NCBI GenBank assembly: GCA_905178155.1
Contig: CAJINV010000031.1
Location: 1 to 64,000, forward strand
Length of the DNA stretch: 64,000 bases
Source of the DNA: Amoebophrya sp. A120
Lineage: Eukaryota; Protista; Dinoflagellata
Direction: 5' to 3'
The position numbers and the translations under genes were made by a program. This document shows, in pieces, positions 1 to 64,000 of this stretch. Under the pieces are notes generated by a model, which was given only the letters and a program-made list of their open reading frames with translations, ran no database searches and had not been told where the DNA came from. Each line of letters opens with the position of its first letter. The first letter of the stretch is position 1.

Positions 1-467
1 CGCCCGCAATTTTTGCAGGGCCCGCCGGAAATCGCAAGCAAGCCTTCCGGCAAAGCCGTCGCAAAGCCGGCGCCCGGGTCTTCCCTGAGGCGGGTCGCGA
101 CCGCCGGCCCCGGCGCTGCTGCGCGTTCTGGGGTGCCGGGTTTGGGACCCCTTCCGGCAGGACCCCACAGTAGGGGAGGGGGGGGGGCGAGATCCGCAGT
201 AGGCGCGCACGCCGACCGGGACACGACCTGGCGCGCGCCGGTACGCAGTAGGAAAGGGCCAGTCCGGGTCGCAGGCAGCTGCCTAGGGGGGTAAAGTTGT
301 GCGGACCCCGCCACTCACCCCCTGCGGAGTTCCCCCCGTCCGCAGTTTGTCACTTTGAGTCTAAATTATGTCTCCTCGGCTATGTTTTCAACTGATCACC
401 ATGATTACGGTTATATGTCAAAATTGGTGAATCTCCAGGATTATTTCCAAAATTCACCAACAGGCGT

Positions 468-1859
468 GTGCCAGGCCACACGGGTAGTGTACACTCAGTC
501 CCTGCGGCTACTCAGGAAGAGTATGCGCGGGAAGCTGCCAGAATCAGGGATGCGAAATTGGCCTACAAGGAGACGGGCCAGCGTCCAGTAGGCATCAGTA
601 AATACTCTGTGGAAGTCCTGCCTTGGCAGGTGCAAAGAGCAGAACAAGAGCGGGCGCGCTTGTACAACAACAAGAATGGCCCCAAGGGCAAAGGAAAGAA
701 TAGTAAAGGAAAAGGAGGAAAAGGAAGTGTGCCTACCATGGGCGGCCGCAATTACGATCAATCGGAGTCTGAGAATCAGCAGGGAAAGGGCTCCGGCGCC
801 TCTAATCCCATGAGCCCGCACCTCGTCGCCGCGGCGGATCCGCGCAATCGCGACGACCGACAACCTCGGCGGCCGTGCATCTTTTTCCTTCCTTCGCAGT
901 GGTGTGAATTCGACATGGACAAGATCTCCTACGATCATTTGGGTATTCCGCGGTATAGAGACCAAAAGGATGCCGGTGCTCCTAAGGTGCGACAGCCACT
1001 GTACAACAACAAATGGGTTGCGCCTGCAGTTGAAGGCGAGATCAAGCAGAACAAGAGCAACGGCGCCGCCGTATCGGCTGCTGCAACGACTAACGTTACT
1101 CCCAGTAACACGGGCGGCGGGTTGGCCACCAGTTCAACCGCCTCCTCCTCAAGTGTCCCATCATCTTTCAGCTCTTGTAACCCCCCGTCGTTGTCCAGCA
1201 ACACCAGTTTTGTCGTGACTGAAGCTACCGGAGTCCTGGCGTCCACCGCCACTCCGTCAAAGGATATCAACCTGTTGCCCGCCAGTTACCTTGGACAATC
1301 CAATGCCGGTGGAGGTAGCCTGGGATCATTATTGATCAGTGGCCGGGATGCTGCTGCAGCGCGAAACGCTATTGCCCCAAGCCCGCGGAAGAACACGGCT
1401 TCGCCAACGACTAGTGGACGAACACTTGCGGAAGTACAAGGAACCGGAAGCAAGAATTCCACGTCTTCCACCGCGGTGCCGGAAGCTACACAGCCGCCCC
1501 CAGCGGCGCAGAGCAGTAAATCTCCTACTCCTGGCGTGCGTCGATCCCTTGGATCAAAGCGGAAGGCCAACAAGCGGAAGACTGTGCACAATACCGGGCG
1601 TGGCACTTTACCAGCCAGTCGTGAGGAGTTTATCGACATGAAGATTGGTGACATAGAATCTAATTTTATGCATCTTTTCACCAAGACAAGTCGTGAGTAT
1701 GAAAGCCACTGGGGCAAAGATAATCTGCCGTCCCCTGGACAACATCCGACGACTTTCGATCTCGCTATGGAAAAATTTGCCTCGCGACTTGACAAAGAAG
1801 GAAAATGGATTGAGTCGGAAAGTGAAGATAGTGATGAGGAAGAGAACAAGGAAACGTAG
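468..1859 (+). CDS. Hypothetical low-complexity protein (KG-rich and S/T-rich, degenerate CCCH-like motif); 5' end uncertain
   Basis: 463-codon ORF starting at GTG. Contains KGKGKNSKGKGGKG, PCIFFLPSQWCEFDMDKISYDH (C-x8-C-x6-I-x3-H), basic KRKANKRK and an acidic tail. No recognisable family. Confidence 0.45.
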   Translation: MPGHTGSVHSVPAATQEEYAREAARIRDAKLAYKETGQRPVGISKYSVEVLPWQVQRAEQERARLYNNKNGPKGKGKNSKGKGGKGSVPTMGGRNYDQSESENQQGKGSGASNPMSPHLVAAADPRNRDDRQPRRPCIFFLPSQWCEFDMDKISYDHLGIPRYRDQKDAGAPKVRQPLYNNKWVAPAVEGEIKQNKSNGAAVSAAATTNVTPSNTGGGLATSSTASSSSVPSSFSSCNPPSLSSNTSFVVTEATGVLASTATPSKDINLLPASYLGQSNAGGGSLGSLLISGRDAAAARNAIAPSPRKNTASPTTSGRTLAEVQGTGSKNSTSSTAVPEATQPPPAAQSSKSPTPGVRRSLGSKRKANKRKTVHNTGRGTLPASREEFIDMKIGDIESNFMHLFTKTSREYESHWGKDNLPSPGQHPTTFDLAMEKFASRLDKEGKWIESESEDSDEEENKET

Positions 1860-2657
1860 ACTCATTTATTTTCTTGACGCTTGGGAAGAGAGAGAATTGA
1901 TCAGAAGAAAGATTTGAATGAATTCGTAAGGAGAAAGTCGACGAATAGCAATTTTATGTCTGACATGTTCAAATTGCAATTTCCAATCAAAGCCGTAGTC
2001 TTTTTTCTGTGCAGGAGTAGTGCTCTCCTGCCTCTGAACTCCTTGTGTTTTTACACGTGGGAAGTCTTCTCTTCTTGAGCGAATCTGAAGCATCTCATTC
2101 TGTATCTTCTGAATGGACAACAGCGATGGACTCCAAGTCTTACTTGAAGAAATGCGTCTTGAATCAGAAAAGAGTGATGATTTGTAAATCCCCTGGATTG
2201 AATAAGAAACACATTTACTGAAACCGACTAGAGCTACTAGACTCTATTCGTTGCGCGCTCCCCCAAGGGGGAGGCTTCCCTCGGGAAGTCGGATGCTCTC
2301 TTATCGGATCTATTTGCGTTTGATCTTGCTGCGTTTTATTCTTGGCAAGGGTCTCTACTCCAGAAATATCGGCGCAGGATCTACATCGATCCACACAGTT
2401 AGGGGGGGGGGGGGGGTGGGGGCACAGTACTCCCGCGCCGGCAGTGAGTGTGATTTTGCATTCCTAGGCCGGCGAGACGATTTTGCATTCCTAGGCCGGA
2501 AGTCGCGAAATCCGACAAGTGAGTGACTTTAAGCTGCATAGTGTGGCAACCCAACTGCCCAAAACTATAAAGCTTTCTTGTTTAGCCACTCAAAATTGCA
2601 AAATCTGCCCAGTATGCAGCTGGAAGCTAACATATCTGGCAAATGGGGTGCAAAAAA

Positions 2658-3078
2658 TGTTGAAAAACGTGGATCGAGCCGAGTTTTGCTTCACAAAACG
2701 ACGGGAGTACGGATCTACTATGAGGACCGAGATCAACGACAAGGACCGAGATTCACGACTAGGCTGGGGATCTTGTAGAACAGGGCAAAACAAGGAGACA
2801 GCACTCGTGAGAGCGGTCGCGACGTTGGGAGCGGTCGCGAAGTAGCAAAGTATCTTGAAGGTCAACATCGTGTTACAAAGCCGCAGGCTTATCCAGTACG
2901 ACAACAACAGACTCCCTCACAAAGTCTAGCTTTGGTGTGGAAGTGGCTTTTTGGTATCAGGAATTGCAGAAAAGACCGTAAAACACTAAAACTCCGTAAA
3001 ACACCCCGTAGGGCGGTGGCAACCCGTAGGCTGGGTGGTTCGCTCAGAACACACCGCAAAAGGACACAGATTTTGACA
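2658..3078 (-). repeat. 3' LTR of element A
   Basis: TG...CA termini; 16 substitutions counted by eye versus 15420-15840. Confidence 0.97.
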
Positions 3079-3090
3079 CACCCCTTCGAA
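3079..3090 (-). other. Polypurine tract of element A
   Basis: Minus strand reads ...TTCGAAGGGGTG immediately before the 3' LTR. Confidence 0.7.
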
Positions 3091-3172
3091 TTCGTAACAG
3101 GTAACTAGTAAAACTAGAAGCTACTTATTCATCAGGAATAAAGAGTCAAACAGGAATAAAAGGATATGAAAA

Positions 3173-4972
3173 CTAGGGCTGCATGGCCTTGCTCGAAGAG
3201 CTGCTGCTAGCGCTATTTCCCAAAAGGTTTTCTTCTTTCATTCCATTCGTCCCGTCCCCGATCGCATCGGTTTCCTTCTCCTTCTCCGCTACGGCATGTG
3301 GACCGAAGTTCTCCAGCGTGTGCATCTTGACAAGCGGGCAAGTCAGGTTCTGCAACTGGAGTTGTCCCTGGTTTCCCTGTTTCCGGAGGTTGGCCAGCTT
3401 TCGGAGCGCTGTCCTCTCCGACTCATTGGCTCGCTCGAGCTGTTTTGTGCTCGGGAGTCCACCGTGCAAATAATTTCTCATCGAAGTGTACTGCGAATTA
3501 ATAAAATTCCCCAACGCTTTGTAGTGTCCCAGTTTCCCGCCGCTAGTCGACAATCCGCTGTGGTGGTCGAAGAGAGCGATCAGCCCGCCGATGTTCACGC
3601 GGGCGTTGGTCTGCAGATTCTCCAATTCGGAAATCGGGCTGCGGGAAAATTCAGCCTCAGATCCCAACTCACACTTCACCATGTACAAAGCCGTTGCGAG
3701 TGCGCACCGAGCTGGCTCGTGCGCGGCGGCCATGTACGCCGGAATGATGCAGCAGCACACCACTTGCTTGTGGGCTCCCCAGTGAGCAAACTCCCGGACA
3801 ATTGCTTCCACGGTGTCCGTGAAGGAACAACTCTGCTCCCGCAAATTCAGCAAGAAGTCTTTAATTCCCACTTCAAAACAGCACCCATAATCGATGACAT
3901 GGGTCGGGAAGAAGGTCGGCTCCCGGATTTCTCCAATTGGCGCAGGGTCGGGGTGGAACACCGGATCTTTCCGTCGGATGTGGGCGCACGAGGTGCAGGT
4001 CTTGTAGATCTTCTCCTCGTACCGCAGGTGGCGATGGTCAGTGCAAAAACCTAATCCCGTCGCCGGAGTTGGGGTGGACATCTCGTTTGCTGTGTGCCCT
4101 TTGTGACGCGACGGATCCGGGTAGTGGTGTCCCCTGTCCTCGTGCACGACGTTCTTCATCTGCATCGGGACATACGGCGCGTTGACCCAGATGTCGCCCA
4201 AGAACATGTCGGTCGAGTTCTCGCTGCCGGTGTACTGGAAGGCGCGACCGATGAGCTCCTTGCAGGCGGCCACGAGGCCAGAACCCATCGCCACTGCCTT
4301 GCTTCCTTCCGCCATAGCGGGTTTTTGTTCGGCCGTAGCCTGCTTTTCTTCTTCGTTGAACACTTTCTCCTGACTGTTCAACAACGATTTTTCCGCGTCT
4401 GCTTTTGCTTCCGCATCCGAATCGGTCTTGGGCCGTTTCGGCTCCGGTTCGTCACCGAAGAAACACGGATCTCCTGCGCTCGGCACGTCCGAGTCCGGAC
4501 TCACATCCGACATCTCCACCTTCACGCAATCCTCGCCGGCGTCTACGCCCGGTTTTTCCACTTCCATAGCACCATCCGAGGTGTTCGCTGCGCGTAATTT
4601 CCGGTCCTTCTCGAGGTTGGCGACGTGCTGTTTCGAGCCCAAATAGCAATCGGCACTGGACCACCGACGGCCGTCGTTGCAGGATGCATTTCCGCTGAAA
4701 TCCGCATCCTTCTTCAGCGACGGACTGTTTTTATTTTTCCCCGCGGATTGCTCACCCGGGGTCCCCGGGTTCTCGACGGCGCTCCCCGGTTCTTCCTTCT
4801 TCTCCTCCGGACTGTCACCCTTTTGTTGGAAGACCACGGCGGAGTCTTGGTTCACTTTGACCTCGACTCCCATCTCGTCCAGGACCTGGCACACCTCCTC
4901 GTTCTTCAGACCTGGCAAGTCTCCGGGCGCCAGGTTTTCTGGCTCCTGCACCGGAGTAGGATCGCTTGACAT
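3173..4972 (-). CDS. Element A accessory protein, 599 aa, unknown function
   Basis: Intact ATG-started ORF between pol and the 3' LTR. Acidic disordered N-half with NLS-like PEPKRPK; Cys/His-rich, apparently folded C-half (CTDHRH...CTSCAH). No obvious signal peptide or TM helix. Confidence 0.8.
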   Translation of the reverse strand: MSSDPTPVQEPENLAPGDLPGLKNEEVCQVLDEMGVEVKVNQDSAVVFQQKGDSPEEKKEEPGSAVENPGTPGEQSAGKNKNSPSLKKDADFSGNASCNDGRRWSSADCYLGSKQHVANLEKDRKLRAANTSDGAMEVEKPGVDAGEDCVKVEMSDVSPDSDVPSAGDPCFFGDEPEPKRPKTDSDAEAKADAEKSLLNSQEKVFNEEEKQATAEQKPAMAEGSKAVAMGSGLVAACKELIGRAFQYTGSENSTDMFLGDIWVNAPYVPMQMKNVVHEDRGHHYPDPSRHKGHTANEMSTPTPATGLGFCTDHRHLRYEEKIYKTCTSCAHIRRKDPVFHPDPAPIGEIREPTFFPTHVIDYGCCFEVGIKDFLLNLREQSCSFTDTVEAIVREFAHWGAHKQVVCCCIIPAYMAAAHEPARCALATALYMVKCELGSEAEFSRSPISELENLQTNARVNIGGLIALFDHHSGLSTSGGKLGHYKALGNFINSQYTSMRNYLHGGLPSTKQLERANESERTALRKLANLRKQGNQGQLQLQNLTCPLVKMHTLENFGPHAVAEKEKETDAIGDGTNGMKEENLLGNSASSSSSSKAMQP

Positions 4973-5563
4973 GACAACCCGTAGGAGAATTGGGTAGCAG
5001 TTTTTACTTTACCAGAAAAGACAAACTGCAAGTGGTGCTCTACTAGCTTAGTGCTACGGCAAGGAAAAAAAGGTAAGTGCACTAAACTTGTAACGGTGAG
5101 GTCGCTGTTTTTTTTGCATGAGGGAATTTGCAGTTGTTTTCCTTTTTCTGAGGTATTGTAACTCGAAGAGAAAAGCTGCCTTTGTGGTTTTTGCAGCTCG
5201 AAAAACAACTAGCGAGAAAAACAGCGAGAAAACTGATCGAGAAAACGTTCTTAGCCTTGTTTCTTTTGTTCCAGACAGTGATCCTTGTGCGATTTCTTTG
5301 GTTCGGAAATGTTCAGAAGGGCACGCAAAACAGTAGATCGAAAAGCGAAGTAAGTGGTCGATTTAGTCGCTGACGATTTGGTAATTGGAACGTGAAAAAC
5401 AGCCCGTAGGATGTGCATTGCATGAGACAACCCGTAGGTCGGAAGGACTTGCTGCTTACGTTGTGCGAAGCACAGCAGCGTCAGACATCAGCATCTAGTC
5501 CGATGTCACGGCGCAGAGTTGCGCCGCGGTGTTGCAAGGCAACACCAGAAGAATCGGACACGT

Positions 5564-6316
5564 CTACAACTCCTCTTCCGGATAGAAGTTCCACTCGCTG
5601 CCCTGCCGCAGCGCTTCAATCTCCATCCGCATGCGCCGCATCTCATCGACCATCAGGGCGAAGGCCTCCAGCAACTGCCGCTGCATGGCAACCATCTCCA
5701 GGCTCACCGGGTTGTTCCCCTGTTCCGCTTCCTGCAGCACCGCCGGCAGGTTATTCCCACCGCGACCATTCGCACCGCGACGCGGCGGGCGGTACTCCGC
5801 GAAGTCGAACACGGTATCCGGCTCCAAGTTCTGGCTCACCACGCGGGTGCCAGTGCGGGTGTCTTCCGCGTTGCACCACAATTCCGTTCCAATGTTACGC
5901 CGCATCCGCGACTCCTGCACCGCGATCAAAAAGTCGCGCGTGCGCCCCTGCGGTTGGACGCGCAAGGTCCGGCTGTTCCCGTTGGGCCACCGTCTCAACC
6001 CGAAGTTGTGGAACCGCGGGGCGGCCTGGGGGTTCGCACGCGACACGCCCGGCACGTGGTTCAACTCCTCATCATCGTTGATCAGCACGGATGTCAGGCG
6101 GTAGACCCGGCGATCCGGTTCCCCTTCCGCAAGGATCGCGGCTTCCGCAGCTGCTCCGCCCGGCGGCACTTCCGCCGCCGGCACAACCCCTGGGCTTCCG
6201 GCACCGTTGTTTCCGGCCGCAGCCGGCATCGGGACATTCACCCCTCCCGCAGCTCCAGCTGCCCCCGCGTTCGCGTTTCCCGCCGGGAGCGCCAACGCGA
6301 TCTGCTGTTCCGCCAT
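5564..6316 (-). CDS. Element A accessory protein, about 250 aa, unknown function
   Basis: First ATG at 6316 (MAEQQIAL), preceded by a T-tract and CTAG acceptor-like site. Ala/Gly-rich N-terminus and coiled-coil-like C-terminus. Confidence 0.7.
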   Translation of the reverse strand: MAEQQIALALPAGNANAGAAGAAGGVNVPMPAAAGNNGAGSPGVVPAAEVPPGGAAAEAAILAEGEPDRRVYRLTSVLINDDEELNHVPGVSRANPQAAPRFHNFGLRRWPNGNSRTLRVQPQGRTRDFLIAVQESRMRRNIGTELWCNAEDTRTGTRVVSQNLEPDTVFDFAEYRPPRRGANGRGGNNLPAVLQEAEQGNNPVSLEMVAMQRQLLEAFALMVDEMRRMRMEIEALRQGSEWNFYPEEEL

Positions 6317-6798
6317 AGCGTTAATACGTGGGCTTTTGACTAGACCTAGACAAAAAAACAAGGTGAGGCTGTATGCGGAACGAAAGAAAGTGCCAGATGA
6401 CAGTGACGCTGAAGGCTGTAACTCTTGAAAAATATCCAACTTGAAGCTCTTATCTCTAGTGAGAGTCACCTCCACAAAAAAATTGACTGGCGTTTTTTTT
6501 TTTTTCCGAAGTGCTTTCTTTTTGTTTTGTCGAAAAGCTTACCGATGCCTCAACTTATGTTTTTAGAAAAAGTAGACACGCACGAGAACGACCCAGGATA
6601 ACAAAAGCGAGTAGTATTAGTGTCGAAGTCGATATATATTTTCTCCGATACGAAAAGGCGGCCACGAGCAAAGTCCACGCTCTTTTTTGTTTCAACGAAA
6701 AAGGCTCTTATCGATGTCCGAGCGTTTGTTTTTGTGGCACGCCGTGGCGAGAATCCAGAAAGGAAACTAGACAACCCGTAGGTCTTCGAAGCTTGGAA

Positions 6799-7541
6799 TC
6801 ATTTCAAGCGATCACCGAAACCGCGAAACCATTTTCGATATTTTCCCATGCCGGGCACTACCAGACGAGCACCTTCCGCCGTTTGGTGTGACCGCTGCAG
6901 ACTACTCCACTCTGCTCTCAGTGCCGACTCCCAGCTGCTGTCTTGCGTTTGCTCCGGTGTTGGCTCCGAGAATAGGTCAGTAGGACCATTTCCTTTTTGC
7001 TTTTGCTCAGAAATGGGCATCTTCAGAGAGGGACTCGTAGATTCGGGGCGAGAAGGGACGGATGGTTTTTAGTAATTCGCCCCGGCGCGCCAGGTCGATG
7101 TCGCTGAAGCGCATCAACCGGTAGAAGTAGTTGTATTCCTGGTGGTAGCCGTCCTCGCGAAACCAACCGCGGCTCTGCAGTCCCAGCAGTCGGTCCCGAA
7201 TTTCCGCAAGGGGAGCTTCACGCCATCGTGTGCAATTCAACTCCTTGCTTGGTCCCTTCGAAATGCATGACATGTTTGAGCTAGCGTGGTAGTCGTGGAT
7301 GAAATAATGTCTGTACCAAAAACAGCAGGGCACTGACGGCAAGGCAATTTTTCAGATTGGATGTCGCAGTATTTTGCATGGCAAAAAAGAAAAGGGGGAT
7401 CAAGTGAGGTCTTCGCTCGCTTCGGTTTCGTTTTACACTGTGATCGCCAAACATTCCGATGATCTCCGCCGGGTGCATATCTTCTTCCTTGGATTCTTCT
7501 GGTTCGCATGGAGCAAAAGCATCTTTTTTGTTCAGCAACAA
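6799..7541 (-). CDS. Overlapping short ORFs of element A; possibly one spliced or frameshifted accessory gene
   Basis: Chained minus-strand ORFs 7281-7541, 7007-7342 and 6799-7020, bounded by CCCGTAGG motifs. 7007-7342 has protein-like composition. Confidence 0.35.
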
Positions 7542-8000
7542 CGCCTGTAGATCTAGGGATAGTATGTAAATATCACCAGTCGCAGAACTACAAGAAGACT
7601 TTGTATTCTAACAACCCGTAGGCATTTGTAGACACAAAAAAAAAAACCCGTAGGTCTTTCGGCACTACGTCTCCCGTGGTAGTCAGTTTGAAGGCGCATG
7701 AAATTCGTCATAAACAGCTGCTTATTTCCGGCCGGCTTTCCGCTGAAATAAGCACTCCGCCATCATGTTAGCCTGTGATGTATTTTAAATTTGCATTGAA
7801 AACATCAGAAATCCATGCATTGCGCGCTGTTTATGAACTCCGCAGGATCAAAGCCAGAGGCTATCTCTTGCTCCTGCTTGGCGTTCAGATTTTCTTGTAG
7901 CTCAGCCACACGCCCTGGCTTAGAACTGACTATAGTAACTTTATCGGGAAGTAGTGCCGCAGTGTTGTTGATGCTTTTGCTGCACCACACCTTCCACCCG

Positions 8001-11000
8001 TTAATCCGGTTCAGCCGCTTGGTGTGTCGGTTCAACACCTGGCGCAGAATTCCGCGGCACGACAGGCTGGGTAAGCGGGTGGTCGTCGGTGTAGCTCATG
8101 CTTTTGGTCATGGCGTCGGCCATCTGCTGGGTAGTGGAGCAGTGGATAACTTCCCGGAGTTCCAGGTCGTTTCCATGCTCCACCCACTGCTTGATGCTTT
8201 CAGCAGCCAAATGCATGCTGCGCTCTTTTGGACTGCTGATTTTCTTCAGTGCTTCTACTAAAGACATGCAATCAGTGAAAAGCTTCATGCTTAGCAGGGT
8301 ACCTGTACACTCAAAATACAAGAACTGTACTAGAAAACTAGAGTCCAACCCTTGTAAGACGGCCAGTGACTCGCCGGCCTTCGTGGAGTGTACGACTCTG
8401 TCTAAGTGCGAACTCTTCCATGAGATCAAGGACGCGTTTGAGTCCAGACAGGCGGGATCCGGGTCCCGGGGCCCGGCGCTGGCGATGGAGATGATCCGCC
8501 CGGCCGGTGTTTTGCCGCTTGTTTCTCCCGGTAGCGAAAGACGCGTCCGTGTGGATAGCGATGCACGCGTCCACCTGTTTCTCGAACACCACCGACATCG
8601 GAAACTTTTTCACCCGTTTCGCGACGCGGTTCAGTTCCTTGAGGTGTCCGAAGTCGGGACTCGAGGCGAAGGTTGCGGCCTTGTTCACGTCGAAACCGGA
8701 CAACGCGTGTCCGTGGTCGGACAGGTAGCTTAGCAGTCCAAGGAGGCTCCGATATTCCGAATGGAGCTTGCTCGGCAGCAACGCGTCGTCCGGAAAGGCC
8801 GCACCGGTCTCGTGGTTCGAGGGGATATCCACTGCTTCGATTCTGTCGATATGACTGTCGTACCGGATTCGGATACCGCCCTTCTTCGTTCTTTCCAAAC
8901 TTCCGCCCAGGTACTTTACCAGACCTTCCTTCAACTCCGTGATTTCCCAGTGGGAACACACCGCGGGAAAGATGTCACGAAAAAAGGACTTGTCCGCGAA
9001 GATTAATCCATCGTCGACATGGATACACATCACCGCGCGCAGTTTTCGTCCGCGGACCAAGTCGTGGTTGAGAAAATCCAGCAGGTCGTAGTGAGACTTT
9101 CCTTCGGCTCCCTTCAGCACGTCGGACAGCTTGTCGAGAAAAGCGCTTTCTACCGCGTCCGAGTCAGCTTCTTTCTTTTCTTTATCGGGGTAGTCGAAGT
9201 AGTAGAAGATGCTGGGGTCGATCTTGGAAACTTCAAATCCTCTTTTTTCCAAATCGGCTCGCAGGGCCAGGCAAAATGCACGCGGTGCATCGGCAAGGCC
9301 GTACACCGACGAAACACACTCCAAGACTTCATCTTCCTGCAGCTGCATCATCTTGCGTAAGATGGGGCGCGGCTCTACCGACACCCTCCCCTGGTTCAGT
9401 TTCCCTTTTAAAAACGCAGTAGGAGTATCGAGCGTCTTGTAGTCGAATCCCTTGTCCACTCCGCATTGGATGACAGTCCGTAGATTTTGGAGAACCACGG
9501 TCGGGGAGTCGGTTACCAGCCCACTGCGAAGTCTTGCATCTTTGAACCCTTGGATAATGGCTCTCACTTTTCTTCTAGTGATTTCCCGCGGGTCAGATGG
9601 ATTTTCAAACTTGTAAGTTTTTACTAATCGCATCTTCTGGAGGTTCACCGCTTCGCTCCGCTTGATGGGTTTGAAAACCTCGCTCTTGATGAAGCTCTCG
9701 AACTCGGCGGCGGTAGCTTTGTCGAAGTTGGGGTCCACCGTGTCGCGAGCGGCTTCGGCTTCCGTGAGTTCTTTCTGGACGAGCATCACGTCGGTCACCC
9801 CTTGGGCGCGACATTCCTTTTCCAGCCGCCGCACACAGGCGTCCTCGAACATCTCCCAAGTTTCCAGGTTCTCAGAGTCAATTTCCAGTAGGCGACACAC
9901 TGGCTCAGCCTCCGGCTCGGGAGAGGGTTCTCCGTTCTCCAGGAAATCGGCGAAATCAGCGATGGCAGCCCGCCGGATGTTCGTAATTTCTTCGTTTTCC
10001 AGAATGGCCTCGTAATCGTCGACAATGTTTCGTAAGCACTCGAGGGTGTGCCCGTTGCACCACTGGTCGTCCCCGTGGACCATCACCCCGCATTCTCCTT
10101 TTTGAAGTGGCTCGCCATCCCGGATTTCCAGCACCTCGCCGGTCAGGTGGTGAAGCGCCGCACTCTGAGAACACGTGCTACCGTGCGGGCCCTTGGAAGG
10201 AAATTCTCGTCCAGCCCAGAAGCGAAACCGTGAGTCGGTCCCAAGCTGATGCTCCAGTTGGCTCAGCTGCAGCGATGAGGGTCGTTCGCCGACCTTCAGA
10301 AATTCCTCGAGCCGCCGGATCCGCGGCGTCTTCTTGTCGAATTTCTCCGCAGCTTCCCGCTCAGTAATCGGCGCGCTGGGTCGCTTCGTCGTATTCCGTG
10401 GCGTGACCAACTGGGTAGGCTCGTGGAAGACCGGGCGTCCCACCACAAATTGGCTTTTCTTCTTGATTTCCAATCCGTGGCGCCGCGACCACACGTTGCT
10501 GGGGTCCTCCTCGAAAGCACAGGCGCATCCGACCAAGTCACTGCAGCGGATATTGTTGCCGCGCTCCCGTCGGATCTCATCCCGCTCCGCGGACCGTGCC
10601 ATCCGCTGCTTGTTACAAGCACTACAGTTGATTGGCTCCACAAACAGCTCACCGCGCAGCCCCATGTCGTGGGTTCGTCCGAAGGTGATCACGACCACGG
10701 GTCTCCATTCGCGTAGCACCTGGCGGATCTCGATCAAGTCAGCTTCTGATCCGGGGTTGTGGAGCAGGGTGCGGCAACTCCCGTCGCTGTTGGAGCACAC
10801 CACGAGCTGGCTGCGGCGATGACTTTTCAAAGCAAGTTTGTTGCTATACTTATCGCCCACAATCCGCACCATGTTCGACGTCTCCTGCTCCTCCGATTTT
10901 AGCCATCCGGTAGAATCCTCGTAAAGTTCCGTTTTCTTGCCTGGTGGGCGCCACTGGATTCTTCCGTTTGGAGTCGCTGCGAAAGCCCCTAGCTCCAGTG

Positions 11001-14000
11001 CCGTCGTCCCGCCGCGTAGCTCCGACAGGGCCTGCAAGCAATCTCGTAGGAGCCGGATTGACTTGGCGGTGGCGGGTTTCGCGTCGACTTTCGCACGCTC
11101 CCGTCCCAGCGCGGACAACTGGTCCTCGTGGTTACGCTTCCAGGAGGCTTTGGCGGTTCCGCGCGGTGGAATGGTTGACTTCGGTTCCACCGTTGGCCGA
11201 TTCGGCGCTGCAGGAGGTGGAGTTCGTGGGTTCCGCGGGACATGTTTCCGTGGTGTCACCCCCTGTCGTGTGGTCCCACCGCTAGGGGCACTTTTCGGCA
11301 TGGCAGCCTTGCTGACTGGAGGAGGGGCCCGCGAACTCGACGCAGCGTTTCCGAACATATCCTTGGTCTCCGCGTCTTCCGAACTTGGCACTGGGAATTC
11401 TTCGCGGGGGAGTACATTGCTTGGCTCGTGCATGGTGGAGGGACCGAACAACGGCGGTCCACCTGGAGCGTGTACCCAGTTCCGTGGAATTTTCGCAGGT
11501 TCGGGTTCTCCGCTCAACTGGATCAAGCAGTGCCGGTCGTCGATTTTCTTCACGAAAGTACCGCTCCGGTCGGTCACCTTACTGACCGGGTTGAACACGA
11601 CCACCGGGTCACCGGCAACAAATTCCGAGGCGGGAGCGGGGAAGTAGTGCCGCTCCATACGCTTCAGCAGCTCCTGTTGCCTTTCTTCCAAGAAATATTT
11701 TCGCGCCAGCAGTGAGATCAGCTTGCACCCGGAGCAACGACGTCCGACCGGAGTCAGGAATTGTTCGTCCGTGACTTCCCCGGGGACCCAGGATGGCGGC
11801 GCCAGCTGATACCGCAACTGGTATGGAGTCAAACCCCCGCTGAGCGGCAGCCGTTTGATCATGGAGGTCACCGAGGACGCCAACATTCGTGGGTCGGGTC
11901 TCCGTCCTGTCCGTCGCATGTACTCCTCGCCCGAAATCGCCAGCAGCTTCTTCAAGAAGCCGCCGCGTCGCTCGCACTTCGCTTGCGCGGTGGGATCTTT
12001 TACCGGACCCACTTCAAATTCTCCAGCCCCGAACACCAAATCTACGATTTCCTCCTTGGCCTCTTCGGAACATAGCTGGCTTCCGGGGTCCACTTTCCAC
12101 TCTTCCTCGGGTACCCCGGAGAGTTGGCTAGTGACTTCGTAGCAGTGATAGAGGAAAGTGTCTGTGTCTTGTCTTTCCATATAGGTGAGCACTGAGTCCA
12201 TGCAAAAATGGTCCAGGGTATGTGCGAAAAAGATACGACGTCCACAAATAATAGGATCTATCAGATCGGTGGACCACACCTGATTCTCCCGGGTGTTCAC
12301 GCTACTGTGAGTCCCTGCTTTAGCGGTGCGGGGCTGTGCCTGGTACTTGATGCATAAATCGCACTTTGAGCACATTTCAGCATAATACGCAAGCAAGTCT
12401 CGAGGTGCTCCAGCCTGCCGCAGAAGCGACAGAACTTTCTCAGTTTGGTGACCTAACTTTCGATGCACCTGACCGCAGTAGGCGGGGCACTCCTCGGGCG
12501 TGATTCCTTCTAAAAATTTCCCGGGAGTATATTTCTGCTCGATAAGTTCTGCGATTCCCGCTCGTAAGATACCGGCTTCTGGTTCCTCGAAGTCTGCTAA
12601 GAGACATACAAGCCGTGGCGCCTGTTTACCAGGTTTCCCATGCTCCCGCCCGTTGCGAGCGGGTCCTCCCGGCTCGATAGAAATACACCAGGTTTTCCGC
12701 CCAGGGAAGAATGAAGGCACTTCAATCTGAGTACTCTGATGCATGAGAAACACTTGGTTGGTCCCATAGTGGGTGATTAAATTCATCCGCTGCATCAGGG
12801 GCAAGGAAACTAGCAAGCTGGTGTCCCCATCAATAATTTCCACAGGGCAAACGCAAGTGAAAACCGGGCTTATGAGCTCTAGCATGGCAACCCCATGCGA
12901 GGGGGATACTTTACCGTCTGCATAGCGTAGCTTTCTTGTGCTTGGAAAGAAAGCCGGATCTTCTTTTCCGCGGCTCCGCCGATGCGCCAGCAGTTTTTCC
13001 AGCGCTTCAATCCCGACGCAACACATCGAGGCCCCGGAGTCCAGGATGGCGTCGAAAAACGTCACCCGGTTTGCGCTGTTCAGCATGCAGCTCTGGGCCC
13101 GGCGAATATCCTCGCTGATATCGAGCACGCCGCTCAGTTCGTCTAGCACGGACTGCGCGAACTCCTTTTCCTCCGTGGTGTAGGCACCCCGCCTATCCGC
13201 CGGAATTTCCTCGCAGTAAAGTTCCTCCTTCGCCGTGTGCCAGCACGTACCGTGCGAACACCCCTTGGGGTTGTGAAAACCCGTAGGCTTACACCCCTTG
13301 AGGTCTTTGTCCGCAGCACGAAGCGAGCATGACAAATTCCAGATATGAGCTCGGAGCTGTCCTGCTCGGCTGCGCCCAGGGGCGTGACTGCGTTTTTGCT
13401 TTCTCTTTGTGCGATAAGGCTTGCCATATTTGTAAGAGTTCTTTTTTATCGCATGGCAAAAAGATACCTGGCTTGCAGTCTCGTCCTTCCGGGTGGCCTG
13501 TCGGGCGGTGACTTCGGCCGCGACGCGATTCACAGCGGTGGTTCCACCGGAGGTCGAGGAAGAGGAAGAGGAAGAGCTCGATCCGCCGGTGACCGGCTGC
13601 ACTCGCCGAGCCGCTTCCAAAGCGTCCAGTTCTCCGTGGAGGTCCTCTTCGTCAGATGCGGGCCCCACACGGGCTTGCGTGTGCGCCGGCTCGTCTCCCA
13701 AGGTACCCAAATCGAGCTGGGCAATGTCGAGCTTGTTGATCGATTCGGCGACCGCGTTGATCCGCTTGGTGGTTTCGTCGTACCCGGCGAAGTCCAGGGT
13801 CAGACGCACTCCGGGAGACTGGTCCTCGAGGTTCACCTTCAGCGCCTCGCACACCTGCTTCACGCTGTCCCGGGAACCGTTGGCACAGTTCTCCGCCTTG
13901 TGGCCCCAAGCGCCGCATGCGTAGCACTTCCCATTGAACGCCTTCAGCACACCGCCGGTGGAGTCATCCACCGCGCGCGCGTTTCCGCCGCGGGAACCCT

Positions 14001-14961
14001 TGGAAGAGCTGCGCTTTCCTTTTCCTTTCGAGTATTTCTCCGGCAGCTTGCTGAGCCGGAAGTACTCGCGCGCGCTGGGCTTGAAGAACTTGGTCTGCAG
14101 CTTGGGGCACTTTTCCTGGATCCGCCCGATGAGGTCGCTGTCCTCGTCGTCCAGCTCGGGAAAACCGTCGCGGTCTTCGTCAGAAGAAGCGTCGGCTTCC
14201 TCGGTGAAACGTATCGGCTCCGCGTTGGTTTTCCCAGAGGTGATCCCGTGTAGTCGGCGGGCGGTGTCCTGCCGGGTCAAATAGTTCTTCACCTGCTGGC
14301 ACTTCCACGGATCCACCCGCTCCACCAGATGCATCAAGGAGGTGCCGTCGAATTTGCTCTTGCACAGCAAGAGAAGCGACTGGATCAGCGGCGGCAAGTA
14401 GAAGTCGGGCAAGAACCACGCCTGCATGCCGAGGGGGCAGTTCTGGTGATGGCCAGAAGTCCCGTCTTGTCCGACCCAGAGACCGCAGATTTGGCACTGC
14501 TTGCCGGGTTCCATCATGAGCCGCCCGGTGTAATGCACGCCGTGGAGCCGCATGGCACTTTCAAAATTTTCGCAGGCATTTTCGAGCAGGCGAACTCCCT
14601 TTTCCGCCGGCATGTCGGCGCTCAGCCGCAGGGTCAAGATGGCTTTGAAGTACAAGAGCACATCATTGAACTCGCGTTCGTGCCCGAGCGTGATTTGGCG
14701 CGCAAGGCGAAGCAGCTCCTGGAGGTCGGTCACCGACGTGTCCAGATTCATGTACCCGCCGATGATTTTATACAGCTTTTCCTGCTGCTCCTCCTCCCAG
14801 CTCATAAAGAGCTCCATCGCCTTCTGGCCGTCGTTCTTCTTTGAGGCGGCGTAAAACATGGAGGCGGCTTTGTTGTACCGCTCCAGTTCGCCGGCCTCGC
14901 CGTTGAAAACCGGCGCGGACCATTTTCCGTCCTTCTGCTGCGCCAGCACCGGCTTCGACAT
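8001..14961 (-). CDS. gag-pol: Gag-Pol polyprotein of element A, about 2320 aa, with one frameshift in RNase H
   Basis: First internal ATG at 14961 (MSKPVLAQQK). CCHC knuckle CYACGAWGHKAENC; protease AILDSGAS; integrase HRKLGH..CSKCDLC, WSTDL, VDPGS, CERRG; RT KVRAIIQGFKD, DTPTAFL, VYGLADAPRAF, IHVDD; RNase H HTDASFA continuing after a 1-nt shift near 8528 into ISWKS..STKAGE..TDCMSL..QMADAMTK (ORF 8001-8429). Confidence 0.95.
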
Positions 14962-15400
14962 ATTGAGAGTGTAACAATCAATATTTCTATAGCGGTTTTG
15001 TAACACGTGTTGACCCAATACGCTCGCGCTCACTCCTCTCACCTTTGCCAATCTCAATCGCTGTGGGGGTATTAGCGCTAGCACATAGGGGGTAGAAGCC
15101 GACGCAAAACATATATATTTATAGTCGTTTTGTATAGAGTAGGTATAGGCATCCCGTAGGTGGAAAAGGCAACCCCGTAGGGTGACAGCCCGTAGGCTCT
15201 TTTCCCACCGGTCTAGGAGCGTGTCGTAGAACGCGTCACCAGTTACGAGGTACGAATTCGCAACCGCGCAATCGGTGTCCGCTGTTCCATCCGTGATTGA
15301 CGCCCAAGGCGGGCGGCAAACCGCGATGACGCCGGTGTTTGTGACGCGCGGGAGACTCAGTCGACCGCAGCCCCAGACCCGGCTAGGGATGCCGTTCCCT

Positions 15401-15418
15401 AACCTCTCTCCGCTACCA
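15401..15418 (-). other. Primer-binding site of element A, complementary to the tRNA-iMet 3' end
   Basis: Minus strand TGGTAGCGGAGAGAGGTT, 1 nt from the 5' LTR; pairs with ...AACCUCUCUCCGCUACCA, the A1-U72 pattern of initiator Met tRNA. Confidence 0.85.
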
Positions 15419-15419
15419 A

Positions 15420-15840
15420 TGTTGAAAAACGTGGATCGAGCCGAGTTCTGCTTCACAAAACGACGGGAGTACGGATCTACTATGAGGACCGAGATCAACG
15501 ACAAGGACCGAGATTCACGACTAGGCTGGGGATCTTGTAGAACAGGGTAAAACAAGGAGACAGCACTCGCGAGAGCGGTCGCGACGTTGGGAGCGGTCGC
15601 GAAGTAGCAAAGTATCTTGAGGGTCAGCATCGTGCTACAAAGCCGCAGGCTTATCCAGTACGACAGCAACAGACTCCCTCACAGAGTCTAGCTCTGGTGT
15701 GGAGATGGCTTTTTGGTATCAGGAATTGCAGAAAAGACCGCAAAACACTAAAACTCCGCAAGACGCCCCGTAGGGCGGTGGCAACCCGTAGGCTGGGTGG
15801 TTCGCTCAGAACACACCGCAAAAAGACACAGATTTTGACA
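15420..15840 (-). repeat. 5' LTR of element A
   Basis: Direct repeat of 2658-3078, followed on the minus strand by the PBS. Confidence 0.97.
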
Positions 15841-16516
15841 AAAAACTCAAAAAATATCGCATAAATTGCAACACTGACTCACAATTGTTTTACTTGATAA
15901 CAAAAAGCATAATGCAAAGTATTTCATTCCTTCCATATGGAAACTTGTCAACTTTCAACGTTTTTTCATTAAGTAAGTAATTTTTTTCATTTTCATTAAG
16001 ATGTAAAATTTATGGGTGATGCACGTTTTGTACTACCGTATTTGAAATGATCGGAAAAAAAAACATTAAAACTACATCCATTCTTAAGTGATTTGAAAAA
16101 TTTTTGAAATTTATACACCAGATTAAAAATTTTTAAATTTTTGAAATCTCTTAAAACGCTATATATTTGCGTATCTTAGCTCTAATCTACTTGAATGGAT
16201 AACGTGATTTCCAAAAGTAATCATCATTGAATTAGTTCGCAACAAACTTAGCCCATTTCTCAAGCTTCGTCAGAGGATGGGCAATTTTTATGATTTTTAA
16301 AAGATTTATTCAATGATACATACGTGAGCACTTTTAACATAATTTCCTTACCAAAATCTAAAAACTGCAGAAGAAACTATACCCATTGTATTCTTTTTGA
16401 ACTAAATTGGCCAGCGTTTGGCGATTTTTCATCTTAGGCGTATTTTTTTGATTCTTGCAAAATGGTGTCACGCATGCGGATTGTCCTTTATGATCTTGTC
16501 ACCTCTAAGCATTTGC

Positions 16517-19500
16517 TACCAGAAATGGATCACAATCCGATTCTGTAATGCGTGAACAACCGACAAAGATTCACCGATGAAACGACGTAGACGACGACGC
16601 GACGGACGACGGACGCCGGACGTATGGACGACGACACCGATGAGAAATCAGCTCGTCTTCTCCACAATGACCATGCGATTTTGTTGAAGAATAATTTTTC
16701 ACACGAAGTGAAAATCACGACCGAGCTGACCGATGATTTTGATTTTAGTTTTAGTTGTACAAGCGCAAGAGAAAAGCCGCCATATCCCGTAAAAATGCAA
16801 TAGAATTGCAAGATAGACGATCCGGAAAGGAAGGTCGTTTGTTATTTTTTGGATATTTTTCCTTGCGGGTACAGTGAGAAAAAAGTTGTATTCCGAAGAG
16901 CAAACAAGTTACTCAGCAATCCTATTCTGTTGAATTTGTGATGCGATTTATTCTTGTCATGGTTTGTTGTTACATCGGCATCATCGTCTGGAAAACAAGA
17001 AAAAAATCTCTCCATATTTCCTTAGTTTTACTTGCTTTTTCCTTCACCAAAAAAAATAATTGAATGCTAGATGCTCGCGTTAGTTCTCCTAGTGCCACAT
17101 CGTGCGAGAAAAAAAGAATTCCCTCGCTTCGTTGTCCACCGAAAAAACATTGATAACACAGAATAAGGCATAGTTTTTGTATAAGACCTGTTGTCCACTT
17201 GGCACGAAGAAAAAATAGAAGAAATTTCATCGATGTAGAGGTCAAATACTTTTGCATACTAGACTTACGTGAGGACAAAAAAAGATTATTGCGACAACGT
17301 GCTAGATGCTTTTTGCGATTAGTTGTAATTGTTTCAACCGTTCATCAAAACTTGATTTCACAAAAACTCCCCAAAACGACTGTTGTTCTTTCCGGTAGCG
17401 GCGCCAGCAGCGGACGACGTCGATCCCCCGGCGCAGCCCTTGAAGAAGGTTTTCTTTTCCATCATTTTTCCTCCATTCGACGTACTCGATTGTCCTGCTG
17501 TTAACCGCTCGTGGATGGCGTGGCGGTCCTTGCTGTCGGGGACAAAACCGCACAACTGGTCCGGGGTGACCGTTTCAAGCCACTGCAAAGATGTAAATTT
17601 ATCTTTGCCGCGTGGACCGCATTCGAGACTGGCCTGTTGGTAATCAAGTTTCCAACTGCCGTCGAGACTCTTGTATCCCGGGATCGTCAAATGACTGAGC
17701 TTGTCTATGCATGACAAACTCGCACTCATGGCCTTGTCCGTCTCTTCCTGCATCTCCTCGGAAACCATTTTTCCTCCCTTTTCGAATTTCCTCCACCGAA
17801 TAACTTCTTTCTCCAACACAGTGCATTGAAGCTGCGTTTTATCTTGGTAGTTCTGGAACCGCTCCAACAACTTGTCGTGCCGTTTGTTGCACAGCGAGAT
17901 GGAGACTGCGTGCGCCTGCACCTGTTGCTGGTTCTGCTGCCGCAAGAGAAGGATCTCTTGACGTTGCGTTTTAATCACCTTTTCACGCTCGGCAAGACAA
18001 GCATCAAGGTGACAGATTCCGCCTTCCGGGAAGTTGGAGGCAGTAATAGACTCGAGGCCAAGTCGTTCTCGGTCCGGCGATTCGACATTCTCCCGCGGGT
18101 GCTGGTGGAAAAGAAGTTTGTGGTCAGGCGGGAGCAAAAAGGTCGAAAGCGCTGCCGCTTTCTTACCGCACGGCGACAGGACGTAACATTCCACTTTTCC
18201 AACTACTTCCCGTCCCAAGCAGGGTTGTTTTACTCCCAACTTGTCGGCACCGACGATCTGCAGGCTGAGGTTGCTGGCATCCTCATACTTCCCCCGGAGA
18301 TAAGTGTATTCTTCCGGCTGGAAGAGATCGGCCGGAGGTTCCACGCGTTGGCGCTTCGCGGGTGACAACTCGATGTCATCCAGAGCGTGAAGCACGTAGT
18401 CGACGTCGTACTCCTGCATGGCCGCGGTGGAACCAGAGGGCTTGTCGGAAGAAACAGTGCTGTGGTACAGGGCAGCAACATCTTCTTGGTCGGAAATCAG
18501 ACCGGTGGAAGGCAAGGAGCGGATAGTCGGTCCATCATGAGCAGCGGGCACCGAAGAACTCGGCCCTTTTTCCCCGTGGTAATGACCCTTCTCCGCGACC
18601 AACTGCGGTAGCATTTCCAAATCCTTTCCTTTCCCTTTCTCGGTGGGCTTGGAGTTGTACGATTCTAAGTCACGCAGCACTTTTTCGTGTTCCTCGTCGA
18701 TTTCGCGGAGCAGAACACGGGCTTCAGCGTCACCGTCTTGCTCCACCGCTGGGGCAGCGGCGGGCGCTGCAGCTGTCACTTCTTGTTCTACCGCCGGGAC
18801 AACGACGGACGTAACAGCCGAAACTTCTACTGGAGCGGACGACGCAGGCAACGTGGGATTAGTTTCCGGCTCGGGGATGTTGGGGACAGCAATCACCGGC
18901 GGAATCCGGTAGGGTCCAGTCGACGGCAAGAGCCACCGATGCGGCAAGACCACCGGACCGGGCGAGAATATGGAACTCGATGGCACCGGGACTTCCACAT
19001 TAGCCGGAGCTTCCACATCAACCGGAACTTCCACCTCAGCCGGAACTTCCACTTCCACTTGCCCCTCGACTGCAGTCGCATCTTGCTCAACGACCGGAAT
19101 CTGAGCCTCCTCCTGAAATTCGGCAGCGGCCGGAGCCTGAATCTGCATCGGAGCTTGCACCACGGCAAGCGCCGGATGATTCGCGGGATTATCATCCGCG
19201 AGGAGGTCATCTTCCTCGTCTTCCGGGGCACTGCTTTCTTCTTCACCCGCATTGTTTTCGGCCACTCCGGCATTTTCGCCGCCAACACCGTCTTCCTCGT
19301 TCGCGATAGCCACTTGCTCGTCGTTGTGGTCATCTTCTTCTTCCACATCTTGTTCAGCTGCGGCTTCGACCGGCGGAGCGGGCTGAGCGTGGACTTCCTC
19401 GGCCGGGCGCGGAATCACAAAGTCGTCGCCGGACGACTCGGAATCAGAATAATTGACGCCGGCACGCGTAAATCTTCCACGCGCGTCTCTTCCCTGCCGG

Positions 19501-20722
19501 CCCCGTAAGCCAACACCGCGTCCGAGTTTCGGTGGCATCTCGATGTGTGCGGACGCGACGGCGAAGAGAAAAACAAAAAAGTAATTCATTAACAAATAAA
19601 ATTCAAAACTGTCAGCGGTATCGGTATATGAGGTGAAGCGTCGCAATAGGTCGTAAAGTATATAGGTGTTTCTGGTGAATTTCAAAGACAAGTAAAACTT
19701 TTTCTCAACTGTTGTTACCCGTAGGCGTAAAATCCTTTACCCGAAGGCGCTGTAAACCCGAAGGTATTTTCCCTGGAAATGTCGATTTAAAAACTGTAAT
19801 GATTAAAACTTCCCGATTGAAATTCTCGTGATATTTTTACTTCGACCTTACAGGCTGGTCAGGCTTCTACTAAAAAGAATAAGACTGATTGGCTTTGCGC
19901 CTTTGTTCTGTCGTACTTGAAAAACCTTTTACAGGAAGATAAGCCTGGATCTTTTCCGGTTGAAATTGCCGTGATAAAACATCAAAACTAAAACATAGAT
20001 CCCATTTTGACGGACGAGGCACGCTGCTTTACACTTTGTTAATCTTAAATTGGTGATCCTTTTGTTTCAAAACGACCGCATGATACCGCTGATCTTGAAG
20101 TGAAAAAATAACAACTAAAAAGCTGTAGCTGGAGATCAGCGGACTGCTATCCAGATGACCGTAACTGCACTGCTTCCACCATACGGCCACCGTCGCACCA
20201 CCGTACTCACCATGTCCGTCATATCACCGCACAAGTTGGCTTCCTTACTGTACAGCGTCAGGACCACGGTAAAAACTTCAAATTTGTCATTACTGCAGTT
20301 GCCACGCCGCGGACTGAATCCGCGCCGGGAATTCGGTAGCAACGGCATTTATCTTTCCGATTCCTGCTTCGCCTCGTGACACCTGGTCCCGGTATGCATG
20401 TAGTCCTTCTCCTTCTGCGAACCAAGTTACTCTTTCTCCTGTAATCGCACCTGGACCCGGTCCACCAAATTTGGTAAGCGCAGCAAACAAATTCTTCCGC
20501 TTACCGCTGTGGTGCAGCATCACCCATGAGTTTCTGTCTTTGCAGAAAACCCACAAAGGCTTGCGCAGCCGCAACTCTTCTGCATGCTCCACAATTTGTT
20601 TGATTCCAATTTCTCCCTGGTAAAACTGGACCTGTGGCGCAACTGAAGCAAAATAATTTGCAGCAGATGTAATTACTTCCAAATCACCCGGCTCAGTGGT
20701 GATTTTTGGTATATTTCCAATA
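16517..20722 (-). repeat. 3' LTR of element B (4206 bp, TA...TA termini)
   Basis: Plus strand begins TACCAGAAATGG and ends ATTTCCAATA. Both ends match the copy at 34474-37296, and identity stops exactly at the TSD, PBS and PPT. Confidence 0.92.
17358..19538 (-). CDS. LTR-encoded protein of element B, about 726 aa, unknown function
   Basis: Likely start MPPKLGRG at 19538 after a pyrimidine tract (frame open from 19691). Basic RGRQGRDARGRF N-terminus, long acidic/Pro region, NLS-like SPAKRQRV, coiled coil near the C-terminus. Confidence 0.8.
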   Translation of the reverse strand: MPPKLGRGVGLRGRQGRDARGRFTRAGVNYSDSESSGDDFVIPRPAEEVHAQPAPPVEAAAEQDVEEEDDHNDEQVAIANEEDGVGGENAGVAENNAGEEESSAPEDEEDDLLADDNPANHPALAVVQAPMQIQAPAAAEFQEEAQIPVVEQDATAVEGQVEVEVPAEVEVPVDVEAPANVEVPVPSSSIFSPGPVVLPHRWLLPSTGPYRIPPVIAVPNIPEPETNPTLPASSAPVEVSAVTSVVVPAVEQEVTAAAPAAAPAVEQDGDAEARVLLREIDEEHEKVLRDLESYNSKPTEKGKGKDLEMLPQLVAEKGHYHGEKGPSSSVPAAHDGPTIRSLPSTGLISDQEDVAALYHSTVSSDKPSGSTAAMQEYDVDYVLHALDDIELSPAKRQRVEPPADLFQPEEYTYLRGKYEDASNLSLQIVGADKLGVKQPCLGREVVGKVECYVLSPCGKKAAALSTFLLPPDHKLLFHQHPRENVESPDRERLGLESITASNFPEGGICHLDACLAEREKVIKTQRQEILLLRQQNQQQVQAHAVSISLCNKRHDKLLERFQNYQDKTQLQCTVLEKEVIRWRKFEKGGKMVSEEMQEETDKAMSASLSCIDKLSHLTIPGYKSLDGSWKLDYQQASLECGPRGKDKFTSLQWLETVTPDQLCGFVPDSKDRHAIHERLTAGQSSTSNGGKMMEKKTFFKGCAGGSTSSAAGAATGKNNSRFGEFL

Positions 20723-29310: not shown

Positions 29311-31191
29311 TCACTTCTTCCCACCTCCCTTTTTGCCACCACCCTTGGCCTGCTCACCCTTACGCTTCTTGGCGGCCTCCTGCGACAAACGCTGACTCTC
29401 CTTGTACACACGAGCGGCTTCCTCTGGTCCGACGCGCTGCTCAAATTTCTCCTTCATTGTCTTGTACTCTGCAGGAGCGTGGTAAAACTTGCACCGGCCC
29501 GTCTGCTCAATCTTCTTACAGCGGCCGCGCAGTTCGCACCACAGCTTACCGTCGGCTTCCAGAACAGCACCCTGCGGGACAACACGGCCGTGGTTGTTGG
29601 AATCGGTTCCGCCCGCACCATAATAGGAAGACGGATGATCATCACCCTTCTTATTCCGGTAATGGTTGCTGTTGTGGTTGTATCGCCGATAACCCAATTC
29701 CATGAGTTTTTTCTGGGCGTCGTCTTCCCGATTCCCCGTTTCTCCGATCAGGGAGAGAAGGTCGGTTAACGCAGAGTTTTCATTTTTCCCGGCCGGAGTA
29801 ATCGAGTCTTCGCGTCGTTTTTCGTCGTAAGTGTACCGAGCAGAGTCGGCACACACGCGCTCCACTTCTTCAACGAAAGTATCGTAGTCGTATTGCAAAT
29901 CCCGGATCCGGTGACTATTCAAAAGCTGGCGGGTGATGTGCGAAATACACAGCCCGCGCAATGCGATTTCAATTTTTGAATTATCGGATCTCTTACTCCC
30001 CGCGAGTTCCAACTCGCGATCAAAGATCACACCCAAAAGGACTACGAATTCCTTTGGATGGAGTCCATCCGGACGCACCACCATGGGAAGTTTGTTTTCG
30101 ATGCCCGCCTGTACGCCCTCGCGTCGCAACGAGTAGCGTTGTTGGAGGATGATCATTTTGTCGGATAAATTCGGCCCCGATCGATCGGCAAGCGCATGAT
30201 GCACGGGAGCGTTGCCAAAGGAACCCAACATCACCTTTTCGGCCAACTTGATCTGGTCCACTCCCGGAAGACGCAGGAGCGTGCTTGCCCACGTGAACAT
30301 TTGGGAATTCCAGCGCCGGAAGGAACTGATGTTCAACTTTGGCGGTTGTTCCAAGGTACGTAGTTCTACCTTTTCGAGTTCGGTCAGCGTGGTCTTGCCC
30401 GGTTGCGGCTTAATGTCCCGGAGAGACGCCCAGTCCAACTGGTCTATTCTCTCTTCTCCCCTCTGGTCAAACTTCGACTTCCGGTTCCCCTCGACTTCTT
30501 CCAGCCGACTGGCTAGCAGCTCGCACTTCTGGTTGTTTTGGTTCAGCAAATCCTGCAGCTCGGGCGACAAATTCAATGCCGCGGCGGCATGCGAGATCGA
30601 GCCCGGAGATGTAGAAGACGGAGTGCTGGCTTTGTTGTTCAGCACAGCTTCTTCGATCGGAAAAAGCTTCCGCGGAGCGACAAGCTCCGGAGACGAAGGA
30701 GCGGTCTCGCGCAGCAGGCCGGGCGGAGAACGGATGTCCCCTTTTCCGCTGGAAGCGAACATTCCATCAAAAAGATTACCATCGTAATCTTCCGCTCCGT
30801 ACACCGCGGCTGTTTCTTTCCCGGGCGAATTAACGTCCAGGCCGCCATGCGTTTTCCATTCTTCTTTCGAATAGTGGACTGGAGTCAAAGTTTCTCCCGA
30901 GTGCGCGCGACGATGTTTTTCCATCGCGACTTCGACCAACCGTTGCAACTCCTCATCGCGTGCTTTCTTCTTCTCCTTCTCCTTTATTTGATATGCCTGC
31001 GTATTGCAGATGCGATTAATGAAATCGAAGCAACAGGTTACCACTTTGTTACTTTTACTGGTAGAAAGTTGTAGCTTGCGAAGTTGTTTTTCGAAGTTGT
31101 AGCGTAGCGGGACAAAGAAGAAAAATCCACACGGATTTCGGGACGCTGAAGAAGGTAGTTGCTTTTCACAAATGTTCCGGCTGTCTTCCAC
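29311..31191 (-). CDS. gag: Gag-like protein of element B with C-terminal CCCH-type zinc finger
   Basis: Immediately upstream of pol. FRRWNSQMFTW capsid-like motif; CELRGRCKKIEQTGRCKFYH; basic GGKKGGGKK tail. Start uncertain (GTG 31191; first ATG 30924). Confidence 0.75.
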   Translation of the reverse strand: MEDSRNICEKQLPSSASRNPCGFFFFVPLRYNFEKQLRKLQLSTSKSNKVVTCCFDFINRICNTQAYQIKEKEKKKARDEELQRLVEVAMEKHRRAHSGETLTPVHYSKEEWKTHGGLDVNSPGKETAAVYGAEDYDGNLFDGMFASSGKGDIRSPPGLLRETAPSSPELVAPRKLFPIEEAVLNNKASTPSSTSPGSISHAAAALNLSPELQDLLNQNNQKCELLASRLEEVEGNRKSKFDQRGEERIDQLDWASLRDIKPQPGKTTLTELEKVELRTLEQPPKLNISSFRRWNSQMFTWASTLLRLPGVDQIKLAEKVMLGSFGNAPVHHALADRSGPNLSDKMIILQQRYSLRREGVQAGIENKLPMVVRPDGLHPKEFVVLLGVIFDRELELAGSKRSDNSKIEIALRGLCISHITRQLLNSHRIRDLQYDYDTFVEEVERVCADSARYTYDEKRREDSITPAGKNENSALTDLLSLIGETGNREDDAQKKLMELGYRRYNHNSNHYRNKKGDDHPSSYYGAGGTDSNNHGRVVPQGAVLEADGKLWCELRGRCKKIEQTGRCKFYHAPAEYKTMKEKFEQRVGPEEAARVYKESQRLSQEAAKKRKGEQAKGGGKKGGGKK

Positions 31192-31315
31192 TGTAGTTGT
31201 GTGTTTTACTGTTGGCTTTCCTGGTACGAACCGACTGCTTGTTTTAGTTGAGGACGTACCGAAAATTCCTTTTTGTTCTGCACGGTGTGTCCGAAATTAT
31301 TGGACGAAACCGAAA

Positions 31316-32176
31316 TCAGCTTGCGCTGAGATAGCCTTCCGAATCTGTACGACTACTTTCGCTAGGTTGAAATTGCACGTGGCGGTGCTCGTATTCCAGC
31401 GGGTACAGTCCACGACGAACGATGTCAGGGCAGAGGTAGAAACTGCCAAGTGCGTCTTGTAGACCGACAAACGGAGCGCCACTGTTACGAAGGTAGTTGA
31501 AGTATCGGTTTCTATTCAGATCGCCGAATCCGCTTTCTGCTTCTGGACGAATAAGAGGATCCGCTATGCCATCAAAATTTTCTTCCTCCGGTTGGTTGTC
31601 GTATACCGTACGGAAACTGGGACGAGGAGTTAACGGGCGAATGCACCGGTAAGCCACGAAATTCAGGTCGTGGGGCTTTGTCCAGGCGTAGTATCCGTGG
31701 CGGTTTTTATTGGACGGATGGTTCCTGTTGAGGACGATCAAGCAACTCTTCGAAAAGAACGCAATATGCTGATGGTTGCAGGCAAATGCAGCTTCTTCCT
31801 CCGGCAAGATTTGTTTTGCGCTGTGCGTCGGAAGTAATTCTGCGTATTCCAGCAGAGCGACCGTGACCAGCTTCTTCTTGCCTTCTCCTCTTCTAGGACG
31901 CAGCTGCGGTAGAACTACCAGAGCTTCTACTCCAGACCAGTGCAAAAATTGCAAGATGTGCGCGCCCAGAATTGTTTCGTAGTTTCCTACTGTTCCGACC
32001 AAGGACCTTGCTGCGAAACCGGACTTCAAATATTCCTGCGGTCCTGTTTTAGCAAGACCAGCGGGAAGCTGGTGTCGACGGTGCTGGTGCAGATCGTGAA
32101 GCTGTTTAAAGGCAGGGCTCTCGCAAAGACAATAAACTGGTTCGTTAATTTCTGCCGTAAGGGCTAAATTACCCAT
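31316..32176 (-). CDS. Element B upstream accessory protein, 286 aa, unknown function
   Basis: ATG-started intact ORF 15 bp after the previous stop; globular composition. Confidence 0.65.
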   Translation of the reverse strand: MGNLALTAEINEPVYCLCESPAFKQLHDLHQHRRHQLPAGLAKTGPQEYLKSGFAARSLVGTVGNYETILGAHILQFLHWSGVEALVVLPQLRPRRGEGKKKLVTVALLEYAELLPTHSAKQILPEEEAAFACNHQHIAFFSKSCLIVLNRNHPSNKNRHGYYAWTKPHDLNFVAYRCIRPLTPRPSFRTVYDNQPEEENFDGIADPLIRPEAESGFGDLNRNRYFNYLRNSGAPFVGLQDALGSFYLCPDIVRRGLYPLEYEHRHVQFQPSESSRTDSEGYLSAS

Positions 32177-32191
32177 GCGCTACTGCCGTTC

Positions 32192-32707
32192 CTAGTTCTC
32201 TGGCTCGGGTTCAAAATCCCAGCTGCGGCACGTAGTCGCGTTTTTGTATCCGGATAGGGAGAGCGGGTGCGTTTTGTACTGGTCTGCTTGTAGAATTCGC
32301 TTCGTAGGAATGTGCTGCGGAATCAATTCTACTTCTTGGGCGGTTGGTCCTAGCGAGATATCCAGGAAGTTGTATTTCTCGCCAAGCTTGACGTTGCAAA
32401 AAGCGTAGTGCAAACTGCCGGCGCGGCTGAACCAAACTGCTAGTGGTGCGAAGCGAGCGGCAATTCGAATTTCCAAGAAGTGAAATGCAGTGAAACACTC
32501 CTCGGCGTAGAATCGTTCAAGGGATTTCTGCTTTTTCCTATCTTTGTTCCTCCACCGGAGATGTTCACAGCCCCCGGACTGACAACGAAGGACACAGAGT
32601 TCGTGCTGGATTGTATCTAGAATCCAGATGGCGTTTTTGTTTCTTCTTCCGGTTTTATCTTTCACCCACCGGCTCAACGGTTTCTCACCAATTATCTCCC
32701 ACCACAT
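32192..32707 (-). CDS. Element B upstream accessory protein, 171 aa, unknown function
   Basis: ATG 7 bp after the stop of the RING ORF; Cys/His cluster HELCVLRCQSGGCEH. Confidence 0.6.
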   Translation of the reverse strand: MWWEIIGEKPLSRWVKDKTGRRNKNAIWILDTIQHELCVLRCQSGGCEHLRWRNKDRKKQKSLERFYAEECFTAFHFLEIRIAARFAPLAVWFSRAGSLHYAFCNVKLGEKYNFLDISLGPTAQEVELIPQHIPTKRILQADQYKTHPLSLSGYKNATTCRSWDFEPEPEN

Positions 32708-32714
32708 AAAAGGT

Positions 32715-34160
32715 TCAAGCCGTGAAGTTTTGTATTAAACTATTGACCAATTCCCTGCAAATCGGACAGCGCGCGTCGTGTTGCAAAGCCCGCTCTGCGC
32801 AAGGAATACAACAGACGGCATGTCCCGTGCGACCGTGTACAAATGTGGCGTCGGACTCAACTTCCATACACACAATGCATGGATTATGCAGTCGGTGTGA
32901 TGCAGTAGAGTGGGCAGGAGACGGTGGTGGAATCGGAGTGCGGTACTGGTTCAACGAAGAGCTGTTGTTGTTTACTTGTCTCGGTGAAATCAAACCCTGC
33001 ACTACTCGGCTGAAAAAACCCCCGCGAGACGGAGATGACTGCTCGATTTCGTTTAAAGAGCTGGCAGCTTCAGGCAAGGCTGAAACAGGATTCGAACTGC
33101 TGCTGCTCTGTTCCTGACGCTGTTGTTCTTGTCGTGCACGAAGATCGGCAATCAAAATGCGCTGTCTCTCGATAGCAGCCGGGTTGTCTCTAAACGGTTG
33201 GTCAGACAGACGAGCGGCTTGTTGCTGTAAGCCGAAAGTTTCCTGTAGAAATTGTGCTGCTCGGCCGTTTTGGAAATGGAGGACTCTTGCTTGACGGTTT
33301 CGTTCCTGTTCTAATTCCTGCAAGCGAGTAAACTGACGATCGGCCAAATTTTCTATTGTTGTCTCCGTCGTGGCGTTTTGTGCCGGATTTTCCACCGCAG
33401 CTTCCTCGGCAATAGCAGCAATTCTGTCGCGCGGAGTGTATTCGGGTTCTTCACGGCGCGGTAAAATTGTTCTCCAGGAAGGGTCTCTTCGTTCGCGCTG
33501 CAGACGGTGTCTCTCGCTCTCCTGGTTTATTTCAAAAAATGTCCGTGGATTTTGTTGATTTCCCCAGAATGCGGGAAGACGGTCTGCCGGTCCTGGTACT
33601 GCTCTGTCTGCTCTGCTCGGTGTTACGACTTGACAAAAGCGCGGATGCTCGTACAAAAACGTGTCCACGTCGAGATTGCGGCGTGCCGTATTTTGTATTC
33701 TTTCCTCTGCAGCCGTGCGGTCCAAAAACACAGTCAGAGCTTCTCGATCACCAATGACGTTCGTGAAGTTGTGGCTGATATCGTTGGAATTTCGTTCTAT
33801 TAGATCCCGGAGATCGTCGCCGTCTAAGAGTTGTCTTGCCCCTCTCACTACTTGTGCTGGTTGACCGGTGCGAAAGCGACGGTAGTTTGGGAAGCGAAGA
33901 TCTGGACGGTTCACCAAGTTGCAGTACTGAATGGAGCCGATCAGATCGCGTTCTCCGCTTGGTAGATAGTTGTTGTGCCGGTCGATAATAATTATCACTC
34001 CTCTTCTCCAGTGTCGTTGATGCCAAACAGGTTCAAGATTTCGGATATCCGTGTGCAATTGCTCGAGATTCAGGTAGTTATAAAGTAAGCCGTTCTCGAT
34101 GGTAACAGTAGGCGGAAAGTAATCGTGACGTGGTTGATCAGGAGCTTGCTGGTTTTGCAT
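32715..34160 (-). CDS. Element B upstream accessory protein with C-terminal MDM2/MDM4-type (C2H2C4) RING finger, putative E3 ubiquitin ligase
   Basis: PCIVCMEVESDATFVHGRTGHAVCCIPCAERALQHDARCPICRELV at the extreme C-terminus. First ATG at 34160, preceded by TTTTTTTACCTCCAG. Confidence 0.85.
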   Translation of the reverse strand: MQNQQAPDQPRHDYFPPTVTIENGLLYNYLNLEQLHTDIRNLEPVWHQRHWRRGVIIIIDRHNNYLPSGERDLIGSIQYCNLVNRPDLRFPNYRRFRTGQPAQVVRGARQLLDGDDLRDLIERNSNDISHNFTNVIGDREALTVFLDRTAAEERIQNTARRNLDVDTFLYEHPRFCQVVTPSRADRAVPGPADRLPAFWGNQQNPRTFFEINQESERHRLQRERRDPSWRTILPRREEPEYTPRDRIAAIAEEAAVENPAQNATTETTIENLADRQFTRLQELEQERNRQARVLHFQNGRAAQFLQETFGLQQQAARLSDQPFRDNPAAIERQRILIADLRARQEQQRQEQSSSSSNPVSALPEAASSLNEIEQSSPSRGGFFSRVVQGLISPRQVNNNSSSLNQYRTPIPPPSPAHSTASHRLHNPCIVCMEVESDATFVHGRTGHAVCCIPCAERALQHDARCPICRELVNSLIQNFTA

Positions 34161-34461
34161 ACGTCGCGCTGGAGGTAAAAAAATTTTTGGTAGTATCTGC
34201 TTCTTTTTAACACGCGGATCGAACGAAGGCAATCATTTCGTCGATACCAAGGTTTATTGTTTTTCTTGCTTCTTCTAGTTGATCGACAATGAAATCTTGC
34301 AGCGCGGAAAGCATAAAATTAGACAAAAATCACCTGGGTGATTTGTCTTTACAGACAAAATCACTTTCCTGCTTCTTGCTCAGCACAAACTGGTGCGGTA
34401 TGTACGACAGGTAGTACTTGCTGCTCTTCGGTTTTCGACGTGACGGAGGTTTACTAGGCTC

Positions 34462-34473
34462 TGGGGCTCACCA
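34462..34473 (-). other. Primer-binding site of element B (non-Met tRNA, possibly Trp)
   Basis: Minus strand TGGTGAGCCCCA directly abuts the 5' LTR; complementary to a tRNA ending ...GGGGCUCACCA. The tRNA identity is a guess. Confidence 0.7.
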
Positions 34474-35314
34474 TACCAGAAATGGATCACAGTCCGATTC
34501 TGTAATGCGTGAACAACCGACAGAGATTCACCGATGAAACGACGTAGACGACGACGCGACGGACGACGGACACCGGACGTATGGACGACGACACCGATGA
34601 GAAATCAGTTCGTCTTCTCCACAATGACCATACGATTTTGTTGAAGAATAATTTTTCACACGAAGTGAAAATCACGACCGAGTTGACCGATGATTTTGAT
34701 TTTAGTTTTAGTTGTACAAGCGCAAGAGAAAAGCCGCCATATCCCGTAAAAATGCAATAGAATTGCAAGATAGACGATCCGGAAAGGAAGGTCGTTTGTT
34801 ATTTTTTGGATATTTTTCCTTGCGGGTACAGTGAGAAAAAAGTTGTATTCCGAAGAGCAAACAAGTTACTCAGCAATCCTATTCTGTTGAATTTGTGATG
34901 CGATTTATTCTTGTCATGGTTTGTTGTTACATCGGCATCATCGTCTGGAAAACAAGAAAAAAATCTCTCCATATTTCCTTAGTTTTACTTGCTTTTTCCT
35001 TCACCAAAAAAAATAATTGAATGCTAGATGCTCGCGTTAGTTCTCCTAGTGCCACATCGTGCGAGAAAAAAAGAATTCCCTCGCTTCGTTGTCCACCGAA
35101 AAAACATTGATAACACAGAATAAGGCATAGTTTTTGTATAAGACCTGTTGTCCACTTGGCACGAAGAAAAAATAGAAGAAATTTCATCGATGTAGAGGTC
35201 AAATACTTTTGCATACTAGACTTACGTGAGGACAAAAAAAGATTATTGCGACAACGTGCTAGATGCTTTTTACGATTAGTTGTAATTGTTTCAACCGTTC
35301 ATCAAAACTTGATT

Positions 35315-36941
35315 TCACAAAAACTCCCCAAAACGACTGTTGTTCTTTCCGGTAGCGGCGCCAGCAGCGGACGACGTCGATCCCCCGGCGCAGCCCTTGA
35401 AGAAGGTTTTCTTTTCCATCATTTTTCCTCCATTCGACGTACTCGATTGTCCTGCTGTTAACCGCTCGTGGATGGCGTGGCGGTCCTTGCTGTCGGGGAC
35501 AAAACCGCACAACTGGTCCGGGGTGACCGTTTCAAGCCACTGCAAAGATGTAAATTTATCTTTGCCGCGTGGACCGCATTCGAGACTGGCCTGTTGGTAA
35601 TCAAGTTTCCAACTGCCGTCGAGACTCTTGTATCCCGGGATCGTCAAATGACTGAGCTTGTCTATGCATGACAAACTCGCACTCATGGCCTTGTCCGTCT
35701 CTTCCTGCATCTCCTCGGAAACCATTTTTCCTCCCTTTTCGAATTTCCTCCACCGAATAACTTCTTTCTCCAACACAGTGCATTGAAGCTGCGTTTTATC
35801 TTGGTAGTTCTGGAACCGCTCCAACAACTTGTCGTGCCGTTTGTTGCACAGCGAGATGGAGACTGCGTGCGCCTGCACCTGTTGCTGGTTCTGCTGCCGC
35901 AAGAGAAGGATCTCTTGACGTTGCGTTTTAATCACCTTTTCACGCTCGGCAAGACAAGCATCAAGGTGACAGATTCCGCCTTCCGGGAAGTTGGAGGCAG
36001 TAATAGACTCGAGGCCAAGTCGTTCTCGGTCCGGCGATTCGACATTCTCCCGCGGGTGCTGGTGGAAAAGAAGTTTGTGGTCAGGCGGGAGCAAAAAGGT
36101 CGAAAGCGCTGCCGCTTTCTTACCGCACGGCGACAGGACGTAACATTCCACTTTTCCAACTACTTCCCGTCCCAAGCAGGGTTGTTTTACTCCCAACTTG
36201 TCGGCACCGACGATCTGCAGGCTGAGGTTGCTGGCATCCTCATACTTCCCCCGGAGATAAGTGTATTCTTCCGGCTGGAAGAGATCGGCCGGAGGTTCCA
36301 CGCGTTGGCGCTTCGCGGGTGACAACTCGATGTCATCCAGAGCGTGAAGCACGTAGTCGACGTCGTACTCCTGCATGGCCGCGGTGGAACCAGAGGGCTT
36401 GTCGGAAGAAACAGTGCTGTGGTACAGGGCAGCAACATCTTCTTGGTCGGAAATCAGACCGGTGGAAGGCAAGGAGCGGATAATCGGTCCATCATGAGCA
36501 GCGGGCACCGAAGAACTCGGCCCTTTTTCCCCGTGGTGATGACCCTTCTCCACGACCAACTGCGGTAGCATTTCCAAATCCTTTCCTTTCCCTTTCTCGG
36601 TGGGCTTGGAGTTGTACGATTCTAAGTCACGCAGCACTTTTTCGTGTTCCTCGTCGATTTCGCGGAGCAGAACACGGGCTTCAGCGTCACCGTCTTGTTC
36701 CACCGCTGGGGCAGCGGCGGGCGCTGCAGCTGTCACTTCTTGTTCTACCGCCGGGACAACGACGGACGTAACAGCCGAAACTTCTACTGGAGCGGACGAC
36801 GCAGGCAACGTGGGATTAGTTTCCGGCTCGGGGATGTTGGGGACAGCAATCACCGGCGGAATCCGGTAGGGTCCAGTCGACGGCAAGAGCCACCGATGCG
36901 GCAAGACCACCGGACCGGGCGAGAATATGGAACTCGATGGC
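35315..36941 (-). CDS. Second copy of the LTR-encoded protein (5' part lost in the assembly gap)
   Basis: Near-identical translation to 17358-18984. Confidence 0.75.
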
Positions 36942-37041
36942 NNNNNNNNNNNNNNNNNNNNNNNNNNNNNNNNNNNNNNNNNNNNNNNNNNNNNNNNNNN
37001 NNNNNNNNNNNNNNNNNNNNNNNNNNNNNNNNNNNNNNNNN
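36942..37041. other. Assembly gap (100 N)
   Basis: Run of N. Confidence 1.
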
Positions 37042-37349
37042 AATTTGGTAAGCGCAGCAAACAAATTCTTCCGCTTACCGCTGTGGTGCAGCATCACCCA
37101 TGAGTTTCTGTCTTTGCAGAAAACCCACAAAGGCTTACGCAGCCGCAACTCTTCTGCATGCTCCGCAATTTGTTTGATTCCAATTTCTCCCTGGTAAAAC
37201 TGGACCTGTGGCGCAACTGAAGCAAAATAATTTGCAGCAGATGTAATTACTTCCAAATCACCCGGCTCAGTGGTGATTTTTGGTATATTTCCAATATTTG
37301 CCTTTATAAGGCTGCTATTTGCTTATATTGTCCCTGAGAATGCTGGTAT

Positions 37350-38480
37350 GTGCGGAGCTTTTCCTCGGTGCAGCTTCTATGAGCGGAGATTTTCCCTTCA
37401 CATGTTCCCATGTGCAGAAGTTTTCTTATATGACACTGCCAGGTGTGGGGATTTTCCCTCACTTTCCCTCAAAAGGCTTCCAGGGGCAGAGATTTTCCCT
37501 TGTAGGGAAGCAACGGTCGGAGTTTTTCCCTTGCGGGGCCGTTGGGTGCGGAGGTTTTACACTGTGGCACGACCGGCGGCGGAAAGTTTATTGTGTGGGG
37601 CCAATAGCTGCGGACATCTTACCTTGTTGGGCCGCCCGCTGCGGAGATTTTTCCTTGCGGGACCACCCGCCCGGTCCGGCCTACCGCCCCTTGGCGGGGG
37701 CGGTCGCGAGGGTCAACTCCCGCGCGCCCCCGCAAGGGTCAGCTCCCGCGTGCCCCCGCGAGGGTCAAGTCCCGCCCTTTCCGGGGGCCGGACGGCGCCC
37801 CGGGGCCCCCGCAGGGGCCAAATCCTGCTTCGGGCGGGGGCCGGGCGCCCCGTGTCCCCCGCAAGGGCCAAATCCCGCCCCGGGCGGCCCCGGGGCCCCC
37901 GCGTGGGCCAGATCCTGCTTGGGCCGGGGGCCGGGCGCCCCGAGGCCCCCGCAAGGTTCAAGTCCCGCCCTATGCGGGGGCGGCCGCGCGGGTCAAATCC
38001 CGCGCGCCCCCGCAAGGGTCAGATCCCGCCTCGGGCGGGGGCCGGGCGGCGCGGCGCCCCGAGGCCCCCGCAAGGGCCAAATCCTGCTCCGAAGGGCGGC
38101 CGGGCGCCCCGGGATCCCCGTAGAGGCCAAATCCCGCGCGCCGCCGCGCGGGTCAAATCCCGCCCCGGCCGGGCGGGGGCCGGGCGACGCCCCGGGGCCC
38201 CCTTAGGGGCCAGATACTGCTCCGGGCGGGGTCCGGCGCCCCGGGGCCCCCGAAAGGGCCAAATCCCGCCCTTGGCGGGGGCGGCCGCGAGGGTCAAATC
38301 CCGCGCGCCCCCGCCAGGGCCAAATCCTGCTTCGGGCGCGGGCCGGGCGCCCCGGGGCCCCCGCGAGGTGCGGCGTACCGCCCCCCCCCCCCCGCGCTAG
38401 CGAGGTGCGCGCGCGAAGCGCAGGGTGCAGGGCAGGCCCCCGCGCTAGCGCGGTGCGCTAGCGAGGTGCGGCGACCGCCC
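37350..38480. repeat. Degenerate tandem repeats: GAGATTTTCCCT-type units, then a very GC-rich minisatellite (CCCCGCAAGGG[T/C]CAAATCC core)
   Basis: Recurring cores every ~25-60 bp; the ORFs across it are repeat translations. Confidence 0.8.
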
Positions 38481-39054
38481 GGGCACCGGGGCCCGCGGCT
38501 CGCTGGCCCCGCGCGCGCAGAACTAGCGCGTTTTCGGGTCGGCCCCGGCGCGCGCCGCAAATTGCGGGGCATTGCGGTCTTCGGCACAAGACGCGCTCCC
38601 TTTTTAAAGCCCGGGGCCGAGGGGCCGCTCGGGGAGCCCGCCTGCCGCGGACCGCGCCCCATGGCGCGACCTTCTTTCTCAATTCTTAGGGGCCATTGCT
38701 GTCCCTGTTTTGAGAACATCATTCCGCCGCCCAATTTTCGTGCCGGCTTTAAGAGGCTCAATACCGAACGGCATTTCATTTTGACAAGGGTCCTTAGACG
38801 GCAGCGCGTCTCTGGGCCACTTAAAATATCGCGCGCCCCGATCGGGCGGGGCCTCCGCTGTTCTTCGCCCGAGGCACCAATCGTGCTGGCTTCGACCTGC
38901 TGCGTGGTTGGCTTCCAACACTGTGCCTCGATGTTCCCGTTTGTGTCTCGTTAATTTTTCTAGTCTCCGAAGTACTTACTAGCCTTGGCGCCACTTCTTC
39001 ATGTAAGTCCCCAGGAAGCCACCTCGGCACGTCTCGTTTTGGAGCTGCTCCTTC

Positions 39055-40295
39055 ATGGCGCTGCTTGTCGGACAGTCGATTGCCACGAGCTCTCGCTCGG
39101 TTGCGTGTGCCGCTGCGGCGCACCGTGCACTAGGTACAACACCCCGGCGTGAAGATTTTCGTCTTTGGTTGACCCCCACGACTGCACCGCATCGCCAGCA
39201 GCGCCGAACGATGTGGTGGGACCCCTCCCTGACCCGCAAAAATGGGAAGCCCGCCATTTCGAAAACGCAAGATCTGTACGTGTCCAAAGACATTCCGGTG
39301 GTCCTGCTGAAGGACGTTCCTAAATTAGGCGTGAAAGGCCAGATTGTTCACGTCCGGCGGGGCTATGCGCGCAACCTGCTGGTACCGTCCGGCGTCGCGG
39401 TGTACGGTGCTCTTTGGGAAAACGTCGACCGCTACGCCGACCCCGCCGTCATCTCGGCTGCCGAGGCCACGGCGCGTGCGATTGAAGCAGAGCAAGAGGC
39501 CCATCCCTTCGACTGGATTGACGAGTACATCATTCGGTTTTGTTTGTTCGCTCGGTGCTCAAGTCTACCTTCTTGCTGCCAGTTGTTTCTTTTTTCTACT
39601 TGGGTTGAATAAACACATCACTCCAACTGCAAATCGTAAATAGGCGTTCGTGTCCTCCCTGCTCGCCGAATAGCTATTTAAGTATTTATCACAGGATTTC
39701 CCTGCGTCTCGTGCGCACAGTGCGGAACCAGCAAACGGGCGCGCTGCAGGACCCGCTGACCGTCTGGGAATTTTTGAACATCCTGTCGCGCGACCACGAA
39801 CTCGACCTTTTGCCTGAGAACCTGCTGGATCTCCGGGACCGAGGCGAACCACAGGGTGTTGTGCCGGACCCCGCGCTGGACCCGTTTCACCAGAGCGCCG
39901 CCGTGGAAAGTCCACAACCAGACGGGACTGCCCTCGCATCGGGGGAGCGGTTGCCGCTCGATGGTGGCGGCCCCGGCGGAATGCACGAGCCGTGCTACCA
40001 GCTACTAACCACCGCGGGCCGACACCTGGTCAACCTGGAGATTCCCTTCAAAGTGAAGGCCCGGCGGTACTGCATCGCGGTAGACATTGTGTCGCAGACC
40101 GAGGAGATGGCGGCGCTCCGGGCGCGGGAAGAAGAGCGCATCAAGAACCAGAAGCCGCAGTTCCTGGTGGGAATTCGCAGTGGCGAAACCATTGGCCGGC
40201 AGATGCAGATTGACTACGAGGAGCTTGAATGGCTCGAGGACGAGGGAGACAATGCCCGGGCGCGCTCTGGCCCGGGAGGGCGCTCTCGGCCGTAG
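39055..40295 (+). CDS. MRPL9: Organellar (likely mitochondrial) ribosomal protein bL9; exons 39055-39536 and 39695-40295
   Basis: [36 protein letters not shown] is the L9 N-terminal signature. Transit-peptide-like N-terminus. GT-AG intron 39537-39694 joins the two ORFs in frame. Confidence 0.9.
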
Positions 40296-40818
40296 TGGAA
40301 GAACGTCGTGATTGCTGCTACATGGTGTACATGCGCGAACAACAATTTTTCGCATTCAACTACACGACGTACCCTTGCTACGTGTACGTATTCACTTTTG
40401 CTACGGATGACACAGCACTTTTGGTCAGGTTCCTCAAGAGATCCAGATGATAATACAGTGTGGCTGTTTAATGCTAGAAAGACATTTCTGCAGCAAGACT
40501 ACACACCCTGAGCATCGGTACCCTCGCCGTTTCCTCTGGTGCGCAGGCAAATCGTCGGTGGTGCTTTCTAGTACTCATCTGAACTGCCATGCCAGTTTTT
40601 TTTTCCACGTCAACACACACTGCTTGCCAAAAGTTTTGGACTACAAGAAGATCGAGCTTTTTGTTTTTTTTTTAACGCGTGAGACTGCTGCATTATTTCG
40701 GAACCGTAACGCTTGCACGAAAAATGTCTCACGCCGCCCTCTGGCTACGTACATATTTTTTTTGATGGCGAATTGATAATGACGATGACTTGATACAAAA
40801 CTACGTATATCCCTAAAA

Positions 40819-43800
40819 ATGCGCCGTTCGCACACCCACTCGCCGCTTCGCGACGCGCTCACCCGCGGGTGCTGCGCCGTCGGTTGGTTGTTAATACTTC
40901 ACCCCTCCACCGCGGCGACTGCAACTCCTCCCGCATCCTCCGGGGAAGCAACGATGCAGGAAAACGAGAGCCCGACCGTCTTTCCGAAGGTTGCGGTGTG
41001 TCTCCGTGGGCTCGGGGGCGCGCGCGACGTATTTCATCGATGGCGGGAGCACGTGTTTCCAGCCTTTGGCGGGGATCCGGACGTGTACCTCGTAACCTCC
41101 ATGTCACGAAAGCAGCTGGAAGAGGAGTTCTCGGCCCGGATACAGTGCCCACCGAACAAAAACGAGCCGCGCGCGCACTATCGCAGCACCTGGGCCTCGT
41201 CCACCGGGCCGAGGCCGCCGAAGCGGATCGGCGCAACCACAAAAAAGGTTGATCCCACGAAACAAAAATCGTCGCCGCACGAAACGCAACGGACCGCCTT
41301 TCTGGAAGCGTGCAGCACGACGGGGGATGCGGCCGGCACAGATGAGGGCTTCGTGTATATCATTTGTAAAAACGTCCCCACCCCATAGTTGTAATGCCAT
41401 TCTGCATGCTGAAGATGTTTCTCATGCGGAGTACCATGAGAAGCGTTTTCTAGTCGTGTTTCGGAATTTGCCATGCTCCAATCAGCACGATGCGCTAGAT
41501 TTGTGATGCTGGTAAAGTGCGAGCCCAAACCTGTCATGCGCAACAACCAAGCCCTGTGGATTTGTCTAGCAGATTTCCCACGTTGAGGACTATGGTGTGG
41601 GGACGTTTTTCCGTAGGATAGCGTACCTCAAGGACGCGTTGCTTGTACCGGAGTGGGAGGAGAATACGCATCGCAAAAAAGATGTCTTGGTCTGAAAGAG
41701 AGCGAGATCTGTCATGCGCATTTCGTATGGCGGCATGTTAACGTCCGTGATGCACGCCCTACCATCACAGTGACTTTATTTTGTGGGCTTCTTCTTGATG
41801 TTGCCTACCCGGCATGAGAAATGCTGCGTTCGCGTAGCGAAGACTGACTGCTATTGCTGCTCACGCAATACAACAGCTTGTTCTAAAAGCTTCCAACGCG
41901 AAAGCATTAGAATCCAGACTCATACATTATTTTGCATTTGATCCAAAACCTTTCGGAGCGGTTTTTCGACCGCGAGTCCCCGGGCTGGCGGGGGATCCAC
42001 CTGGAGTACATGTGGCGCGAGGACTCGCAGCTCTGGGGCGCGCTGCCCATGCCCCTGGAGACGCGGGAGATGACCAACGCGGAGAAATGGCACTTCCAGT
42101 ACCGGTTCGCGAAGACCAAGACCAGCAAAAATAACCGGCGAACGAATAAGGCCGTTGTGAACAGCGCCGCCACAACGGTGGTGCACAAGCCGGACGGCCG
42201 CGCGTACTTCATCAACGCGCACAGCATGCAGCTGCACGACATGTGGCGGTGCGCCGAAATACTGCGCGACCACGAGCGCTACAGCCGGTCCGGGGTAGAA
42301 TACGAACACGTCGTGCTCAGTCGGTTGGACGTGACCTTTTTTGCGCCCCACGCGAATCTGCTGGGACTGCAGCAGCTTCATCCCTCGTCTCCGCCGATAT
42401 TGCAAAAATCAGAAACGGCAGGTCGTGCGGCCGGCAAGAACACAAAGAACACGATTTCCCGAGCCCTGACGTTCCAAAATTTAGGCTACGACTACGAGCA
42501 GCCGCGCGCCAAAATTTTGCGGCCCTACAAGTACGGCTGCTTCATCCCGACCGGGTGGGACTGGACCCAGGGTCTCACGGACATCTTTAGCGTGTGCAGC
42601 CGCCAGGCGGCCGAGGTGTACATGCAAAGCCGCGTGCAGCTTCTGGGGCAGCCGGCGCTCGTGCAGCGGTGGATCCAGAACGGCATTCGCCGGCGGGGCA
42701 TCTACAACCCGGAGATGCTGCTGCGCGACACGCTGCACCACTTCGGCGTGCCCGTCCAGCGGTACGACGCCGGCATCTTCCGCAGCTGCTACGACCAGCA
42801 GCCACTTACACAAGAACCGAATGCTGCCAGCACCGTGGTCGCGGGCGCCGCGGCGGCGGCAGCCGCGCACCCACGACCGCCCCTCGAGGACGGCGCTCTA
42901 CTCGGGAGCGCGACCGCGCTGTACGACAAGGGGACCAATTACGCGGCGCGGTGCCGATATCTCCGCAAAGTCAACGCGTACGGAAAGTTCGAGCGGCCGC
43001 CGAAGACGAGAAAACCGCTGGACCACAGCGTCGCGCGCTACAGCGACTTGTTTTCCGCGACAACCAGCGAGGACTCCATCGACGCCGCCTTTCAGTACTT
43101 TCGCGCGAAGGTGGAGCTGTACGCGAACTATAAAATTCAGCCGTTCTACGTGTCGACGGCAAGGCACGACATCCACCGCGCGCACCGTCACTACACGCGT
43201 AACAACACGGCCGCGCCCGGGATGATCGGGTATACTGATGTTGAGATAGGAACAAGCAGCGATACGCATCGAGCAGGACCACCAGGTCGGGTGGGAGAAG
43301 ATGGTGTGCCGGCTGAGGTCGTAAAACAAGCCCCGACGAGTCGTGTTGATGATGCGACGATGAACAATACGGAAATATTCTCCGAAAATGGTTCGGAATT
43401 AATGTCACCAGCTGGTACCGGCACAACGCAAAAGAACGCCGTTGACCTCGAAGACCCGAAATGGGTGCAGCACTGGCGGCGGTATGAACACGACTCCTGG
43501 CACGGGCCCTGCCGGGACGGACAGCAGCTGATGTCGGTCTATCACCGCAACGTCGCGGAACTGGACGCGAAGCGCGTGCTGTGGGCGAAGGCGGACCTGC
43601 GCCACTACGCGGCTACCCGAGAGGCAGAAAACGCGCTCGCCCTCGCAGCCGCGGGAGGTAGGGTGGAGGACGCAGATCATGGAATTCTTGGCGGCGGCCA
43701 AAGTGCTTCTAACATCGTGTCCACTTCCGCGACGACGAACGGCGCAGACAGCATAAGCTCCGCCACCGAAAAGGCGGGGGAGCAGTTACAGCTTGAGGAC

Positions 43801-44217
43801 GAAGATCTGAATAGCCACGTCTACTACGAAGGAGTCTACGAGGTGCACCACACGAACGAGAAAATGATTGTGGACCATTTAAAGAAGCTGGACCCGGTGC
43901 TCCGGCTACTGGAAACCAACCACCCGGAGAAGCAGTGGCCCGGGCACCGGAACGGCGACTTCGGGGTCGGCGTTGACGGGTACCTCGTGCAGCGGGAGGC
44001 CATGACCAAGGACTCCAGCCGCCGCGCCGTCGCGTTCTGCCAGACCGCAAAGGAGGAGGAAACGGCGATCATGTACCAACTACGGGAACTGTCCGACAAC
44101 CTCAACCACTACTACCACCACTACATGGACCAGGTTCCCTCGAAAGTCAGCCATTTCTTGGAAACGGTGTTTCCCTACTTCGATCTAAGCCGCGTCGACT
44201 TCGGGTCGCAGGGGTGA
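40819..44217 (+). CDS. Hypothetical N-terminally anchored protein, possibly glycosyltransferase-like; exons about 40819-41357, 41626-41683 and 41911-44217
   Basis: Hydrophobic N-terminal segment; VAVCLRG..DVYLVTS and YEHVVLSRLDVTFF motifs. Exons join in frame after removing the introner plus one direct repeat and a possible GT-AG intron 41684-41910. Confidence 0.65.
41358..41620 (+). mobile_element. Introner/MITE-like intron, copy 1
   Basis: TATC...GATA ends; inverted repeats AAAAACGTCCCCACCCCATAG / CTATGGTGTGGGGACGTTTTT; flanking 5-bp direct repeats GTGTA/GCGTA; internal similarity to 45047-45318. Confidence 0.85.
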
Positions 44218-44754
44218 AGAACTGTTTTACTTATTCGTTGTGTAAATGCATCTTGATCTTCTTCGTTCTCGCTCTCGCAGGAGCGAAAGTGCCATGCGTT
44301 TTGTTCGAGCGCGTCGTCGGTTTGGGGATCATCGCGCACGTTGCGGCCCGCGTAGATCCGTTTCAGGGAGTAGTGTGTTCTTGCAAACACAAAGATGCTG
44401 TGGGTCGTCAGATGAACCAAGATGCTGCAAAGCGTCGAAAAATTTTGCAAGAAGGAGCTGGTGGCTCTGCGTGTGTTAAGTAAGATTAAACACATTTTGA
44501 ATATAAAACTGGCTGATCAGAGTTTCCTAGGTTAAGCTTTGCTGGTTTGTTTTGCACAATGAGATCGGCACAACTTCCACTTCGCGCCGCTGGACGTGGA
44601 AAGAAGTTTTCCACGTGCAGCTGTAACGCTCGAGACAAGAAAAGCGTATAGGACTTTAGCAGAATCAAAAAGATTCCTACGTGTCGTGTTCATCTTCACG
44701 TTACGAAGACCGACTAATCTATTTCCCCTCTATCATCTTTGAAAAAAAAAGCAG

Positions 44755-46197
44755 ATGGCGTCGACAACCCCGTCCGCTCCCGCGTCGGCGGCTCCGCATT
44801 TCTTGGAAGGCGATGCGACAAAGGTTGCCGCGGACCTGTTCGGGGTTGCGCTCCCCAGCGCGATCTTCCTGTCCCCCCTGCCGCTGTTCTACAACGCGTT
44901 CAAGCACCAAACGCCGGTAGACATGCCGCCCCTGGCGTTCACCGCCCAGTTCGCGCAATGCTGGTTGTGGTTCGTGTACGCGAACCTGAAGGACATCCCG
45001 TTTTTGATCGTAGCGAATGTGGTCGGCCTGTCGACCGCCGTGTTCTTATTCTGAGTAAAAGCGTCGCCACCCCAGAGTTGTCATGTAAATCTGCATGCCA
45101 TAAAAGTTTCTCCTGCGGAGCCCCATGAGAAGCGTTTTGTAATTTGTGATGCTAGAATTAGCATGATATGCTAGATCTGTGATGCTGCTGGACTAGCTAA
45201 ACAGGATTACACTAGGAGGACAGACTTGGCATGCGAAGCAACCAAAGCTGCTTGATCTGTCTAGGGAAAGCAGATTTCCCATCTTGATTCTGGTGTGGGG
45301 ACGTTTTTACTTAGGATAGTTCTACGTGCTACTATACCCGTACTGCTGCAAACTCATCCTGCTCCTCGACCCGACCGACCTCCGCACGCCGTTGGCGGCC
45401 GGGAAGCCCGTCACGACCGACGCCGTGCAAGTAGAAGTCGTGGCCTCCAGGACGAGCCCCGACGCGGGCGCAGCGCCAGCACCGGGTGAGGCACAGGAAC
45501 ATGAGGACCGCGCATACGACGAGGGGGAACGGAAGGTGTCCGCCTACCTGGCGCAATACAAATGGCAAATGTTTGGCGCGGTTTTGGTCGGCGCGGTGAC
45601 CACGTTCTTACTTTACAATAAGCCCTCAGTGCAGGCGCTTGGAATCGCATCTAGGTAAAGATAGATACAACAACTGGATGAACAGAATTCATCGCATGTT
45701 AGGAAGAACGTTTATATTTTTTTCTCAATACTATATAGCATCTATCGATCGTTGCGGCGCAGTGCTCTTCATCATGATTGCATATGGTCTTGATGTCATT
45801 TGTTTCGATCAACACTGACAATAAATGCAGCTCCTGGCTGGGCGAGACGGCGAAAGACAGCGGGATAGGCGGTTACATCGCAATGACGCTGGGGACGCTG
45901 CTTTTGATTCACCCCGTGTTCACCATGGTGGAAGCGCACGCTACCAAAAATGCAGACTTGATGGGTTCGTCGCTGATGAATGGAGTATACACCGCCTGCA
46001 ACGTCGTGCTTCTCTCGCAAGGACTGTTCTTCAACTACAACCTGGCGCTGGCGATCCAGTCCGCCCTGGGGCTCTTCGCAAACATCACCGCACTTGCGGT
46101 GCGCGCGAGCATTCGCCCTGCTCCGGAGGTACTATCCGCCGCAGCAGACGGCGCCGGAGCGACTGGAACTCGGGAACAAGTGCGGAAGACGGACTAA
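44755..46197 (+). CDS. SWEET: SWEET/MtN3-family sugar transporter; exons 44755-45046, 45324-45654 and 45831-46197
   Basis: FLSPLPLF..PPLAF..QCWLWFVYA..IVANVVG is the MtN3 repeat pattern, with further TM helices downstream. Second intron is GT-AG (45655-45830). Confidence 0.85.
45047..45318 (+). mobile_element. Introner/MITE-like intron, copy 2 (272 bp)
   Basis: 30-bp imperfect TIRs and a perfect 5-bp direct repeat GTTCT. Removing it with one repeat restores ...GLSTAVFYVLLYP. Confidence 0.92.
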
Positions 46198-47421
46198 TTA
46201 GTGCTGCTCTGGAATACTTACAATGTGCGGGAAAAGGAGAAAGGGGCTAGGCCTACTTTTCGGGGTGACTGCTGCAGTCCACAGCACAACGGGCGGCCTT
46301 CTGCGTTACAACTGGCTGCGGATGATTCTACTCCGTTGATTGAACTGCGCAATCTCCAGTAGATGACATTGTAATGAACTCTCCACCTCCGATACAAAGA
46401 CTATGTAGTTTCTGTTTCAGCATTGTTCTTCTAGTGACGGTTTGCAATCACGACAAAACCGCGACGCGGCGCAAGGTCTAAGCGATCCGCAGCTTATTTT
46501 TCAAAAACACAGTGTTCGAAATTCGTCCATGATCGAAAAGTTTTCCTTTTGAGCGCCGGTAAAAACTACTTTGCCATCAAATAGGAGACAGGCTGCTGTC
46601 AGCTTCTTTCTCATCGTCCTTTGACGTCATCTCACCGAGACTGACAATGAACGACGCTGCGAGTGTTTATGATAGGGGTGAAAGGGTTTAGTTTAGGGTT
46701 CCTATTTTGATCTTATCGTCTGTGGTAGAAATTCACATTTATTGTACACCGCAATACAACTCATGAACACCAACACGACCGCCTGGCGTGGTGGTATCAC
46801 GCTTTACGACCTTCGATGCGTTTTACTTTCTTTCTAAAACCTCTACTTACTGAATTTGCTTTCTCATTGTCGCGACGCCGCGGCCCTAGTAATTCGAAGA
46901 TGTTCTTGATGCTCTCTGAAGTAGAAGCTACGAGCGACTGCACCACAGCGGGAGCCGGACCTTTTGTGGGGCTATCGTAAAAACGACGGCGAGGGGGCGC
47001 GCTGCTGGTCGAAAGAAGTAGGACCACATCGAAGAAAACCAATTCCATGATCGAGCCATTTTTTCCGCTTCCTGGACAGCTAGAAGCGGACCTGGTTGCT
47101 GTCTGGGTTGAGTTTTTTGTGGTCCACAAGCGCGTACACGAAGCCGATGCACGTTTCGCGGTCAGGAAAGCCTGCGAAGCTGGGTACGTCCCCGAAAGCA
47201 GTCAGTTTGCCTTTCAGGTATAGAATTTTCTTTTTCCATTTCTTGCATAGTATGATTTTCATGGCGTGGATGAATTGCTAGCGGCTTGAAGGATGATGAA
47301 ACGCGATGAGATCATCAAAAATCTTTTCACTCTCAACCTGATGTGTGTGTGTTTTTGTGATAGGGCATAGATACGACGTGAATTGAATGTGGGGGAAAAA
47401 TTTCATCTTCACAACTTTTAG

Positions 47422-50400
47422 GTTCGACGAAACCTTCCCCTCGGGCTCGCGTCGTGCGCTCTGAATGATGAGGAAGTGGAGCAAGTCGCTCGGAGAGCAC
47501 GCGACGTTGCGGCGGCGGCCGCCTCGGGCGGACCGGTTCCAAGAGCGCGGTCGGGCAGCACACCAACATCGGTTGGGACGGAAACGTATGATCAGCGTGC
47601 CGTCCCACCACCCATAGGCGCGGGGTATAGCCGTCGTCCGCGCAATGCGACGCCCCCATTTCAGCCTGGGCCCCGAGCGAGGACCTCGCAAGATTTATTT
47701 TCATCGAGTGCAGTTAGTACCCAGCCCTCTGGTGCACAACATCTCCAGCAATCGGACTTTCCGCGGTTCGGTAGGTCAGCGAAGGCGAGCGCCGCCGCCC
47801 CTACCTACGCAGAGAAGCTGAAGCAGCCAGACAAGCGCACGAGCCCGACGCAGCAAAGGCAAAATTTAGTGCAGGAGGAGACCTTTCCCGCGATGAGCGA
47901 AGCTGGTCCTGGGCCTGCCCGCGGTCACCAAACCGGTCGCAGTCGTGTTTCGTCCGGTGGTGCCTCGATGAGCAGCGGATATTCATCCGGGCATCAACCA
48001 CCAGACGGCTCTCCGCAGTGGCATCAAACGCTGCTGAGCCCGGGACAATCGGCACGACCGGTGGTGGAGGATCTGCTAGATATTTTCAAAGAAAATTCTG
48101 GGTCGTCGACCCTCCCGTCCGATGCGCTGGTGCGGCTGTGGCAGACGGGGGCATCTACCACCTCCACGGTGGGCGCCGTGGGAAATAGTGGATCTTCTGA
48201 TGCACGAGGACCCCAGCTGTCGCAGTTCTTTTTTTTAAAGAAGAAACCTCCGCGCTCCGGGACGAGCAAATCCACCACGCGCGACCACGCCTGGGTGTTC
48301 GAACTGTTGGAAGAGGTGCGGGCGAAAGACGCAACCAAGGCACAGCAAGTTTTCCAGCGGCTGCTGGAAGCCGCGGAGGGAAATTTAGAGGTGGTCACCG
48401 AACTGTGCAGGTGGAAAGGCTGGTGCGCAGGCGGCGCAAGCCCGACGTCGGTGCTTGAGGTGGTCGCGCAGCAACCGATTTTCTGGCGCAGCCAGAACCT
48501 CCCGCTGCACGAACTGCTCAACCTGGTGGAGAAAAAGGCGGAAATCGCACAGGACGGAGATAGTACCACAAATGCCTCGTCGCCTATGCGTCGCGGTCCG
48601 AACAACAAGTCATCTGCAGGGAACAAGATGAAAAAAGGCGTGAAGTGCCCCACGGTGTCCACTAAAGTTCGGCAAGTCGACCACTGTGCGGGCGCTGCGG
48701 AGGTGGAGCCGTTTGTCTTGGACGTACTGCAAAACGGTACGTGGCGGGACTACATCGCAACGCAGCTACGCACTTGGGCGGAACGACTTGCGACGATTGA
48801 TTCTATGGACGAGGGTTCTTTTCAGTACAACACCATCGAGCGGTGGCACTACTGTTGCATCCAATGGCGGCCTCGCTACGCCAGGTCGGGCTCCAACGGG
48901 AGCAGTGACGAGGGCAGTGCGAGTGGGAGTAGTAATGCGTACCTGGGTCACGGCGCAGAACCAGAAGTAGAGGATGCCCCGGACATCATTTTTGAATCCT
49001 TGGGCTACGGCACGGACAAATTCGAAGCGGAGACGGTGGGCTACGCGCGCGTTCTGGAACAGCTCGGGTTGTGCCGGGACTTTTTGGACATCCGCAAGGC
49101 GCATCTGCAGAAGACTTTGGAGCAGGGCGTCCTGCACTTTCTGCCCGCGATTTTTTGGGAGCGCATCGTCCTCGCAAAGTGGTTCGAAGCGTGCCACCGG
49201 GGCTCCGAAGAGCGCCGCGCCGTCGCGACCGCGATCGGTAGCGCCGGGGAAGCCGCCATGCGCGCGCGGGGCTTGGAATTCTCCACGCCGGGCGATCTGC
49301 GGAAGCACGTCCTGACGGAGTTGGCGAGCAGTTCGCTGGACCGGGCTGCGGGAATCCCGGCTAGATTTCTTCCGGTGCAGCTGTACCAGCAGATGTGCGA
49401 CGTGGTGCGCTACACCACGAAAACCGAGCGGGAGGCGGCCGAGATTCTGGAGACGCTGCTCTTGGATCTGGTGAAGGACAGCCGCAGCTGCGTGACGCGC
49501 GAACTGGGCGGGGCGGAGTACTACTGCCGGATGCTTGACTTGTCGCTCCTGGAGCGGTGCAGCCAGCTCGAGGCGGCGCGTGCGGAGGCGACGAGTAGCC
49601 TTGCAGCACTATGCCTTGCAAATTCGCCTGGCTTTCCTGGAGGGATGCAAACTTGTCATGGGTGCTGCGGGTCACACAAAAACTTGTCTTGCCTGCGTAC
49701 CAAAACATGCACGTTTTTATTTGGGCATCGTGAGAGGCGATTTCTCATGCAGGAGAGGCAAAGGCATTGCGAAGGCCTGACAGTAGCTAGAATCTGTAGT
49801 GCGGAACCCTGCATCCCAGACTTCGCGATGCATGCAAAATTTGCATGAAAAACTCGAGCAGTCATCCAGAGGACCCAGACATATTTGCCCTGCATAGACA
49901 GTGGAGTCCAACCACAACGACACCGACGGCAAGATGTTATGAGAGTGCACAACTCTCCCTCCCCCTCATTTGTCATGCAAAATACCAACTCCAATCTCGG
50001 CCTCTAGGCACCGTTTGCATGACAGATTCTGGCAGTGGCCCAAACAGCACTACAATTTCGTGTGAATTTGGCATGCAAAACCAGCAGTCTTGCCGACACG
50101 TGTATTGCTGTATTTGCACTACAAATGAGGAGGAGGGGGAGTTGTGCGCTCTCATAGATAGCCCTACACGTCGACTTGCGGGTCTTCCTTCCAACAAAAG
50201 CACCGACGGATACTAGAAGGAGAAATAAATCTGCCACCAAGCAGGGCGGCGCGGCTGTGGAAGCGAAGAGCAGCGGTTCCTTTCAGGAGATTTTCCAGGT
50301 GCTCGGCACGCTGGTGCACGTCGAAGCAAACCATCCCTTTGGCCGCAGTGGCGGGCGGCCGGATCTGATCGCCCCCCGGTCGGGAATTTTCGAAATCGTA

Positions 50401-53400
50401 GGGCCGGCGGACTTAGATGAGGTGTTCGAGGAATACGTGTACACCAAAACCAATTTCTCCAGTACAATTTCAGCGAGTAGTACCAGCAGTCCGCGTAACA
50501 CCTTCGAAGAGCGCCGTGTGATCCTGCTGGAGTACCGTCCGATGTACCCACTCGGCTTGGATCGCAGTTTGATTTACCTGGACTTTGCCGATACGGTGGT
50601 GGTGCGGCCGCTGCAGAACCTGGTTATGGTCGCCGAGCGGCGGCAGATGCGGGCGTTAGAGCGGCTCTGCCTCGAGGATTCTGACATTCACTTCAACCCG
50701 CTGCTACGCGAACAGATTCTTGTCCAGACTGGTACTAGTTCCTCCGGCAACATGAGCATTTCTGCTGCACCGTCGCGTTCCGAAGTAGAAACGCCCCGGC
50801 AGCTAAAGATGCACACTACCGCGCCGGATGGTGTTCTGGCTGCCCCGGCGCACAACCTCCACCCAAGGAGCACTGGCGCGGCCCAAGGGAGTAGACCTCC
50901 GGAAGAAGTTTTGTTCCCGGGGACTACTACAGCTGGCGCCGCATCCTCCAACAGCACGAAACCCAACTTGTACCGTGTGTCCAACGCAAGCGGTGCGAGC
51001 CGAGCCACCCGGGCCGCGCTGGCCCAGCAGTACTCCTCGCTGCGCACTTTTGAGGCCAAGCACGTGGCGCGGCCGCCCGACCGCGCGGACCAGCTGTCCA
51101 GCGGGCAGCTGCAAGCCGTGTTGGCGAGTCAAAACGCGCGCAACGGGGAGATCGTGCAGATCCGGGGGCCCCCGGGCACCGGGAAAACCTTCGTGGCGGC
51201 CGAGATCGTCTACAACTGGTACAAGTCCGACGTGCAAAACAGCCGGCGCGGCATCCTGGCCGTGGCCCAATCCAACGCGGCCGCGAACGTGATCGCCAAG
51301 TACCTGTGGGAGCGGAAGCTCCCGGTGCTCCGGGTCGGCACCAAGGAAGGCCCGAAAGCCTTCCATGCGAAGCGCGCGGAATGGCAAGCGTTTTTCCGCC
51401 AGAAGTCCGACGCCCGGGGGCAAGAGCTCTTGGCGCTCTTCACCAAGTGGTCCGCACTCCGCGACAAGTTTCTCGCGCTGCGGGACGAGCAGTGCTTTAC
51501 GTTATACACGAGCGGCACTACTAGTAGCTCCTCGACAGGTAGGATGAACGTGGCGCTGAGCAAGTTTGTGTACGAGAAACTGCAGCCTGAGTACGCCAAG
51601 TGGTGGGCCGAGGAAGGGCGGGGAAGCGGGCGAAGGGCCGGCGGTCTCATCGGTGCAAGAGGTAGTAGCAGCATCACTCCAGTGCCCATGCGCGACGACG
51701 GCAGTGGTACAACCACGAGTAACATTGGCGCCCGGGAGCCGGGTTACGTCGAGTTGCGGGAGGTTCTGCGCAAGGTGCAGAACCGCTTGATTCAGCACGT
51801 CCTGATCGAGCATCCGCTGTTGCCAGTGATAACGACCAACGACGGCGCAGGACACGAACGGCTGCTCGAACTGTCCTCCAAGCGCTGGAAGAGCGAAAAC
51901 AGGCCGCGGTTTGCGTCCGTCTTGATCGATGAGGCCGCCCAGTGCACGGAGCTGGCCACGCTGGTTCCGCTGCAGCACGGCCCGCAGCGCGTGGTGCTGA
52001 TCGGGGACGAGCAGCAGCTGCCCGCCGTCCTCAAATCGGAACGGGCCAAAACCCTGTTCCAGGGAGCGCAGTCACTGTTTGAAAAGCGCGCCAAGCTAGT
52101 ACAACAAACGGGCGGTCGTGCCGGAGGAGGAGCCGCAACATCAACCAGCCCGGCTCCGTCGCCCTTCCGTGGCGGCGTGCTGATTGGCACCAGGAGCACA
52201 TCTTCACACCAGCAGCAAGGGTTAGTACAACTTCTGCAGCTGGACCGACAGCGGCGCATGCACAGCAGCATCGCGCTTTTTCCCAACACACAGATGTACG
52301 AGGAGCCGATCAGCAACGACGTCGGTGGGGACGAGCGGGTCTCGCGGCCCCCGCTCGCTGGCTGGGCGTGGCCGCCCTACGATGACGGCACGGGGGACTG
52401 CTTCCGCGTCGTTCTGGTGGATACCGATTTGGACGAGCAACAGCGCGAATTTGTCGAGACCACTGACGCCGTCACGAAAAGCAAGCGCAACACCGCGGAG
52501 GCGGACTTGACGATGATGACCGTGGTTTCCATGCTGCAGGCAAATCCGGATCTGCAGCCGGACGAGATCGGCGTCATCACGCCCTACGCGGAACAGAAGC
52601 GCACGCTCCTCGCTTCCGTGGCCCAGTACACCGGGGTGCTTCAACAAGCTTCGAGCGAGATGTTGAACTACAGCCCGAGTAGTTCTACTGCTGGTGGTGC
52701 AACCAGCACCGGGATGAAGCAGCGCGACCTGCGCGACGTGTTCATCGACACGGTGGACGGGTTTCAGGGGAACGAGCGGGAGCTGATTCTCCTTTCCCTC
52801 ACGCGAACCGAGGGACCCGGGTTTCTCGTGGACTCGCGCCGCATCAACGTGGCGCTGTCGCGCGCCCGCCGCGGGCTGATCGTGTTCGGGTCGGGCCGGG
52901 TGCTCCGCGGGCTGGACGGCACCATCGCCCCGGGCGCGGAGGCGGCCAGTCGCATCCGCATGTGGCAGGAGTGGCATGCGTTCGTCACGCAAAACCGCGC
53001 GGTCTTCACGGTGAACGAGGCCGAGGAGATGCTGATGACTATCCTGAGCAGCAGCGGCGGCGGCCACGATTCGAAGAAGGCACGGGCGGTGCTCGCCCGC
53101 ATTTCCCGGGAGCACGTGTGCCCGCGGTACGTGCCAACGCGGTTCGTGAACATCCGCGACGAGACCCGGGACGGCGGGAAGGAGCGTGCCCGTGTCCTGG
53201 GAGACGTCGTGCGGAGCGAGCTTCGCTTGCTGACCGCCGCGGAGTGGCAGGACATCCGATACGTCTTTGTGGACAGCGGGAACGTGTTGCATTTCGGCGA
53301 CGAGGACGCGATGGTGGCCGCCGGGGCGTCGTCAATAACCCCACCGGCGGCGGGCCCGACAACACCCTTCGGGGGTGGTGGTGTCGTGCTGTCTCAGACC

Positions 53401-53784
53401 CTGGCCGAGCGCGCGCAGCTGCACTTCGGCTGGTTAGCGGAAGCGCTCGCGGAAAAGTGCCCCAACGCCCGCGTGAAGATGCCCATCGTCCGCTGGAAGT
53501 GGGAGAAGATCCAGGGCCGGTGCAAGGAGCTGTTGGTCGGACGGCACCGCTGGAAGGTACACCCGGTGGACCAGGACATTGACGCGTTTCTGCTGCAGAA
53601 CTGCCACGACGTGATGGCCGCGCAGGGGGTTTCCGTGAAGCAGGTCTGCATCGTCTCCAACGACAAATTCCTCAAGGAGGCGGAGTCCTTTCGACACCTC
53701 CCGCTCGCACAATTGCGTGTCCCCTTCACGATCGATGAAGATTCCCAACGTGTCTATCTCGAGGACAAACGGACAACTGCATGA
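47422..53784 (+). CDS. UPF1/SEN1-like SF1B helicase with C-terminal Zc3h12a/Regnase-like PIN domain; two large exons, 5' end uncertain
   Basis: GPPGTGKT, AQSNAAAN, IDEAAQ, IGDEQQLP, SLFEK, QRRMH, GVITPYAEQ, TVDGFQGNE, RRINVALSRAR; C-terminal VFVDSGNV..DIDAFLL..IVSNDKF. ORFs 47476-49848 and 50176-53784 join in frame across 49596-50216. Confidence 0.85.
49596..50216 (+). other. Probable non-canonical intron (621 bp) with an internal inverted repeat
   Basis: Codon bias is lost; ends TAGCC...GGATA with CGAG/CTAG flanks; removal gives in-frame EAT-RRRNK. A ~46-bp inverted repeat lies at 49939-49985 / 50109-50155. Confidence 0.55.
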
Positions 53785-54322
53785 CCCATTTTCATTTCGG
53801 AACATCACGGAGTGAATTTCATTTTCAATGTAGGTTCGAAGAACACGACCACTTTTACAGCTTGGACTAAAGTAGAAGTAGATTGTCCTCGACCTCGTCG
53901 AGTTTTGGACGCCACATTACTTGTGTTCTCTGTGTGCGTTGCGTTGTGCTTTGTGGGAAGCGTCGATCGGGATGTTGTGCCAGGTCTATCACTTTGGTTT
54001 CGCCTAGTACTACACCTGGCAGATTCAGAGAAGGCGAAATGTACTTTAGTAGTCGGGCATGATCTGTGGGGGACCGGGGTATGGGGATCCGGCTGCCTCG
54101 GTTGCATTGGGGGCCATTTTGAGCGCCAAAGTGGACTCCGACTGTACAGCCGGGGTCCTTCGGCTACCTCGTTTGCATTGCGGGGTCATTTTGGGCAAAA
54201 AGTGGCCCGCTTGCTGCCCAAAGGGGGGTCGTTTCGCCATTTTGAGGCCCAAAGTGGCCTCCGACTGCACAGCCGAGGTCCCCCGGCTGCGTCGTTTGCG
54301 TTCGGGCTGCGTGCTAGATCTA

Positions 54323-54602
54323 GATGGCTGGCGGGTCTGACCGGCCAGCCATTTTGCATGCCCTCCTTTAAAGGAGGAGCGCGAGCCAGATGGCTGGCAG
54401 GTCTGACCTGCCAGCCATTTTGCATCCCCTCCTCTAAAGGGGGAGCGCGTGCCAGATGGCTGGCAGGTCTGACCTGCCAGCCATTTTGCATCCCCACCTC
54501 TGAAGGAGGAGCGCGTGCCAGATGGCTGGCAGGTCTGACCTGCCAGCCATTTTGCATCCCCACCTCTGAAGGATGAGCGCGTGCCAGATGGCTGGCAGGT
54601 CG
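54323..54602. repeat. 66-bp tandem repeat (about 4.3 copies) built from palindromes
   Basis: Unit contains ATGGCTGGCAGGTC-T-GACCTGCCAGCCAT and CTCCT-TTAA-AGGAG. Confidence 0.92.
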
Positions 54603-54699
54603 GACCTCCAACTGGACAAACCGGGCTGTCCGGCGGCCCGGTTTGTGAGTTGGGCGTATTTTGGGCCCGGTCACGACAGCCCCGTGTGGACCGGGCAGA

Positions 54700-56990
54700 C
54701 GGCCAGCAGATCTTTCGCGAAATTTCAAAAATTCATTTTTATCGTACAGGGAAATCCGCGAAATTTCGAAAATTTATTTTTATTGCCTACTATTACGAAA
54801 GGCAATGCTGATACTATTGGCGTGGGGGCTTGCCACCACAGCCGCTGTGGTGGCAAGCTGCGTCACCACACCTGGCTGTGGTGACAGGTGTGGTGACGAG
54901 CTGCGTCACCACACCTGGCTGTGGCGACAGGTGTGGTGACAAGCTGCGTCACCACACCTGGCTGTGGTGACAGGTGTGGTGGCAAGCCGTGTCGCCACAG
55001 CTGGCTCTGGTGACAGGTGTGGTGACAATCCCTATCACCACACCTGGCTGCGGTGACAGGCGTGGTGACAAGCTGCGTCACCACACCTGGCTGTGGTGAC
55101 AGATGTGGTGACAAGCTGCGTCACCACACTCGGCTGTGGTGACAGGTGTGATGACAAGCTGCGTCACCACACTTGGCTGTGGTGACAGGTGTGGTGACAT
55201 TGCCTGGCACCACAACCGGCTGTGGTGACAGGTGTGGTGACAAGCCCTGTCACGACAACCGGCTGTGGTGACAGGTGTGGTGACAAGCTGCGTCGCCACA
55301 CCTGGCTGTGGTGACAGGTGTTGTGACGAGCTGCGTCACCACACCTGGCTGTGGTGACAGGTGTGGTGATAAGCTGCGTCACCACACCTGGCTGTGGTGA
55401 CAGGTGTGGTGACAAGCCGTGTCACCACACCTGGCTGTGGTGACAGGTGTGGTGACAAGCTGCGTCACCACACCTGGCTGTCACAGGTGTGGTGACAAGG
55501 TGCGTCACCACATCTAGCTGTGGCAACAGGTGTGGCGGCAAGCTGCGTCGCCACGAGTTTGCGCCTCCCTCTCGTTTTCGCAGGCAATAAAAATAAACAT
55601 TTGAAATTTCGCGGATTTTCCTTTACGATTAAAATTAATTTTTGAAATTTCGCGACAGATATTGCCGTCGGCCCTGCCACCAGGCCGGGCTGTGGTGACA
55701 GGTGTGATGGCAAGCCCCCGTGTCACCACACCTGGCTGTGGCGACAGGTGCGGTGACAAGCCGTGCCACCACACCTGGCTGCGGTGACAGGTGTGGTGAC
55801 AATCCCTGTCACCACACCTGGTTGCGGTGACAGGCGTGGTGACAAGCTGCGTCACCACACCTGGCTGTGGTGACAGATGTGGTGACAAGCTGCGTCGCCA
55901 CACCTGGTTGTGGTGACAGGTGTGGTGACAAGCTGCGTCACCACACCTGGCTGTGGTGACAGGTGTGGTGACAAGTGTGGTGACAAGCTGCGTCACCACA
56001 CTTGGCTGTGGTGACAGGTGTGGTGACAATCCCTGGCACCACAACCGGCTGTGGTGACAGGTGTGGTGACAAGCCCTGTCACCACGACCGGCTGTGGTGA
56101 CAGGTGTGGTGACAAGCTGCGTCACCACACCTGGCTGTGGTGACAGCTGTGGTGACGAGCTGCGTCACCACACCTGGCTGTGGTGACAGGTGTGGTGACG
56201 AGCTGCGTCACCACACCTGGCTGTGGCGACAGGTGTGGTGACAAGCGGCGTCACCACACCTGGCTGTGGTGACAGGTGTGGTGACAAGCCGTGTCACCAC
56301 ACCTGGCTGTGGTGACAGGTGTGGTGACAAGCCCTGTCACCACACCTGGCTGCGGTGACACGTGTGGTGACAAGCCCTGTCACCACACCTGGCTGTGGTG
56401 ACAGGGGTGGTGACAAGCTGCGTCACCACACCTGGCTGCGGTGACACGTGTGGTGACAAGTCCTGTCACCATACCTGGCTGTGGTGACAGGTGTGGTGAC
56501 AAGCTGCGTCACCACACATGGCTGTGACAGGTGTGGTGACAAGGTGCGTCACCACATCTAGCTGTGGCAACAGGTGTGGCGACAAGCTGCGTCGCCACGA
56601 GTTTGCGCTTCCCTCTCGTTTTCGCAGGCAATAAAAATGAATTTTTGAACTTTCGCGGATTTTCCTCAACGATAAAAATAAATTTTTGAAATTTCGCCAT
56701 CACACCTGTCACCACAGCGCGGCTTGGTGGCGGGGCAGACGGCCAGATGTGTCGCGAAATTTCAAAAAGTCATTTTTATCGTAGAGGAAAGTCTCTGGCT
56801 TGTCGCACCACATCTGGGTGTGATGACAAGCCCTGTCAGCCACTCAGATGTGGTGACAGGGCTTGTCATCACAGCCAGGTAAAAGAGGGCTATCACCACA
56901 GCCAGGTGTGGTGACGTAGCTTGTCACCACACCTGCCACCACAGCCAGGTGTGGTGACACAGCTTGTCATCACACCTATCACCACAGCCT
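54700..56990. repeat. 43-bp palindromic satellite with interspersed AT-rich modules in both orientations
   Basis: Unit TGTGGTGACAGGTGTGGTGACAAGCTGCGTCACCACACCTGGC. AT-rich module at about 54714 and 56753 (forward) and about 55580 and 56625 (inverted). Unit orientation flips after about 56700. Confidence 0.93.
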
Positions 56991-59092
56991 AGAAAAGTGG
57001 GGGCGCCCGGCCCGCGTCGCCTGCTCTCATGAGCAGGGCGAGGGCGCGATGGGGCGGGCCGCCATCGTGCTAGGCAAGTGCTTCGGAGGGGCCCTTTGTT
57101 CGCCCCGCCTTTTGCGCCGCATAGCATCGGGCAAGTGTTTCGCACAAGCCTAGAAAAGTGGGGCCGCCCGGGCGTCGTCGCCTGCCNNNNNNNNNNNNNN
57201 NNNNNNNNNNNNNNNNNNNNNNNNNNNNNNNNNNNNNNNNNNNNNNNNNNNNNNNNNNNNNNNNNNNNNNNNNNNNNNNNNNNNNNNNNNNNNNNNNNNN
57301 NNNNNNNNNNNNNNNNNNNNNNNNNNNNNNNNNNNNNNNNNNNNNNNNNNNNNNNNNNNNNNNNNNNNNNNNNNNNNNNNNNNNNNNNNNNNNNNNNNNN
57401 NNNNNNNNNNNNNNNNNNNNNNNNNNNNNNNNNNNNNNNNNNNNNNNNNNNNNNNNNNNNNNNNNNNNNNNNNNNNNNNNNNNNNNNNNNNNNNNNNNNN
57501 NNNNNNNNNNNNNNNNNNNNNNNNNNNNNNNNNNNNNNNNNNNNNNNNNNNNNNNNNNNNNNNNNNNNNNNNNNNNNNNNNNNNNNNNNNNNNNNNNNNN
57601 NNNNNNNNNNNNNNNNNNNNNNNNNNNNNNNNNNNNNNNNNNNNNNNNNNNNNNNNNNNNNNNNNNNNNNNNNNNNNNNNNNNNNNNNNNNNNNNNNNNN
57701 NNNNNNNNNNNNNNNNNNNNNNNNNNNNNNNNNNNNNNNNNNNNNNNNNNNNNNNNNNNNNNNNNNNNNNNNNNNNNNNNNNNNNNNNNNNNNNNNNNNN
57801 NNNNNNNNNNNNNNNNNNNNNNNNNNNNNNNNNNNNNNNNNNNNNNNNNNNNNNNNNNNNNNNNNNNNNNNNNNNNNNNNNNNNNNNNNNNNNNNNNNNN
57901 NNNNNNNNNNNNNNNNNNNNNNNNNNNNNNNNNNNNNNNNNNNNNNNNNNNNNNNNNNNNNNNNNNNNNNNNNNNNNNNNNNNNNNNNNNNNNNNNNNNN
58001 NNNNNNNNNNNNNNNNNNNNNNNNNNNNNNNNNNNNNNNNNNNNNNNNNNNNNNNNNNNNNNNNNNNNNNNNNGGCGCCCGGCCCGCGTCGCCTGCTCTC
58101 ATGAGCAGGGCGAGGGCGCGATGGGGCGGGCCGCCATCGTGCTAGGCAAGTGCTTCGGAGGGGCCCTTTGTTCGCCCCGCCTTTTGCGCCGCATAGCATC
58201 GGGCAAGTGTTTCGCACAAGCCTAGAAAAGTGGGGCCGCCCGGGCGTCGTCGCCTGCCCCTCTACGGCCTTTTGCGCCGCATAGCATCTGGCAAGTGTTT
58301 CGCACAAGCATAGAAAAGTGGGGCCGCCCGGCCGGCGTCGCTTGCCCCTCTTCGGGCTTTTGCGCCGCATAGCATTGGGCAAGTGTTTCGCACAAGCCTA
58401 GAAAAGTGGGGCCACCCGGCCGGCTCTCCTGCCCCTCGCTCTACGGGCCTTTGCGCCGCATGGCATCGGGCAAGTGTTTCGCACAAGCCTTGAAAAGTGG
58501 GGGTGCCCGGCCCGCGCCGCCTGCCCCGGTGAGCAGGCTGGGGGCGCGATGGGGCGGGCCGCCATTGTGCTAGGCAAGTGTTTCGGACGGGCCCTTTGTT
58601 CGCCCCGCCTTTTGCGCCGCATAGCATCGGGCAAGTGTTTCGCACAAGCCTAGAAAAGTGGGGCTGCCCGGCCGGCGCTGCCTGCCCCTCCACGGCCTTT
58701 TGCGCCGCATAGCACCGGGCAAGTGTTTCGCACAAGCCTAGAAAAGTGGGGCCGCCCGGCCGGCGTCGCCGGCCCCTCGCACTACGGCCTTTTGCGCCGC
58801 ATAGCATCGGGCAAGCGTTTCGCACAAGCCTAGACAAGTGGGGGCGCCCGGCCGGCGTCGCCTGCTCCTGTCAGCGGGCTGGGGTCGCGATGGGGCGGGC
58901 CGCCATTGTGCTAGGCAAGTGTTTCGGGCGGGCCCTTTGTTCGCCCCGCCTTTTGCGCCGCATAGCATCGGGCAAGTGTTTCGTACAAGCCTAGAAAAGT
59001 GGGGGCGCCCGGCCCGCGTCGCCTGCCCCTCTACGGCCTTTTGCGCCGCATAGCATCGGGCAAGTGTTTCGCACAAGCCTAGAAAGTTGGGG
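56985..59092. repeat. Tandem repeat with a conserved ~54-bp core and two linker length classes; spans an assembly gap
   Basis: Core TTTTGCGCCGCATAGCATCGGGCAAGTGTTTCGCACAAGCCTAGAAAAGTGGGG recurs about 9 times. Confidence 0.92.
57187..58073. other. Assembly gap
   Basis: Run of N. Confidence 1.
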
Positions 59093-60079
59093 GCTCGACC
59101 GAAGTCTCGATCGCGTTCTACCACGTCGTTCTGGTTTCGCAAGTCGATTTAGACGAGAGGGCAAAAAATAGCTACGGACTTCTGCTGGATTCTGTGGTTG
59201 TTTAGGAATGAAGCTCGAGCGGCGCGCTGAGTGGTTGACCGAAGTGCTGCAATTTCTCGTGAGGGATCAAGGATGCAAAAGGTCGGTTTGTATGTCGGTC
59301 ACTGGTATGTGCAGGCTACTTGCGGGCGCGCTAGACCTCGCGTCGTGCTTGTGAATGTGTCTTCGTACTCTGTCCCCTGAAGTTGCTGAGCGAGCAGGAA
59401 GCCAAGCAACAGAAGCTGGGAGCTAGTTGGTACTTGTTGGCGCGTAGATGCTTGTTTCAGAGATGGTCTTCTAATTGCGAGCTGCTGAGCAGGTACTGGA
59501 CCCACGCTCACACAGTATTTTGACGCAAAAATCATGTCTCCCGCTGCCGCGGCCGCTTCCGGGTCGGCGAATAGTTCCACAACTCCAAGGAACGCCGCCG
59601 CAAACAAGCGTGATGGTCGCCGCGGGAAGGTGGACGGAGATGAGCAGGCCCGCGGGTGAACGACATGGCCAGGGCGCAGTGCACGTTCAGCGCGCTAATG
59701 TCCTTCCGCACCTGGCTCATATGGCCGGAGCACGGCCCCCGTTACGGAGAAGCGTGGCAGTCTGTTGGGGTGAAGACGGGGAATAAAAGGAGCGACCCAG
59801 CGGCGCTCCCTCACCCGCCCCAGTTGTGACGACGAAGGCACCGGCACGAAAGCCCCTTCATTAGACGGCCTCCTAGCTATCGACGTGCACTCTTTGATCT
59901 TCGGCGGCCACAATAGTTGCGTCTCGGCTCCGCCGCAGCGGCAGTAAGCAGACTGCTCGTCGTGGTCATCTTCAGAGTTGCGTTGGGTACTGGGGTCGCA
60001 GGCGTGCGCCTGCTCGGCGAGAGCAGCTCGCGCCTGGACTCAGTAGGGGCGCCCAAAACTACGCCTCCGCGCCCCCGCG

Positions 60080-60370
60080 CATTGCTGCAAGCAGAGGGGG
60101 CGGGGCCTGCAGTTTCGGGCGCTTTTGTTCGCCCCGCCTTTTGCGCCGCATAGCATCGGGCAAGTGTTTCGCACAAGCCTCGAACGTGGGGCCGCCCGGC
60201 CCGCGCCGCCTGCCCCTCTACGGGCAGGTCGGGGACGCAGTGCTGCAAGCAGAAGGGGCCGGGCCTGAGGTTTCGGGCGCTTTTGCTCGCCCCGCCTTTT
60301 GCGCCGCGCAACATCTGGCAAGTGTTTCGCACAAGCCTAGAAGCGTGGGGCTGCCCGGCCCGCGTCGCCT
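60080..60370. repeat. Two further diverged copies of the 54-bp-core repeat
   Basis: Same core at about 60139 and about 60297. Confidence 0.85.
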
Positions 60371-60871
60371 CGTTGCACCCCAGTGCAGCTGCTATAAGTG
60401 CAATCGTGACTGTGGTCAGAGACTCCTGTTATACTCGATGCACGATTTTGCGGTCCGCGTTCGTCCGCAACATTCACGGCATTGTGGCTGCCAACCTCTT
60501 CACGAAGCGTGTATTTGGTTCACGAGTAGAGCGCGAGTGCTAATCACGTGAGTTTATATAGTGTTGACGAAGTAGAACGACCTGAGCCTGACGAGAGAGA
60601 GAAGCGAGAGGAGAACGACCGGAAAGATGAAGTTTTTGTTTGCATGGAAGATTTTGTCTTCTTGACTGTACTAAGTGTTACTCCCGGGAGAGGAGGGGAT
60701 TTTTTCTATTCCGGCTGCCAGAGAGATACCAGAGTGATGTTGTGTTTGCGTTGATCAATTTCGCGCATTGTAGGTCCGCTCCCGCTGCACTAGTACACTA
60801 TCGCCTTGCTAGTTCGAAGGTGCCGTCCCGTTCCGTTCCGACGCTATTGTCTCGGGTTGCCGACATCCGCG

Positions 60872-63800
60872 ATGGCGTCGCATAGCAAGGGCAGTAAGAG
60901 CGAGCCGGCCCTGCCGACATTGCTCCAGGACGCTGCACGACACTCGTCGCCTCTCCGCGGGCCTGGCACTGCCGGCCCAGCGTTGAAAAGGCGACCGCCC
61001 GTTACCGCGGCCCGTGGGTTCATTCCACCGCCACCGACAGCGTCGAAGAACTTCCGCGTTACAACAGAAGCGGTGTTGGCCCTGGAGGATCCGAAATTGC
61101 GCAAGCGGATTCGCTCACGATTGCAGGAATTGATACACAACTACAACGCTTCCTGCACCAAGGCCCCCTTCAACTTCCCCTGGAGGCAGCCGGGATACCG
61201 GCTGCGTACGTTCGACTATTTTCGCAACACGCGGGACCGACAGACCTACTTGCAGACCAAAGGAGCCCGGTCCAATTACGATCCCCGGATGCACTTGGAC
61301 ATCAATAAGCTGTCATCCGAGGAGCTGCTGGCGAAACTGGTGAGCGCCAAGAAGGACGAGGAGAGGGAGTCGATTTTAGGAGGCGTCTGTTTGTTCAAGC
61401 TTGAGACCTTGCTGAAACACTTGGACGGCCAGCAAAAAACGCGCGAGCTGATCGCTAAAGCGTACAAACCCGTATTCGAGAAGCACGAGAAGAAGTTCCT
61501 CGACACCAGGGACGGAGAAAGACCGGAGCGCGATTTTGAACGTGAGAAGAGAGAGCTCCTTGCGGACCTGGCTGCGTACACTGGGCGGCGAAATCTACCT
61601 GCAGCGGGGCCGCCCGCCAAAAAAAGAGTCTTCGCGATAAGCACGGAAGACGATGCTGCGCCGGCGCGTGCTACGCCGTCGAGCGGCGGTGTTTTGGCTT
61701 TTAGCGGTGCAGAAAAAGCAAAGGAGGACGGAAGGGAGAAAACGGAGAACGAAGTGCAGAACAAACACGCGAGCCGCACTGCGGTTTCCGCAGGCGCATC
61801 TACACCGCAGCGAAAAACGGAATTTGCCCCCGTCGACCTGGTCGAGAGAAGCCAGTCGGAACAGGAGGAGAGCGACGAAATTTTGGCGAGTCCGCGGACC
61901 AGCGGTGAAGCCGGTGAAAACCTACCCAGCGACCCCCTTCCGCGGGTAGACCCTGTAAGAGGAGCCACTTTATTCGTGCGCGGCCAGCCGGACGTGGAAA
62001 AGGTCGATGACAGTAGCGGCGAGGGGAAGGAGCATTCTGCCGCTGCGAAAAACCAGACGCAGACCGTCCGCCGACAGCATCGCAGTTTGTTGGGTGTTGG
62101 CAGCAGCGAAGATGTAGTGCAGCTGCGGGCACGAGGTGAAGAACAGGTCGCGCCGAAAGCACCGCAGAGGAAGGAAAAAGTAAAAGCCGCAGTTAGTAGT
62201 CGCAGTCTAGAGCACAAGAAAAGGGTAAAGAAAGTAGAGCGTCCGTGGACAGAAGATGACATCTTTGATTTTGGAAATCAAGTTGCCCCAGGCGTGTTCG
62301 TCGGGCCGGACAAGCTCTTCGCACTGGTGCATAAAGACGATGTGGAGAACAAGTTCCGACGGCGAGCAGGGAGCGAGCAGGTGGTCTCGGACGCGTACGA
62401 CAAACACAACACCGACGCCGTGTTGCGGTGGAAAAAGGAGGTAGCAGACAAGTGCCTCACCCACGTCGTCTTATCCTGCTTAAAAAAGCTCCCACCCCAG
62501 AGTCAAGATGAGAAATGTGCATCGCAAATCCAAATTCCTATAGTTTTTGGAGTTGAGCATGACAAGTTCCTATTAGTAGCGCACTGCTGGTTAGTAAGAA
62601 GGATAGCCGTACCACAAGGTCGCGCCCTTTGTTTCCTGTTATTTGCAGCATTACAATTGCCAAGACGCGGCTAGACGAATTGCCTCTCACGATGTAGATG
62701 CAATTCTGCATGACGACTCTGTGCTGGGGACGTTTTTGCTCAGGATGCATGTCGATCCACGATTATTTGACCATAGACAAGAAAAACTTTCCGAACGTCA
62801 GGGAGCTCTCGCACTTTTCGGGACTCTGTGACGACGATGCCACGGAGCTGGGGCCGGTGCTCGAGTCCGCAATTACCGCCATACACGAAGGCTTGTGGCA
62901 GTTGGCCGTCGGCGGAGCGGCGCCGATCCGCTTAGACGCGATCGCACGAGAGCAATGGAACGCGCTTGTGGTGCATTCCGATTCCGAAGATGGCGGCGAG
63001 GGCGAGGATGGTCAAGTTCCCGCTTCTGCGAGGCCGGCGAAGAGGACGAAGCTCTCGGCGACGCAGCATCATGAGCAACAGCGTAACCCCGTCCGAGTGG
63101 AGGCCGCGGCGCGTTGTGAAGAGGCAAGCAACCCCGAACGAACGTTGCGGAACAAAAAAACGCCTTTCCAGCTACCACGCTGTCGGTCTTTGCGTAGAAG
63201 GTTTTTTGATGTGGTCCCCCTAGTGCAGGATAGATGGTGATGATGCATGAAGACGTTAGTGATAATTGTATGTAAAATGCAAAAGTGCAAGGGAAATGCA
63301 AATGGAAATCACGTACAACAGGCTTATTTTTAATTTGGCCGTGCGGCATTTCTACGCATGACGGAGGGATGAACTTTGTGTATTTTGAAAGTGCGCAAAA
63401 CCAAAAGTGGCTGTGATGGTTTCTTTTTCTTGGATACGCCCTGGTGTACATTCACTGTCACCAAGGGTGCAGTCGTTCTGCGGCGTTGTGGATCGCGTAC
63501 GTGGTATGCTGCTGTGAAGTTCCTGATCTAGAATTAGCTCTCCACACGGCACAGCAAGGACGTTACCTGGTATCGCCGAATGACGCCTTCCTAGAACAGG
63601 GCAAGGGGAAAGGCTTCGGAGGGGGCTCGTCATCCTCGTCATCATCATCATCTTCTTCTTCGTCTTCTAGTTCCTCCTCGAACAAGCAGGGAGAGAGAAA
63701 CGAAAACCAACAGCAGGACACGAAGCATACAGCAATCAGCGTGACGCGGACGCAGTCGCGGCGTTTTTGGCGAACCACTTCGCGAGAAAACACTTCGACG

Positions 63801-63920
63801 CCACGAACTTCTACAACCCGGCGGTTCTCCCGACAGACCACCGGGAACACATCTTTTCCACGCGGATGGCAAAGCCGCCAAGAGTGGCCGCGGGAGCGGA
63901 GCAGCCGAGCTTCGTGCTAG
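60872..63920 (+). CDS. Dual-specificity protein phosphatase with a long N-terminal extension; catalytic domain split by two introns
   Basis: QVAPGVFVG, THV(V/M)SI, GLCDD..ELGPVLESAITAIHEG, VYIHCHQGCSRSAALWIAY and SPNDAFLEQ are DSP fold motifs with HCx2GxSRS. The 3' end may involve further exons. Confidence 0.85.
62472..62747 (-). mobile_element. Introner/MITE-like intron, copy 3, inverted relative to copies 1 and 2
   Basis: Left end TATCCTGCTTAAAAAAGCTCCCACCCCAGAGTCAAGATGAGAAATGTGC matches the reverse complement of the right end of copy 2. Degenerate 5-bp repeats CGTCT/CATGT. Removing it with 5 bp restores the frame. Confidence 0.85.
63165..63436 (+). other. Probable intron in the DSP domain; boundaries approximate
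   Basis: AT-rich, stop-containing segment with TTTCCA...TGGATA ends and CGCC flanks. The frame is restored if exactly these 272 bp are removed. Confidence 0.45.
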
Positions 63921-64000
63921 ACGAGAATCTAAAGTCGGCAAACACCACACAGCCTGGAAGAGCATCTGCGCGCGTTCTATCGTGTGGGAAAATTTCCGGT

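Follow-up and report, generated by a model that had tools for sequence, protein, structure and literature searches.

A ~22-kb copia-order retrotransposon of Amoebophrya sp. A120 carries a predicted ADP-ribose-removing macrodomain and a predicted MDM2-type RING E3 ligase

The 64,000-nt stretch of Amoebophrya sp. A120 DNA analyzed here (the window) contains a minus-strand LTR retrotransposon of copia order, 20,780 bp long as assembled and an estimated 22,163 bp (~22.2 kb) if both LTRs measure 4,206 bp. All features given below lie on the minus strand. The element is bordered by a target site duplication (TSD), GCAAA, present as the same 5-mer on the 5′ side (37297..37301) and on the 3′ side (16512..16516). 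The 5′ LTR (34474..37296) starts with TATTGG, ends with TCTGGTA and is interrupted by a 100-N scaffold gap (36942-37041), with ~1.4 kb missing; the 3′ LTR (16517..20722; 4,206 bp) carries the final 433 nt of pol. Identity between the 4.2-kb LTRs is ~99.5%, as determined over the 2,468 bp (99.55%) and 255 bp (99.2%) to which the gap limits the comparison. Their ends, TATTGGAAAT...ATTTCTGGTA, are of the TA..TA type instead of TG..CA. Rare non-TGCA termini are known among copia elements from plant surveys. The primer-binding site (PBS) TGGTGAGCCCCAGAG (34459..34473; sequence TGGTGAGCCCC) adjoins the 5′ LTR immediately on its 3′ side without a spacer. No matching tRNA was found within the window, and two viral pattern matches were not tRNAs. 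The polypurine tract claimed in the earlier note is present as a 10-nt purine run (20729..20738) inside pol, 6 nt ahead of the 3′ LTR, but it is weak.

Contigs assembled from DNA run X1 covered all 30 bins of the element. At the LTR borders, two loose contig ends revealed a second insertion with identical borders, the same TA..TA ends and its own 5-bp TSD, CAGGC, which confirmed the border of the 5′ LTR. The scaffold gap in the 5′ LTR and the fact that no single X1 contig spans the whole element could be taken to mean that the structure arose by misassembly, by segmental duplication or by the nesting of unrelated insertions. We consider this highly improbable in view of the perfect 5-bp TSD, the PBS at the LTR border, the same ends with a different TSD at the second site, the even coverage over all ORFs, the location of all ORFs on one strand and the absence of internal LTR or TIR pairs. 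The earlier note's description of an intact ~22-kb element with LTRs, TSD, PBS and ORFs thus holds, on the minus strand, and misassembly or segmental duplication, which it had named as refuting it, is excluded by the X1 coverage and the second insertion. The 99.5% LTR identity and the second insertion indicate recent mobility; the element is a recently inserted, multi-copy LTR retrotransposon. One X1 contig exits the element within ORF286 and another skips 23650-29993, so some copies are defective. The family seems to be low-copy, although the sign for this is weak (variant contigs make up ~1/3 of the total depth).

The inferred gag (29311..30924; 537 aa) ends in a UGA stop. It did not match any Pfam gag profile, and its zf-CCCH similarity was weak (E 2.7); its identity is inferred from its position, a C-terminal zinc finger of CCCH and not CCHC type, and a basic tail. 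After the single UGA, pol continues in the gag frame for 3,006 open codons (20290..29310; first ATG at 29124) and extends into the 3′ LTR by 433 nt. A hairpin downstream of the UGA was not significant as a readthrough signal: its stability was equalled in 11 of 200 shuffles (z -1.8), and z ranged from -1.0 to -1.8 when four lengths were compared. The polyprotein comprises a NADAR-like domain, a macrodomain, a protease, an integrase, a C2H2 finger, a reverse transcriptase (RT) and RNase H, and thus shows the protease-integrase-RT-RNase H order that characterizes Ty1/copia elements (Pseudoviridae). The protease region (27025..27384) gave no profile match, and we take it to be an aspartic protease from the general features of retropepsins and the position of an atypical DNC motif (D583). 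The integrase (25435..26151) has an HHCC finger (residues 992-1023) and a D1052-D1109-(35)-E1145 triad; its rve match (0.0034) was below the cut-off, and it is 36% identical to an integrase of Amoebophrya P0151. The copia-type RT (21925..23079), with an HVDD motif and lineage-specific insertions, passed the threshold of RVT_2 PF07727 (3e-8, pol aa 2078-2240; 33.8 bits vs. a cut-off of 31.6), while RNase H (20905..21297; pol aa 2615-2734) was assigned by its motifs and by alignment to P0151/P0152.

A macrodomain of 175 aa (27643..28167; pol aa ~320-494) lies in the N-terminal part of pol, ahead of the protease. It had 702 relatives at E<=0.001, with at most ~45% identity to any of them. Its structural model best matched DarG, Poa1p, BT1257 and TARG1 (Foldseek E 7e-8; VIA Z 17.8, rmsd 2.5 A over 146 residues), and the family profile gave BT1257 and SCO6735 as the best matches. 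A glutamine occupies the position of DarG K80/TARG1 K84, together with His, Asn and a GxG loop, which places the domain in the glutamine (SCO6735-like) type of the ALC1/TARG1/DarG class: H343, N346, Q402, G454 and G456 correspond to H24, N27, Q85, G126 and G128 of SCO6735. Q402 was conserved in 91 of 91 aligned rows (the best 90 of 150 matches and the element). In SCO6735, Q85, N27, H24 and G128 are reported to be required for DNA de-ADP-ribosylation (PMC9411070). Although the fold and the H, N, Q and GxG residues are shared with SCO6735 and BT1257, these proteins are not part of a retrotransposon polyprotein, and the equivalents of SCO6735 V25 and K89 are not kept in the element. The number of relatives, the fold match to DarG/TARG1 and the retained active-site residues bear out the macrodomain proposed earlier, which we predict to act as an eraser of ADP-ribose on DNA thymidine or on acidic residues of proteins. 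When the donor of the macrodomain was sought in a tree of the same 91 rows, the element fell on a long, weakly supported branch, and 10 near neighbors had no taxon name. No long polyprotein with a related macrodomain was found among 2,361 candidates of 1,619-5,152 aa.

Directly before the macrodomain we detected a degenerate NADAR-like domain (28210..28584; pol aa ~181-305), which was absent from the earlier note. Its similarity to Pfam NADAR (4.6e-5) remained below the cut-off (24.2 vs. 35.1 bits) and TIGR02464 gave 0.023; an independently built HMM scored 16.6 bits vs. 6.3 for the best of 1,000 shuffles. The N-terminal half was modelled poorly. Compared with the catalytic residues described in PMC11543638, equivalents of E43, K50, E125 and W133 (P. 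nicotianae numbering) are lost: the EH..A.K block is missing and Asn stands at the E125 position, so that the domain is probably catalytically dead. Natural NADAR-macrodomain fusions share the NADAR neighbor, while in the element this neighbor is without its catalytic residues. The same order, NADAR followed by a macrodomain, occurred in 3 of 47 relatives scanned, and the block was therefore likely acquired as one unit. NADAR antitoxins and the reported phage AdfN are the known NADAR systems nearest to it.

Ahead of gag there are three intron-free ORFs spaced by 7 and 15 nt. The first, RING481 (32715..34160; 481 codons), has a C-terminal RING (aa 426-474) with an HGRTGH motif and a short aromatic tail, as in MDM2/MDM4. 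Matches to Pfam zf-C3HC4_3 (2e-8) and the MDM4 RING (9e-12) uphold the E3-type RING of the earlier note and make RING481 a predicted MDM2-type E3 ubiquitin ligase; its remaining 420 aa had no match. ORF171 (32192..32707), which starts 7 nt past the RING481 stop, had no known relatives and no Atlas match. ORF286 (31316..32176) starts 15 nt past the ORF171 stop and had no homologue among 846 candidates, nor in plasmids, PDB sequences or NCBIfam. Its single-sequence model was unusable (pLDDT 30), which made a fold search from it meaningless. An ESM lead to the PIF/Harbinger DDE_Tnp_4 nuclease (0.85, with a low recognition score) was accompanied by no Pfam match, and in a weak test with an HMM of 15 bacterial DDE_Tnp_4 members ORF286 scored no better than shuffles. 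Acceptor sites for splicing or trans-splicing ahead of the individual ORFs were considered and rejected, as the pyrimidine tracts were no better than background.

The LTR itself encodes ORF743 (17358..19589), with an acidic low-complexity N-terminal half and no known relatives detected. An ORF had been claimed for each LTR; it is present in the 3′ LTR, but only codons 213-743 are assembled in the 5′ LTR. ORF743 starts with a hydrophobic stretch, possibly no more than the product of a T-rich run. No signal stretch was found in the other ORFs, and none of the five non-pol ORFs contains a transmembrane stretch (maximum 19-aa hydropathy 1.37) or is env-like. The chance of a stop-free run at local composition, per start, is 2e-4 for 171 codons, 8e-7 for 286, 6e-11 for 481 and 2e-16 for 743. 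None of the 10 proteins of the window had an entry in the exact-match collection. Within the five cargo units (macrodomain region, RING, ORF171, ORF286 and LTR ORF), a function is assignable in just two.

The copies of the element differ by only a few percent. To describe selection, we tallied the variants listed (40 of 423; 40 of 58), which a small number of contigs from one sample supplied. Of the 25 variants listed in the three upstream ORFs, 16 were synonymous vs. 8.2 expected (p=0.0014), which indicates that they are under selection. Taken separately, RING481 (7/10 of those listed; p=0.04) and ORF286 (7/10; p=0.014) are under purifying selection, while ORF171 (2/5) and ORF743 (5/10) were not significant alone. 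No new stop was found in 58 coding variants, and all seven frameshifting indels among copies fell outside ORFs, though ORFs occupy 87% of the stretch. The suggestion that the accessory ORFs are kept across copies by purifying selection is thus supported for the upstream set and, ORF by ORF, for RING481 and ORF286. Length changes in ORF743 were all in frame, and three of its four LTR-to-LTR changes were non-synonymous. For pol, 10 of 23 variants listed were synonymous vs. 7.4 expected (p=0.17); the only three variants listed for the macrodomain region lay at its C-terminal edge and were all non-synonymous. No reads were obtained from RNA runs X4-X6, which bear the same species label, and no contigs from X7, in samples where the organism's presence is not established.

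We tentatively propose, at somewhat less than even confidence, that the macrodomain and RING481 together protect the element's intermediates of replication against ADP-ribosylation by the host and against ubiquitin-linked restriction, as in viral counter-defence. A tRNA would almost certainly prime reverse transcription at the PBS, with the integrase generating the 5-bp duplications, and pol would very probably be made by bypass of the gag UGA, as in Tca2, through either readthrough or initiation at the internal ATG at 29124. Given its position immediately before the protease, the NADAR-macrodomain block would more likely than not be excised and enter the particle, where it would lie beside the single-stranded cDNA. 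The macrodomain is probably an active hydrolase, judging from its residues, and the NADAR part is slightly more confidently expected to be dead or to bind only. It is possible, but short of an even chance, that the macrodomain's target is an ADP-ribosylation with which the host defends itself and that RING481 degrades a host restriction or silencing factor. Macro and NADAR domains in polyproteins of eukaryotic RNA viruses have been proposed to act in counter-defence (PMC9503650). Cargo held under selection by a selfish element would point to the host defence that it faces; from a DarG/TARG1-class eraser within copia pol one would predict that a protist restricts retrotransposons through ADP-ribosylation, possibly at DNA bases. 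In bacteria, ADP-ribosylation of DNA is well established as a defence against phages. An unlikely, more specific version holds that a captured phage-style anti-DarT module (NADAR and thymidine-ADP-ribose hydrolase) is packaged with RT and erases ADP-ribose from single-stranded cDNA, that RING481 and both orphan proteins make up an early counter-defence cassette, arranged like an operon, before gag, and that cells of the dinoflagellate lineage restrict retroelements by DNA ADP-ribosylation. The literature search found no role of DNA ADP-ribosylation against eukaryotic transposons.

Purifying selection fits equally well with functional cargo unrelated to defence. In that case the macrodomain would dispose of ADP-ribose metabolites or of the marks that DNA repair leaves on cDNA and at integration gaps, or would guide integration by recognizing ADP-ribosylated chromatin, and the RING protein would control the element's expression or the turnover of its Gag/Pol. 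The fold class also includes a reader (ALC1) and a metabolite enzyme (Poa1p). Chromodomains and other targeting domains are located at the C-terminus of the integrase; the macrodomain instead precedes the protease, and its partner is a NADAR remnant, a combination characteristic of conflict systems. SCO6735 and ALC1 homologues have a glutamine in common at the catalytic position (PMC9411070), and for phage Macro/NADAR domains an action mainly on soluble ADP-ribose derivatives has been proposed (PMC9503650). We regard this non-defence role as unlikely, yet a serious contender.

The extra ORFs and domains might also be recently transduced passengers without a role, open merely through the youth of the copies. 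The low divergence, the lack of a significant synonymous excess in ORF171, ORF743 and pol alone and the decayed NADAR part would agree with this, and transduced genes in single LTR copies have been described (PMC7264820). Such passengers are, however, improbable given the synonymous excess in RING481 and ORF286, the absence of stops and ORF frameshifts, the tight packing of the intron-free upstream ORFs, and a macrodomain fused in frame in pol that keeps its active-site residues despite its distance from any relative. As the likely host of the element is an intracellular parasite, the RING and LTR proteins could instead serve the parasite as effectors or regulators in infection of dinoflagellates, with the element as a low-copy, semi-domesticated carrier. 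The apparently low copy number and the hydrophobic start of ORF743 are in line with this, but the recent mobility, the T-rich run and the lack of signal or transmembrane stretches in the other ORFs make such a role very doubtful.

RT relatives were few (4 among 7,997 scored candidates). The closest, Ty1/copia sequences of Amoebophrya sp. AT5.2 (EukProt P0151, P0152), are 33% identical over RT-RNase H with shared unusual insertions and match the integrase as well; they are on record as fragments, and the likeness covers these regions only. Metagenome contigs gave a single distant copia (25%), and no related element was found in viral contigs. The comparison to a complex retrovirus made earlier was overstated: Retroviridae of this kind have env and the order RT-RNase H-integrase, while in the element the integrase precedes RT, no env-like or transmembrane ORF is present, and the cargo lies before gag, as in plant Ogre. 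Ogre and an orchid AlkB-carrying gypsy element also share a length of 16-25 kb, long LTRs and extra ORFs (PMC6431247; PMC9289625). The orchid element, which erases a host nucleic-acid mark, is the closest functional parallel, although it is gypsy and the mark is m6A on RNA (PMC9289625). In the plant screen reported there, each of the 15 extra domains that recurred belonged to gypsy, and the 4,811 copia consensus sequences contained none of them. Planarian Burro/GYPSM1 is likewise very large, with a huge polyprotein with added domains and an upstream accessory ORF, and its ubiquitin-related cargo was proposed to meddle with host systems; in contrast, it is gypsy, exceeds 30 kb, has thousands of copies and an env-like region, and the available text makes no mention of a macrodomain, ADP or copia for it (PMC6431247). 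Fish epsilon-like endogenous retroviruses also combine reverse transcription with a macrodomain, but they are Retroviridae with an occasional, separate macrodomain ORF (PMC4977317, citing Basta 2009). Tca2, a copia of Candida albicans, has gag and pol in frame with a UGA between them, a structured RNA downstream and a non-canonical, unresolved bypass mechanism; unlike the element, it is described in the available text without mention of accessory ORFs (PMC2194720). In the openly accessible literature searched, we found no copia with macrodomain, NADAR or RING cargo. The earlier claim of novelty therefore stands for the combination in a copia element and not for the principle, since the Burro ubiquitin cargo, the fish macrodomains and the Tca2 gag-UGA-pol arrangement are in print. 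The element extends the copia architecture in its length (~22 kb), in the three ORFs upstream of gag, in an LTR ORF of 743 codons and in its TA..TA ends, and elements with such ends would escape standard LTR finders that demand TG..CA.

As shown by its LTR pair, flanking repeats, primer-binding site and ORFs, the minus-strand element (window 37296-16517) has the structure of an LTR retrotransposon. Window self-comparison aligned 16517-18984 with 34474-36941 at 99.55% identity and 20468-20722 with 37042-37296 at 99.2% identity, and a 100-N gap separates the two pieces of the 5′ LTR. The 3′ LTR measures 4,206 bp and the element 20,780 bp as assembled, or 22,163 bp if both LTRs are equal in length. 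GCAAA lies at both flanks. The LTR ends (TATTGGAAAT...ATTTCTGGTA) form an imperfect inverted repeat with TA, not TG..CA, at the termini. A candidate primer-binding site on the minus strand (TGGTGAGCCCCAGAG) follows the 5′ LTR directly (spacer of 0), the position expected of such a site, and a 10-nt purine run stops 6 nt short of the 3′ LTR. The sense strand of the element holds ORFs of 481, 171 and 286 codons, spaced by 7 nt and then 15 nt, one of 537 codons, a single UGA and then 3,006 open codons, with pol extending 433 nt into the 3′ LTR; the LTR itself contains a sense-strand ORF of 743 codons (ORF743). A GC-rich repeat array adjoins the 5′ LTR (window 37600-38400).

The sequence was present in two public DNA runs (X1 and X2), both from one sample; this sample is not a second organism, and the assembly itself may derive from it. 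In X1, 203 contigs covered 30 of 30 bins of 16300-34520, and besides the flank of the locus itself two loose ends coincided precisely with the LTR borders: CAGGC closes one flank, ahead of the LTR end, and opens the other, past the LTR start. These ends reveal a second insertion, either of the full element or of a solo LTR, again with TA..TA borders and with CAGGC as a 5-bp duplication of its own. TA..TA termini were thus seen at two independent insertions (here at the window 16517 and 37296 borders); integrase normally cuts after CA, and such ends are unusual. Together with the LTR pair, GCAAA, the primer-binding site and the ORFs, the second insertion confirms the giant copia element with extra ORFs described in the earlier note. 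Defective copies exist too, as one contig omits 23650-29993 (a skip that takes in the final part of gag and the bulk of pol but neither RT-RNase H nor the upstream ORFs) and is an internally deleted derivative, and another exits the element within ORF286. In X1 and X2 a deep contig at window 34200-34300 has a leader that differs at many sites and then departs from the element, which suggests a related subfamily or a non-autonomous partner with a common 5′ region.

The domain order of pol is that of copia: protease (D583, in an atypical DNC motif), integrase (HHCC, then D1052, D1109 and E1145, the last two separated by 35 residues), C2H2 finger, RT (RVT_2 match above the cut-off, HVDD motif) and RNase H. 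Judged from this order and the RT type, the element belongs to Ty1/copia, with non-canonical ends. Among 7,997 candidates scored, the best RT-RNase H relatives were two Amoebophrya sp. AT5.2 proteins (33-34%) that have unusual insertions in common with it, and for this reason an Amoebophrya-like syndinian is the likely host. The available text of the paper on two Amoebophrya genomes mentions LTR elements just in passing (PMC7789003). The 537-codon ORF was assigned as the putative gag by its position, CCCH finger and basic tail. As in the copia element Tca2, in which gag-pol RNA yields pol by a route left open in the source (PMC2194720), a UGA splits in-frame gag and pol. The stability of a hairpin 3′ of this UGA was not significant; an ATG 62 codons past it would permit an internal start of pol.

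A macrodomain was located at pol aa ~320-494 (minus strand) by relatives, predicted fold and residue matches. A search of 1.84 billion representatives returned 702 relatives (E<=0.001), with 28-45% identity to the best 150 of them. The structure model, built from a 52-row alignment, had pLDDT of 83-97 in most 10-residue blocks, and in fold comparison DarG, Poa1p, BT1257 and TARG1 ranked above the viral and macroH2A domains. BT1257 and SCO6735 were the best matches of the family profile. SCO6735 strips thymidine-linked ADP-ribose off DNA and mono-ADP-ribose off protein, and it is inactive once Q85, N27, H24 or G128 is changed (PMC9411070). In the family-profile alignment Q402 takes the position of SCO6735 Q85 and DarG K80, and H343, N346, G454 and G456 those of SCO6735 H24, N27, G126 and G128; these positions are conserved in 84-91 of the 91 aligned rows, and SCO6735 V25 and K89 are not conserved. 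Given the conserved SCO6735-type residues, the macrodomain is predicted to be an active ADP-ribose eraser. Its best relatives (proteins P0001, P0002, P0004, P0010 and P0029) are metagenome proteins without names in which long low-complexity stretches flank the domain; one of them has the macrodomain in three copies. They may derive from further mobile elements of eukaryotes.

The domain list of the earlier note had the macrodomain right and overlooked a NADAR-like remnant at pol aa ~181-305 (minus strand). This region matched Pfam NADAR (4.6e-5), PHROG 1017 and TIGR02464 below the cut-off. It was also the sole match among 562 window frames of an HMM that we built from 10 NADAR proteins, the query left out, scoring 16.6 bits against a maximum of 6.3 in 1,000 shuffles. 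NADAR-macrodomain fusions in the same order occur in 3 of the 47 macrodomain relatives scanned. NADARs undo guanine ADP-ribosylation on DNA and RNA (PMC11543638, PMC11833690). Here the domain is probably dead or binding-only, since the EH..A.K block is absent, Asn replaces the catalytic E125 and Cys replaces W133.

The C-terminal 55 residues of the 481-codon ORF (RING481) form an MDM4/MDM2-type RING (E 9e-12), the same terminal position that the RING has in the MDM4/MDM2 ligases; the rest of the protein gave no match. Nothing reliable was found for ORF171, ORF286 or ORF743 in Pfam, PHROGs, NCBIfam and PADLOC, nor for ORF171 and ORF286 in additional relative searches. A weak language-model lead to a Harbinger-type nuclease for ORF286 failed a profile test built on bacterial members. 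A clear transmembrane stretch appeared in 0 of 5 non-pol ORFs, which leaves no env candidate.

Size and cargo set the element apart within Ty1/copia; giant cargo-bearing LTR elements are already known, but in gypsy rather than copia. Burro, which exceeds 30 kb and has domains related to ubiquitin and apoptosis, and Ogre are two examples (PMC6431247); orchids have 25-kb elements that encode an active m6A demethylase (PMC9289625). In the plant screen of the orchid study, 0 of 15 recurrent extra domains were in copia (PMC9289625), and 582 plant copia elements have extra ORFs without known domains (PMC6317226; PMC7264820). Fish epsilon-like endogenous retroviruses now and then carry macrodomain ORFs (PMC4977317). 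Dinoflagellate retrotransposons capture DNA methyltransferases, and copia ones, according to the excerpted source, do not (PMC5890265). Literature searches, confined to the articles themselves, listed no copia that carries a macrodomain, NADAR or RING, and PMC12130899 and PMC11889832 contributed nothing about elements of this kind.

The earlier note had read the element as a copia equipped for counter-defence. Its copia order and RT type, macrodomain, MDM4/MDM2-type RING and selection on the pooled upstream ORFs support that reading in part, and the likeness to a complex retrovirus is overdrawn. Replication would follow the usual copia course. Because it precedes the protease, the NADAR-macrodomain block would be freed inside the particle, beside RT and single-stranded cDNA; a parallel is the dUTPase that some retroviruses encode at the gag-pro junction and package. 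The block would erase ADP-ribose that host enzymes had attached to Gag/Pol or to thymidines of the cDNA. The RING protein, encoded at the head of the transcript, would attach ubiquitin to a host factor that acts in restriction or silencing. In polyproteins of eukaryotic RNA viruses, Macro and NADAR domains have likewise been read as counter-defence (PMC9503650). We put this whole mechanism, a packaged eraser and a RING ligase acting against host defence, forward tentatively, at slightly under an even chance; the boldest reading, that retrotransposon defence in this lineage uses DNA ADP-ribosylation, is unlikely.

The main rival, a housekeeping or targeting role of the cargo with defence not involved, is a possibility that we rate as somewhat improbable. 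It is distinctly doubtful that the cargo is a passenger, and variants bear on both sides of this. We scored 40 listed of the 423 variant sites in the X1 stretch 16300-34520 (33 of them in ORFs) and 40 of the 58 in 31250-34300 (25 in ORFs), with the neutral expectation for the synonymous share built from the same base changes. Among these listed variants, synonymous changes made up 7/10 in ORF286 (3.1 expected, p=0.014), 7/10 in RING481 (3.8, p=0.04), 2/5 in ORF171 (1.3, p=0.40), 5/10 in ORF743 (2.9, p=0.13) and 10/23 in pol (7.4, p=0.17); RING481, ORF171 and ORF286 pooled gave 16/25 (8.2, p=0.0014), and new stops numbered 0 in 58 coding variants (1.9 expected). Counting against selection, 3/3 listed variants at the macrodomain's C-terminal edge and 3/4 LTR-to-LTR differences in ORF743 are non-synonymous. 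Nine length variants were seen, seven frame-shifting and all seven of these outside the ORFs, which make up 87% of the stretch; no p-value is given, as the non-coding sequence is rich in AT and some of it was counted twice. A benefit of the cargo to the parasite is very unlikely, and an artefactual structure is barely credible.

A second copia element lies 680 bp off (window 2658-15840, minus strand) and is unrelated (RT identity 24%). Its 421-bp LTRs have TG..CA ends and are 96% identical, with AAAAA as target-site duplication and TGGTAGCGGAGAG as primer-binding site; its minus-strand gag-pol has 2,430 aa, RNase H carrying on in another frame (8004-8399). Past its pol and ahead of the 3′ LTR come two additional sense ORFs (5567-6538, 324 aa; 3176-5008, 611 aa), which matched nothing in Pfam and do not resemble the cargo of the giant element. 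Copia elements that carry cargo may be frequent in this host. The plus-strand host block (window 39007-53784) includes ribosomal protein L9 (about 39.0-40.3 kb) and an intron-free SF1 (AAA_11/AAA_12) helicase of 1,208 codons (50158-53784), and unannotated long host ORFs lie at 41911, 47422 and 60794. Satellite arrays with periods of 43, 66, 88 and 341 bp, one holding an 887-N gap, occupy window 54300-60400.
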